This document shows positions 1 through 64,000 of a stretch of DNA of 64,000 nucleotides, piece after piece. Origin of the DNA: Cyanidioschyzon merolae (taxonomy: Eukaryota); assembly GCA_000091205.1 (NCBI GenBank), contig AP006489.2; one strand, 5' to 3'. Positions within the stretch are counted from its first letter, which is position 1, and each line of letters opens with the position of its first letter. The translations under genes were made by a program, and so were the position numbers. The notes under the pieces are model-generated. The model saw only the letters and a list, made by a program, of their open reading frames with translations. It made no database searches and was not told where the DNA came from.

Positions 1-95
1 CTAGCCTTCAACACCTCATCTTCCTAGACGCTGCTTTTGCGGCAACCGCGGCTGCCGCATGACCTAACCATAGCTCATGTTCACTACCTCTCCGA

Positions 96-1493
96 ATGCC
101 GAAGAATGGTCTCTCTTTAGGGAAAGTAGAAGCGGTTGCTGCTAGTCTGGACGTTCCCGAGGGCTACCACTGGCCGCACGAGGCCTTCCGTTCCCTCGAC
201 GTTTTAACTCGGTGCCCGATCTGTGGGGAACACTTCCGCGCGCCTGTGCTGCTTGAGTGTGGCCACAGTTTCTGCAGCGAATGCATTCGTCGTGCGCTTG
301 TTTATCGAAGCGAGTGCCCGCAGTGTCGAGCGCCCGCCAGTGCAGGGCAACTTCGTCGAAACCGTTTGGTTCAGGACGTTACAACCGCGTGGCAACAAGC
401 ACGCGAATGCGTGCTAACCCGCTTTTCACCACAAGAGCACGCTGGGAATACGGAATGCCGGAGCTCGAAATTGGAAGCTTCGACTGAGAGCGGCCTCACG
501 GTTCGAGAAAGAACCGAAGCAGCTTGCCCGGTGCGAGCGGCAGCGCTGACCGCACAAGTTGCGACTAGAGGTCGCGCTCGGAGCGCTCCTGTCCCGCCAG
601 ACGAGCATACCGCAGCGGTATCAGCTGTTTGGACAGACAGACAACACCAGAATTGGGATGAAGCGGGTGTCTGTTGTGGAAATTGCGAGGAGTCGGCTTC
701 CTCTGCAGTGTCAATGTCGAAGCGCACCGAACCCAGTCATCGATTCGAAAGAAGCGCTGAACGGGCGGGAGCCCAGCCTCCGAACGGAGGACTGAGCGGC
801 ATTGCGGCTGTACCGCAGCCGCTTCCAGTGTTTCAGAAAACAGACGACATCTACGCGGAGGATTGGTCGGAGGCTGCTCCAACTCGGACGCCCGCCGCGT
901 TGCCTGGTGAAGCTGCACGGGCAATGGAGCCGCGCCCACGAAACGATGCAGAGTCGACGGCGACAAGCGGTCACGCGTCGTTCACTCGACGGGCCTCGTG
1001 CGAGAGGATCCAGCAAAGAGACCATACCAAGTATGTCGAGTGCCCCATTTGCAATCGTGCATACCCGCCGGCTTTTATCCAGGTCCACGTGAATGAATGC
1101 CTGGATCAACTGGATGCCGTAGAGGCGAGCGGCTTTCCGGAAGCCGGATCTCGGGCTTTGGCCAAAGCCACCAACACGCTCGAAGACGAATATCCGATGC
1201 GGAAGATTCCCGAGGTTTGGTACGACGGCCTGACTGAACGTCGTCTCCGGGAAATGATTCGGGCGCTCGGCATGAAAGCTCCACCAGCGTGGCTCCGGAA
1301 TCGTCGTGGCCTCATTTACCTGCACCGCGAGTACGTCATTCGACATAATGCGGAGTGCGATGTGGAGCCGGTGACCGCGCGCAAACAGCGACGTAACATC
1401 TGCAGAGAGGTCGAGGAACTCGCCTGGTTCCAGATCGAGTCTGCGAGGCGACCCACACGACCAGAGGCAGCGCGTTCTTCGAATGCAACCTGA
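96..1493 (+). CDS. RAD18: RAD18-like E3 ubiquitin ligase (post-replication repair)
   Basis: N-terminal C3HC4 RING (CPICGEHFRAPVLLECGHSFCSECIRRAL...CPQCR). UBZ4-type zinc finger (YVECPICNRAYPPAFIQVHVNECLD). SAP domain (LTERRLREMIRALGMKAPPAWLRNRRGLIYLHREYV). Domain order RING-UBZ-SAP is the RAD18 architecture. Single 465-aa ORF. Confidence 0.85.
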   Translation: MPKNGLSLGKVEAVAASLDVPEGYHWPHEAFRSLDVLTRCPICGEHFRAPVLLECGHSFCSECIRRALVYRSECPQCRAPASAGQLRRNRLVQDVTTAWQQARECVLTRFSPQEHAGNTECRSSKLEASTESGLTVRERTEAACPVRAAALTAQVATRGRARSAPVPPDEHTAAVSAVWTDRQHQNWDEAGVCCGNCEESASSAVSMSKRTEPSHRFERSAERAGAQPPNGGLSGIAAVPQPLPVFQKTDDIYAEDWSEAAPTRTPAALPGEAARAMEPRPRNDAESTATSGHASFTRRASCERIQQRDHTKYVECPICNRAYPPAFIQVHVNECLDQLDAVEASGFPEAGSRALAKATNTLEDEYPMRKIPEVWYDGLTERRLREMIRALGMKAPPAWLRNRRGLIYLHREYVIRHNAECDVEPVTARKQRRNICREVEELAWFQIESARRPTRPEAARSSNAT

Positions 1494-2032
1494 AAGCAGA
1501 CGCTTGCTTCGGGCGAGCGTGCTGTCAATGTGCACAGGCGTCGACGATGACGCCTATCGCGTTGCGCTGTGGTATTTTGAAGCATTGAGGCCACTGGAAT
1601 CGTTGTGAACAAGAAACGCTGACGACTTGGACAGATGCATGAGTCTCTTGCATGCTTGCATCGATTCGAGGTAGCTGTCATGCCACTGGGCTGTTTTCAT
1701 GGGAAGCACTGCGTGTCAGTCGTAGATTCTGATGCGTACAGGAGCGCGAGTGAAGCTCAAACTCCTTGCGAGATATTTTCGAACTTGGTTCGTTATACCC
1801 AGTTTTTCCTGTTGGTGCAGTTTGGTGCGAATGAAAAAGACCGAGGAGTCGGTGATGAACGGACGATGAGGCCCAAACGGGGCCAATTGCTGTTCGCGAT
1901 TCATTATTTATTAGAATACGCTACGCATAGGCATTTCGGAAGGGTAAAGTCTGTGCGTCCATCGATACACTGGAGCACCGATCTATTGCCCTTGCTTCTG
2001 CGCAGACCGCCCTCGATGCCACCTTCGCAGCA

Positions 2033-2053
2033 GTGTGTGTGTGTGTGTGTGTG
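2033..2053. repeat. (GT)n microsatellite, about 10 units
   Basis: Direct reading of gtgtgtgtgtgtgtgtgtgtg. Confidence 0.95.
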
Positions 2054-2713
2054 CTCGTGCGCTACCTCGCGTCAACGCTCGCACATGCCCGTAAACGCTG
2101 TGCAATGTCTGTGTGTGTCTGCTCCGCGCTGCAGGTATAGGTGCGATAGCGAGCGCGCGTAGCAGGCACAGCACCCGGATGACCGCATCCACTGACTTGC
2201 TTCGCCAAAGAAAAGAACGAGTGACTGTCGTTCAGCACCTGGAGGTTCGTAAAACCCGACTCGTACCGCAGAATGGAAGCACGGATCGTCGTCGTTGCTG
2301 GGTATCGAACGTGTCTGGTGCTGCATCATAAATGCTTTCGTCGATAATGTTACGTATCGCGGACTCGGGCTCTCATGGCTCGTGGAAACGACCCTGTGCC
2401 CCCGAACAAAACGAACACAAACACTTCATCCGATCCGAACAGTTCCCCGCAACAGGCCGCGTACCATGCCTGGGAGCACAGCCCCGGTGCACATCGCCTC
2501 TTCAGCGCCCGTGCCGTCGAAATACCTGAACGAGACATGCAAGTCCCAGCCAGTCCAAGCCAGTTCTTCCTCTCACAAAAAGAAGATGCCCGGAAGAACT
2601 AGCGACTGTCGTTTCTGACCGACCGCCTCCGACCTGAAACAAAAACCCGCTATGGTCGCTCGTGGTGCTTGTGTTGGACCCTGCGCGATGTGCGCTTTCT
2701 CGCCAATGCATCG

Positions 2714-3943
2714 CTACGGAGCAGCAAAAGGCTCCGAATCATCGGGACCACGCCGATGCCACCTGTTTTGTGGATAGAGAAGCAGCGCCTGTCGATCCCA
2801 CGAAGCGATCATACCGGGTTTTGCTTCGTCCTTCCAGATCTCCGTCGAACACGGTGGCCTGATGCAGCGCACCAGCACCGTCTCGTTCACTGTTTCGTAC
2901 GAGTCTTCGAGGCCGTACCCGCTGTCCTGGATGAGCCAGTCTCCGGGTCGCCACAGCTGACTCGCGTGCCGCAGCGCACAGTTCTCTGGTCGGCCGACGC
3001 TAGCATAAAAGTTGAAACCAGGTGCTTCGTGGCGGTAATACACCGCCTGCTGCTGCTGCTGCTGCTGGCGGTTGCGTTGACCGTACCCATAACCGAGGCG
3101 AGCCATATGGTATCGCCAACATCCTTCGATGTGCCGCAACATGGCAGCCGGCGCCCGTTGTAGCGCTGGACTGCCCACGAAATGAACGGGGAAAAGCACC
3201 GACGCTCGACAGGGGTAGGTATGGGCGTAACGCAGGAGCAACTCTGGTGGAGCACTCGGGAACGCGGCATGCAGATACAGAAGGTGCCACAGAGCGGTCT
3301 GGTCTAGACTCGCTTGCGGCCACTGGGTGCCCAGTGCGATCCAGTTCCGCACAAATTGCAAGGATTCCGGTGTATTACGGAGGAGAAACGCTCCCGAGTT
3401 AATCTCGGGTCCATCGTGAACGACCACGTAGTGCTCTGGACTGATTCCTTGCAAGAACGTCTGGACCGGAATCGAAAAGTTCGTGATCACTGCATCCACA
3501 TCAACGTACATGAACCAGTCGTACGGAGCGTCTTGCTTCAGTAGACGCTCAAGTGCGAAGAGGCGATTGTAGTGCGGTGGTAGAGGTTGTCCTGGTTCGG
3601 CGTGTCGCTCGGGTGTCGCAGCGACCTTCAACCAGTGATACGGATAGGAATCGAGTAGAAAATCGACTGTCGCTGACCATTTCTTGGCGTAGAGAACTTT
3701 GTTCTGAACCGCGTACGCAAACCGTCGGGCATACGCTGCCGTTGTCGTGCTGAGGAGCGCCACCCGAGGCAGCTGGGTTTCGTGCCCAGCCCCAGGCCAA
3801 AGTGCTCTTGGAGTGCGTTTGCGCGTCAGGGAATAACTACTGCGACTGATGCCTAATTGACATCCTATCCAAGAGCCGATAAGACAACAGGCAACAACGA
3901 AGGCGACGGTCCGACCGACTCGACGGCGTAGGTGACGCTTCAT
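2714..3943 (-). CDS. Glycosyltransferase family 34 (GMA12/MNN10-like alpha-1,6-mannosyl/galactosyl/xylosyltransferase), type II membrane protein
   Basis: GT34 signature blocks NKVLYAKKWS and DWFMYVDVDAVITNFSIP (DxD) with HDGPEINSGAFLLRN. Probable start at Met of MKRHLRRRVGRTVAFVVACCLIGSWIG (signal-anchor) at 3943. The ORF stays open upstream to 4189. Contains (CTG)7 (3047-3067) encoding poly-Q. Confidence 0.8.
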   Translation of the reverse strand: MKRHLRRRVGRTVAFVVACCLIGSWIGCQLGISRSSYSLTRKRTPRALWPGAGHETQLPRVALLSTTTAAYARRFAYAVQNKVLYAKKWSATVDFLLDSYPYHWLKVAATPERHAEPGQPLPPHYNRLFALERLLKQDAPYDWFMYVDVDAVITNFSIPVQTFLQGISPEHYVVVHDGPEINSGAFLLRNTPESLQFVRNWIALGTQWPQASLDQTALWHLLYLHAAFPSAPPELLLRYAHTYPCRASVLFPVHFVGSPALQRAPAAMLRHIEGCWRYHMARLGYGYGQRNRQQQQQQQAVYYRHEAPGFNFYASVGRPENCALRHASQLWRPGDWLIQDSGYGLEDSYETVNETVLVRCIRPPCSTEIWKDEAKPGMIASWDRQALLLYPQNRWHRRGPDDSEPFAAP

Positions 3944-5340
3944 TACCGCTTCAAGCGGCGACGCCTGGTAAGGAACAGCGGTCCCGGCGGTGTCGTTTTC
4001 TGTAGCACTGGGGTTGCAGGCGCCTCGATGCAGGCCGTGGAGGCGTCTAGTGTTGCCACTGGCACGTGTACGGTTTCCCGCAGGTTCAAGAGGCGTTCGT
4101 AAGGACCCGGTTCGTACGCCTACGAGTCCGCGAAAGCAGGACGTGTAACGGACACCAGCTCGAGCAGCAGAACGGACTTTAAGGGGCAACTTGATGCAGA
4201 GCGCAGTACGAATGAGCTGTACACGTTCAGTGGATCAGGCGGTGGGCGATCCTCTTGTGCGTTGCGAACCTGTTGTTGGAGGCGGCATGCTGCATGACGA
4301 CACGCTGATACGCCTGCACGAACAAGTGCCACGTCGCTTTTCCGCATGATATCAGAATCGATATCGATGCTTCTCGGTTCAGAGCTGTAGGTCATCGCGT
4401 GCGTCTGCTACCAATGTTAGTCGGTAGCGTTGGGTACGCGTAGTGCCACGATGTTGCTGCGACGTATGCAGCGCCGAGTTTCGTTTTTCGAGAACGAGGC
4501 GACCTCAGAGACGTTATCAGCAGCATCGATCCCGTTCACGAGCGCTACCGCCATACCTGACAAAAGGCTGATCACAGAAGAAGCAGAGGCCTGGTGATGC
4601 GACGCAATCCATCGTTGTCGACACAAACATGGCGTTTGTCCCGGCACCGAGTCTGGATATCCCGGATCTGCCACAGGACCCGGTCTTTAGCGCGTCAAAG
4701 ACAGGACGGTACGAGTTGTGGTAGCTCGTTGCGATCGAGCTGTTGTCGACACGCGTGCTTTACTAGACCTTGAGCATCCCCAGGAATGAAGTTGTAAATA
4801 CTGCATACCGACGATGCTGCGGTGTTATGGAGAAATTGAGGCACACGCCACTGGAAGCTGTGCAACATTCGAATGCATCTGCCTTGCGGATGCATTGTTG
4901 AGCGGTGGTCATGGCTCGTGGAACGCCATTCGCAGCGTCACATTGTTGCATCAAGAACTGCTCATGCAGAACCTTTTTCGCAGCACAAACGCTACGGTGG
5001 TATCTCGATTGTCGCCCATCTGTGGCCAGCTTGGCAGCCGCCCTACCGACTGATGACCGGAGCATTCGGGGCTTGCCCAGTGGAGCAGCAAGCGAACGTT
5101 TCCAGAGCGACACGTGGACACCCGAAGCGCGCGATCGATGTTGCTACGCTGTCGCTGCGTCTGTTTCTATACTATTTTTCCAATATAGGCCATGCTGGCC
5201 TGCTACAGCGTACAGGATGTGGTGAATCTGTGGATTAGCGGAGAATGCGCGGTTCAGCACGCCTACTAGATTCTTCAAGCCACGACACCGATGCCGGGCG
5301 CTTGCCCAGCACATGCAGGAATGCGAGCAGTTCGTCTATA

Positions 5341-5364
5341 CACACACACACACACATACATACG
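5341..5364. repeat. (CA)n microsatellite
   Basis: cacacacacacacacatacatacg read directly. Confidence 0.95.
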
Positions 5365-5584
5365 CACGTGCTGCTTCAAGGATGCGGCCGCTTCTGCAGC
5401 GAGTTTCGCATCGTTGAGCGCGAACGAGCCGTCCGCGCAACTCGTTGCCGGCACGGGAAGCGCTGGCCCGAATGTTGTCGATGCCGCATTCATCAGGCTG
5501 AGGCCAGCGCCCCAGACTCGCATCCCAGGGCAAGTACGGGGCTTGTGCTCGCTCGCCCAGCAATCGTCGGGTGGATATAAGGCC

Positions 5585-7294
5585 TCAGATGACGGCCGAT
5601 GAACGCCGTGCCTTTCGGATGAGAGCGTGAAGTCGATTCTTCACCGCATTCTCTGAACGCCCCTTGAGTTTCGAAGCGATGAAGGCCCACGCTGGCCCGC
5701 GTCGCTCATACTCGCGCAGGATGATGAGATCCTCACGGGCACTAAAGGGCTCGTGCCGAATACTCGGATCCAAATAGTTCCGATATCGTTCACGGCAGCG
5801 GGCGGCAGTACGTCCCGGCAAGCGTGACGCGATCTGCGTCCACGGTATTCGCAGGCCCGACACAGAGACCTGGACATTGCCGTAGGCGTTTCGTGTAGGG
5901 TCGTATTCGCTATCGGGCTGATCATGATCATCATCTTCATGGGGCCAGAGTCCACGAGGTTCCCTATCCCGCGTCATGTGCGCACCAGTTCGCAGCGTGG
6001 ACAGATGCGCTTCCACAAGCTGGCGCAGACGATTGTCCTCCTCGGGGGTCCAGTCACGTCGCTTGCGGTTATCTTTCTCGATGCCGTTATTCAAGGGAAT
6101 GGAATCAGCGAGATATTCTTGCAAGGACGTGTCTATCGTCTGCTCCGTGCCCGGACTCGGCTTTGTTTTGAGCTTTTTTGCCGTCCGGGGATGATCTTCT
6201 CCGAAAGAATCGGGTTCGCCGCCAGCACCCGCGACGTCTCTTTTTAGCGACAAGCTCCGAGTCGGCATCGACGACGATGCCGAGACGTCCGCGGACGATG
6301 TTCTGCGCCCATGGTCGCTGCCTCCACGAGAAGCGCGCAACGCTTCCCATCCGATCGAATGGAGGACCTGCTGAACAGCGCTCGCATGAGAGGCCTCCAG
6401 GAGATGCGCGCAGAAGATGCAAACATTAGGCTGTTGTGTATCTGTCGATAGATCATCGAAGCAGGCGGGGCCAGCGCGCGCTATGGAACTCGTTTCCGAC
6501 AACGGAGTGCTGCGGGCGCGACACCAAGGCGTCGTCGTCGTCGTCGTCGAAGATGCTGACGGGTCGCTGCCCACACAGAACGGGCTCATGGCATCCAGGC
6601 GAGTTTGCGTGTCGAGGTGCACGGGCTGAGGTGTCACCGGCGAGAGCGCTGCTGAATGCGCCGCGGCGTTCGCAGCACCGACGAGGTCGCCTCCATCGAG
6701 CGAAGTATTTAACGGTGCACGCTTCCAGTTTGGATACCCTACACCTTTGAGGTCGTCTACTAAAATCGATGAGCATACGGAGTGCGTCCCGTGGTCGCTC
6801 TCCGACATCGTATCCTGACTAAGGCTCTCGATCGTGCCGGAAAGCGCCTCGGCAGTAAACCTGTGCAACCAGGTTTTCCACCCTTCGGTAAGACTATCGC
6901 TTGCGTACGAGAAACTAGAGTGCTCGTGTGGCTCAGGTCCAAGAAGCGGCAGCCAGTCAACAGGGATACAAGATAACTCGCTGGTACTCTGCTCCCCGGT
7001 TTCCGCACAAGTTGCCATAGAGCATAAAACTTCTAGTAGCCGATGAAGATATTTGGGTATGCCACTTGGCACGCAACGTACCAGAGAAAAAAAGCACGAA
7101 AATATCGTTGTGCTTTCGACTTTGTACACAAAACACCAACACAATTTATCACCTCGAGCAACCGTCGTATGGCTTCGTGAACCCGTCTGCATCGTCAGCT
7201 GTCCCCCGTCGTGCGGTACGTACCGCAAGCGTCTTGTCCCCGAATTCGCGGGCGCATCGAGCGCGCATCGAGTGCGGCGCGAGATCGAATGCAT
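5585..7294 (-). CDS. R2R3-type Myb (SANT) DNA-binding transcription factor
   Basis: Two tandem Myb repeats near the C-terminus: WTPEEDNRLRQLV...WTQIASRLPGRTAARCRERYRNYLDP, and FSAREDLIILREYERRGPAWAFIASKLKGRSENAVKNRLHALIRK. Acidic/Ser-rich N-terminal region. True start uncertain: the first roughly 90 codons cross an AT-rich stretch, and an alternative ATG is at 7018. Confidence 0.7.
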   Translation of the reverse strand: MHSISRRTRCALDAPANSGTRRLRYVPHDGGQLTMQTGSRSHTTVARGDKLCWCFVYKVESTTIFSCFFSLVRCVPSGIPKYLHRLLEVLCSMATCAETGEQSTSELSCIPVDWLPLLGPEPHEHSSFSYASDSLTEGWKTWLHRFTAEALSGTIESLSQDTMSESDHGTHSVCSSILVDDLKGVGYPNWKRAPLNTSLDGGDLVGAANAAAHSAALSPVTPQPVHLDTQTRLDAMSPFCVGSDPSASSTTTTTTPWCRARSTPLSETSSIARAGPACFDDLSTDTQQPNVCIFCAHLLEASHASAVQQVLHSIGWEALRASRGGSDHGRRTSSADVSASSSMPTRSLSLKRDVAGAGGEPDSFGEDHPRTAKKLKTKPSPGTEQTIDTSLQEYLADSIPLNNGIEKDNRKRRDWTPEEDNRLRQLVEAHLSTLRTGAHMTRDREPRGLWPHEDDDHDQPDSEYDPTRNAYGNVQVSVSGLRIPWTQIASRLPGRTAARCRERYRNYLDPSIRHEPFSAREDLIILREYERRGPAWAFIASKLKGRSENAVKNRLHALIRKARRSSAVI

Positions 7295-7452
7295 CGCTGC
7301 GCCACGTCTGCCGATGAAAGACGCTCCCGTTGCAGCGCAAATTAGTCGATCCGCTGCCGAGTGGCGCCAGATCGCTGCGCCACGTCTGCCGATGAAAGAC
7401 GCTCCTGTTGCGGCGTAAATTAGTCGATCCGCTGCCGAGTGGCGCCAGATCG
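7293..7452. repeat. 78-bp direct tandem duplication (2 copies plus partial third) with 11-bp inverted repeat / hairpin
   Basis: Unit atcgctgcgccacgtctgccgatgaaagacgctcc(c/t)gttgc(a/g)gcg(c/t)aaattagtcgatccgctgccgagtggcgccag occurs at 7293-7370 and 7371-7448. attagtcgatc (7419-7429) is the reverse complement of gatcgactaat (7448-7458). Confidence 0.9.
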
Positions 7453-8006
7453 ACTAATCTGGACACGGACCCGGCGGCAAGCGGCGCACAGCGGCCGGCC
7501 AGTGATCGCGGATCGAGTGGCGTGCGTGTTTGCCCTTCGTGGACGCGGGCGACTGCGCAAGTGGACACGACACCTCCGTTCAACGGCAGTGCCGCGAATT
7601 TGGCGACGACGACGACGACGATTCGGGGATGAGCGTTCATTGATCGTATCGATGTGAGATGTATCATTTGATTCATGTGGAATCATAGAGTTCAAGATAT
7701 TTGGGGCGGAAGGTTTCAGATGGGTTCGGGTTTCTGTAAACGTTGGGATACGCGTTGCAGGGATACCGAGTGCTTGTAGCGTTGATCAACAGGGTGCTTG
7801 CGCACTCTTGCTTGTATAGGAGCGTGAGTTGGAGGCGTCGCACCGGTGGAGGCCAGTGACGGCGCCGACGGCACCGTTAGCATGGGGCAAGACCCGCGTC
7901 GGCGGGTCCCATTGGGTCGCGCAACTTTTCCGGGACGCACGACATACTTTACAAGAAAATTCTGTGCACAAACGGCATCATGTGTTTCTATTGCCAGTGG
8001 TAGGAG

Positions 8007-9560
8007 CTAAATCACGCCTTCGCGGAGCGGGGTGGTCGGCACCAGCGGTCGACCGGAGCCTGAAAGTCTACCTTGGCGGACGAGCTCCTCCATGCGTTGT
8101 CGCGCTTGCGTCCGGCATGAAATGTGTGCTCTGCGCCTGCTACCGTCGCTCAACAATGCTGCTTCGGTGCTTATAGGGTCGCTCTCCGTTGAACTGAAGT
8201 AGCCATCGACGGCCGATTCAAGTGAATCGCTGCGGCGGAGTCCAGTTGCTGATACGAGGTTCAGATCCGACATGTCTGCGCTCAGCGCACTGGTTTCCGA
8301 GTCTTCCCGCTGAGTTGGTAGAGATTCCGCGGACGGATCTCGCTTTCGGAATGCCGTCTGGATACGCTGCCAATTTGGTGGCTCGTCGGATGGCTGAACA
8401 CTGCCAGTCCATTCATGCACAAATTGGGTCCAGCCTGCAGAGCTCCAGCCTGACGCTTCCTCTACAGACTCAACGTGCAGGTCATATTCCAGAGATACTT
8501 CAGTTTCTTTGAGAACCTCGAGTGTTGGGGCTTGCGTCGCTGGATTCTGGGTGAGATGTTCAGGGCTCGCCTGTCGCCAGCATGGACTAGTCTGTTCATC
8601 GGCGAATGCCGCAGATGCTGCGACGCCCGGGCGTGATCCGCTAAGCCAGCCGCACAGCGTCTCCGTATCTGCACCCGTCTGGTTGCCACTGAACTTGGTC
8701 GACCAGGGCGAGGCCCAACCAGCCATTGCCGATGACGCACCGCAAGCGACCCGTGCTGGCCGCGGTTCGAATTTCGGCTCGATGCACGTATCCGCCTGAT
8801 TGAGCTCTCTCGCTAGCGACCAATCCCCGTCAACATGATGCTCTTGTGTCACGCGTTCAAGATCAAACGATAATGAAGGCAAGGGACATGTGGATCTCTT
8901 CATCGGGCAAGCTCGCTGCGCTGGAGCAGTCACTACTGTTCGCGTCCCTGAATCGTTTTCGGAGGTTGCTTGGCTCGGCGCTTCCGACACCACCGTATGA
9001 GCCTGGTCCGAGGGCGACACCGCGACTCGCGGGCAAACGCTTTGGCTTGGTGATCCCGCGACCGCTCGCCGACTCGTACCAGTGGCTCGCGCCTGCACCT
9101 GCTCGTTGCTCGAGCGGGTGTCCAGTGTGCTGCTGAGTGCACCACGTCGCAGTCGCTCCCGAGCTGCATCTTTTGCCGCCCTGCTTTTTGATTTTAGCCG
9201 CTCCTGATTTCTCGAATAGTAAAGCAGGTTGCGTGTGTACTGGTAAATTCTTTGCTCGTGAAGTTCGAGCCAGCGACGCTGTGCCTCGGACTCGTCTCCA
9301 CTCGGCAAACCGGTAATTCGCGCAATTTCCAATCGAAGAAAGCGCTTTCTCGGCTTGGTCAGGAGGACGCTTGCTGTGACGGCGTCTCGACTCTTGCTCT
9401 TTTCAGAGGAACGGTGCCAGTCGTCGGCGATCCAGTTGCGCACCTCCTGTTGGACAAGCTGTTTCACCACCCGGTGGTACTCTCGCCGCTGTAAGTTACC
9501 GCCTTTTGCGGTTATTTCCCTATACAAAGCATCGTGCTTGTGATCACTCTCATAACCCAT
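8007..9560 (-). CDS. Hypothetical protein (basic/coiled N-terminal region, Ser/Ala-rich middle)
   Basis: 517-aa ORF on the gene-rich strand pattern. No recognisable domain by eye. Codon composition matches neighbouring genes. Confidence 0.3.
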   Translation of the reverse strand: MGYESDHKHDALYREITAKGGNLQRREYHRVVKQLVQQEVRNWIADDWHRSSEKSKSRDAVTASVLLTKPRKRFLRLEIARITGLPSGDESEAQRRWLELHEQRIYQYTRNLLYYSRNQERLKSKSRAAKDAARERLRRGALSSTLDTRSSNEQVQARATGTSRRAVAGSPSQSVCPRVAVSPSDQAHTVVSEAPSQATSENDSGTRTVVTAPAQRACPMKRSTCPLPSLSFDLERVTQEHHVDGDWSLARELNQADTCIEPKFEPRPARVACGASSAMAGWASPWSTKFSGNQTGADTETLCGWLSGSRPGVAASAAFADEQTSPCWRQASPEHLTQNPATQAPTLEVLKETEVSLEYDLHVESVEEASGWSSAGWTQFVHEWTGSVQPSDEPPNWQRIQTAFRKRDPSAESLPTQREDSETSALSADMSDLNLVSATGLRRSDSLESAVDGYFSSTESDPISTEAALLSDGSRRRAHISCRTQARQRMEELVRQGRLSGSGRPLVPTTPLREGVI

Positions 9561-10269
9561 GCGATGGACGCACTAGAAAGCGGACGGAACCTGACAGACC
9601 TTGCGCACAAGTCACACTTGTGTAAACAACCAACGTTCATGTGCGAGGAAGCATCTGGAGTATGTCACACGCGTCGTTACGCGCGTGCCGCTGTCGTCGG
9701 TGCCAGCGGGCCGGCGCATGCCTTGCTGCACCCGCCGCAGATGCGATACGCGTGTCTAATGATGACAGAACACGGAGCTGCTGCTTGCTCGGTACCTGCA
9801 CGTGGATTCTGTTTCAGAACTTGCTCTAGGCGGACATCATCGACATTTGGAGTGCAGCGATAAAGGCCTAGGGATTCAGACGTGGGTTAAGGGTTCTCGG
9901 TCTTCTGTTCGAGGTGGCTCGTTCGACGCCTCACCGCTGGAATGCTCTATCTGGTCAGCGACACGATGATTCGCTACGCTCTTGGACAGGAATGCATAAA
10001 CGATCCGATATATGGATCGAATGGATACGTATAAGCACCGATACCTCTACGCTGCCCACGAGTAGCATGCGTGAATCATGCATGCTTCAATGTTGCGATC
10101 TGTTTGCATGCGACTCATGGGCGCTGCAATATGCGGCGCTGGATCGACACGCAAACAACACGAAGGCGTCCTTTCATGCTTTGTTCTCAAAACTGCGGCC
10201 AAAAAGTTCATTGTACGTGTCGCGTCGAATGAGCAGTTGGTTTCGAAAGACAGATCCCCTTCTCTTTGC

Positions 10270-10760
10270 GGTCATCGACGAACGACGTTCCGCGGTAGCG
10301 CGACACATTTCACGGAATATGCTCGCAGAGGTTCCCGCTGCTTCTTTTTGCGTGCGAATGTGTCTTGCACTCGAACTTGAATCACTGCAACGATTGCTTC
10401 CAGTGGAGCATGCGTCGTCGCTTTGCGCGCGAACGGCGTCCAGACGGATCGAGGTGTCCCGACATGTTCTCCAATCTGGATTTTCATTCCGGTGCTTGTT
10501 TCGTAAATAACGACATTGCGTTCCGTAAATGCCCTGTCGAATCGAACAGCAGGCTCTGATGTGCGCAGCGGATAAAGCGTTCGCTCATGGGATCGTCCAG
10601 AAGACGCCCGTGATCGTACGATATGGAATGGGTCGCGAACCCAGAGCAGGATATCCCGGGAAGCCTCATGTACCCGCCAAGGGCATATCCCGAGCGATGG
10701 ACCGAGCGTACACGAGAAACAGAGCAACCCCCGGAAGAGGATGCATGGTGGACACACCTG
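10270..10760 (-). repeat. Dispersed repeat R1 copy (a), encoding a decayed TnpB/Fanzor-like N-terminal fragment
   Basis: ORF 10272..10757 (-) contains YETSTGMKIQIGEHVGTPRSVW (compare ISDra2 TnpB [25 protein letters not shown]). The DNA is homologous, in inverted orientation, to 21180-21440, 28180-28450 and 59560-59770. A conserved core ccagtggagcatg / catgctccactgg is shared. Confidence 0.6.
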
Positions 10761-11676
10761 GGGACGCCTGACCGCAGTTCAGTGTCACCGCTTCGATAAT
10801 CTCCGCATATACCTTCGGTGCGACCTTCGCAGCGGTGCCCAAAATGTAGATCGCGTCTTTTGGCTGTGCATCAAGTTCAGCGACAACAGCCGAAAGCGGA
10901 AAAATCTGCACCTTATAGACGCTATCCATGCGCTTCGACCCATGACAACGAAGGTGAAGCGCACGGAGAGAATTTCGTGCAGTGAACCAGAAAGAACTGA
11001 TGGGAAAAGGAAGCAGTTGAAGAAGAAGTCTGCAAGAGCCGGAGTTGATAACCATAGGAACACAACAAAACCTGAGTACGTACATCCGAGCATGGCAAGT
11101 GGACCCATTTGCTTTTACACGTTCATATACGCATGTGTAGGCAGCTTGACGAAAGCGTCCCATGCTGGTGCCAACGCGGAAGCGCCCCGCGTGTGCGAGT
11201 TCCCGTTGATACTCAGCGCCCTTCAGGGTGCAGTCAGGAGCCCGGTGCACGCATGTCTGCGCAGACCCGTCAAATCCCAACCGACGAGACGTCATACACG
11301 AACTCCGAATGAAGTGCGCGTCCAACCGATGCGCTTCAAGGCACAGGAACGCGATTCCGTGTCCGAGCGGTGATCGTTGGTGTGTCGCATCGGGCGTCGC
11401 CGGCTGAGCTGGGCATTCGGAGAATCCATAGCCCTGGATCCAGCCTGCATTACCGTTGGTAGGACTGGCATGAGGCTGACGAAACGTTTTCATAGCTCGA
11501 GAGGAGCCATGGCGCTCGATTTCCCGGCTGAAGGCAGCAGCGCAGGCGCCCTCGCGAAATGGGCGCTCTCCATGCCGCGGGCGTCTGCCGCTCGACAACG
11601 AGATTCCTGGTAGACGAAACATGATATGTATCATATGCGACAATCATGAATCTTTCAGTCACCTGCGGACAGAGGC

Positions 11677-13065
11677 GTGTCACCGGCGACCGGCCCCATC
11701 GGAGCAGAGCTCAGATCGTACCTTCCCAACGAAACGGTGCGACTTCTCCGCATGAGCGTCTACAACCAGTTTGTGCCGTCAGTTGGAATCGAGAACCGTA
11801 CAAGTCTGCGTTATTTAACTGCGCACCATGTGCGGAACCTAGCGACGCAACCAGCTGTTCGACTTCGGCCCCGATTCCTCTCGGTGCGTAGAGTGGGTTG
11901 GGCGCGACCTCTACTGCGCCTCCGCAGCGAGGTTCCCGCCACCGTCCATGGCGCAGATATATACCATTCACCACTGTTTCGGAAGCACTGGCCATATGGT
12001 GAAGACTTGGACGATGAACCCCAGCACCCGGAGTGTCCTCACCGGGTAATCGTCATTGAACGTGCTTTACACGAGTCACAGTTACCGTTGCACTGGCACG
12101 AGGTTCCGCGTTTCCGGGAGCCGTTTGCCGCGAACTGCGCGAAACTGCTGAAAATAGTCGAGGCTAGCGGGCTCGAGGCTCTGGAAAAGGAGACGGAGGA
12201 TCCAGCTCTCGCGCGGGCTGTCCGAGCGGCCGCTGCGGTTCATTTTCTGGACCATATAGCGGAGATCCACCGCCTCGTCCATGTGCGCGGAGCTACTCGC
12301 ATCGACATGGATACATATTTGAGCGACGATACACTTGAAGTTGCCCTCATGGCTACTCGGGCTGCTTTGGAAGCCACCGACGCGGCACTGAAGGACCCGA
12401 GTCGCCTGGCTTTTGTGGTTTCGCGTCCGCCAGGACACCATGCTACCCGAGCAACCGCCATGGGCTTTTGTTTTCTGAGCAACGTCGCTATCGCCGCGCA
12501 TGAGGTTCTCAAACGCTCCGACAAGGGTGAATTCTCCAGACCAATAACCAGAATCGGTATTCTTGATTTCGATGTGCATCACGGGAACGGAACAGAGGAC
12601 TGCGTTCGACAGCAGGAACGGATCCGCTTCGTTTCACTGCACGAGCACCCGCAGTACCCCATGACTGGGGGGAATCCGAACGAACACGGTCCAAAACATA
12701 ACATCTGGAATTTTCCGCTACCTGCCGGGACCGATTGGCACAACGGCTATGCGGAAGCGTATGCCGAGGCGCTCAACCGGCTCTGCAGCGGTACGGATCG
12801 ATCGGATGTGGTTAGCGACCTCGACCTGGTGCTCGTCTCTGCTGGCTACGATGCACTGGCGAGTGATCCACTAGCTGGGTTGCATCTGAAACCATCAGAT
12901 TACAGTGAAATGGCTTTTCAGCTGATTCATCGACTCAAACCATCTACTCCCGTAGTCTTCTGCCTGGAAGGTGGATATGATCTCAACGCCATTGGTGAGG
13001 CCGTCTCCCAGACCATTCAAGGCGCGCTTCGAGCTCGTGCCGAACAGCCTCAGGCCGTCGTCTGA
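11677..13065 (+). CDS. Histone deacetylase superfamily protein (class II/HDA1- or acetylpolyamine-amidohydrolase-like)
   Basis: Catalytic motifs SRPPGHHA, GFCFLSNVAIAA, DFDVHHGNGTED, HEHPQYP, LVLVSAGYDALASDPL, FCLEGGYDL. Has a roughly 90-aa Arg-rich N-terminal extension before the conserved HPECPHRV start of the domain. Confidence 0.85.
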   Translation: MSPATGPIGAELRSYLPNETVRLLRMSVYNQFVPSVGIENRTSLRYLTAHHVRNLATQPAVRLRPRFLSVRRVGWARPLLRLRSEVPATVHGADIYHSPLFRKHWPYGEDLDDEPQHPECPHRVIVIERALHESQLPLHWHEVPRFREPFAANCAKLLKIVEASGLEALEKETEDPALARAVRAAAAVHFLDHIAEIHRLVHVRGATRIDMDTYLSDDTLEVALMATRAALEATDAALKDPSRLAFVVSRPPGHHATRATAMGFCFLSNVAIAAHEVLKRSDKGEFSRPITRIGILDFDVHHGNGTEDCVRQQERIRFVSLHEHPQYPMTGGNPNEHGPKHNIWNFPLPAGTDWHNGYAEAYAEALNRLCSGTDRSDVVSDLDLVLVSAGYDALASDPLAGLHLKPSDYSEMAFQLIHRLKPSTPVVFCLEGGYDLNAIGEAVSQTIQGALRARAEQPQAVV

Positions 13066-13922
13066 AGAGGTTCGCTCGAACAGCTCAGTAAAGGTAGCCT
13101 CGTTCAATCGTCTTGCTATGTTCGTGCTGCGCACGATGTCCTCGTTCACCTCAGAGCTGCGCACGGATGCGAATCTCAGCGCAACCGACCGATATTCAGC
13201 GAGAGAAGCACCAGTGCCGATGGTACGCTCCAGACTCGGAAGGTATCCACATGCTCCAGGAGAAAAATCTCCGACGTGAAAACAGAGCTGCGCAACGCCT
13301 CGAGTCACGTTTCGCATGCTAGGCTCGTCGCGAGGCCGCACCCGCACGTACTCAGCTTTCCCGGGTACTGTCTCCAGCGGGCAGCGACGAGCACGTACTG
13401 GTGCCGACGTCAGAACCGTGGAGCTTCACGACCCAATATGAGCAAATGCCGCAACCCCGCGCGCGCCAGCCACATGCCTCACGCACAACCGGATGCTTAG
13501 GTTCGCTTCGCAGACGCCGAGTCCGTCGTCAGCTCCAACGCTCTGCAGTTCAGGCCTGTGGTGCTGGTGCAGGCCGATCCGGGGTATGGCGGCGCAGTCG
13601 GGTTGCGGGAAGTAGTGCATCGCCCGTGCCAGTCGAATCCGGTACGCTGTATGGAGGCTCTGCCGCTGACGACAAGGCTCGTGCGCGACTACGCCGAATA
13701 TCTGACCACAGATGGTGAAAAGAGTCGTAGTCCCTTTCCATCGGTCGATTGCAAATGCCCCTAGCGGTTCACCTGGTTCAATGCACAAGTGATCTTGCAC
13801 CATAGAACATCCAGTGCCACTGCAGTCGTGTTAAGCAGCCACCATCACCATCATCATCGAGGTCTTGACTCGGAGCCTCAATCCTGTTCGTGTCTCCAGA
13901 ACAGGCACCCACACAGGTGCGA

Positions 13923-16718
13923 TCAGACGGACTCTCCGCGCCGATGCCGCGAAGCATTCGCCGTCGAGTCCTCGGTCAGATGTTGCGCTTGCAGTCGAGC
14001 CTCGAGCCTTGAGAGCTCGCGCTTCTCCAAGAGGTCCCTGATCACTGCAGCGAGCTCAAAATCCAACTGTGCAGCAGCTTCATGCATGTGCGTACGAAGC
14101 TGCTCATCGTCCAAGGCGCCAAGACCCGCCGGTAACCTGCCCCCGAGGCCCATTTTCGAACTGGTCTTCTCTCGTTTCAGATAGGGTTCATGCTTCGCAA
14201 GAATCGAACGCGGCTCCATTCCATATTTCGCGTTGTAGGCTGCTTGTATAGCTCGCCGTCTTTCGGTTTCTGAGATCGCTCGCTGCATCGAGTCCGTCAG
14301 CGTATCCGCGTAGAGCGTCACGGTGCCGGCTACGTGGCGCGCCGCACGCCCCATTGTCTGAATGAGTGCGGTCTCGCTTCGGAGGAATCCTTCCTTGTCC
14401 GCGTCGAGAATGGCCACCAGACTGACCTGAGGGAGGTCAAGGCCTTCCCGAAGAAGGTTCACGCCGACGATCACGTCACAGCTTTCTGTGCCAAGGGCTG
14501 AGAGCACCTCTACCCGCTCCAGAGCGTTCAGTTCGGAATGCAAGTAGCTGACCCTGAAGCGCTGTTCGCGGAGGTAACGGCAGAGTTCTTCAGCCATTCT
14601 CTTCGTTAGGGTGGTAATCAGGGCTTTCTCTCCTCGCTGTACTCTTTGGCGAAGCGAAGCGGCTAGGTGTTCGATCTGGCCCCGGGTAGGGTGCACCTGA
14701 ATCCGCGGATCAAGCACATGCGTCGGGCGAATCAACAACTCCGCCAGGGCACCGTCGGCGAGACACAGTTCGAATGGGCCCGGTGTAGCTGAAACAAACA
14801 CGCAGCGATGGACCTTGGTCCAGAACTCTGACTCACGAAGCGGTCGATTCTCCAGAGCGCTCGGTAGACGAAAACCGTAACGTACCAGGTTTTCCTTGCG
14901 TGCGCGATCTCCATGGTACATACCCCGTATCTGCGGAACCATAACATGGCTCTCATCGATGATGAGTAACCATTCGGGGGGAAAGTAGTCCAGTAGGCAC
15001 TCGGGTGGTACATCTGGTGCCCTGCCCGAGAGGTGCATGGCATAGTTCTCGATTCCCGAACAGTAGCCGTGTTCGCGCAACAGCTCAAGGTCCTGGGTCG
15101 TGCGTCGCTCCAGACGCTCGGCCGCGTGGTGCTGCCCTCGCTCGCGGAGCCGTTTGCAGCGGCTTTGTAGTTCAGCGGCGATAGCCTGGAGCGCCCGCTC
15201 GCGCTCCTCCTTGGGCGTCACGAAGTGCCGAGCGGGATACAAGGTCACATGGGAGCTGTATTCCACATCCGCTCCCGTTTCGCGATCCACATACCTGAGT
15301 TCGACAATTTGATGATCCTGTACATCGATGCGGAGTAATAGCTCCCGCTCATCCCACGACGGTAGCGAAACCTCCACCGCCGTATCCCTGATCCGAAACG
15401 TACCCGGATCGCGGGGATCGGCTCTGCGTTCGTAGAGCATGGCCTCCAGTTGTAAAACGATCTCGTCGAGACTGCAGACATCACCGAGTTTAAGGCTTGT
15501 CGCTGCTCGAAGGTACGTTGACGGCATGCCGAGGCCGTAGATGCACGATACTGACGAGACGATGATCACATCGGGGCGCTCGAACAGGGCGCGCGTGGCA
15601 GCATGGCGATAACGATCAATGTCCTTATTGATGCTTGCCGACTTTTCGATGTACGTGTCTGTGGCACTGTTGTAGGCCTCTGGCAGGTAAAAATCATAAT
15701 AGCTCACGAAAAACTCGACTGCATTCGATGGGAAGAATCCCCTCAGCTCACGATACAGTTGTGCTGCGAGCGTCTTGTTCGGTGCGAGTACCAGGGTTGG
15801 TCGTCCGTATTGCGCGATCACATTTGCGATAACGAAGGTTTTGCCAGTGCCCGTAGCGCCTTTAAGGACCTGGAATCGTTTCGAGGGCAAACGATCTACG
15901 AGGCACTGAATGGCTGCAGGTTGATCAGCGGCAGGTGTGTAGGGCGCGACCAGCTGGAAACGCTGATCAGGCAGTCGCGCAAAATGCTCTGCCAGTGTCT
16001 CCTGCTCTGCGCTTCTGCGAGGCGATATCGAAACGTCTGCGGGTATCGGTAGAATTTTGGTCAATGGAACAATTTGATCTGCGTCGTCGGAATAGCGGAA
16101 GATGTGCCAGCCGTGCTGTTCGAGGTGTTGTTGAGCGTCCGCGTCCAGTCGCCCGCGTCGAAGCAGCAGCGCCAGTTGTGTACAGAGTCGCCACATCACT
16201 GCATGCCGTGCAACAAGTCGCTCTGCGTCGGGTCTTTTCAGTGGCAGCTTGCGTTCTATGACAATGACCGCCATACTATCGTCCAAGTACAGTTTCATTG
16301 ATCGGGAGAAGCGAGCGTTTTTGGTGATCGCGTGCTCCGCACTCCCATTGCACACCTCTTGTACGAAGCGAACAAGTCGCTCAAATGGAGGCCGCTGCTC
16401 GGTCGCCACACGCGGATCCAAGGGACGCCCGTGTGCAGTTGCTGCAAGCACCGCTCGGCTCGCATCGTTCGTTGCGTTGCAGACGAGCGTCAGCGAAGGC
16501 CAGCGCCCGGCGCCGTTGGCGAGCAAGCGCATCACGACTGGGCCGTGGAACACCCCACCACCGATCCGCAAACGACACAAACATCCCGCGTTCCTCGCTA
16601 AACCTGACCTGCATAATCCTAAATTCCCTATGAGGAACATACACGCAAGCGCGTCAAAGCACAGACGAGAAGAGTTCAACACAGACACACACTCGACAGA
16701 GTTCACGCTGGTGCGCAA
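13923..16718 (-). CDS. uvrB: Full-length bacterial-type excinuclease ABC subunit B (UvrB) with a roughly 245-aa N-terminal extension
   Basis: Collinear with E. coli UvrB end to end. FQLVAPYTPAADQPAAI. Walker A GATGTGKTF. LVLAPNKTLAAQLY. FVSYYDFYLPEAY. IYGLG. HGYCSGIENY. IDESHVMVPQIRGMYHGDRARKENLVRYGFRLPSALENRPL. FVSATPGPFE. ILDADKEGFLRSETALIQTMGRAARH. C-terminal UVR domain LDFELAAVIRDLL. The N-terminal extension has a hydrophobic stretch ALACMFLIGNLGLC followed by an R/S/A-rich region. The exact start is uncertain. Confidence 0.9.
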   Translation of the reverse strand: MRTSVNSVECVSVLNSSRLCFDALACMFLIGNLGLCRSGLARNAGCLCRLRIGGGVFHGPVVMRLLANGAGRWPSLTLVCNATNDASRAVLAATAHGRPLDPRVATEQRPPFERLVRFVQEVCNGSAEHAITKNARFSRSMKLYLDDSMAVIVIERKLPLKRPDAERLVARHAVMWRLCTQLALLLRRGRLDADAQQHLEQHGWHIFRYSDDADQIVPLTKILPIPADVSISPRRSAEQETLAEHFARLPDQRFQLVAPYTPAADQPAAIQCLVDRLPSKRFQVLKGATGTGKTFVIANVIAQYGRPTLVLAPNKTLAAQLYRELRGFFPSNAVEFFVSYYDFYLPEAYNSATDTYIEKSASINKDIDRYRHAATRALFERPDVIIVSSVSCIYGLGMPSTYLRAATSLKLGDVCSLDEIVLQLEAMLYERRADPRDPGTFRIRDTAVEVSLPSWDERELLLRIDVQDHQIVELRYVDRETGADVEYSSHVTLYPARHFVTPKEERERALQAIAAELQSRCKRLRERGQHHAAERLERRTTQDLELLREHGYCSGIENYAMHLSGRAPDVPPECLLDYFPPEWLLIIDESHVMVPQIRGMYHGDRARKENLVRYGFRLPSALENRPLRESEFWTKVHRCVFVSATPGPFELCLADGALAELLIRPTHVLDPRIQVHPTRGQIEHLAASLRQRVQRGEKALITTLTKRMAEELCRYLREQRFRVSYLHSELNALERVEVLSALGTESCDVIVGVNLLREGLDLPQVSLVAILDADKEGFLRSETALIQTMGRAARHVAGTVTLYADTLTDSMQRAISETERRRAIQAAYNAKYGMEPRSILAKHEPYLKREKTSSKMGLGGRLPAGLGALDDEQLRTHMHEAAAQLDFELAAVIRDLLEKRELSRLEARLQAQHLTEDSTANASRHRRGESV

Positions 16719-18661
16719 CTGTCATGTCCGCCTGCCAACGGATTACAGGAGCGCGCTCCTTTGACGGGCGATTTGCTTTGCGTTTTCTCTCGGCGATCAA
16801 AAGTTTACTTTGACCATGCATCCCAGATTGCGGGATGCGTATTGGCTTTCGGAAAAGCGTCCTTAGGGCTGCGCAACACTACCAAGTTCCATGACGTAGA
16901 CTTGCATTCGGATGTACTGGACGTTTAGTACGTTCTATCGTGTGCCGAGTGCCTGCATTACTGCACCAGCCGTATCGCATATGCCTCTGTTACGGATCCA
17001 GCACGGAGACGGAACGGCTTTGCCATAGAACAGAGGGCGTCGGCTCGAGGTATGATTCATTCAACATGGAATCGGGATTCATTAGCCTGCTGGGAGCGTG
17101 CAAGCTGCGCAGACACACATGCTGCCTGCGACAGCGCGAAGCGACATACGAGGCGGATACCACGCCGACCAGGGCGATGCCCAGACGCAGCCTGTCCGCT
17201 GGCAGTCCCAGATTACACTGCGTTCCGGATGAGCTGCTGACATTTCCCTACAGGACTCGCCACTCGCGAGGGCATCGTGCACTAGCCCGATAGACTCGTC
17301 CGGCTCGCGGAACTTTCTGCCTAGAAAGAAGAGTTTCGAGGATACGGAAAGCGTTTCCCCCTCCTAGCGTTCTTCGTAGTGGGGGCGGGAAATCTTTATC
17401 TCGTTGCTGGTGAATCTTGAGTCTCTGTTCTTTGCCCTGAATAGCGCGCTCGATACGTGCGCCTTTATATTTGGCAGGAATTGAACATGTCCTGCTTCTC
17501 ATCGTTGAAGAGAAGCGCAATCCTGATCATTATCGTGTTGCAGCAAGGTGCAATGTGGATTTGCATGAAAGTCGTCGCAAAGTATAGTTGTGTATCTCAA
17601 TTGGGTTTCAATCTTTACATTTGTGGATTCAAGTGCTTTTTCGCTGTGTATAACAAAAACGTTCAAAGTGCGTTCTCTTTTGCAAAAGGAAAGAAAGGAA
17701 AGTTATGGAAGTAGAAGTGGAGGATCCTGCAGGCCTGGTGTCGGCGGCTGCCGCAGAGAACAAAAAACATTTCCGGCACCATAGGAACGGGAAAAGACGA
17801 AGAATCAACGGGAACGAGGGAGGGCGGACGTCAGACGCCGCACGAAAAACGACACTACGACGAGATGTTCGTGAAAGCTTTTCTTTCAAGCCGTATCGAG
17901 GATCCCTACAAGCAACCGTTGCAAGAGGTCATCAGAAACCCTGTCGAATCATATTCCAGGAGTGCTCAAATCTCCTGTTTAGGACTGATGCATATGACGA
18001 GGGAGATGTATCGCGGCGTGACGCGCATAGAAAGAGTCGAGGTTCCGGAGGAATTTTCTAACGAGACCTTCATCCGCCACTTGATGCTTGGCACGGGGGA
18101 AACCTCGAAGAGAAATGAGCGAGCGCATGACGTACAGGAAAATGACACCGAATTCCGCTTCAACGGTACTCGATACAAGTATGACGGGGACATTCACACC
18201 TACGGGGCGATCTAGTACCCCAGGATCCTGAGGAACCCCATGATCGTAAACTTCGACCGCATCATGATACGCTCCGTCTTTGCACTGTAACCGGGCCTCT
18301 CTCGCAAAGGGATATGGGCTATCGTCGATGGCATCACGAACGATAGTGACAATGAAGAGGAGACCGAATTCGCCGAAAAGAAGGCATCACCCGGGAGCAT
18401 GAATGAAGCTTCTGTGCTCCGTGCGGCTCTTCGAGAGCACCGTACGGGTTGGCGTTAGCCAATCCTGCAGCAAAGGTATCAGAGATGAAAAGAGATGCTA
18501 TCCCCTCATCCTGCGCTATTTCGTGTTCCTGAACCGAGAGCTCGAACGCAAGGCGGAGATGGAGCTGGATGTGGAAGCAAGTGAAAAGTCGGTGAAACGG
18601 AAGGCTGCGCTTCTGAAGAGGCGCTTCAACCTCGTTCTGGAATGCAAAAGCAAGTCGCGCT

Positions 18662-19887
18662 TTGTGGCTAGCGATTCCAGATTCCTTCGCTGCTCCAAGG
18701 AGATCTGTCCGAAATTCGATGTTCATAACAAGGAATTCACGGGAGAAAAACGGTGAGACTCATCGGAAGAATATCTTCGATTTCAAACGTCTCAAAACGA
18801 GCAAGAAAAAGGTATTCACGGTGACGATCGACAGCGATGGGGTATCCATATGTGTACATTATCGGCGGTTGAAGGCGGATCGTCCAATTGTGCCTTCGGC
18901 TTCGCCCGCGGCGAGGCACGAAGAAAACACGGAGGCGGGCCCTGGATCGTATAACCCCCAGAAGAACGACATCGTGGCAGGCGCAGACCCCGGGAACACG
19001 TATATCATAACCATCGCAGTGCCCAGGGGTGCGAAAGATGGTATTGCTGGCGGCTTGCGTCAGAAAGCCATGAGTCTTTTAAAGCACTCAAAAGCGAGAT
19101 ATTACCGAGAGTCTAGGATAATTCATGCGAGGAAAAAAGTGTGACGTAGAATGCAGCCGGGAAGGCGCACCTGGAGGCGATCAGCCAGGTGACGGGCCGC
19201 CGAGCGGACTCTGAAGCTTTTCAGGAATTCATGAAAACTCATGCTGCTCACTAGGAGGAGCTGTGGAGAGATTACGCAAAGCTCCGGTTGGCTCGTCAGC
19301 GTATGAATCTCTACTGTGGGAAGCAACATGCGTTCGCCAACTTTTTCAATGAGTTGAGCGCCCTGGAGGAGGACGAGAGTCAAACGCTCGTAGTAGCATA
19401 CGAAGCAGGGCGCTCGATGAATCAAAAACGGAGCATACCCGCTCCGTAAACCACAGCGTACAAGGAGTGTGCACAGTGTTTTGTCATAATACCGATAGAT
19501 GAGTTCCGAACGTCATATACGGACCATGAACGGGGGTATACACTTCACCGGGTCGAGATGGAAAAGTGCCAGAGGAGCCCTGTGAAGATATAGAAAAGTA
19601 AGGAGAGCTGACAGAAGAGCAAAATGGAATGGAGGGCGAAAGTTCCAGGGCTACTTGCACTGGTGAGTACAAGCGGTGGCAAGAAACGTATGGAGTTTAT
19701 GAATCTTGACTTTAACGCCGCTATCAATATCAGACGAAGTGCGATTCTGAAGACGGGACCTGCAGAGCTGACGAGAGCCAACTTTGTGGGGCAGCCAGTC
19801 AAAGTCGAGTTTTACAAGGAACAGCCGAAGCCGATATCACTCGAGCAGTCGAAAAAGGCTCGGAGGCGTCTACGCGTCGGTGTATAG
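18662..19887 (+). pseudogene. Decayed TnpB/Fanzor-like (IS605 OrfB-type RuvC nuclease) gene, copy b
   Basis: Ordered motifs in frame 1 and 2. RuvC-I-like [17 protein letters not shown] (about 18990). TS/zinc-finger motif KECAQCFVIIPIDEFRTSYTDHERG (about 19465-19540; compare TnpB VSPYFPSSQLCHDCG). RuvC-III NLDFNAAINIRRSAIL (about 19700-19745; compare ISDra2 DRDENAALNIRREAL). Spacing matches TnpB. Interrupted by at least three in-frame stops (about 19238, 19448, 19590) and a frameshift near 19145. Lies in an AT-richer island. Confidence 0.65.
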
Positions 19888-21179
19888 ACATATACGCTCT
19901 GGGTCTCACGGAAGCAAATGCAACGATGCGCTGTCCATTGGCGATACGCTGCACGCGTTTCAGGCAACGAAGGTCGCTGCTGTGAGTCACGGCAGCATCG
20001 ATGCCCACGAGAAAGGCAGTTCGATGCAACAACCTCACACCACACAGGATCGTTCTCTGCGGACAAGGCGAATCGTTCACACTGCTGCTCGGTGCCGGAT
20101 TGGCTTCAGATGCCGGCGATGATCTCTCCTCGTTCATCAGCGTCGACAGCAATCCGAGTCGCCCCGAGTCCGGGCACTGAATCGATGCAACTGTGGCGCA
20201 ACCATGTCAGATACTGTGTCGCGTTAGCCGTGAAGCCCGAACATGCAGTCATGTATGTGATGGTCTGCATCCAGTGACTGCAGCACTGCATCGGGGCGCT
20301 TTCGGGGCGTGCACAGGTGCCTCTGGGTCGATGATCCTGGCGAGCGGCGAGACGTCCGCGAGCATCCTCGCAGCGAAACAATGGTGATAGATGCGTCATC
20401 CTCGCATGGCTGCGTCCTCGCGAATAGCGTCGAGCGCGCTTGCCATGAGGCTTACCAGCATCGACCGAACAGACCAAAATCCCCAGAGGAAGGTACGGTC
20501 AAGGGCCCACGGGAAGCATTGGTGGTAGAATGCGGGCTGATGATTGATTCCCTCGATGCCGATACGCATCGCACGCGGAGGAACTCCATATCAAATGAAA
20601 CGATCCAAGTTTTCGTCACGTGAGCGAAAAGTGCAACAGGCTCGCATCGTCGGGCATACACGCTCAAGTTTGCGTCGCTTCCTGGTGTCATGAACAACAG
20701 CGTTCGTATGCGTTTTCTGAGATTGCTTCTTTTTCCTCTCTCATATTTCCGGCTTCAAACTACGTCGGTCTCTATTGTCCATCCAGGCTCTGTTGCCAGC
20801 AGTCGAATGACGTTCTTAGCCGCGGAAACGTTCCGATTTCGCTGCTTGCCGCTGTTGTCGACGCATTTCAAGTAACGGCGGTCGTTGCGATCCATGGTTC
20901 GATGGCCAGTTTCATCTTCTCTCTACACAGCCTCGGAGCGCCTTTTGTGGCGGCCAAACTTGGCAGTGATCAGGCGTTCTCGAATGTCCGCTAAACCTCC
21001 TGCTCCTCGTACGGGCGCCGCTCTGTGGCACGAGAATGCATGCTTCGCCTCTCAGCACATGCACTTGACGAACGCAGGAGGCTACCCTCGATGTCTGTCT
21101 CCGGTTTCCGCGCCCGACGGTATACACCGGGATCACAGGCTTCCTGTTGGCGAACTCCGCAAAGCGCTCTCTGTCCGTT

Positions 21180-21700
21180 GAACGCGCCTGCGAACACTGT
21201 TCCAATCGATGAAGGATGTGTGGAATGCGAAATTCTCCTAGATGAAACAACTACAGGAAAGAAAATCTTGGCTGTAGAACAAGTCGATAGATTTCGATCC
21301 GCTGACGTTTTTTAGGTAAAAAACGGTAACGCATGCTCCACTGGAAAGCATCGCTGCGGTGGTTCAAGTTCGAGTCCAGGACATTTTTCCGTGCAAACAC
21401 GAGAAACGGGAGCCTCCTTGAGCACACCCTTTGACAAGTACCATGATGCTGTCGATCGCCGCGTTCTCGATGGCTACTAAGAACCGAGGATTTGTGTTTC
21501 AAACGGAATCGCTTGTTTCAGGTGAGAATCTCAGTGAATTTTCGGTACGAGGGTACGACCTAGCCGTCAATGGATAACGTGGCGCTTTTTTCATCGTCAA
21601 TCTAGAGGCACAGAGCGCTGCGCCCTCGAGTTGCCTTTGTACAGAAAGTTCGAGAACTTGAAGCATGTGTGATTTGAGCATGCTACTCGAAATGACCGAA
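21180..21700 (+). repeat. Composite dispersed repeat R1-R2, copy c
   Basis: 21180-21440 is homologous to 10270-10560 in reverse complement. 21420-21700 is homologous to 28450-28720 in the same orientation. Shared blocks: cctttgacaag, gtgtttcaaacggaatcgct, aggtgagaatctcagtga, gaagcatgtgtgatttgagc. Confidence 0.75.
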
Positions 21701-22845
21701 AAAAATCGAGGCTTGACAGTTTAAACTGGATCGTAATACTGGTCAATTTACGAACCTGTGTGCGACAGCGCCGCGAATCCTATTCATGCTGATGTCATAA
21801 CGAATTCCAGCAGAAGAAGCGTTGAACGGGTCACGCAGAGAACAAGATCATAAATCCTAAAACAACATATGGATCTGCACGCCCCTATTGCTGCACCACG
21901 AACATGGAGGCTGTCTATGTAAAAAATTTGGAAGAAAATCAAACAGCAGGAGCAGAGCGAACACTTCCGAGTTCCCTTTTCATCTGACAAATGGGTAAAC
22001 GAGGAAACAAATGCGGTTCCGCGACGGGCGCACCAATCGATCCTGACCCTGCGACGTACACCGCCGCGAGATACGTTTTGTTTTCCGGTGCACGATCGAT
22101 GATCCTGACTCTAAGAATCCCTCTGAAACCGCAGTTGCTGTCGGCAGTTCGGGAAACGACCGCTGTATCCCTCCAGGCCCTTGTCCATTTCACTGACGCT
22201 GGGACGGTCTATCCGTCAGAGATACGCTCTAGAGGGATCGAGTGAGCCGCCAGATGCCGAGCTTGCATAGGCGCTCGCAACAACGCAGCATTCGCCAACT
22301 CTCTGCATGCTCATCTGGGGATAGGATCGCTCTGCGGTGCCTGCATACCGGCATCGGGTCAAGCAGCATAATACGGTGCTTGCACTTGTCCATGACAATC
22401 ATTCAGCGTGCTCATCGATTCTACGCGATCGATGTTTTGGAAAGAGCGCTCGTTTTCATTCTGGTTTCTGATGCGCACAACCGGAGCCTTTGATCGACCT
22501 GGAAACAGTAGATCCTCGACAGCGTGGATCTGCGACAAAACGTCTCCTGGGCAATACTCGCGTTTTACCGTTGCTTGTGTCGCGTTATACCTGAATGCTG
22601 CCGTGCGCCAGCGTTCATGCGTCGGGACATTGCGGCGCTGGAGACCGCATTCTGTACAGCATCAGTTCGATGAATCGAACGACATGTTCCCAGATGCACG
22701 AGTGCTGGCGCGTACCCGGCACCAGGGCGCCATCTCAACGCAGGCGAATGCTCCGGATCCCGAACGAGAGCGAAGACATATCAGAGTCCGTCCAGTTTTG
22801 CGTTGCATCACGCAGCACGTCGGCAGCATATCCTCGAGTACATCC

Positions 22846-23545
22846 AAGTCGGCGTTATTCTGGCATGTCTTATTCAGACGAACCCGGATGCACCTCTCGC
22901 CTGGTGACTTTGCTTACGATACTAGCGGATACAAGTCGGCGTTATTCTGGTATGTCTTATTCAGACGAACCCGGATGCACCTCTCGCCTGGTGTCTTTGC
23001 TCACGATACTAGCGGATACAAGTCGGCGTTATTCTGGTATGTCTTATTCAGACGAACCCGGATGCACCTCTCGCCTGGTGACTTTGCTTACGATACTAGC
23101 GGATACAAGTCGGCGTTATTCTGGCATGTCTTATTCAGACGAACCCGGATGCACCTCTCGCCTGGTGACTTTGCTCACGATACTAGCGGATACAAGTCGG
23201 CGTTATTCTGGTATGTCTTATTCAGACGAACCCGGATGCACCTCTCGCCTGGTGACTTTGCTCACGATACTAGCGGATACAAGTCGGCGTTATTCTGGTA
23301 TGTCTTATTCAGACGAACCCGGATGCACCTCTCGCCTGGTGACTTTGCTCACGATACTAGCGGATACAAGTCGGCGTTATTCTGGTATGTCTTATTCAGA
23401 CGAACCCGGATGCACCTCTCGCCTGGTGACTTTGCTCACGATACTAGCGGATACAAGTCGGCGTTATTCTGGTATGTCTTATTCAGACGAACCCGGATGC
23501 ACCTCTCGCCTGGTGACTTTGCTCACGAGACTAGCGGATACCGCC
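22846..23545. repeat. 87-bp tandem minisatellite, about 8 near-identical units
   Basis: Unit actagcggatacaagtcggcgttattctgg(t/c)atgtcttattcagacgaacccggatgcacctctcgcctggtg(a/t)ctttgct(c/t)acgat repeats with period 87 (for example 22921 to 23008). Units differ by only 1-3 substitutions. The array is open in two frames, which is why ORFs 22408..23646 and 22595..23881 appear. Confidence 0.95.
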
Positions 23546-24248
23546 GTGCAGCACGCCTCCGGGTCGCCACACATGATATGCCCGTTAGAACAGGGCTCTC
23601 TGGCCGGGAAACACAGACTTGTTTCGGCGCTGCGACTGCTGCTTGAAGGTGCTCCCCCGTGGCCCAAACGAACTTCCTGTGGCAGTCCCATACCACGCAT
23701 CGCGCCTTGCTACCGGGTGTCAGGTCCAGCACCGCTCTCAGGGCCTCCGCTTACCTCACGACGCTCTTCTCGAACTGGTTTCGAGCTGCATGCACGCTGT
23801 TTTCCGAAACGCTTTTCTAACGAGTTCCGCAGGCGCCGTGTGTCCCGCTGCGTGTTCGCATGCGACTGTCACCAGAAGTAGCGCCCGCGTTCGAAAAAGG
23901 ACAAAAGACTTTCGTTCGCCTGGTTGCCTATCGCCGCAAAAGCGATATCACACATATCCGTCTACACCATGCGCTGTATATACTTGTTCGTCGCGTTCAT
24001 CTCCGGTTTCAGTGCTACGAACACTGGTTGAAAAGGCGGTAAGCGCTAGCCGCAGCTGGCGTCAAGCGCGTGGGTTGGGGTCGGCGCGCCTTCGCCCCAG
24101 GCTCCATCGACACCGTTTGCGGAGGCGACGACGCTTTGGAGCGCTGGACGTGACGGGTATCGTTTCTGTTATCTTTCGTAACGCCACGCTGGAAGCGAGT
24201 AAATAGTGTTGTTCTGGGGGAGTGCTGTGGAACTTGCCGGTGGTTCAC

Positions 24249-24853
24249 ATGTCTGCACCTAGTGCGGGCCCAAGTGAACGCGCGAACCATGTGGCGACAA
24301 CTTCTCGAGCGTCGCGACTCCGACTGCTAGCTGACCTGCGCGACATGCAGCAAGACCCGCCGGAGGGCTGCTCCGCGTCTCCGTACTGCGAAGATAGTAA
24401 GTTTTGGATAGAATGAGTGCGTCGAGCGTCTTGGCTCACGAAGATGCGCGACTCGGTTTTGAACACGAGACTAACCACTTGGTTGAACGCTCAGACTTGT
24501 ATACCTGGGGTGCAACTATCATCGGTCCCGAGGACAGTGAATGGGAAAATGCGGTGCTTACGCTGAAGCTGACGTTCCCAGAGCAGTATCCTGAGAAACC
24601 ACCACGAGTTCGCTTTACATGTGAGATGTTCCATCCGAACGTGTACCACGATGGCAACGTATGCTTGTCTCTTCTCAGCGAGAACTGGTCGGCTGCATAT
24701 AGTGTATCCAGTATCCTGATCGCAATCCGGAGCTTGCTAACGGATCCGAACCCAAACTCGCCCGCGAATCCCGAAGCTGCACATCTATTCTCAATGGACT
24801 ACAATGATTACAAGCGGCGGGTGCGGCGAATTGCCCAAAAATCTCTAGAATGA
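24249..24853 (+). CDS. RAD6: Ubiquitin-conjugating enzyme E2 RAD6/UBC2 in two exons: exon 1 24249..24396, exon 2 24495..24853
   Basis: Exon 1 encodes MSAPSAG...SRLRLLADLRDMQQDPPEGCSASPYCED (human RAD6: [29 protein letters not shown]). Exon 2 encodes (N)LYTWGATIIGPEDSEWENAVLTLKLTFPEQYPEKPPRVRFTCEMFHPNVYHDGNVCLSLLSENWSAAYSVSSILIAIRSLLTDPNPNSPANPEAAHLF with the HPN...C active site. The frames differ, and the join at gtaagt...ag restores the alignment exactly (phase 1). Confidence 0.9.
24397..24494 (+). other. RAD6: Spliceosomal intron of RAD6 (98 nt, GTAAGT...CAG, phase 1)
   Basis: Donor gtaagt at 24397-24402 and acceptor ag at 24493-24494. Removing it joins CED|N|LYTW, matching RAD6 ENN-IMQW. 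The intron contains an in-frame stop and no RAD6-like sequence. Confidence 0.85.
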
Positions 24854-26350
24854 GGCGCCCCTCTCTTCGTCTCTCCTGAAAACGAGTATATCCGCAGTGA
24901 GTGGCGCAGTACGTCTGTTTTCCAAAGTGTCTGCGGGTTTGTCCGGCCCCAGCTTGTGATGGGATGGAGCGGAGCTCGCACGCGAGCATCAGAAACGAAC
25001 ACGGGTGTTAAGAGTGGATCCCGGCATCACCATCATCATCATCGTCGTCGTCATACCGAGCGGACAGCAGTTCTTTACTGCTGGTACTAGAGCATGCCCA
25101 TTGCAGCGCGAAGGAAATATTGCGCGTGCACTGCAGTAGCGCGGTTTCCGTTGACGGCACGACGCCAGCGCGGCGAGCGCACACGGAACCCTCCAGCACG
25201 ATAGGGCGCACGGCAGCTAGTTGGCTGCAGGTCGTGTCGGGAGCGAGGCGTTGCGGGAACCGGTGTTTGAAGCAGCAACGCAGCGCCTTCGCTCGTGCAT
25301 GCTGAGCGGCTTTGCCCGCTGCAGAGATGCCCCGCTTACGGAACTTTGTTCGTCGATCAAACGCATTTCTACCGCTGGAAGTTTTCTGTTTACTGCGCGC
25401 GACTCAAAAAAATGCTCATGTATAGGACATCGGGACAAAAGAGCGGCTTTGAAAGCTTTCTTGGATGTATTCGGGGCCTCCGGTCTGTGTGGATGCCATT
25501 GCTGTTCGCGATGACTGCTTGCTTCATCAGCGCGTAAAGTGTTCCCATGTACAGCACGGAGAGCAGTTCGGAACCGTACGAGAAGCGCAAGTATTCCCCG
25601 TCGATTCCTGTGCTGGTCAACGTCATAGTGCCTGGCCCTGGATACATTTGTTGGTACCCAGCGCTGCTAGAGTGAGGTCATCGCCTTCATCTTGCTGACT
25701 TGGTCATGTCCATGGAAGCGGCGCTCTCAGCGCTGCTCCTGGACTGGATCACGATTCGGCGCCTCCATCACACCAAGACGCTGCATGAAAGATCGGCACA
25801 AAGTGACTGTGAGGCGGTCGCATCGGAGAAGATTCTCAGAGCGTTGGCGAGGTTACACTACCGCGCACACCCGTGATGTCTAGTTCCGGCTGCAGCGGCC
25901 TCGCTTTTTTTCAGGGAACACTTTACATCCAGTGCGAGATCGACTGCGAATCCAGTATTACCGGACAAAGCAATCGGGATCAAATGATGAAAGCAATGCC
26001 CATTGTAGCTAGACGGATTCAGATATACTCAAATCCTGCGTGAGAAAGACGTCCCTTCGCAAAACACACGGCACCATGAATGACCGAAACAACGCGCGTT
26101 GTAGCCGGATGGATACCAACATGCTCAAGTCCTGTGTGAGACGGTTTCCATCTGGGGCCAAAGAGGCCCTGAATGACGCACTCAACCGTTTTCAATGAAC
26201 GGGGCACCCAGCTTTGACGCAGGGACGCCTCGCCCCGACCGCATGGCACCTGGGTGTAAACGTTAACGCCAACAACGGGAACAACAACGGCGCACGTATC
26301 ATCACACGAGCAGTACTCGTTCGCACTGAAAACAGCTACAGGAAGGCTAT

Positions 26351-27391
26351 TTATGCAAAGACTCGCAGGCGGCTCGTGTCTATCCAAGGATTGATACCGC
26401 TCCGACGTGCTTCATCGGCCAGCTCGAGCTCGTCCTGATCCATACGCAAGACGTAGAGCAACGGCTCAGCGGGAAGCAGGGAAACTACAACGTCAACAAC
26501 GCAACCGTGCATCACGGGTGCCTGCTGCAGCACAACACCCAGACGTTCGTGGAGCGCGCCCTGCGCCAGCGCTTTGTTCCGGATGACGACAAGGTCACCG
26601 GCCTGATACCGCGGTATCCACGATTTGTCCATGGAGTGCAGCACTTGTGCAGGCATGTGCTGGGCTGCAAGCCTCGTCGCTCTGGTAGGAGGCGGGTTCC
26701 ATGAATCGAATTCCATTACAAGACGCTGGACGTCGACAATGTCTCGTTCCGACTCGCAGACTGCCGACTGGGCGACGTGCGCTTCCGCAGCTGTGACGCT
26801 ACTCCTCGCGACCTGAGGGAGGTTGGTACCCAAACGGCGCTCATGGAGCTCCAGGATGCTCTTATTCGAAAGCGGAATTCCGGGGGCCTTTGATACGTTG
26901 CCATGAACGGTGTCTTGGATGGAGACGAGCCAAACACGCTCCGGCTGCAGACGAACGACTGCGCTGGTATGCGGCGACGTTTCTCCTTCTGATACGAAAA
27001 CTACTCGGTCTGGACAATGGGCCAAGAGCCACTGCAAGAAGCGTCGGAGACTTTGCCAGCGCGTAGCGTGAAGCCGCACGTGTCTAGGGTCCTGAGTGAC
27101 GTAGTCATACACTTTCGTTGCCTGCACGCGTCGGTCTGGAAACTGAGACGTCCGACTGAGCTGAGCGAGTGCCAGCAAGAACTGGGAAAAAAAGCGTTCC
27201 GAGAAAAGCGCACGACAGGCACTTTCATTGCCAGCTAGAGCAATGACGCGCTCCTGGTGTGCTCGACCCGCCTGGTGGGTGTCCAGCGCTCGTTGGTCGC
27301 GGAACTGTCGTTCACACACCTGGCAGTAGAGTCGCAGTGCGGGCTTTGCCTGGCTCCGCAAACGCCGTGCGATCGCTCTAGGTGTCGACAT
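26351..27391 (-). CDS. KIN17: KIN17-like DNA/RNA-binding protein (C2H2 zinc finger + winged helix + KOW/SH3-like C-terminus)
   Basis: N-terminus AKPALRLYCQVCERQFRDQRALDTHQAGRAHQERV...FFSQFLLALAQL...RVQATKVYDYV...HATRWQSLRRFLQWL is collinear with human KIN17 LQKLRWYCQMCQKQCRDENGFKCHCMSESHQRQ...FRNDFLELLRRRFG...NATQWETLTDFTKWL. The C-terminus is KOW-like: IPRYQAGDLVVIRNKALAQG... Confidence 0.8.
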   Translation of the reverse strand: MSTPRAIARRLRSQAKPALRLYCQVCERQFRDQRALDTHQAGRAHQERVIALAGNESACRALFSERFFSQFLLALAQLSRTSQFPDRRVQATKVYDYVTQDPRHVRLHATRWQSLRRFLQWLLAHCPDRVVFVSEGETSPHTSAVVRLQPERVWLVSIQDTVHGNVSKAPGIPLSNKSILELHERRLGTNLPQVARSSVTAAEAHVAQSAVCESERDIVDVQRLVMEFDSWNPPPTRATRLAAQHMPAQVLHSMDKSWIPRYQAGDLVVIRNKALAQGALHERLGVVLQQAPVMHGCVVDVVVSLLPAEPLLYVLRMDQDELELADEARRSGINPWIDTSRLRVFA

Positions 27392-28179
27392 GGTCCATGC
27401 TTTTCAAACGGCGCTCTTGCTGCGTCTTGAACCGCCGTTCTGCGGCCTGATGTAAGCGCTTCGTAGTCCAAGGGGACGTGCAGGATACGCAACTGCGTCG
27501 ACCTAACGACGTCGCGTTGGGTGAAGGTCCCCGTAGCTGCGTAGCTGTGGCCGGCTATGCGCGGCCAGGCGAAGCGCAAGTCCTTCCCTAGGAGGCCAGC
27601 AGTTTGATCAACTTGTATCGCCTGTACCGTACGATACGCTAATGAAACCGGTTAACTTTGCGAACTCGGGTGTGCATGCTATAGTTTGAGTCTCTTGCGA
27701 CTGTCAAAAATACCAGCCTTTGCGGAGCGGTTTTCGCGACTGTTTCCTTTTCCTCTCTCTTATCTCCGGATTTCCATACGATGGTCTCTCGTTTCACCCC
27801 AGCTCTGATGTCAGCTGTCGAAGGAAGCGGATGGCAGTGCTCAAATCTCGATCTCACTGATTTCGGCGGTTTTCGACGACTCCTATGCCCGGGCATAAGT
27901 TGCCCGTGATGCTTCCCGTGCCATTTTCATCTGCTTGGTTTACAGACCGGGTGCGCATGTCAGAGCGATGACAAGCCCTATGGTGGTCAAGTGTTCCCGT
28001 GTGTCCACCGAGCCTCCGTCTTCTAAATTCGCTCTGTGACTCGTACAGGCTTGCTTCATCGCTCGGCATGTGTCCAGGTGAGGTGTATCGGACGCTCATC
28101 TGGATACCCGACTCCGTCTCCGCCTCCATCTTCGCAAACCGAGGCACTCTCCTACGATCACGCGCTTCTTCTGAGCGAT

Positions 28180-28720
28180 CCTCTAGGCGAGTTTCCTGCC
28201 CGCTGCACGAGCCAGTCTGCGCTGCCTCATTTGATATACGACTTGTGGACCGTGATGGTGTACGTGACGAAACAAGTACCGAAAAGAATATCCAAGTTGG
28301 AGACCAAGTCGCGAAATTCGGATCCGTCTACCCACTTGCCATGCAAACCAGTGACGCATTTTCCAGAGGAAGGGATCGCTGCGAAGCCTGCAGTCCCAGC
28401 TCGAGACACTTGACGATGCAAACACATGAGACGGGAGCTTCTTGGAACACATCCTTTGACAAGGTTCCAGCTGGTTCCGCATCGGGGTTTCATCGGTGGC
28501 TGCAAAGAATGGAGCACTGGTGTTTCAAACGGAATCGCTCATTTGAGGTGAGAATCTCAGTGAGGGTTCGGTATGGGTTTTTTTCGGAGGACCGGTCAAG
28601 GACTGACGTCGCATCGTTTCCTTTTCTCTATGAATCTATCAGCGCGGAGCGGAACGTCCACGAGTTACCGTGAATGAGAAAACACCAAAGACTCGAAGCA
28701 TGTGTGATTTGAGCGTGCCT
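28180..28720 (+). repeat. Composite dispersed repeat R1-R2, copy d (TnpB-like N-terminal fragment + R2)
   Basis: ORF 27999..28673 carries ETSTEKNIQVGDQVAKFGSVYPLA, homologous to copy a ETSTGMKIQIGEHVGTPRSVWTPFA. 28450-28720 matches 21420-21700. The R1-R2 junction cctttgacaag is conserved in both composite copies. Confidence 0.75.
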
Positions 28721-29288
28721 CACACACGAGAAGCGGACGATTATGGTATGTAACGAGTCATTGTTCGAGGACGTCCGGAATCATGTTTATTTCGCTGATA
28801 TCATGAACGCCGGGGACAACGCGTCCATAGAGCGATTCCGACAAGCCGAGCGAGATTCCCAAAAGCACCAAAGAATCCGTAGGGCTTTATTCCAGCACTT
28901 TGAATAACAAGGCTGTGCATCGAAACAATTTTCGAAAAGCGTTGTATACGAGAAACAGTGCGACTAGTTCAGCCTTCTAGTTTCATCGAAGACGAATGCG
29001 TCGTAAGCACTGATGCTGGACAGCATTGCTGCCGCTGCAGCACTCTTTGTCTACGTATCGTCCACTGAATAATCAGTTCGTGTGCAGACGGAGTGCTCAG
29101 GCCGCTCAGTGTCGCAGCCTAAGTTGCTCCGTTTGCGTTTCATCGTAAACTGGTTCGCAGACCGCTAGAGCCGCACCTGCTATCGGGTTTTGTTGGGCTG
29201 GCAACCAGAGCTTCGCGAAAGCCACGCACTAGGGTTGCTGCGTTTTGGCGAAGCGTTACGCAGCCTGGTGCAGCGACCAGTGCAACGT

Positions 29289-30851
29289 ATGCCTCTGAAC
29301 CCAGGTGCGTCTGTTGCGGTGATTGGCGCTGGTGCTGCCGGACTAGTGGCAGTACGGATCTTTCGTGACGCGGGTTTCCGCGTGACTGCATTCGAGTGCA
29401 GCGAAACCGTCGGCGGCACTTGGAACTACCAAGATGTTGCGAACGAGCCTGACCTAGCACGGGCCGCAAGCCGCAGACTCGAGTCGACAACGACGACAGA
29501 GACGCCATCTTCGGAGGTTTTCAGGCAGGTGCCAGAACAGACGACTAGGCTCGCTGCACTGCCGCCGGTGCAGTCGTCTATCTACGCGGGTCTGCGAACG
29601 AACTTGCCCAGGCAAGTTATGCAGTTTTCCGATGCTCCGTTTCCAGAGCATTTGCCTTCATTCATAGGCCATCGCGATGTTCAGCGCTATATGGTAGACT
29701 ATGCTCGACGACACAACCTGGAGCGCCACATACGCTTCGGTGTCTGGGTGCAGCGCGTGCAGCCGGTCTCGAACGACGTTTGGAGTCGCTACCTGGTGAC
29801 GTTCTCGTCCTCGAAAAGCCCGGAGGCATGCACACAAGCATTCGATGCTGTTTGCGTCTGCAACGGGCACTACAGCGTGCCACAAATACCTGCTGAGCCG
29901 TACTCAGAGCCTGCGGATGGCACGGAGTACATTCCTGGTCTCACTGACGGAACATTTTGTCCTGGTGTTGTGCGGCACAGTCATTACTATCGGGATGCAG
30001 AAAAGTATCGCGATTTGCGGGTAATCTGCTTAGGAGCTGGTCCCTCCGGAGTGGATATCAGTCTAGAGATCGCTGAATATGCCAGAAAACCTGTCTATCT
30101 CTCGTGTCGAGCGGTGAAGCAAATGCCCTCAGATAGCGCCACGGAGCAGTACGGAGTTCTCCAGGTACCGCGACTTGTCGCTGTCATTGGTCCACGCACC
30201 GTGCAACTCGCGGACGGCAGCATTCTGCACGACATTGACGTGATCATGCTTTGCACCGGCTATCGATACTCGTTTCCGTTTCTGACCGAAGCGTGCGGTA
30301 TATCGGTGACGCTGCAGGGACGTGTCGTCACGCCGCTCTACCGCCATCTGATTCCAGTGTCCAGGTGGACGCTACCGCTCATAGGTATACCATATGCGGT
30401 GGTACCGTTTCCATTGTTTGAATTCCAGGCTCGTTATGTAGCTGCGGTCTTCCAAGGTCGCGTCCAGTTGCCGGAAATGAACGCAATGCAGGCTGCGATT
30501 CTAGAAGAGAAACAGGTGCAGCAAAGCTTTGGGTTACAGGCAAAACATTTTCATCGACTCGGTGATCGCCAGTGGGCCTACAACCGCGAGCTTGCGGATG
30601 CTGTTGGAGTCAAGGGACCGACCTTGGCCGTTCAGTCTGTGTACAACGATGCAGGCACACATCGGAAACTCGATCCGAAACATTATCGAGAGCGCGAATA
30701 TCGTATATTTGGTGACGGCCCAGAGGACTGGGAAGTACAGAGCCCGGCGATGGTACAGCTGGATGCGAAATCCAGTAAGAAGGGAAAGCATCCAACCAGG
30801 TCGAAAGAAGCAGCTATTGAGACAAGCGCTGAGTTTTCCGCTGGACTCTAA
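29289..30851 (+). CDS. Flavin-containing monooxygenase (FMO-like)
   Basis: FAD site VAVIGAGAAGL. The FMO motif FxGxxxHxxxY as FCPGVVRHSHYYRDAEKY. NADPH site ICLGAGPSGVDIS. A further block LCTGYRY. The ORF is open from 29190, with a likely start at MPLNPGASVAVIG. Confidence 0.85.
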   Translation: MPLNPGASVAVIGAGAAGLVAVRIFRDAGFRVTAFECSETVGGTWNYQDVANEPDLARAASRRLESTTTTETPSSEVFRQVPEQTTRLAALPPVQSSIYAGLRTNLPRQVMQFSDAPFPEHLPSFIGHRDVQRYMVDYARRHNLERHIRFGVWVQRVQPVSNDVWSRYLVTFSSSKSPEACTQAFDAVCVCNGHYSVPQIPAEPYSEPADGTEYIPGLTDGTFCPGVVRHSHYYRDAEKYRDLRVICLGAGPSGVDISLEIAEYARKPVYLSCRAVKQMPSDSATEQYGVLQVPRLVAVIGPRTVQLADGSILHDIDVIMLCTGYRYSFPFLTEACGISVTLQGRVVTPLYRHLIPVSRWTLPLIGIPYAVVPFPLFEFQARYVAAVFQGRVQLPEMNAMQAAILEEKQVQQSFGLQAKHFHRLGDRQWAYNRELADAVGVKGPTLAVQSVYNDAGTHRKLDPKHYREREYRIFGDGPEDWEVQSPAMVQLDAKSSKKGKHPTRSKEAAIETSAEFSAGL

Positions 30852-31807
30852 CGCGATGTCGCTTTTCCAGGTAGAACCACGTAAGAACGATGAATCGCGA
30901 CTCTTGATTCATCCTTGAGATAGCCGCACATACGGATTGTGTCTTTTTTTCGGTATTGCCCTGGGATCGTAGGTGACGGTCTCGTGTTCTTCCAATATCA
31001 AATGAGATGCCCATGCTCATACCGCTCGAGCAGATGCCAATGCGTGGTGCGTCTCACTACAGACACAATATCGAATGAAAGCTCCACTCTTGTACGATTA
31101 CAGAAGATGACATAGCGTGTTGCGTTCCACTAGAGACGTGAAGCCTCCGTTATTGTGCGGTAGCCGTCTGGCGGCGCTCGCTTCGTCCATTCATCAGCAA
31201 ACTTCATCTTGGGGCATTCGCACTTGATTCCTGCGTTTCGGGGAGCGATATCGAGGTAACAGGTGGCTCGAATAGACGTTTTCCGTCTTGAAGCCGGAGC
31301 CGAAGGTCGTGCGGAGGTCCGGAAGGAAGCCAACGCGACACCGGTTACGCCGAATTTGCGAACATGTTCCGAGTCTGTACGCTGGAAACCTGAACCATTG
31401 GCAACGATGACTGCCTTCTTTCAAACATGAAGCCATAATCGGGGAAAGTCGCCGGCCCTTGTGCGAGAATGGCAGCCCAACGAGCGCCTTCGACTTTGGC
31501 AGTGCGTCCATCATCATAGATTGTCAAGTTGCGGCCAGTGTTCCGCTGGTAGCGCAGACCTAGGATCTGGTTCACGTCGCTACCACTGCGTATGCACGGT
31601 GTTCGGTGACTCGCTCTCGACGCATAGCTTGTAATCCCCGAATCCCTGCAGCGTCTTGCTTCTGGAACATTTACGCCTAGGCACTGGAAGGACGAGTTGT
31701 TTCGTAGAGCACACCGGCGTCTTGTATTTGGAAACTTTACCCCTATGTACTGGAAAGATGAGCAGGCCGTTCGTGTCGATTGGCTACTAGTCGTCTAGAA
31801 ACACATG

Positions 31808-32305
31808 CTAGTCCTGTTCGGGCTTCGAACCTGGTGCTCGCGGAGGCGCTGTCCGCGAGTCAGGTCGTTTTCGTTTTGGACGCCTTTCCCTCGATGAGTC
31901 CAAAACTTCATCAAATAGCGCACGGGACTCGGGGTCCTTTTCTGCCTCTGACGCAATTCGTGCAGTTATGGTCGTAAAGAGTATTCCGAAGAAGACGATG
32001 GCGACGCCGCCGACGACGACGCGAAAGAAAAGCGACTTGTCCGGCCCAGAGGCTGCCTCTTCGGCGAGCCAAGAGCTCGGAAGCAAGCGGTACAAGCTCC
32101 AGTTCACTGCTGTACTGCAGGTCAGGTGGCTCGTCAGCTGCAAAGCACGCCTGTCAGACCGCTTAGACCGGGTTGCTCGCGGCCACAGGCGCGCAGCTCG
32201 GACGTAGCCCGGGGCTTGACGACCACGACACTGCTCGTGGACTGCAGGTGCGGCCGACTTCCACAGCGGCTGTCTTACGGTGATTCGATGAGCACAGAGA
32301 AACAT
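31808..32305 (-). CDS. Hypothetical small membrane protein (one predicted TM helix; Lys/Arg-rich C-terminus)
   Basis: The C-terminal half FFRVVVGGVAIVFFGILFTTITARIASEAEKDPESRALFDEVL looks coding. The N-terminal half is of doubtful coding quality, so the start is uncertain. Confidence 0.25.
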   Translation of the reverse strand: MFLCAHRITVRQPLWKSAAPAVHEQCRGRQAPGYVRAARLWPRATRSKRSDRRALQLTSHLTCSTAVNWSLYRLLPSSWLAEEAASGPDKSLFFRVVVGGVAIVFFGILFTTITARIASEAEKDPESRALFDEVLDSSRERRPKRKRPDSRTAPPRAPGSKPEQD

Positions 32306-35300
32306 CGCACCGCCACCTATAGCCGCAGGTCGGAGTCACTACCACAAAGCACCCTCTGTGCTTTTTCCTTTCAGTTAAGGTCCCCTAGTCGTCAAACGCT
32401 CGGCTGTCAGTGCCCAAAGCCGAAATGCAGGACGCAAGCGGGGATGTCCGCAACAGCACCAGCACCGACTGCGGTGTCAGCTGCCTGCCTACAGTGTTGC
32501 CCGCGGGATGTGCACTTTCGTACTGTGCTCACGTTGTGTATGCTGCGCAGTGACGGCGTTGGATGCAACAGAGAAAAGTGCAACTGAGCAAACATGTTCC
32601 AGGAATTTTTTCTTGGAATCAGAACTAGCGTACTTGTCGCAGTGATCGACAGGCTCGCTGTTATCCACAGTGGTGGACGGTAGCGCGAACTGCCTCTGCG
32701 GATGGATATCGCACGGAACGAGAAGCGCTGCTTGCATGCACGTACGCTTTCCTAGGACCCGAACTCAGAGATGGTACTTGCGACGCATGGTAAGCTCTGG
32801 ATATGGAAGGCAGTGCCCGCCAAACCTAACTAGCTGCTTCACCAGACGACGATCAAATTCTATATTGCGAGTGCTTGGCATCCGGATTCATCCCGAAACA
32901 ACTCGATACCCAAAGCACAGAGATTGCTTCAACAAGTGATCCAGATGCGAGCGCTCATGCTCCAGTGCGGGAGCAGCAAGTACAGCTACAACGTCTTGCC
33001 ACGCGTCGAAGACGAGCCACTTGCCCTAAATGCCGAGAGCGATGCGCAGGTAGGTATCTGCCCTGACGTATGTGTGTGCAGCGTCCATGAAGACAGCGCT
33101 GTGCGTTGCGCGGCTGGAGTGTCTCTCGGAGACGTGCTTTTGATCACATACGTAGAATCAGGACTGTAGGCGTCATACACAAAGCACTGAAATGTGGAAT
33201 ACATGTATCATCATGATCTTTTTGACTTTGTTCGTCGTTGTCTCGCGGAGGTATTGGACAAAGGGAATGAATCCTGTCGATAGGGGGAAACGCCGCGGAA
33301 AGAATTCATGCTGGGGCTGCTCGCTTGCGAAAAACTGGTTCACTCGCCCAAGTCAGTCATTCTGGCATTCAGCACGTACTTGAAGCGAGCTTCTCGTGGC
33401 GCTGATGCCGAACCTCTTGCACCCAAAACGGAACCTGTCGTTCTCTATTTAGACAAATGTCTGACTGGTTGTCCATACATTCCCGTCCGTTATTCCTTTG
33501 TGAAAACCTCTCAAAGAAGCCACAGGACGCGACTTTTTCCTACTAAGGATACGAAAAGTGACGAAGAGGCACTGATGGACATAGGGAGAAAACGTGCTTC
33601 TACGGGACTCCGTCACGCGTTGAACAGCACACGAACACTGTTGTACTGAAACGCAAACGCTTCCCACACAATGGACGAGTGTTCGTCGCCCTGGACGTTA
33701 CGCGATTCGAGAAAAACGCTCGACCTGTATACGGTACTCAAAGAGGTTTAGAACGCTGTCCGTACAGAAGATGCGAGCGAGCATGACAACAATAAAAGTC
33801 CTAGCGGCTCTTCAAAGGTGCAATCGCCTACATATCACCAGGCGGAGAGGATCAATCGACATCTCATTGTTCGTTGACGCGTGCTTCGTGGCTTCTCCTT
33901 CCTCGGTGCTGCTGTCCTACTCTCGGACAAGGTCGCCGTCCATCAAGTAAAAGCGGTCATGCGGCACCCGACATACGTTGGCGTTGAGCTGATCTTCGTA
34001 CCAGCTTCTGCGTTCTGGTGCAATCCAGTCGAAAACATCTTGTCTAGTGCGAAGCGCCGGTTTTCGCGCCCACGGATCAATAGATTGGTCAGTTGCACCC
34101 GCGACGCTGAAAGCTGCAGGACGCCACTGAGGATCGCGTAGCTTTCTAGTCGAGGAAGGCTCGCCTAGCACTCATCGCCTCGACGCACCTCGTCAAGCAA
34201 ATGTGCGTAAGTTTCTCGGACACACGGCATCGAGCTGTCCTTTTTCCACTCGAATTTTCTGATGAAATTTCCCTGCGACAGTACAACGGATATTCGTTAG
34301 AAAGCACGCAACTCGATCTGATGTAATGATCAGAGGTTTGGAGGCACACTTCCCAGCATACCTTCAGACGTGGACGCGTCACGTTGTCAATTGAGGTAAA
34401 CGATACAGCACAGGTGTGAAAAATTATTGAACAAGACTCAAAAAGCAAATCCATTTGCAGGTCAATGTCGAGCGATTCATGAGGTCTGTCTCGTGAGCGT
34501 TGTACGCTCAACTCGCTGGTCCAAGAAACTGAAGACTACTTCAAGCGGATTTCACGCTTCAGAGAGTATATGAGTACCCAAACTTAGCATGCGGACAATC
34601 TTATGGACGCTTGCATAGCATTGCGCTGGGGTCGCCATTTGTTTCGGTTCGCGATGAGTGCAAAAAACTTGCATTCGCCAAGTTCCTCCATGGTTTCATA
34701 AAGGAAATAGCTGCTCAGTCGAGTTGATTTGCGGTTGCCTAGTGCGTATCACGTGGCGCAGCGCGCCACGGTCACGTTCCTGCTCCTTCGACGAGTCCAG
34801 CAAGCGACCCTGCATGATTCCCGTTGATGCGCTCCGAGCGACACAGACGCATCACGAGCACGGGCGGACATGGAATCTGGAATAGAACAAGCGTTTGAAA
34901 CAGCGCCGAATACACGAAATTGCAAACAATACGCTGAGCAAACCTCCGAAAGCAAGGCAATTGCATCCGTGACCCTCGCGTTGGTGGAACTCCGCCAACA
35001 ACAGTGCACGACAGCACGTTCTGCACGACGACCTGAACACCCCGGTCAGTATCCGAAAAACAACTTCACGTTTCCGGAACGTCCATTGGCTCTGTATTGA
35101 GCAAACGTTTCTAGTGATCAGGATGAACACAGAGTAGGCATCGTGCTGAAACACTGAACACTTTCAAAAAACAGTTAGTGTCTAGATGATAGGGCAATGG
35201 AATCCAGGAAAACTGTAGCGCCCTATACACGCACACTGGAAACAATGCCCCTGAACAATCACCCTTGTGCTCCATTATGGGATATCAAAGCGATCATTGC

Positions 35301-35633
35301 GAGTGATGCAGTGCTCCCCACGGAGTTGTCACAGCAAGCCTGTGGCGTGACTGCCAATGCCGTGCACGCACGCAGACACCACGTTGCAGGGCATTCGCGC
35401 ATGCATTGCAGCGCGCGCGCGCGCGATAGAGACGCCCTGGCAGCTCGATGGGCGACAAAAGTCGCGTCGACGCGTCACGAAGCGGTACTGCGACGCCTGC
35501 CTCCGCATCAAGAACTGGAGCACAGCATCGCGTTGCGTTGCACGACACTGTGTAGAGCGCAGAGCGGTTGCTGTGCAGCTAGCGTGCCTGTCGCTCCTGA
35601 CACTGACGCCCTGGGCTGCTTCAGCGTCTCCGT

Positions 35634-38324
35634 ATGGGCCTCCTCACGACTGGCCGCCCGCTCGGCTGGTGGGACGCCCAACCCCACCTGGACTACGTTC
35701 GCGAGCACGGCATCGAGCAGTTTGTGAACGTGTTCTGCGCAACGCGTGATCGCCAAGGTGACGTGCTCAAATGGGGCGACGAGATCGAGTACACACTCCT
35801 AGTTTTGAATGAGTCCGAGCGTTGCACATACTTATCGCTTCGGGCACCGCAGGTGATCCAAGAGTTGCAGTCCGAGGAGCGACTCGTGAGTCGCAATTCG
35901 CTTGCCGACGTGCAGGAGCATGTGACCGGAGAGTCGGAGCTGTCTGAATTCGACTCTGCTCCAGTTCCAGAGACACTGTGGCGCCCAGAGTATGCCAACT
36001 GGATGGTTGAAGGTACACCTGGTGTACCCTACTCGTGTTATATGCGAGACCTTGTTTTGGTGGAGCAGAATATGGCACTGCGGCGAGCCCAGATACGCCG
36101 AGTCCTGCGGCCGAACGAGCGCTTGCTCTCGCTCACTGCTTATCCGCTGCTGGGCTGCGGGCGTTTTTGTGAGCCTGCTGGAGACGGGGTTTGCGGTCCA
36201 CTTGCGCGCTCACTTTACCTTCCAGATGCGGTCATTAACCCGCACCCGCGATTCGGTACGCTCACCCGGAACATTCGGCTACGACGAGGCGAGCCGGTCG
36301 CCATTCATGTGCCTCTGTATCGAGACAAGAGCACGCCGTCTGAGATTCCTCTCTGGGAGGGTGGTTCGCGACACGGCGGCGTTGTTGACATCGATCTGCA
36401 TCAGATTGTTGACGAAAAACTCGCAACGACATCTCTGTCGCAGGACAACACCGACCAGAACGTTGGGTCTGTTCGGAGTGACGAAGCCGTGCGGCGACAG
36501 CGGCTGGCTTGGTCACTGTCGCAGGCCAGCAGCGATACTGAATTAGTACTTGTACCGATTGAAGCACCGAGTGTCGATGGTCCCGAGCGTCCCGAAGCGC
36601 TTGACGCGCAACACGACGGCCTCGGCTACTTGTGCGAGAAGGCTGGGCTTGCATCGTGGAATGAGCGAAATCGCGACGGGAGGCACACCAGTCCAGATAT
36701 CTACATGGATGCTATGGGCTTTGGGATGGGCCTCTGTTGTCTGCAAATTACCCTGCAGGCAGCGAATATGGACGAGGGTCGGTACCTCTACGACCAGCTC
36801 GCGGTGTTGGCCCCGGTCATGTTGGCACTGACCGCAGCGACACCAGCGCTGCGCGGTTTTCTCACCGATACCGATGTGCGATGGAGTATCATCAGCGCTT
36901 CGGTAGACGATCGGACCGCTTTGGAGCGCGCATTAGGATGCCCGCCCAAGTCGCGATATTCCTCGATTGACTGTTTCATCAGTAATAGACCGGAAATGAA
37001 AGCCGCCCTCTACAACGATATCCCCGTACTGGTGGATGCACGTGCCTATCGACGACTTCGCGAAGCCGGTGTCGACGAGCACCTCGCACGCCACGTTGCG
37101 CATCTCTTCATTCGAGATCCGCTGGTCATATTTGATGACTTTGCCACCGTCGACGACCGTGTATCGTTGACTCATTTCGAGAATATCCAATCCACGAACT
37201 GGAATACGGTGCGGTTCAAGCCGCCGAGCCAGACTGGCCCGAATACGTCCGCGGGCTGGCGAACCGAGTTCCGCTCGATGGAGCTCCAGATCACGGACTT
37301 TGAAAATGCCGCGTTCACGGTGTTCATGGTGCTGCTGTCCCGCTGCATTCTGGCGTTTGGCATGAACCTGTACATTCCGATATCGAAGCATGATGAGAAT
37401 CTTGTGACTGCACACCAGCGCGACGCTGTGCGCCAAGGCAAGTTCTGGTTCCGCAAACATATTTTCTCTCGCGAAGCAGAGCTCTCCTGCTCTGTCCGGT
37501 GTCACTATCGATGCGCTTGCGGTTCGGAGCACTGTGTCTCGTTCCAGAGCCTGAACGCGGGGTCACCAGCCGGTTCGCAATCGTCGCCATCGCAGTCTTG
37601 TCCATTCCGCTTCTGCACCGATCCGGATCCCGAGGCCATGGAGCTCATGACCATCGACGAGATCATGAATGGAAAACCCTGCTGCGAGAAACACGCTTTT
37701 CGCAAAGCCTACCCCGGCCTCCTGACGCTCGTTCGGGTCTACCTCGACGCAATCCCGGGTCTCGATCGGGCCACGAGAATGCGTCTTGGAGCCTATTTGG
37801 ACTTTGTAGCTGCACGTTCCAGTGGAAGGCTGCTGACCTGTGCGGCATGGATGCGAGAATTCATTCTCAAGCACCCCAGCTATCGACATGATTCAAAAGT
37901 GACTCCCGAGGCATGTTACGATCTGATCCAACGTTGCATAGAACTTTCAGAGGGTCGTTGTGGTGAACCGGCGCTCTTGGGCGATTTCTGGCCCGAGCAT
38001 CATATTGACGGGGAGTTAACGAGCCATGATTTTTCAAAATTACGAAACCAGATACATGAAGAGGATTCTCCGCAGTTGCGCGGAGAGTCATTCCGCGAAG
38101 AGCTCCTCCCAGCAGCTGCATCGCGAATCCTCGAGACGGTATCGATATCCGCGCGGACGCACGCGGGCGTTGCTGAGCATCATCACGATCAGCATGCTCG
38201 TCATCGCGGCTGTGATTACCACCAAGCACATGGTGTCGACGAACGTCAACGTCGTCACCATCGAGGTGCTGGTGCTTTGGGGCGCTTTCAAGAGGCAAGG
38301 CACCAGGCAGACCAACACTTGTGA
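35634..38324 (+). CDS. GCLC: Glutamate-cysteine ligase catalytic subunit (eukaryotic GCLC type) with lineage-specific insertions and a long His/Arg-rich C-terminal tail
   Basis: Collinear with human GCLC. MGLLTTGRPLGWWDAQPHLDYVREHGIEQF ([30 protein letters not shown]). KWGDEIEY. WRPEYANWMVEGTPG. HPRFGTLTRNIRLRRGE. DIYMDAMGFGMGLCCLQITLQA. RWSIISASVDDRT. VAHLFIRDP. HFENIQSTNWNTVRFKPP. GWRTEFRSMELQITDFENAAF. ARWMREFILKHPSYRHDS. Homology ends near ALLGDFW (about 38000). The last roughly 110 codons may be untranslated or intronic. Confidence 0.9.
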   Translation: MGLLTTGRPLGWWDAQPHLDYVREHGIEQFVNVFCATRDRQGDVLKWGDEIEYTLLVLNESERCTYLSLRAPQVIQELQSEERLVSRNSLADVQEHVTGESELSEFDSAPVPETLWRPEYANWMVEGTPGVPYSCYMRDLVLVEQNMALRRAQIRRVLRPNERLLSLTAYPLLGCGRFCEPAGDGVCGPLARSLYLPDAVINPHPRFGTLTRNIRLRRGEPVAIHVPLYRDKSTPSEIPLWEGGSRHGGVVDIDLHQIVDEKLATTSLSQDNTDQNVGSVRSDEAVRRQRLAWSLSQASSDTELVLVPIEAPSVDGPERPEALDAQHDGLGYLCEKAGLASWNERNRDGRHTSPDIYMDAMGFGMGLCCLQITLQAANMDEGRYLYDQLAVLAPVMLALTAATPALRGFLTDTDVRWSIISASVDDRTALERALGCPPKSRYSSIDCFISNRPEMKAALYNDIPVLVDARAYRRLREAGVDEHLARHVAHLFIRDPLVIFDDFATVDDRVSLTHFENIQSTNWNTVRFKPPSQTGPNTSAGWRTEFRSMELQITDFENAAFTVFMVLLSRCILAFGMNLYIPISKHDENLVTAHQRDAVRQGKFWFRKHIFSREAELSCSVRCHYRCACGSEHCVSFQSLNAGSPAGSQSSPSQSCPFRFCTDPDPEAMELMTIDEIMNGKPCCEKHAFRKAYPGLLTLVRVYLDAIPGLDRATRMRLGAYLDFVAARSSGRLLTCAAWMREFILKHPSYRHDSKVTPEACYDLIQRCIELSEGRCGEPALLGDFWPEHHIDGELTSHDFSKLRNQIHEEDSPQLRGESFREELLPAAASRILETVSISARTHAGVAEHHHDQHARHRGCDYHQAHGVDERQRRHHRGAGALGRFQEARHQADQHL

Positions 38325-39420
38325 GCGCTGGGCTGCGTTCGGGTTCTAGGAGGCGCGAGCTAGGTGGCATGTGTTTGTAAAATGCAGAAGGCACACCGCA
38401 GTCTCGCCCGGCATGTAAACCGCATCGATTAGAAATGGTTGCAGTCTCGTACACCCAGTGACGGAAGCGACGCGTGTCAAGTCGCGGGCTCCATCACTCG
38501 GATCGTCGCACGGGAGCTGCTAGCGTCGCTTTTTTCCTTCACGGGGATTGCAGTGACCATCCGACGCGATTCACGACTTTTAGGTACGCGGCAATCCGAA
38601 GGCGTCAGGGGTTTGGCTGCCCCCTCGATCTCGCGCCTCGACAGGTACGAACAAATTGCTGCATGGAAGAGTCGCGATCCTTATGCAGAACCCGCGGGGC
38701 TCGCTGGGGTTGCCAGCGACCCGCGCACGACGCGACGGCGCGCTCAGAGGCCGTTCACGAGAATCGGACGCGCTCCGTTAGAGGCGCGAAACGCATCTGA
38801 CGATACACAGCGTATGCTTCAAGTCAGTAGCAGGGACCCGGTGGCGTTGATAACGGTCCTCTGATGTTTTGAATCAAAACATTGAGACGAACAACAGCCG
38901 ACTGCACATGGACGTGCGCAAAACCTACCAACACCTGAGCGAGCACCAATCGACCGAACTCGAGTGCTTCGCAAGAGCAGAAAACACATGCACGTAGAGC
39001 TGCGTCGCGAATACGCAGCTCCATTCGTCACGCTAGACGCGGGGGAAACGCGTCTCGCTGACGGGACACGTTGCGCAATGTGTGTCATGCATGCGTGCTC
39101 GGATGTGTGCAATGGAGGCTGGGATGGAGTATTCCAAACAGAACATTTACAAACAATGATCATTGCAAGAGCATGCTTTGTTGCGATGCACTCCTGTCGT
39201 CGTTCCGAATCTGTCATGGCTCTCGGTACCGCAGCTAAGCAGAGGAGCGCGTGTCGCCAGCTACCCATGTGGAGCCGCCGCGAGTGCGGAACGCTACCAT
39301 AGCCCCGCTTGGCTCTGCGCACTTGCCACAAGCTTTCAAGATCGATTCTTGAGATAAAAAGCGTTCATTTGGGGCCCATGCGAAGCCTGCGGGCGGCGTC
39401 TGGCGAACTGGTGCGCGCAC

Positions 39421-39768
39421 TCAACGCGTCAGTGACGAGTTTGACACTGACGCTTGCACACAGGCCCGGATGATGCTCAGCTCCGGTGCGCAGCTTGACT
39501 CCAAGGAATCAATATTTTCAGCAGCACATACGATCAAACTAACAACTGTACTTGCGCAGTAACGGGCAGCGTTTATGAGGTCCGATAAAAGAACGCCCGG
39601 GACTTGGAGAACGTCACCGATACAGCTCGGCAACTCCTCGGTGAAAAGCGCGGCACAGCCTGAAAGTCCAGGTGTAGCAGTGGGAGAAGCCGCAGGAGTT
39701 ACAGCCTCAACAAAACGAAACATAACGAAAACGAATATAACGAGGAGTATTAACCTTCGTGCGAACAT
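39421..39768 (-). CDS. Putative small secreted Cys-containing protein (signal-peptide-like N-terminus)
   Basis: N-terminal hydrophobic leader MFARRLILLVIFVFVMFRFVEA then a 90-aa Cys-containing region. No homology recognised. Weak. Confidence 0.2.
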   Translation of the reverse strand: MFARRLILLVIFVFVMFRFVEAVTPAASPTATPGLSGCAALFTEELPSCIGDVLQVPGVLLSDLINAARYCASTVVSLIVCAAENIDSLESSCAPELSIIRACVQASVSNSSLTR

Positions 39769-39914
39769 TTAGCCTCCAGGTCACTTTTGGAGAGGAAACA
39801 CACGAAACGCCGAAAAGCGTATGCGTGCGCGCGTGCGTGCGTGCGTGCGCAATCCAAACGATCCCTAAATTGGTTGCCGCTGTGCTGTCCACCAGCGCGG
39901 TGCTGTCCAGGGCT

Positions 39915-39917
<3 letters not shown>

Positions 39918-39953
<36 letters not shown>
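39918..39953. repeat. (CAG)12 trinucleotide microsatellite (intergenic)
   Basis: agcagcagcagcagcagcagcagcagcagcagcagc read directly. Confidence 0.95.
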
Positions 39954-39954
<1 letters not shown>

Positions 39955-41266
39955 CCTCGCGCACCTCATCGCTACCACACGTGCGGTTTCGGTACCGGAT
40001 CCGTGCCTGCAACTGGACGCGCCCGGGATACGCAAGCGGAATGCGCTCGTCGGGGTGCCTGCTCCATGGCGCCGTTGATGAGCAAACATGCACTGCATCT
40101 GTTTCAGGTACGTCTATCTGGTATCGTTGGCTTCACCAATGTTCGAGGTCGATAGTCACAGCGTATGACAGCCGCAAACGCTCAGGATCAGACGCTGGAA
40201 GGGTGGTGTTTTTGGTGCGCCTCTCCATGGTCGCAACTCGGCTGCTCCAGATGCCCCCAGAGGCCGTCATCCCGTCGAACTGGGCCTTGAATGGAAATAT
40301 AGGTTGGGGCGGCTGCACGTAGCCGAGTTGACGCGGACAGCACAACTGCATCGGCCGTCGAAAGTGAGCCTGAACTGCGAGTCGCGACCTCGAGAGGCAC
40401 CGCCAAGCTGCTCCGCGGCCGTCTGGAAGCTGCCGCTTTTGCGTTTGCAGTGCATCCACGTCCTTGTCAAGCGTCTGCGGCACGACAGGTACCTTGAGGA
40501 TCCATGTTAATGGATCGTGCGAGAGCCAGCTCCCAACGATAACACTGGTCTGGGGCTCGTATATCCTATATGCATCTCTGGAAGAAAGGAGGTCTGCTGC
40601 TGACACATCGACAGCAGTCGCGTATCCAAGGAGTTTGCAGGTTCGCCGCTCTGCGCATGTGCTCCATCGACAGCAAATCATCAGCGTCGGCGACGGAGGA
40701 TCCGTATCTGCGAAGCGACTTGCACCAGAACCATTGACGCGGGACGTGCGGTTTCAAGCTCAGAAAACTTACGGAAGGGCTGCGTTCGCTGAACCGCTTC
40801 GCATAATGCCTTGAAAAAAGCCGCTTATCATCGCTGGGAATGATTCTGGAGAACTCGGACGAGCGCTGCTCACTGGCGCGGCAGGTACGTTGCTGCGAGC
40901 AACGCTGGTTCCAGGAGACTCGCGAACAGGCTACTGCGGGTGACCTCGCGAGCATGCTGCTCGCGGCGGAAATGCTATGCCATAGTTACGGTTGCTCGCA
41001 TAGTCGTTATGAACGGTTTCGAGAGGCGCTCCACTTTCTGCGTCTGTACCTGGTTCGGCGCTACGGCACTGCGAACCTGCTGCAGCTCGAGGTGCTGGCG
41101 CAGTCGGGTGCCTCCGCCGACGAGACGCTTCCTCGGGCACTCTTTTTATACCGGCAAGCACGGATCGAGCTCGCAGGTTTGGAAACACCATAATTTAAAG
41201 TTCAGGCGAGCATCGTTCACCTCCCGAGGAGACTGGGTCCGTTCTGGTTGAACCTGCGGAACCGGG

Positions 41267-42502
41267 ATGCCCGACCAGCTCAGCGGGGACGGCGGGTCGG
41301 CACCCGACGCGCCCGAGGCGCTGCTGCCACCACCCGAGAAGCGGGCCCGCACCCTACCCGCAACTGGAACGTCCACGCAAAGCACCCAGGTGACGCCAGC
41401 GCTGACAAGTGAGCGCTCGGTAACCTCGAGCAGACAACTCCGCCTCGTCACCTGGAACGTGGCCTCCTACCGCAGCGCTTCGACTGCACTGCTCAAATAC
41501 GTTCACGAAGCTAATCCAGATATCATCTGTTTACAGGAGACGAAGCTGCAGGCGAACGCGACACCCGGGCCGTTTCTTCTGCCTCAGTACCGTTACAAGA
41601 CCTGGTTTTGCAGTACAGCGCGCAAGGGTTACTCTGGCACCGCAGTGTTATCGAAACTCAAGCCTCAAAGCGTACATCGGGGAATACCAGGTCACCCGGA
41701 ACACGATGCTGAAGGTCGCTGCATCGTCTACGAATATCCCGACCTTGTCTTAGTGAACGTGTACGTACCAAACTCGGGACTGAGGTCCTGCGAGCGCCTT
41801 GCGTACCGAGTCCAAGAGTGGGATTCTGCCCTGCGCGACTACCTCCGACAACTAGCGGCAACGCGACGATCCATCATTCTCTGTGGCGACATGAATGTGG
41901 CTCTAGACGATCGCGACGTCTATTCGGTGGAGGCTTGTCGAGGGTGTGCGGGTTTCACCAGCGATGAGCGGGAGAGCTTTCGGAGAACGCTCTCGGAAGC
42001 GGGTCTGGTGGACGCTTTCATGGCTCTGCATGGCAACGAGGCGACACCGCGCTTTACATTTTGGGATTATCGGGATTCTATGGGAGGCGTTCGACGGAAC
42101 GGGTGGCGAATCGATCTCTTCTGCGTCAGTGCAGCCATGGTGGGTCAGGGTCGGACACCGCGGCAGGTACTGCGGCATAACGATGCTTCCGCAGAGGCCT
42201 GCACCGCTGACACCTCCCCGCAATCGATGGCGACGGAGAGCGTCTGGAAAGTAGTGCAAGTGCGTCCGCGCCCGGATATCTACGGAAGCGATCACTGCCC
42301 TGTCGAGATGGTGCTAGCTTTTGTGCCTGACGCGGAAGCAAGCGCCGCTTTCTCGCAACCATTGGTGAACGTGCCTGAGCGGCGGGAAAGCGCTGAATGC
42401 TCGAGTCCGGTGCGTACCGATGACGATGCATCCGGCTGCTGCCCCGAGCGCGGCGACTCGGACAAGGCCGACCCAGCATGCCCAGGGGTAAAGCAAAGCT
42501 AG
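41267..42502 (+). CDS. APE1: AP endonuclease 1 (exonuclease III/APE1 family, base excision repair)
   Basis: Disordered NLS-like N-terminus (PPPEKRAR). The catalytic domain: LRLVTWNVASY. PDIICLQETK. GYSGTAVLSK. VNVYVPNSG. ILCGDMNVALDDRDV. GFTSDERESF. WRIDLFCVS. GSDHCPVEMVLAF. Confidence 0.9.
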   Translation: MPDQLSGDGGSAPDAPEALLPPPEKRARTLPATGTSTQSTQVTPALTSERSVTSSRQLRLVTWNVASYRSASTALLKYVHEANPDIICLQETKLQANATPGPFLLPQYRYKTWFCSTARKGYSGTAVLSKLKPQSVHRGIPGHPEHDAEGRCIVYEYPDLVLVNVYVPNSGLRSCERLAYRVQEWDSALRDYLRQLAATRRSIILCGDMNVALDDRDVYSVEACRGCAGFTSDERESFRRTLSEAGLVDAFMALHGNEATPRFTFWDYRDSMGGVRRNGWRIDLFCVSAAMVGQGRTPRQVLRHNDASAEACTADTSPQSMATESVWKVVQVRPRPDIYGSDHCPVEMVLAFVPDAEASAAFSQPLVNVPERRESAECSSPVRTDDDASGCCPERGDSDKADPACPGVKQS

Positions 42503-42720
42503 ATCTATCCTGAACCAGTGCGCTCGATATACACGTGTACGTCAAACGTCATTCGGGTAGGTTGAATAACCCGAGCGTCTAGCCCCCGAGGCATCCGCAT
42601 ACCATATACAGGGCTAGCTCACGGTGTCGTGGCGACGGAAAGGGTGCAGCTCCAACCCGCACAGCGCCGAGCGGGTACTTGCAGGTCGAAATCCAATACC
42701 GCTTCGTACCGAGAAGACCG

Positions 42721-43320
42721 TCAATATATTTGATCTGTGGCCGCGACACTGGTCGAAGGTGTCTTGGCCGGAACACTCCGATCAAAACTGCAAGGGAAAC
42801 GAGTAACCCGCGGTTGCTCCGCTAGAATATTGCGCAGGAGTTTGTCCCACTGTGGTGGCGAAATCTCCACCGTTGCTGCAGCCTGTGCTTCTGCCTCCGC
42901 TTCGCTCATACCAGCCTGGACTAGTCGCTGCTTCACGCTGCTAGCCGCCTCTTTCAAAACCTCCGGTGGATACTCGTTACATAGATAGTATCCTACCCGG
43001 ATAAACTCCTGCCCACGATAACTGCAGGTCACGAGTACGATCGTAACCCCCGTGGCATCTTCCTCTGGTATCCGTTCTGGTCGCGGCGGTGGCACCTCCA
43101 AGACAAACGCAAAGCGCCCAGGGGTATCCGCGGGTACCAGAACAGCGTCGAGCTCCTGGTCATAAGATTCGGACGACGCTGAACCGACGTAGACGACGCG
43201 CCACTCGATGTCGTCAGAGAGCGCCTCTCGAACCTCGTACGCAATCGCAAAGCGAAGGTTTGAGAGAAAGGGTGCTGGGTTATTTTCCACTGCCACAGAG
43301 ATTATGTCTACAGCAGCCAT
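42721..43320 (-). CDS. ASF1: Histone chaperone ASF1
   Basis: MAAVDIISVAVENNPAPFLSNLRFAIAYEVREALSDDIEWRVVYVGSASSESYDQELDAVLV...VTIVLVTCSYRGQEFIRVGYYLCNEYP...LLRNILAEQPRVTRF aligns along the whole ASF1 core (yeast/human MSIVSLLGIKVLNNPAKF...LEWKLTYVGSS...DQELDSILV...VRVGYYVNNEY...IVRNILAEKPRVTRF). Confidence 0.85.
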   Translation of the reverse strand: MAAVDIISVAVENNPAPFLSNLRFAIAYEVREALSDDIEWRVVYVGSASSESYDQELDAVLVPADTPGRFAFVLEVPPPRPERIPEEDATGVTIVLVTCSYRGQEFIRVGYYLCNEYPPEVLKEAASSVKQRLVQAGMSEAEAEAQAAATVEISPPQWDKLLRNILAEQPRVTRFPCSFDRSVPAKTPSTSVAATDQIY

Positions 43321-44085
43321 GCTGTTTCACCGGGCACAAGCTCGAAAAGCGTGCCCTTGGCACAGGCAAGGCCAGCTATGTACTGGAACCCGCGCGAAAA
43401 AAAGCGAAATTGTTGTGGGAAATTTTTCCCGCGGCTCTGCAGCAGCCTGTGCGCAGCCACCGGAGAAGGCGCTTGCGTAAGCGCGACTTGCGGGCCCTTC
43501 GATGAGCGCCAATGGAGGATAGACGCAGGTCTTCGATGCTGGTGTTGCTCGCTTCCGCTGTGGTATTGGGACTGGTGCGGCAAACGCTCGCAAGGTGACG
43601 CGAATCTGTTAGATAGGCGAGCGGTGGCTCCGCTTCGACGAGCTCCCGGAGTTTACCTGGTCAACTTTTGTGCAGCTTGGAGGCGCTGCTCGACGTTCCA
43701 GCTTGTAGACAGTCTCATGAAGCAACCACGAAGACACTACGATTTAGGCACCGGTGTACTGAGCGTTATCAGGTGCTTCAGGGAAGCGAGGCGTGCAGGA
43801 CGTTAGGCCAACGTATTCAGAGGGCCGACTTCCTGCCACCCCTAATATCCGTTGTGTCGACGCTGCTTTGGCTCGTTCGATCGCTTGATGCATGCTGCCG
43901 CCAAAGGTCATAGCGACCTATCAGATTGTGCTCGGTACCTCCGGGATGCGGGTGCCAGGTGCGGACGCCTCAGAGCCGCGACCTGCACAAGTGTCGGATT
44001 GTACGCGGTGCTGTGTAAACTGCGAAGCGTTACGCTTAAGGAGACGCTAAGTTAAACATATAGATCTGAACTTTGCTCGGAAGCA

Positions 44086-45312
44086 TTAACAGAAATGCGA
44101 AGGTGGCGGCGTCTCTGGCACGGCACCGCGGCTGAAATGTTCTGCTGCGAACGCTTGAGCAGATTGATCGGAAAGTTGTTGTTGTTGTTGTTGTTGCTGC
44201 TGCTGCGGCACGGTGCCTCCCGAACTACTCTGCCACTCAACATTGCCATTGGACGGATAAGCTCCCATTTCCATGCTCGATATGGACTCGTTCGTTCGGT
44301 GCGTGGGTTCCCCAAAACCTGCTCCAGCTGATACCGCCATCGACCAGGGTGCCTCGACAGGCTGGCCATATGGTGAAACGATTGACTGGTAAGCCTGCGC
44401 CATATCTAGAGAATTTTGTGGTGCGTTCAGCGGCACGGCTCCCGCTCCTTGGAACGATGTCCCCGTGTACATGCCAGAAACATTTTCAGGATGCGCAAAA
44501 CTGGACGCAGTCGCCATCGCAGGCGGCTTACCGGATCCAGAAGGCATCATCATGGATTCCGTCCCAAAACGCGTCATCGTGCTGGGCGCTTTCTCTCCAG
44601 TTGCCGAGAAGGCCCCATTCACAGCTGACGACATTGACGGCATTGGTTGCGGTGCTGTTGCAAAAGCCGCAGGCGGTGCCGTTGACATGCCCTGCATCGT
44701 TCGGGATGCCTGTCGATGCGCTTGCCGTTGCAGCATCTGCTGCGCAGTCTCGAGCGCTTGGTGGACGCGGCTTGCCTCCTGTGCCTCGATCTGTGCCAGA
44801 GAAGCGCCCTGAAAGTGCACAGCTGCATAGGCATCGGCTCGCAACTCCTCAAATGAAACATCAACGCCCTTCACCGAACTCTTCGCATACGTATTGCCGT
44901 AGCAGGAGAGGGGCCAGACCCCTGATTCGTGACCTTCGCGCCACCAGTCCCAAAGCGTCTTTCTCTGGTTGTTACCACGCCCAGCTCCCTGGTTCGTTTC
45001 GCTGCCAGCTCCACGATCCGGTGCCCTTGCTGAATCGTTAACCCCGTAGGGCGCACCACCTGACATATTGAACGCGTTTGGTGTCACCGCCGGCCAGGTG
45101 CCGCCCCCGGCTGCTGGTGTGCCCGCCGTAGGCAAGCCTGAGGCCGGGAACCCTGCCTGTCCGCTTGCCGCAGGCATGCCAGGCCCGACCTGCTGGCGAC
45201 TGGCTCTCCCACCAAGCCCCGGTGGATGTTCATATCGACAACGGTCCCCGAACTTGCAGTTCCCCTGCAAATAGTAACGACAAACAACCATAGGCAAAAG
45301 CACCTCAGCCAC
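44086..45312 (-). CDS. NUP42: Nup42/NUPL2-like CCCH zinc-finger FG nucleoporin
   Basis: N-terminal C3H1 finger VCRYYLQGNCKFGDRCRYEHP (NUPL2: [21 protein letters not shown]). A central block ...WDWWREGHESGVWPLSCYGN...SFEELRADAYA parallels NUPL2 ...WESSGQWMFSVYSP...SPEELRLEYHN. G/A/P/S-rich tail with FA/FG dipeptides and a poly-Q run encoded by (GTT/GCT)n at 44175-44206. Confidence 0.6.
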   Translation of the reverse strand: MAEVLLPMVVCRYYLQGNCKFGDRCRYEHPPGLGGRASRQQVGPGMPAASGQAGFPASGLPTAGTPAAGGGTWPAVTPNAFNMSGGAPYGVNDSARAPDRGAGSETNQGAGRGNNQRKTLWDWWREGHESGVWPLSCYGNTYAKSSVKGVDVSFEELRADAYAAVHFQGASLAQIEAQEASRVHQALETAQQMLQRQAHRQASRTMQGMSTAPPAAFATAPQPMPSMSSAVNGAFSATGEKAPSTMTRFGTESMMMPSGSGKPPAMATASSFAHPENVSGMYTGTSFQGAGAVPLNAPQNSLDMAQAYQSIVSPYGQPVEAPWSMAVSAGAGFGEPTHRTNESISSMEMGAYPSNGNVEWQSSSGGTVPQQQQQQQQQQLSDQSAQAFAAEHFSRGAVPETPPPSHFC

Positions 45313-45956
45313 CTGAAGCCGTCGAGGCCCGCTCTCCTTACAAACGCCCTATTCAAAATTATCAACCGTAACTTCAGGTTTTCCAGAAGAGCGCAAACCG
45401 CGGCTACGGTGCTTGCACTTGGTCCACAGCAACACCAGTGCTGGGTTCACAGTGAACGCGTCGCTCGACAAGGGTGTCTTCCGAGACCCGGTCGACTACG
45501 CGATGCGAAACTTGCCGTCTCCTCGACACAGAACACGAACCGTACACACCCCAGTCTATAGTTGAAAAGCTATCTCTGGTGCCTGTGCACCCTAGAGCAC
45601 GAAAAAGTCAGTGCTAACCTCCGCAGCCGTCGCTGGTCTGGGTAGTGCGACAGCCGCGACTGCTGTGGCCGCTGCCAGCTTGATGTGCCATACCAGCTGT
45701 GCAGCGTGAGACGCACGCTCTTCGAACGGAACGACCAGTTACCTGTTGTGGTGCTTGTCTGACTGTTTGACTGGCGCTTGGTGAACACGGAGCAGGTGAC
45801 ACGTGCATCATACCCGAAAAGCAGTGACCCCGTGGTGTCCAGACCGTGTGACGGACGCTTGCTTACCGTGCGAGCGCTGCAAAGCGGCTGCTGTGGATCG
45901 CTCACGAAAGCGCTTGCGAGGAGCCACGAGCGTCGGATACGCTATTCGCCCGTCCA

Positions 45957-47660
45957 ATGACATTTATAGTGCCCTCGCGAGGAGTTCGTGCCCCACAAAA
46001 GCACGCAGTGTTGCAAGCGAGGCGTCCGCGGGGACCCGGTCCCTTGACGAGGTGCTGGCGCTTGGCACCCCTGCGGGCGAGCCTCGAAAGGCCGCGCTCT
46101 GTGACCCCTGCCGACGACGACAACCAGGTGCTCGGCTCGACCAAAGTACCGACTCGGAAACGGGAACCCACAAGTGCATACAGTTACATCGACAGGGCAC
46201 GCATCCGCGTCAAGGGAGGCGACGGCGGTGACGGGTGTGTAGCTTGGCGTCGAGAGCGTGGCAACGCACGCGGTGGACCCGCTGGTGGCAACGGTGGACG
46301 AGGCGGTGACGTCTACCTCGTGGCAGACGCCGGACTAAATACTCTAGTCAAGTTCGGAAGTGTGGTTCACTTCACGGCTGAGAACGGAGAAAAGGGTCAG
46401 CCGAAAAACTGCACTGGCGCCGATGGCAAGGCGCTGGAGCTGCGAGTCCCGCTCGGTACAGTTGTCTACGACGCAGAAACGGGAGCGCTCTTGGGCGATC
46501 TTGACCAGGTTGGTGCGCGGTTGCTGGTCGCACGGGGTGGTCGCGGTGGTCGCGGCAACGCAGCCTTCAAAACGGATCGAAACCGAGCGCCCGTTATCCG
46601 CGAAAAGGGTGAACCCGGCACCGGCTGCTGGCTTCGTCTGGAACTGCGCGTGCTCGCCGATATCGGCATTATAGGGTGTCCCAATGCTGGCAAATCAACT
46701 TGGCTTGCAGCGGTGAGCAACGCGCGACCAAAGATTGCTGACTATCCCTTTACCACTCTGGTTCCGAATCTGGGCGTCTACGCTGAGAACGTTGTCCTTG
46801 CGGATATACCGGGGCTTTGCGAGGGCGCCCATCTCGGGCGAGGGCTTGGTATAGGATTTCTCCGCCATATTGAGCGCTGCCGCATGATACTGCATTTGGT
46901 TGCAGGAGATGCACCAGATCCTCTCTATGATCTACAGGCTATTCGTTTGGAGTTGGCGTTGTTCAATCCGCGTCTGGTCCAAGACAAATTGCACGTCGTG
47001 CTCTTTACGAAGATGGATTTGCCTTTGGCCCAGCAGCGTTGGAATGATGCTTCTTTCCGCGAGGCGTTCCAGAAGGCAGTGGGGCACCGCCGGATTGCCG
47101 CCGTATCAGCAGTTACGGGCCAGGGTGTAGAGGAAACCATGCAGCGTGTATGCAAGCTCCTGGAGAAAATCCCGCAACCTGACCGCTTAAGCTCGCTGCC
47201 TGATGCATCTCCTGGTGTGCTAGAGCAATCGCGGAGCCCAGCAGCCGCTGATACCTTTCGTGGTGATCATGACGCCATCGGTGCGAGCGTGGATGGCACG
47301 TTCCGTATCCAAAAGGAGCGAATGGCAGATGGCCAGCGGCGCTGGCGCATACTGGGTTTGCCCAAGCTCGAAAGACTCGCTGTTATGACGGACTGGGCGT
47401 ACCCAGAGGCCGTGGATCGCTTTCAGCGAGTACTTCGAGCGCTGGGGGTCACGGAGGCGCTCTCGCAGAGCGGCATTCGCGCCGGTGATGTTGTCGTCAT
47501 TGCGAATATTGAATTCGACTATACCCCCGATGATAATGTGTTTTACCAGAATGCCCTAGAGGACGGTGTGGACTTGTTTAAGGACACAAGCGATGTCGAG
47601 ATCGCTGTGGATGAGGATCACGATTATCGTGAATGGAGCGAAAACGTTTCGCAATCATAG
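45957..47660 (+). CDS. OBG: Obg-family GTPase (bacterial/organellar type with C-terminal OCT domain) with roughly 85-aa N-terminal presequence
   Basis: Obg fold YIDRARIRVKGGDGGDGCVAWRRE...GGNGGRGGDVYL...ARGGRGGRGNAAF. G domain GIIGCPNAGKSTWL (G1), YPFTTLVPNLGV, ADIPGL (G3), LFTKMDL (G4). C-terminal OCT domain DGTFRIQKERMADGQRRWRILG...GDVVVIANIEFDY. The N-terminus MTFIVPSRGVRAPQKHAVLQARRPRGPGP is Arg/Pro-rich and not Obg-like. Confidence 0.9.
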   Translation: MTFIVPSRGVRAPQKHAVLQARRPRGPGPLTRCWRLAPLRASLERPRSVTPADDDNQVLGSTKVPTRKREPTSAYSYIDRARIRVKGGDGGDGCVAWRRERGNARGGPAGGNGGRGGDVYLVADAGLNTLVKFGSVVHFTAENGEKGQPKNCTGADGKALELRVPLGTVVYDAETGALLGDLDQVGARLLVARGGRGGRGNAAFKTDRNRAPVIREKGEPGTGCWLRLELRVLADIGIIGCPNAGKSTWLAAVSNARPKIADYPFTTLVPNLGVYAENVVLADIPGLCEGAHLGRGLGIGFLRHIERCRMILHLVAGDAPDPLYDLQAIRLELALFNPRLVQDKLHVVLFTKMDLPLAQQRWNDASFREAFQKAVGHRRIAAVSAVTGQGVEETMQRVCKLLEKIPQPDRLSSLPDASPGVLEQSRSPAAADTFRGDHDAIGASVDGTFRIQKERMADGQRRWRILGLPKLERLAVMTDWAYPEAVDRFQRVLRALGVTEALSQSGIRAGDVVVIANIEFDYTPDDNVFYQNALEDGVDLFKDTSDVEIAVDEDHDYREWSENVSQS

Positions 47661-49741
47661 AGGGTGAATGCGTACCCATTCGGAGACGCCTTCCAGCCGT
47701 GTTCGACCGGCCGCCTGCTATCGGTTTCCGTTTTTCCAGGCACACCTCGAGCTTGAGAGGCTACCTCACAAAGTTAGATCACTTGAGCTCCTCGGGTATC
47801 GTCTTCGGCACCACACATTGTCTGATATTCGTAGCAGCGTAAAGTCTCGTTTCACGAACTCTATGGGTTTCTCGTTGCTGGTGGAACTCATCCGCGAAAG
47901 GATAGCTAAAATGCGTGCCGCTACAGCCTAGTTATCGTGTCGTCGGGCAAACACCTTGTCTCACTTGTCTCCCCTTTTACTTTTGCTGCCTCATCACTTG
48001 CTCTTCTTCGCTTGATGGTTAGTGAGATGCGGATTTATTTCGCTTGTTTCCGACGACCGGGGATGACTGTCCTCCGGGATCCTTGAATCTCACGCCCATA
48101 CCCTTTGCTTGGATTTTTTATTTCTTAGAAATGAACGCATTTCTGTATGCCCCTGTGTGAGGGCGTTCCCAGATGCACGATAGCTCGCACAAGAAAGACG
48201 ACATGTGCCCTGGGTTGTTAGCGTGCAGAACGCTCAAGCGATTCGCCCAGTGGAGCGATTATTAATTTCACAATAGAAAACATTTCTTATACGTGGTTGA
48301 AACATGCAGCGTACGGAGGATAGAGAAGCAGCTCTACTCCTGGGACAGATTCGACACAAGCTCGAACGCTAGGGGAATGGTGAAATACCACGCTCTCCAA
48401 CAGAAGGACGTTGCCAGATGTCAGGGAAAAGTCTTGTGTAATTCGAGCAAGTGGCTGATGCAGTTGTTCAGGCCTTCTCTACGAGCGAAACTGAGCCGCC
48501 AAATGAATCCACCGCAGCTAGAACAGATGGTGTCGTCGTCGTCCAGTTGGATCGCACATAAAACGGGCTCCATCTCCGAGAAAAAACATTCACGCTCCGA
48601 CCATTTCGTCCGAAGGAACTATGATCGAATGAAAAAACAAACCGACATCCCTGTGCTTCATAGCGATCGCGAAGTTCCAGGTACGCTGTTGATGCGTTTT
48701 TGGTAAACAATGGCCGTACATGAACTAAGACTTTTTTTCGACTGTATCCCAGTGTTTTTCGGGACCAAACGAACTAGATGTTGCGAAACAGAGACGCCCA
48801 TGATGGCTGCTGCGATCGTTGCTTTTGCTTTCCGTAAGGTAGTCAGCAGGTCGTTTTCCTACCCTTGACCGCAAGAAGTCTTGAATAATATCGGTATTCG
48901 GCGCAAAGCGCATCTGCTTGTTTCTTGCAGGGTTCGCCAACCACCTGAGTACTGTGGTATGACTGACACTGAGGATTCATGCGGCGCTCCTTATACAGTT
49001 CAGTAAAGAATCTATCCTACAGGGAATTCGTCCAGGAGGTATAGAGCGCATTGCATCCTGCCCTCGATCACCTGCTATCCACCGCAGCACAAGTGAAGCA
49101 AAACTGAGTTGTGAGACCTGAACAAGGTCGATCACCTGCAGCGGATTTCGTTCGTCCGACGCCTCTAAGATCGCATTGGTACGGGGACATGAACTTCGCG
49201 GCCATTGCTCGCCTGCGAACGGTATGATGCGTAGACCAAGTTCGTGTTCCAAGTCATGGTGATGGTCACGGTGATGCGTATCACAGAACGACCAGAAAGG
49301 GCCGGTGCGGCAGCCGCCGCCGCCGCCGACGACGACATCCGTCGGGAGACCCCTTCATGGCGTCAGTAGGTCTAGGCGGGACGACTCACGAGCGGAGCGA
49401 ATCCTAATAACTGGCTTTGCCTTGTTCGTAAAACGTGCGGGCATGAAATCTCGTATCTGAGGTTTTAATGAGCACGCCCCTGATTCTATGAAGGAAAAGC
49501 GGAACCGAATCGCGAGACTGAGCATCGCGGTCTGCCGCCGAGAGCATGCGACCGAGACAGCTTTCGTCCTGTAGACACTAGGCATCCACGTACACCGGAA
49601 AACAAACACGACTCCATTGGATGCAGTAACCAGTGCCTCGTTCACAGAAGCGTTTCGCGGTGCGCATCCATGCTATGCCGGCGTCGACGCTGAACGCGCA
49701 GCCTCCGTGCGCACTCCAACGTCGATAGCCATTTGCGTCGG

Positions 49742-49856
49742 GACACGTGTCTGCGTCCCGCGAACAGCACGCATGGACGTCTGTAGTGCGCTGCAGCGCA
49801 CTAGGCGAGGACACGTGTCCGCATACCGCGAGCAGCACGCATGGACACACAGAGTG
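49742..49856. repeat. Imperfect roughly 68-bp tandem duplication carrying two perfect 10-bp palindromes GACACGTGTC (E-box/G-box core CACGTG)
   Basis: gacacgtgtc at 49742-49751 and 49810-49819. Each is followed by (c/t)gc(g/a)t(c/a)ccgcga(a/g)cagcacgcatggac. Confidence 0.85.
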
Positions 49857-50062
49857 CCGACTCCCGCCGAGTTGCTCTCTACGTTGTACGAGCAACGCCG
49901 CTTCATTGCCTCCCGTGGCATGTTTCGCGCTCCCATAAGACTTGCGGCGTCATGGAAAAGGCACTCGACTCGCGTACGGCACTAGCAGTTGCCGCCAACG
50001 TCGAACTGCGCAATGCGGATGCTGCAGGCGATATGCGTCTCCGAAACAAACCATGTGGCGCT

Positions 50063-52003
50063 TCACCCACCTGCATACAAGCGTTGTATTTGCGCCGCAT
50101 AACGAGCTTCGATGAATGCGCGTCGCAACTTCAGCGTAGGTGTCAGAGTCTGATCTTCCACAGAGAACGCGCGGGGAACAATCCAAGCCTTGCGCACTTG
50201 CGCAGCTCGAGAAACGGCTTGTCTGTTCGCTTTCGCAAGACCCTGCTCCACGTACCGATTCCAGGGTGTACCAAGAACTGCGGCTTCCGCCGATGCATCC
50301 GCTGCCGTCCGAGTCGCGTCATCTACGGCGGCTGCTTCACCGATGAGCGTCTCCCCGTCAGGCGCAGTCTGCAACGACAGGAGACAGCTGAGGAATTTTC
50401 GCCGATCACCGATCACCATGGCGCGCGCTACTGCCGGCATGGCGCTCTCCAGGGCTCGTTCTAGTGGCGCTGGTGCAATATTCTCGCCTCCAGCTGTCAC
50501 TATAAGCTCTTTCAAGCGTCCAGTGATCCAAATGAAACCGTCACGATCGATTGTCGCCAGATCACCGGTACGGAAAAAGCCATCGCTCGTAAAAGCAACA
50601 GCAGTACTCGCCGGGTCATTAAAGTACGCTTTGAACACGTGCGAGCCCTGAACCTGCAGCTCCGATGTCTCGGCATCGACGCGAACGCAGGTTCCCGGTA
50701 GCGGCCGGCCGGAGCTCCCCCTTCGGTACGCCCTCGGGAGGTTGATTGCAATCGGACCGGTGCATTCAGTCATTCCGTAGAGATCGCAGATTCGCATGCC
50801 CAGAGAGCTGAAGTAGTCGAGGGTTTCAGGTCCCAAGGGTGCAGCAGAGGAAATCAGGATGCGAGCTCGATCGAGACCGAGCGCTCGGCGAATAGGCCAA
50901 AGCACGAGGCGGTCGGCCAGCCACGCCGACCAGCTTGGACACCAATCTGCTTGTGGATATTCCCAGCGCTGGATATCGCTGAACATGACGCGCTTCGCCC
51001 AGGTGGAAACGTGTCGGATTGGTGCCGGCTGACTCGCGGCGACCTCTTGGAGCTGTTCGGCGATGCGCTCCCAGACCCGCGGCACACCGACGAAAAAGTC
51101 TGGTCGCACCGCTCGCAGCGTTCGCACGAGAGAACGGGAACCAGGCTGCAGCACGTCGGGATCTGCAAAGTGTAGAGAAAATCCGACAATGGCGGGTCCG
51201 ATAATGTCGAGCATGGTAGCCGCCACGTGCGACAGCGGCAGGTACGAGACGCCACGCCAGGTCTCATCGAACTGAACGAGCCTCCGTGCGCTCTCAATGA
51301 CAAACAGGACGTTACGATGCGAGAGCGCGACGGCCTTGGGCGTCCCGCTGGTTCCCGAGGTAAAGACAATCAGCGCTGCTTGGTCAGCGTTCTGAGCGCG
51401 ATGGCGGTGCATGAGAACGATGTTCCCGTCGTCCAGTGAGCATCCTGCATTCAGAAATGTATGCCACGACATGACACGAGTATCCATGGACGCAAACGTT
51501 TTTGTTTGCGAGACGGTGTCATCGTCGGGACTCGTCGCTGTACTTGGCCATAAGACGAGATGCTTTAGTTTCAGGTCTGGGAATGCTGCTGCTGCTGCAG
51601 CTGCTGCTGCTGCGACGAGGCGCATTCCACAGTCGCCATCCTCCCCAAAAGCGACGACGCACCGACCAAGCTCTAGCAGCTGCCGACAGCTTGCCTCACT
51701 GCTCGTCGGATAGATGCCGTATGGTAACACGCCAGCAAGCAACGCACCCCAATACGCTATAAGGTATTTGGGGCTATTCGAGCCGAATATGGCCACCGTT
51801 GCCCCAGGTTCAACTCCCAGAGCGACCAGGGCACGTGCCACGTCCACGCACGCTTCATAGTATTCAGCATAGGTGTAGTGGCAAGCGTTCGGCCGATACT
51901 GAACGAGCGCAGTTCGGCTTCCGTGCCGCTCAGCGGTGTGTTGAAACGCCTCGGGCAGCGTTGATGACAAGTTATTAGCCGTCGACATGGTCACCGGAAG
52001 CAA
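50063..52003 (-). CDS. Long-chain fatty-acid--CoA ligase (AMP-binding superfamily)
   Basis: AMP-binding motif I FTSGTSGTPKAVALSHRNV. Motif II/III region YGMTECTG...TGDLATIDRDGFIWITGRLKELIVTAGGENIAP. Poly-Ala run encoded by (GCT)n at 51585-51613. Confidence 0.85.
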   Translation of the reverse strand: MLPVTMSTANNLSSTLPEAFQHTAERHGSRTALVQYRPNACHYTYAEYYEACVDVARALVALGVEPGATVAIFGSNSPKYLIAYWGALLAGVLPYGIYPTSSEASCRQLLELGRCVVAFGEDGDCGMRLVAAAAAAAAAAFPDLKLKHLVLWPSTATSPDDDTVSQTKTFASMDTRVMSWHTFLNAGCSLDDGNIVLMHRHRAQNADQAALIVFTSGTSGTPKAVALSHRNVLFVIESARRLVQFDETWRGVSYLPLSHVAATMLDIIGPAIVGFSLHFADPDVLQPGSRSLVRTLRAVRPDFFVGVPRVWERIAEQLQEVAASQPAPIRHVSTWAKRVMFSDIQRWEYPQADWCPSWSAWLADRLVLWPIRRALGLDRARILISSAAPLGPETLDYFSSLGMRICDLYGMTECTGPIAINLPRAYRRGSSGRPLPGTCVRVDAETSELQVQGSHVFKAYFNDPASTAVAFTSDGFFRTGDLATIDRDGFIWITGRLKELIVTAGGENIAPAPLERALESAMPAVARAMVIGDRRKFLSCLLSLQTAPDGETLIGEAAAVDDATRTAADASAEAAVLGTPWNRYVEQGLAKANRQAVSRAAQVRKAWIVPRAFSVEDQTLTPTLKLRRAFIEARYAAQIQRLYAGG

Positions 52004-53992
52004 CTTGTTTCAGATATAGACGTCCGTCGTTGTTGTCGTCGATCGACGCGGAGCAACGAGTCACCACCGGTTTCCGCTGCCGGACTCGAAGCACCTACCG
52101 TTGTCCACGTCACGAACGACCATAGAGTCAATAGGCACTATCCAGTTTCCTGTTCGGTGTCGTTTTCGTTCAGGGCACCAGATCGAGACAGTTTCCTGGT
52201 AGAGTACGCGGGGCGTCGAACGGCAATGCTAGTTTTCAGAAGTACAGCGTACGCGTCTCGCGACTGAATACAATCAAGTTTGGGTGATTCGGGGGCTGCT
52301 CTAACGAAAACGCTGCAACCTGATACCAGTAGATTCGACTAATCTTTCGTTCTGGTCCAATGAATCAAACCATCACGCCACTGGATGTATGATGGCTATG
52401 GGGAACTAGGAGCGTGACTCCTGTTCCTCGCTGAGTACGACAAGGTTCCAGAGACTCTGGACGAATCGCTCCTTCGGGAGTAGGAGCCGGAACCAACCAG
52501 CGGACCTTGCGAGTGCGGAGGCTCTCTCTTACACCCGCTACAACGCTGAGTGCTTCGTTACGCTGTTCATGCAGAGACCGGAAAGCTTTGCGGTGCTTTA
52601 TGGACGTCAACTCTACACAAGACCAGACGTGTCGGACACACGCTAGCTAGATTCGGTTTCTCCAACGGCATGCGCTGCGATCTGTTGTTCTTGTAGCGCG
52701 CCTGCCGAGTCCATTGCGAAGACATCATCAACGAGCGCCGCAACGTTTTGGGTACGGTAGCCACTCTAGGCATGCAATGGGTCATGGCACGAGCGCGGGT
52801 GTATCCACAGTGTCGTGCGATGGACTCGAATTCTGCGCTCTAGCAACCACAATAGCAACAGCATTACTCCCTGTACGCGCTAGGAAGCGACTCCAGCGGC
52901 GCTGTGTACCTCGTGTAATCATCGCTGAGCGCTACACGGTATCGAGCGACCACCACAGGCGCACCAACTGGCCGATCTGTTCGTCCGCAGCCGGAAAGCC
53001 CACATACGCCCGCAACGAGGTCATAGATGCGCAAACTCGGTGCAGGAGCGTTGCTGCATGGTGCACGTGCCTACGCTCGGCGTGCGTCTCTTGCGCATGC
53101 GCTGATGCCAGCGCCGGTGAATCCGGATACGCGGCCCGCATCGACATGGAGGCTGGTGCTAGGACCCAGTGCGTAGCGCGCCTTCACGCCATCGAGACTT
53201 GTGGAAACTGGTGTCGTGATTTCGGCATGGTTCTCTTCCGAGCAAGGCACGGATTTGCTGGCGGGTTTAGCGGAATGCATTCGTGCAATGCAAAACAAAC
53301 GTAGCAGATCCACGGTCTATTGCAGCATTTCGATAGCGTTGCGTACGACTTTACCTGTTCCCGCATTCGTGGACTGTCCATGATACGAATGGACCCCGAC
53401 GCATAAACAAAGCGCACCACTATAGTATTGCACGGACCGCATTTTCGCCACTGTCCTGCTATGAAGTCTTTCAAACGGGCATAGACTGCCTCCAGCACGT
53501 TGTTATGATCCGGCACATGCCAACGGCAACGCGTCCGACACGAACACCCGACGCATCCAGCGGTGCATCGTGTAAGCGAATCGGGCGCCACCATCCATTC
53601 CAAGCTCCACCTGGAATCAGGAGCTCGTCCACCAGACGCCAAACAGCTCAGAAACTAGACGTAGAGGCAGCGCAGAGATGCATCTAAATGGGGAATCCTC
53701 GCATCGCACAGAGAGAGGCACACCGGGATCGTTTCCAGCTACCTGCGTGGAGCATGCGATCACGGCAAGCGACCGTCAAACTCGGCACTCTGCTCGCCTT
53801 TGTATGGACAGCTTCCGCGATATACCGATACGTCGCACATCCACTGTAACGCTCGTCGGATTCGCTGCCTGAAAATTCGCCCCAATGCATCATACAGCAT
53901 CGCAGTGGAAACGCTGAGCGACAGCCGCTCAGCGTGCAACGACTGGGTGTGCATGCGCCCACGGCCGAGTGGATCTCCCTGCTTCGCTGCGA

Positions 53993-54110
53993 TCGCGCAC
54001 GCACGCATACGCACGCACGCATACGCACGCACGCATACGCACGCACGCATACGCACGCACGCATACGCACGCACGCATACGCACGCACGCATACGCACGC
54101 ACGCATACGC
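53993..54110. repeat. 14-bp microsatellite (gcatacgcacgcac)n, about 8.5 units
   Basis: Read directly. It translates as [14 protein letters not shown] in the upstream-extended DXR ORF, so that part is not coding. Confidence 0.9.
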
Positions 54111-54225
54111 GCTGTTGCAGAATACCGTACACTGTTCAGCGCTGCGCTGCTGCACCGAGGCCGGCTACCAGCACACTCTTCTCGTGCATGGTAAGCGTTG
54201 TTTTAATATTGAATTGAACCAATAT

Positions 54226-55713
54226 ATGAACGCTAAACCCGAACAGCTTCAAGCGCGAGGCGGTGCTTTGCTGACTCCTCGAAGCTCAACCGCGCCGGGT
54301 GCTTTCCTTGCGGCATCGGCTGGCGTGCGCCTCTTGGTTGGCGGGTGGACAACTCGTGGAGGCACCTGTCGTCAGCGCAGTACGCGTCGTACCCCGGCCC
54401 GATGGGTCTGCATGGACCAGGGTGCTGCACCCGTGGGCACGAGGAAGAGCATCCAGGCGCTGGAGAACGCGCTCCAACCTACGGCGTTCCACCGACGCGT
54501 CACCATTTTGGGAAGCACCGGGAGCATTGGAACGCAAACCCTGGATATTGTGCGCTCTTGTCCGGACAAGTTTTCTGTCGTAGCGTTGGCGGCGAACGGT
54601 TCAAACGTAGAGCTTCTCGCGGAGCAGACGCACGAGTTTTCGCCCGAACTTGTCGCTATACGTGATACTGCCCGCCTCGAGACCTATCGGGAGGCGCTGC
54701 GGCAGCGTGGCGTCCCGGAACCGCCGCACATTGTTGCTGGCGAAGACGGTGTCGTCGAGTGTGCGCGATACGGTGACGCAGATGTCGTTGTCACTGGGCT
54801 TGTTGGATGTGCGGGTCTCTTGCCCACAGTTGCTGCGATCAAGGCCCGAAAAGACATTGCGCTGGCGAACAAGGAAACACTGATCGCGGGCGGCCCCGTG
54901 GTCGTGCCCCTAGTTCACGAGTACGGCATTCATCTGACTCCAGCCGACTCAGAGCACTCTGCGTTGTTCCAGTGTCTTCAGGGTGCGCCAGATGGCGCGC
55001 TTCGGCGCATCATTCTCACGGCGTCTGGTGGTGCATTTCGCGACTGGGATGTTTCGCGCTTAGCGCATGTGACTGCTGCAGATGCGCTCAAGCATCCGAA
55101 CTGGAACATGGGTCCGAAAATCACTTGCGATTCGGCGACGCTCATGAACAAGGGTCTGGAGGTTATTGAAGCGCATTTTCTCTTTGGCATCGATTACGAC
55201 GCCATCGAAATTGTCATCCATCCCCAGTCGATCATTCATTCGGCAGTCGAGTTTCAGGATACGAGCGTTCTCGCTCAACTCGGATGGCCAGATATGCGTC
55301 TTCCACTGTTGTACGCGCTGTCCTGGCCTCATCGGCTTCGGATTGAGACGTTTCGCCCACTGGATCTCGTTCAAGTGGGAAGTCTAACTTTTCGCGCGCC
55401 TGACCACGACAAGTATCCATGCATGCTTCTCGCGTACGCTGCGGGACGCCGTGGCGGTACCATGCCGGCGGTGCTGAACGCGGCGAACGAGGTCGCGGTG
55501 GAGCTTTTCCTGCGTAACGAACTGGAGTTTATGGGGATTCCCGCGGTCATCGAGCGCACCATGCAGCGGCATGACACAAGCGACTGGAAACAAACACCTA
55601 CTTTGGATGATCTCATTGCTGCAGATGCTTGGGCGCGTCGCACGGCACGAGAGGAGGCCGCGAAGCGCCCGATCTACCCCGCCGGGGCTAACCTGGAGAC
55701 GCAAAAGACGTAG
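54226..55713 (+). CDS. DXR: 1-deoxy-D-xylulose 5-phosphate reductoisomerase (DXR/IspC, plastid MEP pathway) with roughly 95-aa N-terminal presequence
   Basis: [150 protein letters not shown]. The ORF is open from 53800, but that stretch is a microsatellite. Chosen start MNAKPEQ at 54226; the presequence [16 protein letters not shown]...[11 protein letters not shown] is transit-peptide-like. Confidence 0.88.
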
Positions 55714-56270
55714 GAGAGCACCACGCTCGACCAGCTCGCCGACGATCCCTGGCCTGAGACGCATCGGCGGGAACGCTGTAGTGGCGATGAGGTGAACGAC
55801 TGCAAATCTCGATCGCTGGCTACGCTGCGGGTACTGGTCGTTGCCCTCACGAGAACTCGGACCGGATCTTGGCTTGTTGATGATGGGCATACAATGCTAT
55901 TGGACAACGACGGGATGGCATTCACCCAGAGGCCTGTTGTCGTCAACATCTGTCTTGGCCGTGTTCAGGAAGGAGCAACGCTCGCGCTGCAGCAAGCGGG
56001 GGTGCCTCTACACAATAGAGCCGTATCTAAAGCAGGACAGCATCGCTATGTCAACGCGGTGTCTCTCGCTTATACGTAGCACTATCGAAGAATGGAGCAC
56101 CATGCTGTGCCATCGATTGCTCGGGAAAAACGTTCCCGATGTGTAGATACATGGCGCTCCAGCTTTCTTTTATCGCCGAATCGTACCTGACCAGTACATT
56201 GATCCAGGGGAGAATGCAGTCCCCTCTCCCATTCATGGTCACCTTTTTTTAATCGAGGGTGTTCGGAATT

Positions 56271-57326
56271 TCAGCACACTGTCCGTACTGAATACAAAAC
56301 CGTTTCCTTGAAAGCGCGCTCGACTTTAGCTGCCGGACGCTCCCGAAGCATGAGACAGATCCGGATGTTGATTGAGGCGTTCGGCTCTTGGTTCGGACAC
56401 TGCTTTTCCGCATCGGTGCAGCGGAGCCTGACCATAGAAAGCCCCTCAGCTTCCGATTGCCACGCCATGTGACTTCCAGCCAGCTTACCACGCCTCATCT
56501 CACGCATCCGGCTCCGTTTCACGCCCTTCTTCTATACCTGTTTCAGCGTGCACCCGTGCTCGTGATCCGTGCACGTCGTCGTCTTGAACGCATCAACGCG
56601 AATCGTACAGAATCGGTTCCTGAACTCGTTGAAGGCTCTCGTGTAAGGAGCAAGCGTGCCGTCCCGGCGTGGCACTGTACGTCCAGCACCAGAGGATACA
56701 ATTAAGCGATACGATTCGTCGGTAATATCCGTTCCCAACTCATTGACCAAGTTATCGAATGCAAGTTTCTTGCTTCTGTACAACAGTGACTCTAGGCTAG
56801 CAGAGCGCTCTCTCGTGTACGTTTGCCAAATATCGTCCGTGCGAGTTCTTCGGACGCCCAGAAACGCGCTAGAAAAGGCGCACGATACATTCGCTGCATG
56901 CTCGATACAGCGCACAGAGCGTCGAGGTAGGTGCTGATATTTCCCTCCATCATTCCACTTGTTCATATGCGTCTTGGCCTCGCTCATGGCGGACGATCGA
57001 TCGTGCCGGGCCCTGGAAAGTTTGAATAGCGTGAACTGCTTTCGTAGCGGGTGTTTGGCACCGTTCTCTTGATTTTAGGGGTGCGGCGGCGACGGTGGCT
57101 ACGATGTTCTAATAAGCGGGGTCCACGCTCTTTACGGACTGAAGCTCTCTTCGTCTACCCTGAATGATTGAAGACGAGTCTCGTTTGCCGGTTTGATACT
57201 TTTTGGCCCCGGTGCGGTAGGATTTTCGTGAATCGCCGGGATAGCGCCGCGACGCGGCAAACGACTCCGAGAAGCACAAGTGCAAACCTCTGACCCGACG
57301 ATCAGACCGAATTGCGTCTTCTGCAC
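56271..57326 (-). pseudogene. Decayed TnpB/Fanzor-like gene, copy e (homologous to copy b, opposite strand)
   Basis: ORF 56532..56987 (-) contains KKLAFDNLVNELGTDITDESYRLIVSSGAGRT (copy b: KQHAFANFFNELSALEEDESQTLVVAYEAGRS) and the TS/zinc-finger motif RFCTIRVDAFKTTTCTDHEHGC. After a single in-frame TAG, the same frame continues (ORF 56271..56522) with RCTDAEKQCPNQEPNASINIRI (RuvC-III D.NAA.NI, degenerate). Upstream, ORF 57132..57326 (-) HENPTAPGPKSIKPANE parallels copy b [17 protein letters not shown]. It is further broken by a stop and a frameshift. Confidence 0.6.
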
Positions 57327-59559
57327 CGTGTATCAATTGTACTGTTGCACGCAAGCTTGATGAAAGAGTTCCGCAAGAATTTGGACGGTAGACAGTCCTG
57401 CGTCCCGAACTCCGAGGAAGAGCTGCTTGACGAGGCTCATCATGGCATGAGGAGCTAAGCAACTAAGCCTCGAGTCAGAAGCTACGGGATCCGTCATTCG
57501 CGTCCTGCATCCTGCATTTTGAAACATTCTCCATGTTTATTTTTCTGGATATGAGATCTTGACACTGCGTCCGGAATGACTCTACCGTTGGTTCCAGTGC
57601 CTGCTCGCCCCCGTCTTTGTCGATCTGTCTCGTTCTTGTCAGATAGAGTCTGCTCCATTTCTTTTTCTTGGCAAAGTGGCATGGATGGGTTCGCTAGACT
57701 CCACGTCCGTTTCTCCCTCGGGATACAGGCGCACTGGATGGATCCTGACACTGAAATCCATCCCCTCTTTGTGTGTACCACTCCTCACGCGCCGTTTCGT
57801 TGTCTTCTCCGATGCGAGCACAGCTGCGGACCGTGCGCACCGCTCCGCTGCCTCCCGCGAACGCGAAGAGAAGCGACACAGCACACCGGGGGCCGGCGAA
57901 GCCAGAGAGCAACGAATGGATGAACGGTTTCACCGATGCGAACGAGTGTCCCATTGATTTGAGAGGGTGAAAATAACGTTTGTCAACATCGAAGACGTCT
58001 TCGACTGGGTTGATCCATGGGCAATAGCACGATAAGGAGAGCAGCGCAACATGAATGTCGATTGTGCACTACGCAACCGTTCCGCATTGATCGAAAGCGA
58101 CGTTATCTAAGAACGGAACAGAAGAAGGCGGGAAGCTCAAGCTACGCTTCGTGTTTCTTGGATCGCTGAGCTACGAAAAGATCTGGTATGTATGTCGATT
58201 TGTAGGCGACCACACGATTGAATCGCTTCTAGTCCTGGTGGCCTCGTAACGGCCAATCGTACCTTGTTTGCGATCAGCGGCCCGCCAGTGTTTGAGTAGT
58301 CGTATTGAGGTCTACCGTTTTCGGTGCATACAGGCTCGGTGAATGCGACAAACATCCGTCTGTCCTGAGGTAAGCGTTCGTGCTTCAGTGCGACACCGAT
58401 TCTGAGCAGTTCTACAAGCGACACTTGTCATCGAAGCGCCTTGCTTTTTCTTTCCATCTGTGTCTCTTCATCACCGTTCGGATCTATATTATGCGAGCTT
58501 TATATTCTGTGGCTTTTCGACAGTATACCTAAAAGGACGCACCGCGTGCAATGGACTGACGAGCAGACAGTCACATGGGCAGTGTTTGGCGATTCTATCT
58601 TTGGGAGCACGACCTTCGGGCTATGCACGAACAGAAGCGTCATTCGTGCACCAGATGAGCATAGAGTGACTGACGCGTAAAAGCGATGCTCTTTTTCGTA
58701 GGCTGGTAATGACAGCATCCCAAATCTCAGCAACATTGCTTCGATCCACTGAATTCATTCCTTTTATTGAATACTTGCGAGAAAAACATACAAGAAGAAA
58801 TAGGGCTTGCTTTAGAGGGGTATTCCAGAGCGCATGGCCCCAGCTATAACGCCAGCGTTTCTCGATGTCGCCCTTGTGTCGATATCGCTGACCCGTTGCG
58901 TGCTGCCGGAGACAGACTGCTTGGAAAAAACGACCTCCATCGGTGCACATCTGCTTCATCCACGCAAAAATAAAATCGAACAGTTCCTCTGACCTACCTC
59001 GGACGTATGCGATGAAGCTTGGGTGCCTTTCCACTGTCAGCGACAAGAGTCCCCGTGGGCTCTTCTCTGAAGGATTCCTTTTTCGTTCGCTTGTCTCAGA
59101 CTCGAAATACTCTGGTCGTTTCTGTTCCGCAAGCTCCATCATCAGCAGTCGAAAGTCGTTGACGGCAGCGTGAATATCCCAAATTGGCAGCTTCAGGCTG
59201 TTTCTGACCATTTCGTGCACAGGCCAAAGCTGCGGTGGACTCTTCGCTTGCCGTGTTCATCTTCTTCCTACCAAGCCTCGATGTGCATTTCGCAGTGTTG
59301 ACACCTGGTGAGGTCAGATGTTCTCATGTGTCCGCCATCACTCGTCATCTGTGGACCGGACTGTGGCGCGTAAAGACCTGCTTCATCGCACGGCACATGC
59401 TCTTGAGTGATGGCGACGGCTCGATTCGATACCCTCTCGCTTTTGCACGCCTGTCGCCGTACCCTACGATTCCGGGCTTCTTCTCGACGATACCGTCGGC
59501 GAGTGCGCTGGCCGGCGCACAACCAAGCGCACGTCTTTCTATTTGATGGAGGATCTGTG

Positions 59560-59770
59560 AAATGCGATACTGTGCATGATGAAACAGGTCCCGGGAGGAA
59601 ATCCGGATTACCGAACAAGTCGAGATATGTTGATCCGTCTACACTCCTAGCGTGCAAAGCGGTGACGCACGCTCCACTGGAAGCAATTGCTTTGATGACT
59701 CAAGTCGGTGTCCACGACTGTTTTCTATGTAAACAGAAGAGAAGGGGCCTCTGAAAGCGTATCCCATGAA
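59560..59770 (+). repeat. Dispersed repeat R1 copy f (TnpB-like N-terminal fragment)
   Basis: ORF 59407..59754 (+) KAVTHAPLEAIALMTQVGVHD matches copy a KATTHAPLEAIVAVIQVRVQD. The DNA gatccgtctacactcctagcgtgcaaagcggtgacgcacgctccactggaagc is homologous to 28305-28400 and to 21335-21360. Confidence 0.65.
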
Positions 59771-60755
59771 CGGTGTCATGCAGCTGTCGAATACCGATTC
59801 TTCACTGAACACAGAGAGACAAGCGCTTGTCCCAAGAGCAAAATCGATTACTTGACGTGAAAAAGTTGGTGAGCTTTCGGCATAAGCTTCTAAACAAGTC
59901 GCCAGGGACGACGCCCAGTTCGTTGCTTCGTCAATCCAGTTTTGTTCGTTGCTGCGTCGACGACTCGCCTTGCAACAGAGATATCGAAAACTTGCAGAAT
60001 GCCTGGTTTGAGCATGCTGTACATAAGGAAAGCAGAAATATGGAGGCTTGCCCATACGTAGTGCTTCCTGAGATCAGTTATTTTCGCAATCGCGGATCGC
60101 AGGCTCCGCGATTCATCTCGATTCTCGTTGCGTCACGGATTCCAGCGGAAAAGAGCGGCAGAGGTTCCGCTCCAGAATGACGACGGCGAATCCTCCAGCT
60201 ATATATGAGTTCGTCAGCTCTAATTGATACAATTTGAACGTCAAGGCTGCACATTTGATAGAAAAGTTCAGAACCGCCATCAAAACGCAGAAACAGAGCA
60301 ACCGGCTCCGTTTTTCAGGTGCATCTGACAGCCAATCGTTGTGAGCGCAGTCAGCGGCGACATCATGGATTCCGTGAAGAGGCAACCGCTCCGCATTGGA
60401 CACGCTATCGGAGATACCTTTTCTTCCAAACGATCCCATACCTGTGGAATATCGGCGGGGTTGTTTAAGAAACCCAAGTGCTCGCATCTAAGCTCGCGCC
60501 ACGTCGAGCGCACGCGCTGCACCTATCCCGCGTTGCGTATGATGCCGCTTCCCGAGACGGCCCTGCAACGCGATCGTGGACAGAAACCAGACCCCGGAGT
60601 GTCAATAATCCAGGCGCTTGGAGTCAGCAACCGGGATGCGTCGATAAATCGTGCGATTCGAGCTAGCGCTACTGATACCGCTCCGCCGGCGTCGTCGTTT
60701 TCTCTCTATTTTCTAGTACGAACGCGATTGTGTTTGTGTTTGAGTAAATCGTGCT

Positions 60756-62414
60756 TCATGGCAGACGCTGCCGTCGAACTGCTCGCGGGAACTGCAGCGG
60801 CAAGCGATCAAGCGACACAAATAGACCACTGCGATTGGCGCCACTTGGGCTGTTTGGTGCCGCAGAACGCACCCGTCGCACACTCAGGCCCATGTACTTG
60901 AAGTAGGTAGCGCAACGAGCAGGCGGCAGACGCAGAGCCTCCGCCAAAGCATCGACGGGCTGGTCTTGAAAACCACTGCAGTGCAAGTACAGAACGAGGA
61001 TATGATGCAGCATGCGCTCTTTTTCCACTATTCTTTTGGTCTCGGTAGAATCTGCTTGAGTGAAAATCTCCAGCAGAAGCTTACCCAGCCAGGACGGCAG
61101 CCAGCGCAGCGGCTCGGGCACATCGGCGGTATCTCCCGACAGACCGTGCTCACGAGACGCCGGTACGCGTAATTGTCGTGGCCAGCGATGGTAGCACTCC
61201 AGCAGAATCCAAAGGTAGAGGTGCGTGCATCGCTGTAAAAGAGGGTTCGAACCTACAGAAGCTGTCGTAGATGGCAGCGCTTCAGCGGCAGCGCTGGCGG
61301 GCGGCTGTTCTAGCGAGGTTGCCGTCTCTGTATCTGCGGTCTTTCGGGAACTCGTAAACTGTTCCCTCAGACTTTTCGCGTATTTCATATCGCTTCCAAG
61401 TGATTCAAGTTCGGTGGCATTGCTCTTGTATGCACTGAAGAAGCGGCTCGGGAGGCAGCCACCCAGCAGGGGATACGCTGTTTCAGGTGTCGTCGCCTCC
61501 GAGTTGTACGGCGGTACCAACCGAACGCTCTCGGTGGTGGCCTCTCGGAGACTCGGTGGCGGAGCTTCTCTCGAGATAGCATCGCGTTTGCGTACGTGGT
61601 CTGATGGACCGCGCTCCACTACGTCGGTAACGTGCTGGTTCAAAGAGTCCCCAGCGTCGTCGTCTGTGGCGTCTCCCTGGACAGCTGCCTCTGCCGCTTG
61701 CACGTTCTCATTCGTTACGTGGCGCGCCAAAGAGAGGGCACGTGCGCGTTTCTGGCGCTTGCTCCCAAACGCTGCAATGAGTGCGTTTCGCGCCTCGTGT
61801 GCTTCCCGGGACGCCTGCGACTGGACAGCGAGCTCGTCGGGGAGCTGAGCGCCGTCCGCTGCTGCAGTCTCTCCGGAGTTCTGCTGAAGCGCCAATGAAG
61901 GCACTAAAGAGCTCACTGTATTCGATGAACCCGCTCGAAGCGTGGCAGTGCTGGCGATCGGCACAATTTGTAGCTCCTGAGCTGCAGCATCGACAAAAAT
62001 CAACACGTGCTGACCGCTGGTCGCCTTTCGCCCAGCACTGGCCTCGAGACGCGCCGTCCGCCAGGCCCCTGCCTCCCAGGGGCCATCGAGCTCAACCAGC
62101 GGACCTTCAAAGGACACAGTGCTGGTTTCCAGCTGGACCCTATTACGTTGATCGCGCTGCCAACGCAAGGGCCCCAGGGGGCAACGTGCCTCCGTGCAAC
62201 CGAGAAACCGGAGCAGAACCTTGCGCTGCGCTGCGTCCTGCACAACTCGTACACGCCAGCGCTTCTCTTCACTGTCCATGGTGACCAAAGGGTGTACTTG
62301 TTGCGACTCGTTGCAGTCACCGAGAGCCACAACAAAGCAGCGGTTCAAATGGACGGTGCCGAGGTGACCGATCGACCAGGAGCAGGGCACAGGGTGCCGC
62401 CTCTGTGATGCCAC
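60756..62414 (-). CDS. RPA49: RNA polymerase I subunit A49 (POLR1E/PAF53 family)
   Basis: Conserved A49 block IAAFGSKRQKRARALSLARHVTNENVQAAEAAVQ (human EAFGTTKQKRALNTRRMNRVGNESLNRAVAKAAE). PPYNSEATTPETAY (human PPCYDDAAKPEDVY). C-terminal tandem winged-helix region HHILVLYLHCSGFQDQPVDALAEALRL (human ITAYVIILALHIHDFQIDLTVLQRDLKL). Likely true start at MDSEEKRWRVRVV (62279). Confidence 0.6.
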   Translation of the reverse strand: MASQRRHPVPCSWSIGHLGTVHLNRCFVVALGDCNESQQVHPLVTMDSEEKRWRVRVVQDAAQRKVLLRFLGCTEARCPLGPLRWQRDQRNRVQLETSTVSFEGPLVELDGPWEAGAWRTARLEASAGRKATSGQHVLIFVDAAAQELQIVPIASTATLRAGSSNTVSSLVPSLALQQNSGETAAADGAQLPDELAVQSQASREAHEARNALIAAFGSKRQKRARALSLARHVTNENVQAAEAAVQGDATDDDAGDSLNQHVTDVVERGPSDHVRKRDAISREAPPPSLREATTESVRLVPPYNSEATTPETAYPLLGGCLPSRFFSAYKSNATELESLGSDMKYAKSLREQFTSSRKTADTETATSLEQPPASAAAEALPSTTASVGSNPLLQRCTHLYLWILLECYHRWPRQLRVPASREHGLSGDTADVPEPLRWLPSWLGKLLLEIFTQADSTETKRIVEKERMLHHILVLYLHCSGFQDQPVDALAEALRLPPARCATYFKYMGLSVRRVRSAAPNSPSGANRSGLFVSLDRLPLQFPRAVRRQRLP

Positions 62415-63609
62415 CGCTGCGGTGTGCGTCGATACGAACCGATGATGATAGACCAGTTTTGTACATGTATGGATCTAAATATCAGGAATGCAATCAGAGG
62501 CGCTCATGGCAACGCGCGGCACCTGCTATGCAGCTTCGAGAAAGGCGATGTCAAGTCTCTGGTTTCCAAGCGCTCGTGTCAAACTGGGGAACCTGCTATG
62601 CAGCAACGAAAAAATACGTCAACTCTCCGGCTTTCTTGACCGAATCAGCGGTCGAAGATGCGTTTCATCGGGAGGAGAAAATGAGTCTTTAGGGTTAGAA
62701 GGGCAACACATATGCTCTGGTGTACGGAAGAGATGTACCGCTCGATGCTCCAACGGGGAGAGAACGGGCAACGAGCGGGAAGAAGTGATCCAAGGGGACG
62801 TTTGCGTTTCCAAGTTGAAGCTGAACTCTTTCTCCCGAGAACGTCATCGCGTACGAATAAAGTGCCTCGCCGCTTGTTTCTTCATCCTGATCAACTCACC
62901 GGAAATCGAGGCACACATCCTTGTGAACTTCTACATGCTGAGAACTCTCTCCCCGTCTCACGCGACCCTTGACCTAGTTCAAACGATTGTTTGTTTCCCG
63001 TCTGACAGGTACTGAAAGAATGTAGGTACGTGAAGGTCCGAAAATGGGCGAGCGAAGAGGCCACAAATACGCTCCCGTCCCCTGATTTTTTTCATTGACA
63101 AAACGTTTACTTAGGCCAGGGTTCGCCGATTATGCGCATTTTTCTTTTCTTACGTTTTTTTGTGTGTGCGTTTTTTTTCAGTGCGAGGTGAGGTATCCAT
63201 CAACCCCCTACATCTCCTGTCCCCTGATGGGAAGTTTTTCGCGCTTGCTGGATCGCCTGTACCGAGAGGAGCTGTAACGAACTCGAGAGGAACATCGGCT
63301 CGAGTTCCATGTCAAGTATTGGTGCATGCGTTCCGCTCTGACCCAAAAGAACCGAAGCGCAAACCGAGAGGCAAGAACGGTGCGCGTCAAGGAATCTGTA
63401 TTTTCTTCGAATGATGCAAATGCACCCGGAGCTTTCCATCACGAAGGCGGCGATAGAAACGACGCATATCCTAAGGAATTTTGGGTCACGTATCGCTCAT
63501 TACATCGAGCAGATGCATGGAGAGTAAACGATAAGCGTCTCCAAAGAGAAACAGAGATTGTCGGTGCCGCACCCGCTTGATCGTTGGTTAGTCTCGAGAT
63601 TCGTTTCCA

Positions 63610-63626
63610 CCCCCCCCCCCCCCCCC
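63610..63626. repeat. Poly(C) homopolymer, 17 nt
   Basis: Read directly. Confidence 0.95.
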
Positions 63627-64000
63627 GAGAGAAAGCAAAACCGAACATGTCCTTGGCGGCCGTGAGCGTGGAGGACAAGACGCATTCCCGAAGGCTTGTC
63701 TCTGAAGCATTCGTCGAAGACATCTTTGAGCCTTTCTCTGTATTACACACTGTTGGAAGCGCGTGTGAACGCTTCGAACACTTGTTGAGAATGCGGTGCA
63801 GAAGACAGAAGAGATGAACTCCGCCCCGAGACGTTCGCCCTCCGACCGAAGAAGCCTGGCTTCACAAATGGTCATATCTCTTGCAATTACTTGAGCGTCG
63901 TGAGCATCCAACGACGCCATGACATCGCGAAAAAGAATCACGACGAAACGCAATCAGGTGGAGAAATGCAGAGCAGGGCGTACGACGGAAACGTTGATAT

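What the first reader, a model, noticed from the sequence alone, without database searches (positions are those of the whole stretch)
13923..16718. Complete bacterial-type UvrB (NER helicase) encoded in a eukaryotic nuclear context with a long N-terminal extension
Every UvrB region is present and collinear with E. coli UvrB: the N-terminal FQLVAPY..DQPAAI, Walker A GATGTGKTF, the beta-hairpin/YYDFYLPEAY block, helicase motifs through QTMGRAARH, and the C-terminal UVR domain LDFELAAVIRDLL. UvrABC-type excision repair is a prokaryotic system; eukaryotes normally use the XP/Rad proteins instead. The gene sits between an HDAC gene and a transposon-rich island. Both its flanks are unambiguously eukaryotic: RAD18, Myb, RAD6 with a spliceosomal intron, KIN17. 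It has the same GC and codon style as its neighbours. It carries a roughly 245-aa non-UvrB N-terminal extension with a hydrophobic stretch (ALACMFLIGNLGLC) followed by an R/S/A-rich segment, which resembles an organellar targeting presequence. DXR and Obg-with-OCT in the same window show the lineage carries a plastid. That fits an endosymbiont-derived or horizontally acquired UvrB re-targeted to plastid or mitochondrion. No UvrA or UvrC is in the window, so the partners, if any, are elsewhere. This would be an organellar prokaryote-type NER module in a eukaryote.
Basis: partly seen in the sequence, partly recalled or inferred. Interest (0 to 1): 0.85.

Follow-up and report, generated by a model that had tools for sequence, protein, structure and literature searches.

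The report
Red-alga nuclear UvrB repair gene
This is the already-annotated nuclear gene CMG133C of the red alga Cyanidioschyzon merolae, a cyanobacterium-derived UvrB DNA-repair helicase that probably works in the chloroplast with a separately encoded UvrC and carries a conserved but undescribed extra domain at its front end.

Summary
Window 13923..16640 (minus strand) encodes a complete, collinear UvrB (NCBIfam equivalog 858 bits, cutoff 743) with eukaryotic genes on both sides. From its first ATG the protein is 100% identical to GenBank BAM79644.1 / XP_005535930.1, "excinuclease ABC subunit B" of Cyanidioschyzon merolae 10D (CMG133C). So the gene is already annotated, and it appears in published expression tables.

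It is not a contaminant:
- Its GC content and codon usage match its neighbours.
- The gene order GCS-FMO-KIN17-E2-UvrB-HDAC is shared with Cyanidium caldarium.
- Synonymous sites are saturated between orthologues while the protein stays conserved.

Its best named matches are all cyanobacterial. Nuclear UvrBs also occur in Porphyridium, Agarophyton, a brown alga, a haptophyte and a pelagophyte. These form one clade next to cyanobacteria, which fits endosymbiotic gene transfer.

The 226-aa extension is not all presequence. About 83 aa are fast-evolving and transit-peptide-like, starting with a conserved MF. About 112 aa form a conserved folded domain with no known family.

UvrC is annotated in the same genome (CML058C). 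UvrA could not be checked. Plastid localisation is inferred, not shown.

The parts
13923..16640 (-). Complete CDS of CMG133C (905 aa plus stop), nuclear-encoded UvrB, with no intron
   Evidence: 100% identical to BAM79644.1 / XP_005535930.1. NCBIfam UvrB equivalog scores 858 bits.
16641..16718 (-). In-frame upstream ORF extension (TTG-first), probably 5' UTR and not coding
   Evidence: Three orthologous lineages all start at the MF[LIV][IL]G methionine. The GenBank model starts there too.
16392..16640 (-). Presequence, aa 1-83. It starts MF, is net basic (10 R/K against 3 D/E) and evolves fast. Putative plastid transit peptide.
   Evidence: Apart from the start, this segment does not align between orthologues. 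Its pN is 0.45-0.62, against 0.07-0.23 in the core. All 3 substitutions in this segment between the two C. merolae-type sequences are non-synonymous.
16056..16391 (-). Conserved N-terminal alpha/beta domain, aa 84-195, with no known family
15963..16055 (-). Linker, aa 196-226, ending in the conserved L..HF..LP motif just before the UvrB core
   Evidence: Alignment A1/A2. Other algal UvrBs begin to align to the query at residues 187-214.
14022..15962 (-). Canonical UvrB, aa 227-873, collinear with bacterial UvrB
15837..15860 (-). Walker A motif, GATGTGKT
   Evidence: Invariant in alignment A1. K45 is kept.
15672..15707 (-). Beta-hairpin segment, VSYYDFYLPEAY
   Evidence: Equivalents of Y92, Y93, Y96 and E99 are kept. 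Y95 is F.
15222..15497 (-). Domain 2, the UvrA-interaction domain
   Evidence: Pfam UvrB_inter scores 51.2 bits (cutoff 22.9). Equivalents of R183, R194, R196 and R213 are kept, and E215 is D.
14946..14957 (-). Helicase motif II, DESH
   Evidence: Invariant.
14334..14666 (-). Helicase C-terminal domain, including QTMGRAARH (motif VI)
   Evidence: Pfam Helicase_C scores 71 bits. R540 and R543 are kept.
14022..14105 (-). C-terminal UVR domain (the UvrC-binding coiled coil), LDFELAAVIRDLL
   Evidence: Pfam UVR scores 27.4 bits (cutoff 21.5). Conserved against cyanobacteria in A1.

Best explanation
The locus is CMG133C of Cyanidioschyzon merolae 10D, a functional, intron-less nuclear gene for a UvrB.

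Origin. The gene descends from the cyanobacterial ancestor of the plastid by endosymbiotic gene transfer. It has been inherited vertically in red algae and passed on to algae with red-derived plastids.

Protein layout:
1. About 83 aa of rapidly evolving, basic presequence that begins MF. This is inferred to be a rhodophyte-type plastid transit peptide.
2. About 112 aa forming a conserved alpha/beta domain specific to algal UvrBs, of unknown role.
3. A full UvrB with its ATPase/helicase motifs, beta-hairpin, domain 2 and UVR domain.

Inferred mechanism. After import into the plastid it acts as in bacteria. It is loaded at a distortion in plastid DNA, uses ATP and the beta-hairpin to verify the lesion, and forms a pre-incision complex. 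Through its UVR domain it then recruits the separately encoded UvrC (CML058C), which cuts on both sides of the lesion.

What is shown and what is inferred:
- Shown here: gene identity, nuclear residence, constraint, cyanobacterial affinity, expression, and the presence of an annotated UvrC.
- Inferred: plastid localisation, actual excision activity, how the protein is loaded (UvrA was not found and was not excluded), and what the N-domain does.
For: Identity:
- 100% identical to BAM79644.1.
- UvrB equivalog models are exceeded, the full Pfam architecture is present, and PDB UvrB matches at 706 bits.
- Catalytic and hairpin residues are intact.

Nuclear residence and age:
- Eukaryotic neighbours on both sides.
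- Composition and codon usage match the neighbours.
- Synteny with Cyanidium caldarium, Cyanidiococcus and an uncultured lineage.
- Near-identical copies occur in hot-spring metagenomes.

Constraint:
- Synonymous sites are saturated (pS 0.65-0.8) while core pN is 0.07-0.23.
- In the closest pair, omega is about 0.045 for the core, 0.12 for the N-domain and 0.07 for domain 2.

Origin:
- After the 4 algal clusters, every other named match among the best 120 in 5.8 billion proteins is cyanobacterial, except one bin labelled Gracilibacteria. Identities are 53-56%.
- In an NJ tree of labelled taxa, the algal clade, the cyanobacterial clade and the algae+cyanobacteria split each get 100% bootstrap against E. 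coli, two sequences I judged alphaproteobacteria-like, Bacillus and Chloroflexota.
- Nuclear homologues exist in Porphyridium (on a 2.3-Mb scaffold with SET/PHD and PDI genes), Agarophyton, Cladosiphon, Prymnesium and Aureoumbra.

Partner:
- CML058C is annotated 'excinuclease ABC subunit C' and is strongly diurnal. Orthologues are listed for Cyanidiococcus and Cyanidium.
- UvrB is fused to UvrC domains in several algae, which argues that the two act together.

Expression:
- CMG133C has signal in microarray and RNA-seq tables and is listed among the Ni-stress DNA-repair differentially expressed genes.

Targeting:
- The MF start is conserved.
- The window's bacterial-type Obg, with its OCT domain, starts MTF.
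Against: - No localisation data and no targeting predictor were available. A mitochondrial or dual location is not excluded.
- UvrA, which normally loads UvrB, was not found. The supplementary gene tables I could read were truncated, and none listed an 'excinuclease ABC subunit A'.
- mRNA level is low, about 60-116 array units against up to about 16,000 for UvrC.
- With unlabelled diverse bacterial representatives added, support for algae+cyanobacteria drops to 14-53%, and two unidentified bacterial sequences intrude. Only NJ was available.
- No biochemical evidence exists for excision repair in red-algal plastids. A plant-organelle review states that NER seems absent from organelles (PMC6981420).
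Confidence: 0.72

Rival explanations
1. A bacterial contaminant or chimeric assembly: a prokaryotic uvrB joined to algal DNA by mistake.
For: UvrB is otherwise a prokaryotic protein, and the gene has no intron.
Against: - GC, GC3 and codon usage are the same as the neighbours.
- The same UvrB-HDAC adjacency, and the longer GCS-FMO-KIN17-E2-UvrB-HDAC order, appear in independent assemblies of three other Cyanidiophyceae lineages and in a metagenome contig.
- The N-terminal extension is eukaryote-specific and conserved.
- No bacterial sequence is closer than 56% identity.
- The record is a 584,452-bp sequence of the C. merolae 10D genome. C. merolae genes are almost all intron-less (own knowledge).
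Confidence: 0.01
2. A later horizontal transfer from a bacterium or cyanobacterium into red algae, rather than endosymbiotic gene transfer from the plastid ancestor.
For: - Cyanidiophyceae are known to carry about 1% HGT genes (PMC6629376, seen).
- Flowering plants lack UvrA, UvrB and UvrC (PMC6981420), so EGT requires a loss in the lineage leading to them.
- Support for the cyanobacterial sister position is weak once unlabelled bacterial representatives are included.
Against: - All algal UvrBs sampled (Cyanidiophyceae, Porphyridium, a florideophyte, a brown alga, a haptophyte, a pelagophyte) form one clade. Bootstrap is 100% with labelled taxa and 30-63% with all taxa.
- They share the same N-terminal domain, which implies a single acquisition before red algae diversified.
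- No particular modern cyanobacterial group is distinctly closer. Identity is a flat 53-56%.
- Codon usage is fully ameliorated.
Confidence: 0.15
3. The protein is mitochondrial or dual-targeted, or has been recruited to a non-NER role such as a nucleoid helicase or replication-fork remodeller.
For: - Localisation is untested.
- UvrA was not found.
- Most other algal UvrBs have lost the UvrA-contact residues of domain 2, keeping 0-3 of 5.
- The added N-domain suggests altered recruitment.
- Plants keep a bacterial TRCF/Mfd homologue without UvrABC, and the review suggests it may have taken on other functions (PMC6981420).
Against: - The beta-hairpin, the UVR (UvrC-binding) domain and 4 of 5 UvrA-contact residues are retained in C. 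merolae.
- UvrC is retained in the genome.
- Independent UvrB-UvrC fusions in other algae point to continued joint action.
- Affinity is cyanobacterial rather than alphaproteobacterial.
Confidence: 0.12

Closest known systems
Bacterial and cyanobacterial UvrB (excinuclease ABC subunit B; e.g. Bacillus caldotenax UvrB, PDB 2FDC/1D9Z; cyanobacterial UvrB such as Chroococcidiopsis)
   Same: Full collinear architecture: domains 1a, 2, 1b, 3 and 4 (UVR). Walker A, DESH, motif VI, the aromatic beta-hairpin and most UvrA-contact residues are kept. Identity to cyanobacterial UvrB is 53-56%.
   Different: It is encoded in a eukaryotic nucleus. It carries a 226-aa N-terminal addition made of a presequence plus a conserved extra domain. 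Domain 2 is unusually diverged: 26% identity to the cyanobacterial consensus, against 44-55% in bacteria with similar core divergence. The hairpin has Q97 replaced by L and Y95 by F. About 10 aa are deleted just before the UVR helix.
Nuclear-encoded UvrBs of other red-lineage algae (Porphyridium purpureum KAA8495736.1, Agarophyton chilense, Cladosiphon okamuranus, Prymnesium parvum KAL1510864.1, Aureoumbra lagunensis)
   Same: They fall in the same clade. All have N-terminal extensions, and the same N-domain is present in Porphyridium, Cladosiphon and several unnamed sequences.
   Different: Several of them have lost most UvrA-contact residues. Several are fused to UvrC domains, and the Prymnesium and Aureoumbra fusion proteins also lack the UVR domain. 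The fusions are Prymnesium, Aureoumbra and P0192 (UvrC_RNaseH-UvrB) and MMETSP P0294 (UvrB-GIY-YIG-UvrC_RNaseH). C. merolae keeps UvrB and UvrC as separate genes.
Plastid-predicted bacterial TRCF/Mfd homologue of Arabidopsis
   Same: It is another bacterial NER-pathway protein retained in a photosynthetic eukaryote and predicted to be plastid-targeted (PMC6981420).
   Different: It is a different protein. Flowering plants lack UvrA, UvrB and UvrC, so the plant Mfd is an orphan, whereas C. merolae retains at least UvrB and UvrC.
Restriction-endonuclease-like (PD-(D/E)xK) fold domains: AF1548 (1Y88), the Mrr-type domains of AspBHI and LlaBIII, NucS, RPB5 N-domain. This comparison applies to the N-domain only.

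Membership tests
UvrB (excinuclease ABC subunit B) | Full-length match above the curated equivalog cutoffs | tested here: met
   NF003673 scores 858.1 bits (cutoff 743) and TIGR00631 scores 846.8 bits (cutoff 750), covering profile positions 1-649 of 653.
UvrB (excinuclease ABC subunit B) | SF2 ATPase/helicase motifs: Walker A GxGKT, DESH, and motif VI QxxGRAAR | tested here: met
   K45, D338-H341, R506, R540 and R543 (B. caldotenax numbering) are all conserved.
UvrB (excinuclease ABC subunit B) | Damage-verifying beta-hairpin with aromatic residues and E99 | tested here: met
   YYDFYLPEAY. Y92, Y93, Y96 and E99 are kept, and Y95 is F.
UvrB (excinuclease ABC subunit B) | Domain 2 with UvrA-contact residues R183, R194, R196, R213 and E215. 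Their role as UvrA contacts is own knowledge (Truglio et al. 2004). | tested here: met
   Pfam UvrB_inter scores 51.2 bits. The residues read R, R, R, R, D, so 4 of 5 are kept and one change is conservative. The domain as a whole is more diverged than in bacteria.
UvrB (excinuclease ABC subunit B) | C-terminal UVR domain that binds UvrC | tested here: met
   Pfam UVR scores 27.4 bits (cutoff 21.5). LDFELAAVIRD aligns with cyanobacterial LEFEEAAKxRD.
UvrABC system | UvrC encoded in the same genome | tested here: met
   CML058C 'excinuclease ABC subunit C' appears in the C. merolae gene tables (supplements of PMC6606799 and PMC13353863). This is annotation only. I did not inspect the sequence.
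UvrABC system | UvrA encoded in the same genome | not testable with these tools
   No 'excinuclease ABC subunit A' appears in the stored parts of four supplementary tables, but those parts are truncated. Protein searches list only the best 120 hits, so an algal UvrA could not be pulled out using a bacterial query.
UvrABC system | ATP-dependent damage verification and UvrC-dependent dual incision | not testable with these tools
   This needs biochemistry.
Plastid-targeted protein of endosymbiotic (cyanobacterial) origin | Phylogenetic affinity to cyanobacteria | tested here: met
   After the 4 algal clusters, the named matches among the best 120 are cyanobacterial, except one bin labelled Gracilibacteria. 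The NJ split algae+cyanobacteria gets 100% with labelled taxa but only 14-53% when unlabelled representatives are added.
Plastid-targeted protein of endosymbiotic (cyanobacterial) origin | N-terminal transit peptide and plastid localisation | tested here: inconclusive
   The first 83 aa have a conserved MF start and are basic, poorly conserved and fast-evolving. No predictor or localisation data were available.
PD-(D/E)xK nuclease superfamily (N-domain only) | Restriction-endonuclease-like core fold | tested here: inconclusive
   [not shown]
PD-(D/E)xK nuclease superfamily (N-domain only) | Conserved catalytic D...(D/E)xK residues | tested here: not met
   D-x7-8-ERK is present in C. merolae, Cyanidiococcus and the JGI lineage. 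The E position reads A, D, N, N, V, N, S and T, and the upstream D is not conserved, in Cyanidium, Porphyridium, MMETSP, Cladosiphon and the others.

The most novel reading that the evidence does not exclude
Plastids of red algae and of red-plastid algae run a streamlined, possibly UvrA-independent 'UvrBC' excision repair pathway. In this reading the lineage-specific N-terminal domain of UvrB, which has a restriction-endonuclease-like fold and has lost catalytic residues in most lineages, takes over DNA or nucleoid recruitment or loading. In some lineages UvrB and UvrC have become a single polypeptide. This would be the first bona fide nucleotide excision repair system in an organelle. It could be tested directly in C. 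merolae, which is genetically tractable.
Probability: 0.15. Interest if true: 0.75.

Novelty: already known. Interest (0 to 1): 0.4.

Why it matters
Reviews of organelle genome maintenance state that nucleotide excision repair seems absent from plastids and mitochondria and that flowering plants have no UvrA, UvrB or UvrC (PMC6981420). Red algae and their secondary descendants keep an expressed, selectively constrained UvrB and a UvrC. This suggests that at least part of the cyanobacterial excision machinery survived in the red plastid lineage.

The gene has been annotated in the public record of the C. merolae 10D genome. Even so, none of the 8 million papers searched discusses it. C. merolae allows gene targeting (PMC13353863 describes it as genetically tractable), so one can now ask three things directly: whether plastid DNA is repaired by dark excision, who loads UvrB, and what the added N-domain does.

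As a discovery from this window the finding is ordinary, because it re-finds a correctly annotated gene. The conserved N-domain and the UvrB-UvrC fusions in other algae are the parts that look undescribed.

Tried and rejected
1. Contamination or misassembly. Rejected on composition, codon usage and four-way synteny.

2. The extension as UTR or intron, with a start at the UvrB core. Rejected. There is no Met at the core boundary. The extension is conserved as protein with omega about 0.12, and the start methionine is conserved.

3. The N-domain as an active nuclease that replaces UvrC. Rejected as a general model because the D...ExK residues are not conserved and UvrC is present.

4. Naming the N-domain by sequence. 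These all gave nothing:
   - Pfam at E<=10.
   - A PDB profile search.
   - Two searches of 5.8 billion proteins, which returned only a Cyanidium UvrB fragment or nothing.

6. Using loss of UvrA-contact residues to infer loss of UvrA. The control showed that many unlabelled bacterial representatives also lack these residues, and C. merolae keeps 4 of 5. No inference was drawn for this genome.

7. Finding UvrA. Literature searches and supplementary tables gave UvrB and UvrC but no UvrA. The tables were truncated.

8. dN/dS within C. merolae-type sequences. There are only 11 nucleotide differences, which is too few.

9. Transposons in the neighbouring island. No domains, LTRs or TIRs were found.

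10. The exact C. merolae protein was not on record in the contig index.
Full report
**What is there**

Window 13923..16718 (minus strand) is a single 931-codon ORF counted from a TTG.

- NCBIfam's two UvrB equivalog models match ORF residues 253-899 over essentially their whole length. Scores are 858 and 847 bits, against cutoffs of 743 and 750.
- Pfam finds ResIII/DEAD, UvrB_inter, Helicase_C, UvrB and UVR in the bacterial order.
- phmmer against PDB aligns the core end to end with Bacillus caldotenax UvrB at 706 bits.

**Which genome, and is the gene known**

From its first ATG (window 16640, ORF residue 27) the product is 905 aa. It is 100% identical to BAM79644.1 / XP_005535930.1, 'excinuclease ABC subunit B [Cyanidioschyzon merolae strain 10D]', which lies on a 584,452-bp record.

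The locus tag is CMG133C. It sits between CMG132C (the HDAC-like gene) and CMG136C (the E2 enzyme) in published gene tables. The window is therefore C. merolae 10D nuclear DNA, and the gene has long been annotated with exactly this function.

In the searchable library, no paper discusses UvrB, UvrA or UvrC in red algae. CMG133C appears only in supplementary tables:
- a low but measurable microarray signal (PMC6606799);
- RNA-seq counts that differ significantly between conditions (PMC13353863);
- a listing among the Ni-stress DNA-repair differentially expressed genes (PMC12112623).

**Not an artefact**

- The neighbours are eukaryotic: a RING protein, Myb, HDAC, KIN17, a UQ_con E2, FMO, GCS and Pol I A49.
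- GC is 0.575, GC3 is 0.62, and codon usage correlates at r=0.88 with the other window genes, the highest value among the genes tested.
- The order GCS-FMO-KIN17-E2-UvrB-HDAC recurs in Cyanidium caldarium, where UvrB is only 58% identical, and in an uncultured lineage. UvrB-HDAC adjacency also recurs in Cyanidiococcus and in a hot-spring metagenome contig.
- Between orthologues, synonymous sites are saturated (pS 0.65-0.8) while non-synonymous divergence in the core is 0.07-0.23. In the closest pair, omega is about 0.045 for the core.

**Origin**

After the four Cyanidiophyceae clusters, every other named match among the best 120 in a 5.8-billion-protein collection is cyanobacterial, apart from one bin labelled Gracilibacteria. 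Identity is a flat 53-56%.

An exhaustive search of 50%-identity representatives returned many UvrBs with long N-terminal extensions. Cluster look-ups named them:
- Porphyridium purpureum;
- Agarophyton chilense;
- the brown alga Cladosiphon;
- the haptophyte Prymnesium parvum;
- the pelagophyte Aureoumbra;
- MMETSP transcripts.

The Porphyridium gene lies on a 2.3-Mb scaffold between SET/PHD and PDI genes.

In neighbour-joining trees of labelled taxa, three groupings each receive 98.5-100% bootstrap: the algal sequences as one clade, the cyanobacteria as one clade, and algae+cyanobacteria against E. coli, two sequences I judged alphaproteobacteria-like, Bacillus and a Chloroflexota MAG. With 26 unlabelled bacterial representatives added, support for the algae+cyanobacteria grouping falls to 14-53%, and two unidentified bacterial sequences intrude.

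I read this as a single ancient acquisition, most simply endosymbiotic gene transfer from the plastid ancestor, followed by spread with red secondary plastids. Only NJ was available, and key taxa (Gloeomargarita, glaucophytes, green algae) were not sampled.

**The N-terminal extension**

It is 226 aa, not about 245, and it has three parts.

1. *Residues 1-83.* Apart from the start, these residues do not align between orthologues. The start itself is M-F-[LIV]-[IL]-G in three lineages. The segment is basic, with 10 R/K against 3 D/E, and evolves almost freely, with pN 0.45-0.62. All three substitutions in this segment between the two C. merolae-type sequences are non-synonymous. A phenylalanine near the N-terminus is the known hallmark of rhodophyte and glaucophyte transit peptides (own knowledge). 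The window's bacterial-type Obg also starts MTF. This part is a plausible plastid transit peptide, but that was not tested.

2. *Residues 84-195.* These are conserved in all four Cyanidiophyceae lineages, with omega about 0.12. A local HMM, together with inspection, finds the same domain in Porphyridium, Cladosiphon, an MMETSP transcript and four unnamed long UvrBs. The shared pattern is [RK]S..hY...hhV..[RK]K....DA...h...hhhh......A...L.
   - It has no Pfam or PDB sequence match.
   - It has no relative outside UvrB in two large searches.
   - AlphaFold2 on 11 sequences gives a confident compact alpha/beta domain, with pLDDT 90.4 and pTM 0.83.
   - A D-x7-8-ERK motif exists in three lineages but is not conserved across the family.
   
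   I therefore call it an undescribed, probably non-catalytic domain, possibly with a restriction-endonuclease-like fold.

3. *Residues 196-226.* This is a linker ending in a conserved L..HF..LP motif.

**State of the UvrB core**

- Walker A, DESH, motif VI, E99 and the hairpin aromatics are intact in C. merolae and in all algal homologues examined.
- C. merolae keeps four of the five UvrA-contact residues of domain 2, with E215 changed to D. Cyanidium keeps all five.
- Cyanidiococcus, the JGI lineage and one MMETSP sequence keep three. The other algal UvrBs keep 0-2.
- Many unlabelled bacterial representatives also lack these residues, so nothing firm follows from this about UvrA.
- Domain 2 is nevertheless more diverged than in bacteria of similar core divergence. 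Identity to the cyanobacterial consensus is 26%, against 44-55%.
- The UVR domain is present.

**Partners**

UvrC is annotated in C. merolae as CML058C. It oscillates strongly over the day (about 730 to 16,000 array units), and orthologues are listed for Cyanidiococcus and Cyanidium.

In other algae, UvrB is covalently fused to UvrC domains:
- UvrC_RNaseH-UvrB in Prymnesium, Aureoumbra and P0192;
- UvrB-GIY-YIG-UvrC_RNaseH in an MMETSP transcript.

The Prymnesium and Aureoumbra fusion proteins lack the UVR domain. That is what one would expect if the fusion replaces the UVR-UVR contact between the two proteins. Some of these fusions could be merged gene models.

UvrA could not be assessed. The gene tables held were truncated, and bacterial queries cannot surface an algal homologue within a list of 120 hits.

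**Verdict**

The finding is nonetheless a rediscovery of an annotated gene. Only the first third of the extension looks like a presequence, and localisation and activity remain inferences.

The points that look undescribed in the literature I could search are:
- the conserved N-domain;
- the breadth of the gene across the red plastid lineage;
- the UvrB-UvrC fusions.

These make plastid excision repair a tractable question in C. merolae.

Noticed in passing
Proteins P0176 (Prymnesium parvum KAL1510864.1), P0201 (Aureoumbra lagunensis), P0192 and P0294 (MMETSP transcript). Not in the window.: UvrB is fused to UvrC domains in other algae. UvrC_RNaseH_dom lies N-terminal to UvrB in Prymnesium (which also has a C-terminal HRDC), Aureoumbra and P0192. 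In P0294, UvrB is followed by GIY-YIG and UvrC_RNaseH_dom. The Prymnesium and Aureoumbra proteins lack the UVR domain. Some of these could be merged gene models.
   Followed up: partly
[not shown]
   Followed up: yes
window 16700..24400: The roughly 7.7-kb stretch between UvrB and the E2 (RAD6-like) gene has lower GC (0.49-0.55) and no ORF of 116 aa or more with a Pfam domain. It has no LTRs or TIRs. In Cyanidium caldarium the same two genes are only about 500 bp apart.
   Followed up: partly
window 22845..23541: A tandem array of 8 copies of an 87-bp unit (98% matches) lies inside that gene-poor stretch. It creates two long overlapping repeat-derived ORFs, at 22408..23646 and 22595..23881.
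   Followed up: no
window 53996..54110: A perfect 14-bp x 8.2 microsatellite (CGCACGCACGCATA) lies upstream of the DXR core. In the long TTG-first ORF it translates as a repeated [14 protein letters not shown] peptide, so the true DXR start is probably downstream of it (Met at ORF residue 143 or 205).
   Followed up: no
window 7293..7452: A 78-bp x 2.1 tandem duplication (96% matches) sits immediately beside the start of the Myb gene ORF (5585..7294, minus strand).
   Followed up: no
window 24404..24853 (+): The UQ_con (E2/RAD6-like, CMG136C) ORF matches the Pfam profile only from position 19 onward. I did not map the exon.
   Followed up: no
C. merolae gene CML058C (not in the window): The annotated UvrC shows a swing of about 20-fold over the diurnal time course (about 730 to 16,000 array units). 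UvrB stays low and flat (about 60-116) (supplement of PMC6606799).
   Followed up: no
window 45957..47660 (+): The Obg GTPase with the bacterial-type OCT/DUF1967 domain starts MTFIVPS. It has the same early-phenylalanine N-terminus as UvrB (MFLIGN), which fits a shared plastid-targeting signal.
   Followed up: partly

Follow-up and report, generated by a model that had tools for sequence, protein, structure and literature searches.

The window, a stretch of 64,000 nucleotides, carried six ORFs that exactly matched annotated proteins of Cyanidioschyzon merolae 10D (BAM79638-BAM79652, CYME_CMG130C; 584,452-bp record), and its segment 16794-19889, on the plus strand, was found to be a copy of CMe-1A, a C. 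merolae element with a Fanzor1 gene described by Bao & Jurka (2013, Mobile DNA 4:12, PMC3627910). The 3169-bp consensus of CMe-1A and the 734-aa sequence of CMe-1 came from the supplements of that paper (PMC3627910). A local pairwise alignment placed consensus positions 1-3099 of 3169 on this segment colinearly, with 80.7% identity over 3075 aligned columns, and blastn matched consensus 9-3092 to 16799-19881 with 79.5% identity. At the protein level, tblastn of CMe-1 covered aa 1-728 in six frame-shifted pieces of 60-75% amino-acid identity. The features recognized in the window were the following:

16794-19889, plus strand: decayed CMe-1A element, recognisable extent, from blastn and the pairwise alignment to consensus 1-3099.
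16794-17432, plus strand: 5′ module, equivalent to consensus 1-635, by coordinate mapping from the pairwise alignment.
17705-19887, plus strand: decayed Fanzor1 ORF (CMe-1), now a pseudogene (consensus ORF 906-3110, 734 aa, single exon), by alignment mapping and tblastn.
18907-18986, plus strand: one unit of a coding repeat of ~75 bp (25 aa) lying immediately 5′ of RuvC-I, where consensus 2117-2196 maps.
18980-19000, plus strand: RuvC-I motif GADPGNT, with the catalytic Asp within the Fanzor-typical DPG, from the translation.
19495-19515, plus strand: RuvC-II motif IDEFRTS in IIPIDEFRTSYTDHE, whose catalytic Glu is shifted C-terminally, as is typical of Fanzor, from the translation.
19702-19722, plus strand: RuvC-III motif NLDFNAA in NLDFNAAINIRRSAIL, with the catalytic Asp kept and the conserved preceding Arg changed to Leu, from the translation.
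19890-19981, plus strand: expected site of the 3′ terminal module, without a match to covariance model R1 (best plus-strand score 0.3 bits, E = 0.79).
34099-35062, plus strand: weak, internally deleted Fanzor1-family remnant, from colinear HMM pieces (E = 1.5e-6 to 1e-2) and tblastn (E = 0.008).
47684-47948, minus strand: 3′ piece of a copy resembling CMe-1A (consensus ~2770-3082), from blastn (70% over 214 nt), tblastn (48-50%) and HMM pieces.
56301-57635, minus strand: second, far more divergent, internally deleted Fanzor1 remnant (HMM E = 1.8e-52).

The locus at 16794-19889 is therefore already known, being one of the ~150 decayed copies of a family published in 2013, each ~80% identical to the consensus and without TIRs (PMC3627910), and it represents, almost certainly in our judgement, an old, inactivated CMe-1A insertion in a nuclear chromosome of C. 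merolae 10D. The sequence-only reading of the window had proposed a decayed Fanzor/TnpB-like nuclease gene at 18403-19887, left by a transposon family once active in this genome, with intact members possibly present elsewhere. The pseudogene was borne out by the CMe-1A alignment and by profile and fold matches, the past activity of the family is in line with the locus being a copy of a published Fanzor1 element, and the expectation of intact members agrees with the statement that some CMe-1A copies keep an intact Fanzor1 (Bao & Jurka 2013, PMC3627910). The proposed interval was part of the object: with the left end of the element at 16794 and the ATG of its ORF at 17705, the interval 18403-19887 corresponds to the C-terminal two-thirds of the known Fanzor1 ORF, and the 5′ third together with the 0.9-kb 5′ module had been missed. 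The AT-rich island also described there proved to be a modest, 4-point dip, the GC content of the copy being 0.515 vs 0.556 for the whole window.

Both the 5′ module and the coding repeat were variable within the family. Consensus 1-635 is 95% identical to a separate repeat, TE-N2_CMe (Bao & Jurka, PMC3627910), and in metagenome copies the 5′ module was present, swapped for another 5′ module, or inverted upstream. The number of ~75-bp coding repeat units ranged from 1 to 5 or more among family copies, as revealed by repeated blastn matches in metagenome loci and by an insert that varied within protein alignment A1.

The translation agreed with the earlier observation of three hallmark motifs on the plus strand, in the expected order and spread over two reading frames (18980, 19495 and 19702). 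DPG is a listed Fanzor signature, and the shifted RuvC-II Glu has been described likewise (10.1101/2023.08.09.552727); in the window copy, this Glu stands directly before the T[ST] motif, as in Fanzor1. At RuvC-III, the site of the RDxNAAxNI feature, the window copy reads NLDFNAAINIRR at 19702 and the family consensus NRDFNAAINIRR, the Asp being retained and the Arg mutated. The catalytic D/E/D residues were invariant in alignment A2, which comprised 47 sequences of diverse relatives (D422, E593 and D662 of P0096). It could be argued that these motifs were chance matches in non-coding DNA without any TnpB/Fanzor remnant, as the stitched translation matched neither Pfam OrfB_IS605 nor OrfB_Zn_ribbon and its C-terminal 109 aa found no match among all PDB sequences by phmmer, a result that also failed to uphold the supposed near-identity to the RuvC-III of ISDra2 TnpB. 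This explanation was refuted by the 159 database relatives retrieved with the stitched pseudo-protein (best E = 1e-150 at 52-63% identity), by the family HMMs, which matched the six-frame translation at 17799-19815 in pieces with E down to 3.5e-97, and by the 3.1-kb alignment with a published Fanzor1 element, and its probability is vanishingly small.

The ORF of this copy has been extensively damaged. Seven stop codons stand in the consensus frame (17782, 18213, 18288, 19147, 19252, 19447 and 19599), and 14 indels, all but one of a length that is not a multiple of 3, are scattered over 2.2 kb inside the ORF; some neighbouring indels cancel each other, leaving 11 separate frame-changing events, with 18694 and 18696 taken together as a single in-frame deletion. 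The sequence-only reading was thus right that the copy is dead, with damage heavier than the at least three stops and the frameshift it had counted. The substitution rates were nearly even among codon positions (17.5%, 18.2% and 21.2%), the codon changes relative to the consensus comprised 239 nonsynonymous and 95 synonymous ones, and the identity to the consensus was 81.0% in the ORF vs 79.8% in the 5′ non-coding part. The window copy is inert, its sequence having diverged by about 20% through neutral drift. A gene that still functions, in which introns, programmed frameshifting or editing would do away with the stops and frameshifts, might be imagined because codons for all three catalytic residues survive; against it count the very few introns of C. 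merolae, the seven stops and 14 indels over 2.2 kb, the equal substitution among codon positions, the equal divergence of coding and non-coding parts, the loss of the Arg of the RD motif, and the single-exon structure of the consensus ORF (PMC3627910), so that we consider such a gene highly improbable.

Apart from this dead copy, the sequence-only reading had pointed to a copy e and four N-terminal fragments. Copy e corresponded to the minus-strand remnant at 56301-57635, which was equally distant from CMe-1 and the P0096 group (about 36% amino-acid identity to each) and in which the catalytic Glu was replaced by Ala (VDAFKTT) and RD by QE; as to the fragments, just two further fragmentary remnants were found, those at 34099-35062 and 47684-47948.

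The homology of the CMe-1 family to Fanzor1 is evident, as judged from sequence profiles and from a predicted fold. The A2 profile, searched against PDB sequences, retrieved PpFz1 (9cf0, E = 1.2e-19), SpuFz1 (8gkh, E = 1.1e-12) and GtFz1 (9cer, E = 4.7e-5) with no other credible match; the shallower A1 profile had returned noise only, the matches having come after divergent relatives were added. The AF2 model, with a pLDDT of 86.9 and a pTM of 0.84, was built for the relative P0096 rather than CMe-1 itself; P0096 shares 38% identity with the stitched window protein and about 40% with proteins of the CMe-1 group. Foldseek of this P0096 model against PDB gave Fanzor1 structures for all of the top seven matches (E = 6e-17 to 1e-13, TM 0.53-0.71), followed by Cas12 at E >= 3e-5. 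The Pfam OrfB/TnpB models (OrfB_IS605 and OrfB_Zn_ribbon, the latter equivalent to Cas12f1-like_TNB) matched neither the stitched protein nor six close relatives, and PF07282 was weakly matched by 5 of the 47 relatives (best E = 4.8e-6). The sequence-only reading had taken the absence of an OrfB match as grounds for abandoning the assignment; as these models are too distant, the Pfam scan was too insensitive to decide membership, and the family HMMs did match.

A different origin would be a Fanzor2, or else a TnpB of prokaryotes (IS200/IS605 or IS607) that arrived by horizontal transfer or as contamination. The D...E-TS...RD-NAA order is indeed common to the whole TnpB superfamily, and a few relatives weakly match Cas12f1-like_TNB. 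Nevertheless, the locus is flanked by nuclear genes of C. merolae, the top profile and fold matches were all Fanzor1, with no TnpB and no Fanzor2 among them, no TnpA-like ORF was found inside the element or beside the window copy, and the Volvox Fanzor1 VCa-1 aligned with the family at a probability of 99.5%, which leaves this origin very unlikely.

The Fanzor1 assignment has to be read together with the zinc finger. The TS part of the TS/zinc-finger motif reported earlier is present, and no CxxC follows it: the CxxC pairs of the CCCC zinc finger, which would lie between RuvC-II and RuvC-III, were absent from the window copy, from the CMe-1 consensus and from 90 of the 109 close representative relatives, whereas CxxC...C(x)nC was kept in 11 more distant ones. 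The CCCC zinc finger was considered strictly conserved in Fanzor/TnpB by Bao & Jurka (PMC3627910) and present in 'many' Fanzors by Yoon et al. Since the original authors classed CMe-1 as Fanzor1 and homology was established by other means, we treat the missing finger as a derived loss inside the CMe-1 family, the finger being typical of Fanzor1 and not universal. The CMe-1 subfamily is large and keeps an invariant RuvC triad; at E <= 1e-30, it comprised about 975 clusters (50% identity), with DUF8286 as the sole Pfam label, and was distributed among red and green algae, giant-virus-like contigs and many metagenomes; one divergent relative sits on a giant-virus-like contig. Among 80 metagenome loci, long uninterrupted ORFs were found in two only.

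Regarding the ends and the mobility of the element, TIRs or flanking direct repeats in 16700-20100 amounted to short matches at chance level. In the window copy, the 3′ module could not be recognised, and the similarity to CMe-1A stops at 19889 (consensus 3099). Neither an IS607-type recombinase, which the sequence-only reading had proposed to look for beside intact copies, nor any other transposase was associated with the element: no TnpA-like ORF (Y1 HUH or serine recombinase) was found, and the small ORFs on both strands of 16940-20994 had no Pfam match. The supplementary table of the original description likewise names no associated transposase (PMC3627910). A Helitron2-like or IS200/605-like class was considered as a possibility for CMe-1A because of the absence of TIRs, the terminal hairpin and the T-rich left flank. 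On the left, a divergent UvrB-like helicase ORF occupies the minus strand at 13923-16718, 76 bp from the left end of the element. The dead copy might thus have been co-opted, for instance by its 5′ module serving as a promoter or regulatory sequence for this helicase gene, a proposal to which the position alone speaks (element start at 16794, end of the helicase ORF at 16718). No conservation signal beyond neutral decay was seen, and an intergenic insertion beside a gene is expected in a gene-dense genome, so that we regard co-option as very unlikely and the locus as an inert CMe-1A insertion.

In metagenomes, family copies carried a conserved and structured non-coding module of ~65 nt (65-70) after the stop codon, a candidate omega-RNA scaffold; within the CMe-1A family, T-rich sequence stood at the left flank and a structured module at the right end. 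The covariance model R1 of the 3′ module had 68 matches in family loci. Within it, 82% of cells were paired, vs 33-64% with the partners slid, and double-sided changes occurred in 14 of 21 pairs vs 5.3 in shuffles, the covariation having been measured on a model-fitted alignment of related copies. The hairpins were recovered by single-sequence folds and the covariance model; RNAalifold, given a plain MAFFT alignment of these 3′ ends, missed them, as the terminal stem occurs in two sequence versions that were out of register. In the window copy, the covariance model was negative for the 3′ module even with filters off, the alignment of its tail to consensus 3086-3169 was no better than shuffles (31/500), and scanning the entire window for Rfam families and tRNAs gave no match. 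The module could instead be a transposon-end hairpin acting at the DNA level.

The characterised Fanzors SpuFz1, GtFz1 and PpFz1 are programmed by an omega-RNA from the 3′ end of their element and cut DNA at an AT-rich TAM. CMe-1A is a ~3.2-kb element without TIRs or transposase gene, and its single ORF, when intact, encodes the Fanzor1 protein CMe-1. This protein would act as a eukaryotic TnpB-type RuvC nuclease, presumably programmed for DNA cutting by an omega-RNA transcribed at the element's 3′ end, and it would cut next to a short AT-rich TAM, as SpuFz1, GtFz1 and PpFz1 do. Intact CMe-1A copies would end in ...GAAAGGCG(TT) and would lie behind a T-rich motif at the left flank. For intact family members, we infer both RNA guidance and the identity of the 3′ module as omega-RNA. 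The window copy performs none of these steps, its ORF being broken and its 3′ RNA module undetectable. That intact members of the subfamily are active omega-RNA-guided nucleases without a zinc finger, with a T-rich TAM and, in Cyanidioschyzon, in a thermoacidophile setting, is a tentative proposal that we hold to be doubtful.

The locus itself is of little import, being a dead repeat and pseudogene in a well-studied model red alga that should be masked, and what has been gained is a firm identification with corrected details. Fanzor1 proteins are eukaryotic RNA-guided nucleases under development for genome editing, and the interest of this family is modest. The CMe-1 subfamily appears to dispense with a zinc finger held to be conserved in the nuclease lobe of TnpB, Fanzor and Cas12; if intact members were active, the finger would be dispensable, and the enzymes would come from an organism growing in hot, acidic conditions. 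This question concerns the intact copies elsewhere and not the remnant in the window.

Among known systems, the bacterial TnpB of IS200/IS605 (for example ISDra2, OMEGA) belongs to the same superfamily and shares the split RuvC D-E-D, and its RNA comes from the transposon right end with a guide from the flank (PMC10432273 and established knowledge), the same logic being predicted for CMe-1A. ISDra2-type TnpB differs in giving no direct sequence match, and in CMe-1 the catalytic Glu occupies the Fanzor-type shifted position, the REC/N-terminal half is much longer and the zinc finger is missing; CMe-1A has no TnpA partner. To SpuFz1 (8GKH), PpFz1 (9CF0/9CF1) and GtFz1 (9CER), the CMe-1 family is only 12-14% identical in sequence and lacks the CCCC zinc finger of their NUC domain, the CMe-1A element ends lack IRs/TIRs, and the nuclease role, TAM and omega-RNA of CMe-1 are predicted; the likeness lies in a full-length fold match (WED/REC/RuvC/NUC) to the P0096 model and in three motifs, DPG (RuvC-I), DE[FY][RK]T[ST] with its shifted Glu, and RDxNAA (RuvC-III). 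The Fanzor1 VCa-1 of Volvox carteri (Bao & Jurka 2013) differs in its green-algal host, in about 19% identity over aligned columns and in a longer and different N-terminal region, but matched the family profile in hhalign with E = 2.6e-23 and is also without CxxC after the TS motif. Closest is CMe-1A itself, from which the window copy differs in being a pseudogene whose last ~70 bp of the consensus (3′ hairpin module) are unrecognisable; otherwise the two are alike, the copy residing in the same genome, having the same single ORF, the same 5′ module and no TIRs, and being ~80% identical to the consensus, which is the divergence reported for typical copies.

Six long ORFs of the window were identical to annotated proteins of C. 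merolae 10D (BAM79638-BAM79652, CYME_CMG130C among them), so the window is red-algal nuclear DNA. For this genome, Bao & Jurka 2013 described one Fanzor1 family, CMe-1A, with about 150 copies, a consensus of about 3 kb and a per-copy identity to the consensus of about 80% (PMC3627910). The element was reported without TIRs, with TSD undetermined and classification unknown; its 5′ 635 bp shared 95% identity with a separate repeat, TE-N2_CMe, and some members were still intact (PMC3627910). From the supplements of that study, the consensus (3169 bp) and the CMe-1 protein (734 aa) were aligned to the window. By blastn, window 16799-19881 corresponded to consensus 9-3092 at 79.5% identity, and by local pairwise alignment, window 16794-19889 corresponded to consensus 1-3099 at 80.7% identity. 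Moreover, tblastn against the window covered CMe-1 residues 1-728 with six frame-shifted pieces of 60-75% identity. The sequence-only reading had recognized here a Fanzor-like gene remnant of a transposon family; this observation was confirmed and its interpretation supported. The feature that it delimited covers the C-terminal two-thirds of the Fanzor1 ORF in a CMe-1A copy of nearly full length. The object at 16794-19889 is therefore already known, and the copy is an inert pseudogene. The features of the window were as follows.

Features of the window
13923-16718, minus strand: UvrB-like helicase gene, left neighbour (UvrB, UvrB_inter and UVR domains)
16794 (start), plus strand: near full-length CMe-1A copy (consensus alignment)
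16794-17432, plus strand: TE-N2-like 5′ module of the copy (mapped from the consensus alignment)
17705 (ATG) to 19887 (stop), plus strand: decayed Fanzor1 ORF (mapped from the consensus alignment)
18980 (start), plus strand: RuvC-I motif GADPGNT (three-frame translation of 17000-20400)
19495 (start), plus strand: RuvC-II motif IDEFRTS within IIPIDEFRTSYTDHE (translation)
19513-19700: RuvC-II to RuvC-III segment, zinc finger absent (sequence reading)
19702 (start), plus strand: RuvC-III motif NLDFNAAINIRRSAIL (translation)
34099-35062, plus strand: weak, internally deleted Fanzor1-family remnant (tblastn and HMM pieces)
47684-47948, minus strand: 3′ fragment of a CMe-1A-like copy (tblastn/blastn and HMM pieces)
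56301-57635, minus strand: second Fanzor1 remnant, far more divergent and internally deleted (HMM E = 1.8e-52)

Translation of the plus-strand frames over 17000-20400 placed the three motifs where they had been read by eye, within a coding signal that was interrupted by stops and switched between two plus-strand frames. The stitched translation retrieved 159 proteins from a 5.8-billion-sequence collection (best E = 1e-150, 52-63% identity), and HMMs made from these relatives gave colinear matches to the six-frame translation over 17799-19815, with piecewise E-values down to 3.5e-97. On this evidence, the motif pattern is not attributable to chance.

The Pfam OrfB models, which had been proposed as the test of the assignment, matched neither the copy nor its close relatives, PF07282 matched weakly in only 5 of 47 relatives, and database annotation of the family was limited to PF26935 / DUF8286; this null result reflects insensitive models and not the absence of homology. 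A divergent full-length relative, P0096, served as the query of a second search, and a 47-sequence alignment was then made. Compared with all PDB sequences, its profile matched the Fanzor1 proteins of Parasitella (9cf0, E = 1.2e-19), Spizellomyces (8gkh, E = 1.1e-12) and Guillardia (9cer, E = 4.7e-5), and nothing else credible. The AlphaFold2 model of P0096 was confident (pLDDT 86.9, pTM 0.84), and in a Foldseek search of the PDB the first seven places were all taken by Fanzor1 over the full length (E = 6e-17 to 1e-13, TM 0.53-0.71), with Cas12 proteins ranking after them (E >= 3e-5). Three residues were the same in every sequence of the alignment, namely the DPG Asp, the DEF-R-T-S Glu and the RD-NAA Asp; the DPG and a C-terminally shifted Glu set Fanzors apart from ordinary TnpB (10.1101/2023.08.09.552727; PMC13565253). 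The Volvox Fanzor1 VCa-1 of Bao & Jurka aligned with the family profile at 99.5% probability. Together, the profile, the fold predicted for P0096, the invariant residues, the Fanzor signatures and the VCa-1 alignment make Fanzor1 membership of the family well supported. No direct match to bacterial TnpB was obtained with the alignment profile against PDB sequences or by phmmer of the window's C-terminal 109 aa against the PDB.

That the copy is dead had been proposed from at least three in-frame stops and one frameshift, and the damage proved more extensive. Against the consensus frame, seven stop codons were found (17782, 18213, 18288, 19147, 19252, 19447 and 19599), and 13 of the 14 indels in the ORF were not a multiple of three. 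Substitutions were spread almost evenly over the codon positions (17.5%, 18.2% and 21.2%), nonsynonymous codon changes exceeded synonymous ones (239 versus 95), and identity to the consensus was much the same in the ORF (81.0%) as in the 5′ non-coding part (79.8%). The substitution pattern indicates a pseudogene under neutral drift since insertion. All three catalytic residues survive, with loss of the Arg of the RD motif. Neither a covariance model nor a shuffle-controlled alignment recognized the final ~70 bp of the consensus 3′ of 19889, so that the copy could be followed to 19889 only; TIRs and flanking direct repeats were not found around it. The supposed AT-rich island amounted to a mild dip in GC (0.515 in the copy versus 0.556 in the window).

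The UvrB-like helicase is a bacterial-type protein encoded in a eukaryotic nuclear genome, presumably organelle-targeted, and its ORF comes within 76 bp of the element. Small ORFs on both strands in and just downstream of the copy (16940-20994) had no Pfam match. The gene-poor stretch downstream also contains a repeat of ~160 bp (20650-20810 and 27666-27825, 70.6% identity), unrelated to CMe-1A. In total, the 64-kb window carried four Fanzor1-family relics, the main copy included; the four N-terminal fragments suggested earlier were not found in it, and beyond the two copies already noticed only the remnants at 34099-35062 and 47684-47948 were detected. The remnant at 56301-57635 stood equally far from CMe-1 and from the P0096 group (about 36% amino acid identity in each case), its catalytic Glu being replaced by Ala (VDAFKTT) and RD by QE, whereby the catalytic Asp is mutated (QEPNAS). 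Since Bao & Jurka list one C. merolae Fanzor family, it may belong to an older, undescribed one.

CMe-1A has neither a transposase nor TIRs. In the context of the wider family, 80 loci from hot-spring metagenomes (L004-L083) were 82-90% identical to its consensus. The 5′ module was interchangeable (L005-L083): copies started at consensus 1-6, with a TE-N2-like module, or carried another shared 5′ module joined at ~640-700, and at several loci a TE-N2 piece lay inverted just upstream. Because this module is swapped or inverted among copies, TE-N2_CMe may lie outside the Fanzor element, either as an independent element or as a favoured target. A coding tandem repeat of 75 bp (25 aa, acidic/Lys-rich; consensus 2117-2196), just N-terminal of the RuvC-I DPG, varied from one to at least five units among L004-L083, with one unit in the window copy (18907-18986). 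A long open frame was kept in only two of ~80 metagenome loci; judged by its frames, most of the family is defunct in the metagenome populations sampled as well. A divergent relative, P0227, with a weak Cas12f1-like_TNB match, is encoded at 8001-9776 of ENA contig k141_476248 (L084), which carries giant-virus-like genes (RNA_pol_L, P9_TM) and, at its far end, a MerR-resolvase (IS607-type TnpA-like) ORF.

Characterised Fanzor1 proteins are RNA-guided, TAM-dependent dsDNA endonucleases, and their omega-RNA is encoded at the right end of the element. [quoted passage not shown] Its covariance model had 68 matches in the metagenome loci. In an alignment that was model-fitted and composed of related copies, 82% of cells were paired versus 33-64% with the 3′ partners slid, and double-sided changes affected 14 of 21 pairs versus 5.3 in shuffles (0/500). 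Alternatively, this terminal hairpin could be a DNA-level transposition signal or transposon-end hairpin. The 10 nt past the module were G/T-rich and the flanks beyond were unrelated. On the left, most independent insertions with a full 5′ module (e.g., L034, L049, L042, L080) had a T-rich flank (tttttt / ttttc) directly before CGATGACAAAACG, which may reflect a preferred target site or an AT-rich TAM; Fanzor1 TAMs are AT-rich and of 4-5 nt (PMC13565253). The window copy has gttttctctcgg at 16782-16793. Taking the 3′ module and the T-rich left flank together, we infer that intact CMe-1A elements would encode Fanzor1 and a candidate omega-RNA as a pair.

The motif shared by these proteins was given by Bao & Jurka as D...[TS][TS]-x-x-[C4 zinc finger]...RD (PMC3627910), and IDEFRTS had been labelled a zinc-finger motif; this label was wrong, as the CMe-1 segment between RuvC-II and RuvC-III, DEFRTSYTHHELGC...LLALVSTTS...NRDFNAA, has no finger. 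The identification is unaffected, because Bao & Jurka themselves classed CMe-1 as Fanzor1. In the wider subfamily the segment reads DEFRTSkvHhedd.vL..V....vRGLLWC.ST...FVNRD.NAA, where LLWCxST looks like a leftover of the second cysteine pair. An exhaustive HMM comparison with 1.84 billion representatives gave 7035 relatives at E <= 1e-3; at E <= 1e-30, 975 remained, each a cluster at 50% identity. Among 109 of the top representatives, all with both flanking motifs, 90 had no cysteine pair, eight had one, and 11, among the lower-scoring and more distant, kept the canonical CxxC ... WC.STxC; these counts suggest a stepwise loss of the finger within the CMe-1 Fanzor1 subfamily. The finger is present in "many" Fanzors according to Yoon et al., who say no more (10.1101/2023.08.09.552727), and no discussion of its loss in this subfamily was found in the Fanzor literature searched. 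The residual novelty resides in the family and not in the locus, this Fanzor1 subfamily being large, free of the zinc finger and equipped with a candidate omega-RNA module: whereas the CCCC finger is conserved in SpuFz1 and ISDra2 TnpB alike (Saito et al., PMC10432273), the CMe-1 subfamily is without it.

Follow-up and report, generated by a model that had tools for sequence, protein, structure and literature searches.

The repeat at positions 28,180 to 28,720 of the window (the whole stretch of Cyanidioschyzon merolae DNA analysed here, 64,000 nucleotides of contig AP006489.2) lies inside a longer unit of ~1.37 kb. We consider it probable, at roughly 0.78, that the unit is a non-autonomous Mariner-plus-Fanzor1 element of the IS630/Tc1-mariner superfamily that underwent an internal deletion and whose copies have since decayed. 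Two protein homologies, one to a transposase and one to the C-terminal part of Fanzor1, meet within the unit at a junction common to its copies; the boundaries of the unit are sharp, and its copies are dispersed and decayed. An earlier note, made from the letters of the window, had divided the repeat into two blocks, R1 (28180-28450) and R2 (28450-28720), and had taken R1 for a TnpB-like fragment read on the plus strand.

Results

The repeat unit and its copies in the window

Sensitive self-comparison of the window matched 28266-28718 to 21241-21683 with 67.8% identity over 454 nt (E=1.7e-34), so that the dispersed repeat, with its R1 and R2 matches at 21 kb, is real. The conserved blocks and peptides quoted in the earlier note are likewise present in the sequence. 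Similarity to R1 was also seen at 59463-59691, which pairs with 28151-28380 (67.5%, E=9e-13), and in inverted orientation at 10387-10504, where 28267-28382 pairs with 10504-10387 (71%, E=1.6e-9). An additional pair was found upstream, 27666-27825 against 20650-20810 (70.6%, E=1e-11). When the best-conserved blocks were turned into a degenerate motif pattern, it matched these four places and no other in the 64 kb, as against 0.00 expected by chance (none in shuffled sequences).

R1 plus R2 is nevertheless not the unit, as the similarity spans 27633-28998. The window holds four full-length copies (A to D), and a fifth, H, lies just beyond its left edge:

9744-11127, plus strand: copy D, whole element, in the orientation opposite to A-C (self-comparison and multi-copy alignments)
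20617-21990, minus strand: copy A, whole element (alignment); left end uncertain by ~25 nt (insertion); 11 stops and 5 frameshifting indels
27633-28998, minus strand: copy B, whole element of ~1.37 kb that holds R1 and R2 (family-wide identity edges, mapped from a 10-copy alignment)
58961-60336, minus strand: copy C, whole element (self-comparison and multi-copy alignments)

Copies A-D are collinear across ~1.35-1.37 kb, in a four-way alignment and then in an alignment of eight copies. In the latter, mean identity rises from a background of ~0.2 to ~0.5-0.7 and falls back to background at the same positions in each copy. Since these edges coincide in all copies, the repeat unit extends beyond R1 by ~550 nt on the left and beyond R2 by ~260 nt on the right. 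The places at ~10 kb and ~59 kb, where R1 had been thought to recur alone, are thus full-length copies that include R2 and are merely more diverged. Repeat length is well kept among the copies, with few indels. Copies B and D each sit between divergently oriented genes.

We also considered whether the repeat might be a solo LTR, or whether A and B, which are 7 kb apart, might form an LTR pair. Both ideas were rejected, as either of the two is as similar to any other copy as to its partner, and host genes (UBC and KIN17) lie between A and B.

A consensus restores two open frames

Tests on the extant copies gave no sign of coding. Pairwise tblastx among the copies scored alike in all frames of both strands, none being favoured; substitutions between copies show no three-base periodicity; no ORF common to all copies was found; and a Pfam search with the raw ORFs that overlap the repeat returned no matches. 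Across the entire window, neither Rfam families nor tRNA genes were detected. A purely non-coding repeat, which these extant-copy tests first suggested, was overturned by the consensus.

The consensus, 1,368 nt long, was made by majority rule, without any protein reference, from seven copies at first and then from nine to ten. On the strand opposite to the frame of the earlier note, it restores two long open frames, of which frame 2 is open for ~345 codons. Going from seven to nine or ten copies raised the score against Pfam DDE_3 from 34.6 to 38.5 bits and that against PF07282 from 19.6 to 26.9 bits; this strengthening of both matches as copies are added is as expected of a true ancestral coding sequence. 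A consensus of very old copies can therefore recover homologies that have been lost from each single copy.

The transposase-derived part

The 5' part of the unit, in the sense of the restored genes, derives from a transposase. In copy B it is placed as follows:

28235-28920, minus strand: remnant of an IS630/Tc1-mariner-type transposase (consensus matches), with 5 stops and 3 frameshifting indels
~28503-28920, minus strand: HTH region of the transposase (consensus match)
~28235-28503, minus strand: DDE core with the first two catalytic Asp residues (consensus match)

The first ~235 codons of consensus frame 0 read 'MYSLDIQSAAIRAYGFIRSFRILGRLFGVAPSTLCRW...FFVAIDETAFD...GYAPRGSR...IIAAIASSGACVTAL...SVDGSKFLDLFSNLDFPSGTCFIMDNIAFHK', and the transposase motifs 'GVxxSTLxRW', 'IDET', 'GYAPRG' and 'MDN..HK' are present in the consensus. 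It matches the NCBIfam IS630 transposase model (NF033545) with E=7.9e-17 over profile positions 20-238 of 299, at 61.6 bits, which is below the NCBI equivalog cut-off of 100. The match to Pfam DDE_3 (PF13358; E=1.3e-9) reaches 38.5 bits, the curated cut-off being 28.6, and that to HTH_Tnp_Tc3_2 (PF01498; E=7e-5) falls under the cut-off of its family. The alignments end at IS630 position 238/299 and DDE_3 position 113/146, and the region of the third catalytic residue is replaced by the Fanzor-derived part. The catalytic triad is therefore incomplete, which excludes autonomy and is expected of a deletion derivative; the earlier suggestion of a non-autonomous element is upheld in this respect.

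No individual copy and no real ORF gave a DDE_3 or IS630 match, and the transposase call accordingly rests on the consensus. A search of 5.8 billion proteins recovered no intact transposase relative at E<=0.001, the hits being only short ORFs of other dead copies. Profile searches of PDB sequences with both halves of the unit, a test of low power, gave no transposase or TnpB/Fanzor match.

These results bear on the previous reading of both blocks. R1 had been likened to the WED/REC N-terminal region of TnpB, and it is the opposite strand that matches, to the DDE core of an IS630/Tc1-type transposase. When the proposed profile check was made with the 224-aa plus-strand ORF at 27999-28673 (Pfam, E<=1), no TnpB-related match appeared, and the reading frame of the ETST..IQVG peptide is interrupted by stops in copies E, F1 and F2. 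The peptides that had drawn attention are antisense readings: ETST(E/G)K.IQVG..V....SVY.PLA lies opposite 'SVDGSKFLDLFSNLDF.SGTCF' of the transposase core, and K(A/T)THAPLEAI lies opposite 'IAAIASSGACVTAL'. The string cctttgacaag, put forward as a structural junction between the blocks, encodes on its other strand a conserved L-(V/T)-(K/G)-G just before 'APRG'. R2, for its part, had been described as a non-coding tail, possibly terminal or structured; it is not terminal, and it is the antisense of the HTH region of the transposase, its conserved blocks corresponding to 'SLKFSRQIIDSVRNT' and 'MLKSHMLQVF'. The multiple alignment showed no conserved RNA structure in R2 (alifold -0.47 against -0.70 +/- 0.87 for column-shuffled alignments, z=+0.26).

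The Fanzor-derived part

The 3' part of the unit is a remnant of a different protein:

27681-28197, minus strand: remnant of the C-terminal third of a Fanzor1/TnpB-like protein in copy B (consensus matches), with 3 stops and 4 frameshifts

The last ~165 codons of consensus frame 2 read '...QKKPVIVGYGNGRGNGGGHRGEPSVPVKGM...LVDIREHLTTVKCHRCE...RNFCLCMKC...NRDLNAAINVLRLL...'. The motifs of the remnant are GYGNG, E-H-L-T-T-x-K-C-H-R-C, a second Cys pair, and N-R-D-L-N-A-A-I-N-V-L (RuvC-III). Against Pfam PF07282 (Cas12f1-like_TNB, formerly OrfB_Zn_ribbon) the consensus scores 26.9 bits (E=5.6e-6), narrowly exceeding the cut-off of 26.3. The published TnpB/Fanzor motif (PMC3627910), [TS][TS]-x-x-C4 finger-x(5,50)-RD, is found in the consensus as 'LTTVKCHRC...CLCMKC...NRDLNAAINVL'. 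One real ORF of a decayed copy, P0002, also matches PF07282, at E=2.4e-3.

The closest relative is an intact ORF of 610 aa, P0003, which the consensus C-terminus matches with E=1.7e-35 at 42% identity; the matched stretch reads 'QKRPVIIGYGTGRGNGGGHKGEPAVPVKAM...EHLTTKKCHRCE...DRDFRVCEHC...RNRDLNAAINILKLL'. The P0003 locus has this Fanzor-type part with no transposase part nearby. An exhaustive HMMER search found 152 relatives of P0003, many of them 680-880 aa long with the matched stretch at the C-terminus. Ten of the long relatives were tested, and in all of them PF07282 is the only match; in four the score reaches or exceeds its cut-off. By BLASTP the consensus C-terminus also matches a Fanzor1 protein in Additional file 3 of Bao & Jurka (PMC3627910; E=2e-6) and the C. 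merolae protein CMe-1 (E=1.3e-4, 23% identity), with which it is collinear over residues 539-681 of 734.

The remnant amounts to the last quarter to third (~27%) of Fanzor1, without the RuvC-I Asp and the N-terminal WED/REC half. Upstream of the equivalent of CMe-1 residue ~539, everything is derived from the transposase, so that the unit carries a Fanzor fragment and not a Fanzor gene. In each copy the Fanzor part contains 0-6 stops and 1-4 frameshifting indels, and an intact ORF is found in none. The proposed link to Fanzor/TnpB thus holds in that a Fanzor piece is present; it is, however, the C-terminal third, at 27681-28197, which is outside the R1 and R2 blocks.

The junction and the termini

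The two parts and the ends of copy B are delimited by three further features:

28197-28235, minus strand: transposase/Fanzor junction, the parts being out of frame in the consensus
28978-28998, minus strand: left terminal inverted repeat (5' end, gene sense), approximate, from the consensus ends
27633-27663, minus strand: right terminal inverted repeat (3' end, gene sense), approximate, from the consensus ends

The DDE_3 match in frame 0 stops within a few codons of '..SVLAEGIAQKK..', where the P0003 similarity starts in frame 2. As one match ends where the other begins, the two parts abut, out of frame. All ten aligned copies cross the junction collinearly, which indicates that the ancestor of these copies already had the chimera and that it was mobile as a whole. 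Two real ORFs, P0001 and P0002, start in the transposase part and continue into the Fanzor part; they shift frame at different sites, which points to independent indels.

The consensus ends form an imperfect inverted repeat of ~22 nt, C(R)TGT..G...AAAATGGAACA, with an 11/11 core in ~16/22 matches, equidistant from both ends; 0.2% of 2000 shuffles reach its score. We regard this terminal inverted repeat (TIR) as present in the consensus but weak. In single copies the inverted repeat is not significant in any. The flanks of the ten copies show no consistent TA duplication, their ends being too decayed for placement at the level of single bases.

Along the whole unit, no conserved secondary structure was seen on either strand, in a test whose power is low as the copies are only ~58% identical. 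The last 120-300 nt in gene sense gave z values of -1.4 to +0.7 against column-shuffled alignments, with the same low power at ~58% identity.

Dispersal and decay of the family

Besides A-D and the copy just outside the window, at least 13 more copies were found on other public contigs. When a metagenome collection was scanned with the motif pattern, 20 loci were recovered, of which 10 are the window's own copies; the remaining pattern loci correspond to copies E, F1, F2 and G, which sit on different contigs and whose flanks are unrelated. A ninth copy, H, was recognised by a profile search that reached its edge, immediately to the left of where the window begins. All five of these copies belong to other contigs of the same organism, at least four such contigs being involved. 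Protein searches added two full-length copies, I and J, on other public contigs (L025 and L026), as well as eight ORF fragments that are unmatched by any of A-J.

In global alignments the copies are 53-60% identical in pairs and roughly equidistant, whether within the window or across sources, the single exception to this range being F1/F2. Equidistant copies on separate contigs indicate that the family is dispersed and very old and that its history is star-like; they do not fit a local segmental duplication. The presence of copies on at least four other contigs of this organism, and on other metagenome contigs, likewise bears out the proposal of a mobile family. The divergence is not only star-like but also near saturation. 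Each copy carries 2-11 stops or frameshifts, and as several stops and frameshifting indels affect both halves of every copy, no copy is functional. Nine copies are known in this organism, and five of these fall within ~62 kb. Such clustering is not predicted by random dispersal, and may reflect either local hopping or an ascertainment bias of a pattern that was built from the window.

Discussion

Origin of the unit

A single deletion in a Mariner-plus-Fanzor1 element would give the structure that we observe, and a non-autonomous deletion derivative is therefore our preferred explanation. Elements with the required organisation have been described. According to Bao & Jurka (2013, PMC3627910), Mariner elements of 3.4-3.8 kb, with TIRs of 24-33 bp and TA duplications, carry a 5' transposase and a 3' Fanzor1 on the same strand, the named examples being PUl-1, PUl-2 and PGv-1. 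Jiang et al. (2023, PMC10530073) associate Fanzor1c with Mariner/Tc1. According to the model that we favour, an internal deletion would first have occurred in a two-gene element (TIR, transposase, Fanzor1, TIR), with one breakpoint near the end of the transposase gene and the other in the late part of the Fanzor gene. The deletion product would have retained both ends and would have consisted of a TIR, the N-terminal ~80% of the transposase, the C-terminal ~27% of Fanzor and a second TIR, within ~1.37 kb. It may then have been mobilised in trans by a full-length relative, presumably by the cut-and-paste mechanism known from the behaviour of the superfamily, and would have spread in one burst, all copies having undergone neutral decay since. 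The deletion origin and the mobilisation in trans are what we infer from the structure of the copies. The databases searched yielded no full-length parent that has these ends.

The chimera could also have arisen by another route, in which a truncated mariner-type element acquired a Fanzor fragment, by capture or by nested insertion, before spreading as a composite. The two-gene parent was not found, and at the P0003 locus a Fanzor-type part stands without a transposase part nearby, both of which would fit this route. Nevertheless, a 5' transposase and a 3' Fanzor on the same strand between one pair of ends is just the outcome of a single deletion in an element of the PUl-1 type, and capture would require more events. 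We consider this route unlikely.

A somewhat slimmer chance is left for a variant in which the deletion product was favoured by the stretch that it kept, namely the guide-RNA region at the 3' end of the Fanzor ORF and the right end, so that it exploited both the transposase and the nuclease in trans. Fanzor guide RNAs do overlap both the right end or TIR and the 3' part of the reading frame (PMC10530073), and the right-end/3' region is present in all copies. Yet neither strand shows a conserved structure, a result of low power at ~58% identity, and the Rfam scan is empty.

It is improbable that the ancestor encoded one working in-frame fusion, made up of an IS630-type HTH and partial DDE domain followed by Fanzor RuvC-II, zinc-ribbon and RuvC-III. 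Were this so, the fusion would be a natural chimera of a transposase and an RNA-guided nuclease. P0001 and P0002 do read through the junction and frame 2 of the consensus is open for ~345 codons, but the homologous parts are in different consensus frames, and the frame switches of P0001 and P0002 occur at different places, through independent indels. Such a protein would be without the third DDE residue and without RuvC-I, and the databases searched contained no intact protein that combines the two.

We give hardly any credence to the original model, a plus-strand TnpB/Fanzor N-terminus in R1 at the left end with R2 as its non-coding tail, both derived from the Fanzor element of the window: the ETST..IQVG.. 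peptide can be read in the four window copies, and copy A has a Fanzor pseudogene 0.7 kb upstream of it, but the Pfam search, the stops, the opposite-strand transposase and the blastn and tblastx comparisons refute the strand, the domain and the parent element. That the copies are intergenic regulatory modules or genes for functional non-coding RNAs is just as implausible, since the location of B and D between divergent genes and the well-conserved length with few indels, which might suggest it, stand against an empty Rfam search, no conserved structure, a star-like divergence near saturation, and two unrelated protein-coding homologies restored by the consensus.

Relation to known elements

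The unit, as we interpret it, a deletion derivative of a Mariner-plus-Fanzor1 element, resembles PUl-1, PUl-2 and PGv-1 (PMC3627910) in gene order, orientation and possession of a TIR, of ~22 nt in the unit. It differs from elements of the PUl-1 type in being only 1.37 kb long, in having neither the transposase C-terminus nor ~70% of Fanzor, and in that every copy is dead. Its similarity to the N-terminus of the PUl-1 mariner transposase is not significant, which indicates that the unit belongs to a different lineage. Compared with IS630/Tc1-mariner transposases at large, the match of the unit is seen in the consensus only and ends before the third catalytic residue.

Non-autonomous DNA transposons that have lost their interior are well known, for example Ds, which derives from Ac, and deleted mariner and P elements. 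As in Ds/Ac-type deletions, the ends of the unit are kept, the interior is gone behind a single common junction, and transposase would be needed in trans. In contrast to them, the proposed deletion in the unit reaches from one gene into a second, with the transposase and Fanzor parts left joined out of frame, and no living autonomous partner is known.

The Fanzor-related families CMe-1A and TE-N2_CMe of C. merolae (PMC3627910) are similar in being old, diverged repeats of what is apparently the same algal lineage. TE-N2_CMe is likewise a short derivative that has one end in common with a Fanzor element. CMe-1A amounts to ~150 copies and TE-N2_CMe to ~70, and neither has TIRs or a transposase, whereas our family has TIRs and a transposase remnant. 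The protein similarity between CMe-1A and the unit is confined to the generic Fanzor1 C-terminus (23%, E=1.3e-4). As CMe-1A, together with TE-N2_CMe as its short derivative, is the only C. merolae family named in the searched text passages and supplementary tables of PMC3627910, the repeat is apparently an undescribed family.

The window itself contains a CMe-1A-type element:

17705-19878: CMe-1A-type Fanzor1 pseudogene, nearly full length, in six collinear pieces with 60-67% amino-acid identity

This CMe-1-type pseudogene is the one 0.7 kb upstream of copy A. Derivation of the unit from it, as had been proposed, was examined and rejected. The repeat unit has no blastn or tblastx similarity to the 16.8-20.6 kb Fanzor region, and thus no detectable similarity to the 17705-19878 element; BLASTP gave E=0.12, and the two belong to different Fanzor1 lineages.

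A second Fanzor1 lineage is thereby indicated in Cyanidioschyzon-like red algae, one tied to a Tc1-mariner/IS630 transposase, beside the unclassified CMe-1A. For the annotation of Cyanidiophyceae genomes it is useful to recognise that repeats of ~1.37 kb occupy intergenic regions of a compact red-algal genome and produce spurious ORFs on both strands; they probably also disrupt short-read assemblies. The family adds to the natural history of Fanzor carriers, and is otherwise ordinary transposon debris.

The surrounding DNA, of ~55% GC, is eukaryotic, with long intron-poor genes that include those for KIN17, a UBC E2, an FMO, a histone deacetylase, the RNA polymerase I subunit A49 and a DXR with an N-terminal extension. 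The window DNA recurs at ~99.3% identity on JGI metagenome contigs.

Element copies and their clustering

F1 and F2, two copies of the decayed transposase-Fanzor1 element that lie on other contigs, share a near-identical internal stretch.

L007 3641-4773 and L019 2903-4036: near-identical internal stretch of F1 and F2

Identity reaches 95% over this internal 1,134 nt of the element, whereas the outer ~100-140 nt at each end diverge at family level. From the sequences, this looks like the outcome of a gene conversion that involved two old copies, not of recent transposition.

One more local copy, H, the fifth, has its edge beside the window.

L021 13028-13175: edge of copy H, some 655-800 nt before the first position of the window

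With H included, five copies fall in about 62 kb; local hopping and ascertainment bias are both candidate causes of this clustering. Three short, independent metagenome contigs that bear the host gene KIN17 (L001, L002 and L003) terminate within copy B, at 27758-27996 of the window, which suggests that the repeat family breaks short-read assemblies.

Fanzor1-related sequences

Published CMe-1, used as a tblastn query, revealed a nearly full-length CMe-1A-type pseudogene in the window, with 60-67% amino acid identity across six collinear pieces and with frameshifts. Three shorter remnants are also present. The presence of this pseudogene points to a Cyanidioschyzon-like red alga as the probable source of the DNA.

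17705-19878 (+): nearly full-length CMe-1A-type Fanzor1 pseudogene
34660-34920: shorter remnant
47683-47838 (-): shorter remnant
56334-57068 (-): shorter remnant

An intact ORF matching the Fanzor-derived half of the element consensus, P0003, comes from another eukaryote.

L027 6001-7833, also L028-L031: P0003, 610 aa

Its sequence is identical on 17 contigs, Rpb2 adjoins it, and a second ORF, of 222 aa, lies 38 nt upstream. Among 1.84 billion representatives searched, homologues were confined to residues ~356-564, the Fanzor1 C-terminal third; the N-terminal 355 aa, part of which is low-complexity sequence, found none and are an orphan.

Other features of the window

By eye only, one long ORF, here in eukaryotic surroundings, looks like a candidate for a bacterial-type UvrB excinuclease subunit that carries a long N-terminal extension; its putative product may be organelle-targeted.

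13923-16718 (-): possible UvrB-like ORF, 931 aa

Tandem repeats occur at three places.

7293-7448: tandem duplication of 78 bp, 96% identical
22755-23663: 87-bp unit, about ten units, with copy A on one side and the UBC gene on the other
53968-54135: 14-bp unit (CGCACGCACGCATA)n, about 9 units

Mid-array units of the 87-bp repeat are 97-98% identical. The 14-bp repeat lies in the 5' part of a long ORF that encodes DXP reductoisomerase in its C-terminal two-thirds, and the 78-bp duplication overlaps the start of a Myb-domain ORF (5585-7294, -).

What the first reader, a model, noticed from the sequence alone, without database searches (positions are those of the whole stretch)
56271..57462. Second TnpB/Fanzor-like copy (e), inverted relative to copy b, with an almost continuous reading frame through the zinc-finger/RuvC-III region
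On the minus strand one frame runs from Met 56987 through KKLAFDNLVNELGTDITDESYRLIVSSGAGRT and the TS motif VDAFKTTTCTDHEHGC. It is broken by a single TAG (56529-56531), then continues in the same frame through RCTDAEKQCPNQEPNASINIRI (RuvC-III). The TAG is immediately preceded by cag|gtatag, so a short intron is an alternative to a nonsense mutation. Copy e shares about 55-65% amino-acid identity with copy b over more than 100 aligned residues: KKLAFDNLVNELGTDITDESYRLIVSSGAGRT vs KQHAFANFFNELSALEEDESQTLVVAYEAGRS; APYTRAFNEFRNRFCTIRVDAF vs AP*TTAYKECAQCFVIIPIDEF; HENPTAPGPKS vs [11 protein letters not shown]. So the two are old paralogues of one family lying 37 kb apart in opposite orientation. 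The upstream RuvC-I region is degraded (FRVDEES instead of G.D.G).
Basis: partly seen in the sequence, partly recalled or inferred. Interest (0 to 1): 0.7.

Follow-up and report, generated by a model that had tools for sequence, protein, structure and literature searches.

The report
Dead Fanzor1 gene in transposon relic
The region is a decayed, non-functional copy of a Fanzor1 (eukaryotic TnpB-like, RNA-guided nuclease) gene inside an old transposon remnant in a hot-spring red alga; this kind of element has been known in these algae since 2013, so the finding is real but ordinary.

Summary
The reading frame and motifs exist. Copy e (minus strand) matches a profile of Fanzor1 proteins at E=1e-39 and the published Cyanidioschyzon merolae Fanzor1 consensus CMe-1 at 37% identity over 252 residues (E=1e-36). 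The family profile hits the solved Parasitella Fanzor1 structure (E=3.7e-11).

Several details are wrong:
- The TAG lies at 56532-56534.
- e and b are 31% identical, not 55-65%.
- The TAG is a one-base change from the family's GAG with no alignment gap, so it is not an intron.
- "FRVDEES" is not a supported RuvC-I motif.

e is a pseudogene. It has 8 in-frame stops, an internal loss of about 230 codons that includes RuvC-I, the alternative catalytic Glu changed to Ala, and the RuvC-III Asp changed to Glu. It also has the highest SNP density of its neighbourhood in three strains.

The relic is larger than reported (about 56038-58861). Its upstream third looks like a decayed IS630/Tc1-mariner transposase. 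Its closest relative in the window is another relic at 33161-35342, not copy b. Copy b is a full-length copy of the known CMe-1A family.

The host is a Cyanidioschyzon-like red alga. Interest is low.

The parts
56307..57062 (-). Best-preserved part of the Fanzor1 pseudogene. It is equivalent to CMe-1 residues 443-692 and runs from just after RuvC-I through the RuvC-II region, the degenerate zinc-finger region and RuvC-III. It is 252 codons in one frame, with one stop and no frameshift.
   Evidence: Family HMM E=1e-39. BLASTP vs the CMe-1 consensus gives 37% over 252 aa, E=1e-36. nhmmer vs the CMe-1A DNA consensus gives E=8.7e-25. Nucleotide identity to CMe-1A by codon position is 53/60/35%.
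56532..56534 (-). In-frame TAG. It is a nonsense mutation of the family's GAG (Glu in RVEMEK).
   Evidence: Colinear alignment across the stop. Codon comparison: GTC GAG ATG in CMe-1A vs GTA TAG AAG in e. No variant at this codon in two further strains 99.3% identical to the window.
56589..56591 (-). Ala codon (GCG) at the position of the alternative catalytic Glu (family VDEFRTS, e VDAFKTT).
   Evidence: Alignment. The role of the alternative Glu is taken from PMC10530073. Relic d carries the same GTTGATGCG.
56385..56387 (-). Glu codon at the RuvC-III catalytic Asp position (family NRDFNAAINIRR, e NQEPNASINIRI).
   Evidence: Alignments; coordinates read.
56688..56690 (-). Gly at the canonical RuvC-II position (family AYGAGR, e SSGAGR). 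This is the normal Fanzor state, not a loss.
   Evidence: Alignments. Jiang et al. 2023, PMC10530073.
57063..57340 (-). Degenerate stretch of 86 codons in the same frame with 4 stops. It stands in for family residues about 126-443, which implies an internal loss of about 230 codons. RuvC-I should be here, but no motif is recognisable.
   Evidence: No significant match. Gap in the two-domain alignment. Stops listed.
57341..57521 (-). Remnant of the Fanzor1 N-terminal region (family residues about 67-125), in the same frame as the C-terminal part.
   Evidence: phmmer with P0243 gives E=4e-4, and a 3-sequence profile gives E=2.7e-4. BLASTP vs CMe-1 residues 79-124 gives E=0.016.
57930..58861 (-). 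Probable relic of an IS630/Tc1-mariner (DDE_3) transposase, upstream of the Fanzor relic and on the same strand. It carries stops and at least one frameshift. Motifs: VPFLDNVAFDQ ... CYCPWINPVEDVF.
   Evidence: NCBIfam IS630 E=0.0012 for e and 2.9e-6 for its homologue d. Pfam DDE_3 E=0.16 for e and 1.4e-5 for d. All scores are below the curated cut-offs. e-d DNA homology over this block is E=5e-55.
56038..56306 (-). 3' end of the relic: the last degenerate codons plus the non-coding tail. This is where a guide (fRNA/omega RNA) scaffold would be expected in an active element.
   Evidence: Homology with d runs to 56038. Fold z-score is -2.9. No Rfam match. Conservation of structure could not be shown.
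33161..35342 (+). Copy d, the sister relic. It has the same order (transposase relic then Fanzor relic) but is more decayed, with deletions of about 415 and 250 nt relative to e.
   Evidence: nhmmer. Global alignment shows about 55% identity. DDE_3 and IS630 hits. Weak Fanzor HMM hit at 34763-34924.
16795..19882 (+). Copy b, a full-length but frameshifted copy of the known Fanzor1 transposon family CMe-1A.
   Evidence: nhmmer places CMe-1A consensus 5-3093 on window 16795-19882, E=0. Protein identity is 65% over 355 aa, E=9e-158. The coding region is split over several frames.
47681..48142 (-). Internally deleted CMe-1A copy. Only consensus 869-1061 and 2859-3085 remain.
   Evidence: nhmmer. 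HMM hit to the C-terminal end.

Best explanation
Copy e is the dead remnant of a Fanzor1 gene. Fanzor1 is the eukaryotic TnpB homologue; active members are RNA-guided RuvC DNA endonucleases carried by transposons.

The remnant belongs to a relic of about 2.8 kb (about 56038-58861, minus strand). Its upstream third is most likely a decayed IS630/Tc1-mariner DDE transposase, followed on the same strand by the Fanzor1 gene. This is the order seen in known Mariner-Fanzor1 elements.

e does nothing today:
- The frame carries 8 internal stops.
- About 230 codons, including RuvC-I, are missing.
- Two of the catalytic positions are substituted.
- It evolves at the neutral rate.

e comes from a lineage separate from the CMe-1A family to which copy b belongs. 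That lineage diverged from CMe-1A while still under protein-coding constraint and died later.

Shown: homology, family assignment, pseudogene state, extent, and the sister copy d. Inferred: the transposase identity (weak profile hits), that transposase and Fanzor formed one mobile unit, and the former RNA-guided nuclease activity (by homology only).
For: Family assignment:
- HMM of 21 relatives vs the window gives E=1e-39 for 56307-57062 in a single frame.
- e vs the published CMe-1 Fanzor1 consensus is 37% over 252 aa, E=1e-36.
- The family profile hits solved Parasitella parasitica Fanzor1 at E=3.7e-11.
- The family shows the Fanzor signature of Gly at canonical RuvC-II plus a downstream Glu.

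Pseudogene state:
- 8 internal stops.
- TAG is a one-step change from GAG, with a colinear alignment.
- VDEF has become VDAF and RDFNAA has become QEPNAS.
- No recognisable RuvC-I, and about 230 codons are missing.

Neutral evolution (three strains 99.3% identical):
- The relic has 36 variable sites in 2824 bp (12.7/kb). The DXR and RNA polymerase I A49 genes have 5.4/kb and intergenic DNA has 7.9/kb.
- 18 in-frame SNPs split into 12 non-synonymous and 6 synonymous, and none of them falls in a stop codon.

Separate lineage:
- Identity to CMe-1A by codon position is 53/60/35%.
- phmmer against 1.84 billion representatives finds nothing closer than about 40% except e's own ORF.

Extent and sister copy: nhmmer e vs d gives E=5e-55, 3.3e-22 and 1.6e-37, and the matches end at 58861 and 56038.

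Transposase:
- IS630 and DDE_3 hits fall on the same profile segment in both e and d.
- The known Mariner-Fanzor1 element PUl-1 has the same gene order (PMC3627910).
Against: - The transposase hits are below the curated cut-offs (18-27 bits against 100 and 28.6) and cover only about 55 residues of the catalytic domain.
- No terminal inverted repeats or TA duplications were found for e or d.
- The PUl-1 Mariner transposase shows no pairwise similarity to e or d.
- A profile of the e and d transposase relics finds no solved transposase.
- One stop in 252 codons with no frameshift is well preserved for a pseudogene, so the death of the C-terminal half may be fairly recent. A residual role cannot be strictly excluded from sequence alone.
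- The SNP sample is small (18 in-frame sites).
Confidence: 0.85

Rival explanations
1. e is a live gene whose TAG is removed by a short intron (cag|gtatag).
For: A GT follows CAG just before the TAG. The frame is open for 151 + 83 codons on either side.
Against: - The residues immediately after the TAG keep aligning with the family with no gap, so an intron would delete homologous residues.
- TAG sits opposite GAG in CMe-1A.
- Seven further stops and a loss of about 230 codons lie upstream.
- Catalytic residues are lost.
- All large genes in the window are uninterrupted ORFs.
- The published CMe-1 gene has a single exon (PMC3627910 supplement).
Confidence: 0.02
2. e, or its 151-codon ORF at 56532-56987, is a domesticated nuclease-dead Fanzor derivative that still binds RNA or DNA. 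This would be analogous to bacterial nuclease-dead TnpB-like repressors (that analogy is from my own background knowledge).
For: - The C-terminal half is unusually well preserved, with 1 stop and no frameshift in 252 codons.
- The catalytic Glu-to-Ala change is shared with the old sister copy d, so inactivation may predate their split.
- The 3' flank folds better than shuffles, z=-2.9.
- The ORF is conserved at 99% in other metagenomes.
Against: - SNP density is the highest in the neighbourhood, and 12 of 18 in-frame SNPs are non-synonymous.
- There are 8 stops and no start codon for a full product.
- The N-terminal and RuvC-I parts needed for the fold are missing.
- The 99% conservation only reflects strains that are 99.3% identical everywhere.
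Confidence: 0.03
3. The transposase-like block and the Fanzor relic were never one mobile element. Either they are two unrelated insertions that were copied together by a segmental duplication (producing e and d), or the 57930-58861 block is not a transposase at all.
For: - No TIRs or target-site duplications were found.
- Transposase scores are sub-threshold.
- The related CMe-1A family has no transposase and no TIRs (PMC3627910).
Against: - Homology between e and d stops at both ends of the relic and does not run into flanking host genes.
- Two independent libraries hit the same catalytic segment in both copies, with the characteristic ...NP(V/I)E... motif.
- Gene order and spacing match known Mariner-Fanzor1 elements.
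Confidence: 0.2
4. e is simply a very old copy of the same CMe-1A family as b, and all its divergence is neutral decay.
For: The protein architecture is the same, and e matches the CMe-1A consensus at DNA level at E=8.7e-25.
Against: - Third codon positions are far more diverged than first and second positions (35% against 53% and 60% identity), which indicates divergence under coding constraint.
- By my rough estimate, neutral decay to 37% protein identity should leave many more than one stop, plus frameshifts, in 252 codons.
- CMe-1A copies carry no transposase block.
Confidence: 0.1

Closest known systems
CMe-1 / CMe-1A, the Fanzor1 transposon family of Cyanidioschyzon merolae (Bao & Jurka 2013, PMC3627910)
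   Same: - Same host group: the window's GCL protein is 77% identical to that of Cyanidiococcus yangmingshanensis.
- Same protein family and motif order. e is 37% identical over CMe-1 residues 443-692.
- Copy b in the same window is a true CMe-1A copy.
   Different: - e is too divergent to be a CMe-1A member, and its divergence pattern shows a separate lineage.
- e and d carry a transposase-like block upstream. CMe-1A lacks one, and its class is reported as unknown.
- e is internally deleted and dead.
Mariner/Tc1-Fanzor1 elements such as PUl-1 of Pythium ultimum (PMC3627910) and the Fanzor1c-Mariner/Tc1 associations of Jiang et al. 2023 (PMC10530073)
   Same: The order is transposase then Fanzor1 on one strand with a short spacer. 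The DDE_3/IS630-type catalytic motif is present.
   Different: No TIRs or TA duplications are recognisable. There is no pairwise similarity to the PUl-1 transposase. Both genes are decayed.
Structurally solved Fanzor1 nucleases (Parasitella parasitica Fz1, PDB 9cf0; Guillardia theta Fz1, PDB 9cer)
   Same: The family profile matches PpFz1 in two stretches that include the DPG (RuvC-I), DEFRTS and RD..A motifs, E=3.7e-11.
   Different: Similarity is remote and only at profile level. The G. theta match is not significant (E=1.1). e lacks the catalytic residues and cannot be an enzyme.
Prokaryotic TnpB (IS200/IS605, IS607)
   Same: Same RuvC-type architecture by descent, as established in the literature.
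   Different: No Pfam or NCBIfam TnpB model hits e, b or intact family members. The host is eukaryotic, and the RuvC-II Glu is rearranged.

Membership tests
Fanzor1 (eukaryotic TnpB homologues) | Significant sequence homology to established Fanzor1 proteins | tested here: met
   e vs the CMe-1 consensus: E=1e-36, 37% over 252 aa. Family HMM E=1e-39. Family profile vs solved PpFz1: E=3.7e-11.
Fanzor1 (eukaryotic TnpB homologues) | RuvC-I catalytic Asp (G.DPG motif) | tested here: not met
   No recognisable motif. The region is replaced by 86 degenerate codons with 4 stops. The family has GADPGNT.
Fanzor1 (eukaryotic TnpB homologues) | Rearranged RuvC-II: Gly/Pro at the canonical Glu position plus an alternative Glu downstream | tested here: not met
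   The Gly is kept (SSGAGR), but the alternative Glu is Ala (VDAF against VDEF). The definition is from PMC10530073.
Fanzor1 (eukaryotic TnpB homologues) | RuvC-III Asp in the RD.NAA.NI motif | tested here: not met
   e has NQEPNASINIRI. The motif is recognisable, but Asp is replaced by Glu and Arg by Gln.
Fanzor1 (eukaryotic TnpB homologues) | Intact open reading frame | tested here: not met
   8 internal stops and an internal deletion of about 230 codons.
Fanzor1 (eukaryotic TnpB homologues) | Conserved structured guide RNA (fRNA/omega RNA) at the 3' end of the element | tested here: inconclusive
   - No Rfam hit.
- 8 CMe-1A-type 3' ends give no covariation support; the covariation term is +1.9 kcal/mol.
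- e's 3' flank folds at z=-2.9, but it has no alignable partners except d.
CMe-1A transposon family (Repbase, C. merolae) | DNA similarity to the 3169-bp consensus along its length (copies are about 80% identical to the consensus) | tested here: not met
   For e, only consensus 2187-2997 aligns, weakly (78.8 bits). For b the test is met: consensus 5-3093, 2053 bits.
IS630/Tc1/mariner DDE transposase (Pfam DDE_3, NCBIfam NF033545) | Profile match above the curated cut-off that covers the DDE catalytic domain | tested here: inconclusive
   For e, IS630 gives E=0.0012 (18.3 bits, cut-off 100) and DDE_3 gives E=0.16. For its homologue d the values are E=2.9e-6 and 1.4e-5. Only the C-terminal roughly 55 residues of the domain match.
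IS630/Tc1/mariner DDE transposase (Pfam DDE_3, NCBIfam NF033545) | Terminal inverted repeats and a TA target-site duplication | tested here: not met
   No convincing inverted repeats at the ends of e or d. This is expected after long decay, so it is weak evidence against.

The most novel reading that the evidence does not exclude
The two relics e and d may be fossils showing that the Fanzor1 lineage of cyanidiophycean red algae first travelled as cargo of an IS630/Tc1-mariner transposon. The descendant family CMe-1A has been 'unclassified, no TIRs' since 2013. On this reading it later became a transposase-less element that still keeps its Fanzor1 ORF.

A corollary is that the hundreds of CMe-1-like genes seen in hot-spring metagenomes could be a pool of heat- and acid-adapted RNA-guided nucleases.
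Probability: 0.35. Interest if true: 0.35.

Novelty: new member of a known kind. Interest (0 to 1): 0.18.

Why it matters
It matters little on its own. e is a dead copy of a transposon-borne nuclease gene whose family was described in this algal group in 2013.

Three modest points are useful:
- It corrects the annotation: this is a pseudogene with no intron, and the relic is about 2.8 kb.
- It shows that the window holds two distinct Fanzor1 lineages, CMe-1A (copy b and a deleted copy) and an older lineage (e and d).
- The older lineage appears to be linked to an IS630/Tc1-type transposase. If confirmed on better-preserved copies, this would suggest an origin for the still unclassified CMe-1A family.

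Intact relatives in hot-spring metagenomes could interest people looking for thermostable Fanzor nucleases, but that does not depend on copy e.

Tried and rejected
- Pfam and NCBIfam scans of the e and b Fanzor translations, and Pfam scans of intact family members: no TnpB or Fanzor model hit. The precomputed label on relatives is only DUF8286.
- Word-indexed homology search with e: no hits.
It was rerun on the stop-free 56532-57062.
- Terminal inverted repeats for e and d: none convincing.
- PUl-1 Mariner transposase against the six-frame window: nothing.
- Profile of the e and d transposase relics against solved structures: only chance-level hits.
- Rfam on the whole window: no match.
- Consensus folding of eight CMe-1A-type 3' ends: no covariation.
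- Intron hypothesis: rejected on alignment colinearity.
- Domestication hypothesis: rejected on SNP density and the non-synonymous to synonymous ratio.
- The idea that e is a decayed CMe-1A copy: rejected on codon-position divergence.
Full report
**What is at the coordinates**

The ORF from Met 56987 has 151 codons and ends at a TAG. The same frame then runs on to the TGA at 56271-56273. Copy b lies about 37 kb away on the plus strand.

**Host**

The window is eukaryotic nuclear DNA with long intron-free genes. These include RING, Myb, histone deacetylase, a UvrB-like gene, KIN17, flavin monooxygenase, glutamate-cysteine ligase (GCL), Obg, an acyl-CoA synthetase, DXR and RNA polymerase I A49.

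The GCL protein is 77% identical to that of Cyanidiococcus yangmingshanensis, 59% to Cyanidium caldarium and 44% to Galdieria. The exact sequence occurs only on JGI metagenome contigs. The host is therefore a Cyanidioschyzon-like thermoacidophilic red alga that is not among the named reference proteins.

**Family assignment**

Pfam and NCBIfam do not recognise e, b or intact relatives. A homology search with copy b returned 118 proteins, almost all unnamed metagenome proteins about 60% identical and up to 593 aa long.

A profile of 27 of them hits the solved Parasitella parasitica Fanzor1 (PDB 9cf0) at E=3.7e-11. The match falls in two stretches that include the DPG, DEFRTS and RD..A motifs.

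The literature search then showed that this family is already described. Bao & Jurka 2013 (PMC3627910) reported the Fanzor1 family CMe-1A in Cyanidioschyzon merolae. It has about 150 copies, a 3169-bp consensus and a 734-aa single-exon protein. It has no TIRs, and its class is unknown.

- **Copy b** is a full-length CMe-1A copy. Consensus 5-3093 aligns to window 16795-19882, and the protein is 65% identical over 355 aa (E=9e-158).
- **Copy e** matches a 21-member family HMM at E=1e-39 over 56307-57062 in one frame. It matches the CMe-1 consensus protein at 37% over 252 aa (E=1e-36).

The Fanzor reading is therefore correct. The claimed 55-65% identity between e and b is not: it is 31% over 240 aa.

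**State of the gene**

- **The TAG.** The alignment runs straight through it with no gap. The TAG lies opposite GAG (Glu) of the family's RVEMEK, a single G>T change. An intron would remove homologous residues, so that idea is rejected.
- **Other stops.** Between 57797 and 56274 the same frame carries 8 internal stops.
- **N-terminal remnant and deletion.** A segment of the family's N-terminal region (residues about 67-125) is still detectable at 57341-57521 in the same frame (E about 3e-4). Only 86 degenerate codons separate it from the C-terminal block, where the family has about 318. About 230 codons, including the RuvC-I GADPG motif, are therefore missing or unrecognisable.
- **Catalytic residues.** Fanzors have Gly or Pro at the canonical RuvC-II Glu position and use an alternative Glu downstream (Jiang et al. 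2023, PMC10530073). The family shows this pattern (AYGAGR ... VDEFRTS). e keeps the Gly but has Ala for the alternative Glu (VDAF), and Glu for the RuvC-III Asp (NQEPNAS).

**Evolutionary behaviour**

A metagenome scan found the same locus in two other strains that are 99.3% identical over 8 kb.

| Region | Variable sites | Density |
|---|---|---|
| e relic (2824 bp) | 36 | 12.7/kb |
| DXR gene | 7 | 5.4/kb |
| RNA polymerase I A49 gene | 7 | 5.4/kb |
| Other intergenic DNA | 15 | 7.9/kb |

None of the variable sites falls in a stop codon. Of 18 in-frame SNPs, 12 are non-synonymous and 6 synonymous. This is neutral behaviour, although the sample is small.

The divergence between e and the CMe-1A consensus is concentrated at third codon positions (identity 53%, 60% and 35% for positions 1, 2 and 3). 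e therefore descends from a lineage that separated from CMe-1A while still coding and died later. It is not just a worn CMe-1A copy.

A full HMMER scan of 1.84 billion representative proteins found nothing closer than about 40% identity apart from e's own ORF.

**True extent and neighbours**

DNA profile searches show that e is homologous over 58861-56038 to another relic, d, at 33161-35342 on the plus strand (E=5e-55, 3.3e-22 and 1.6e-37). Identity is about 55%, and d has extra deletions. The homology stops at both ends and does not enter host genes.

d, not b, is e's best match in the window.

The upstream block (e 57930-58861, d 33161-34104) gives hits to the same C-terminal catalytic segment of two models:
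- NCBIfam IS630 transposase: e 0.0012, d 2.9e-6.
- Pfam DDE_3: e 0.16, d 1.4e-5.

The motifs are CYCPWINPVEDVF in e and ASAFWCNPVENIL in d. The scores are below the curated cut-offs, and no TIRs were found. I therefore rate the transposase call at about 0.75.

The order (transposase then Fanzor1 on one strand) matches known Mariner-Fanzor1 elements such as PUl-1.

e and d share the Ala codon at the alternative-Glu position. The nuclease may therefore already have been inactive in their common ancestor.

**How it works**

Active relatives are, by homology, RNA-guided RuvC endonucleases whose guide is encoded at the 3' end of the element (PMC10530073). e itself has no function.

The 3' flank of e folds somewhat better than shuffled sequence (z=-2.9). 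There is no Rfam match, and eight CMe-1A-type 3' ends show no covariation. No claim about a guide RNA can be made.

**Verdict**

This is a real but ordinary feature: a decayed member of a known kind, in the host group where that kind was first described. The only mildly new point is the possible link of an older Fanzor1 lineage to an IS630/Tc1-type transposase.

Noticed in passing
window 16795-19882 (+): Copy b is a full-length copy of the published CMe-1A Fanzor1 transposon of Cyanidioschyzon merolae. Its coding region is split over several frames with stops, so it is also a pseudogene. Its AYEAGRS motif is a Gly-to-Glu mutation of the family's AYGAGR.
   Followed up: yes
window 47681-48142 (-): Internally deleted CMe-1A copy that retains only the start of the coding region (consensus 869-1061) and the 3' end (2859-3085). 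It lies about 20 bp downstream of the Obg GTPase ORF (45957-47660).
   Followed up: partly
window 33161-35342 (+): Relic d is the sister of e, with a clearer IS630/DDE_3 transposase remnant and a more decayed Fanzor part. It lies just upstream of the glutamate-cysteine ligase gene.
   Followed up: yes
L003 4070-4072, L007 4474-4476, L002 1760-1762: Three closely related CMe-1-like proteins from two different genomic loci (92-94% identical to each other) share the same in-frame stop just before 'VRALHEKHPF'. This suggests that copies spread from a progenitor that already carried the stop, or that the stop is read through.
   Followed up: no
L008 701-3273 (-) and 3906-6431 (+); L007 1429-4330 (-) and 3847-7392 (+): CMe-1A-like copies occur as head-to-head inverted pairs. 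In L007 the two copies overlap at their 5' ends.
   Followed up: no
L010 1789-2092 and L007 2479-2783 (CMe-1A consensus 2117-2196): A unit of about 78 nt just upstream of the RuvC-I motif, encoding the KHEE.KKEA.PATQEV.. repeat, is tandemly repeated a variable number of times in different family members.
   Followed up: no
protein P0240: A 4853-aa predicted protein has 46 separate stretches matching residues 11-44 of the e query. It is probably a tandem array or a mis-predicted gene built from a Fanzor fragment.
   Followed up: no
window 13923-16718 (-): A bacterial-type UvrB-like helicase gene (UvrB, UvrB_inter and UVR domains) lies in this eukaryotic nuclear window. It may be organelle-targeted or horizontally acquired.
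   Followed up: no
window about 54026-54080: The alignments with the two other strains break in the N-terminal extension of the DXR ORF, close to the simple repeat [14 protein letters not shown]. This may be a repeat-length polymorphism.
   Followed up: no
L003 814-2710 (-): A reverse-transcriptase (RVT_1) gene sits immediately upstream of one CMe-1-like copy. About 1 kb of sequence upstream of the copy (L003 2313-3365) is shared with locus L002, so another repeat family adjoins some copies.
   Followed up: no
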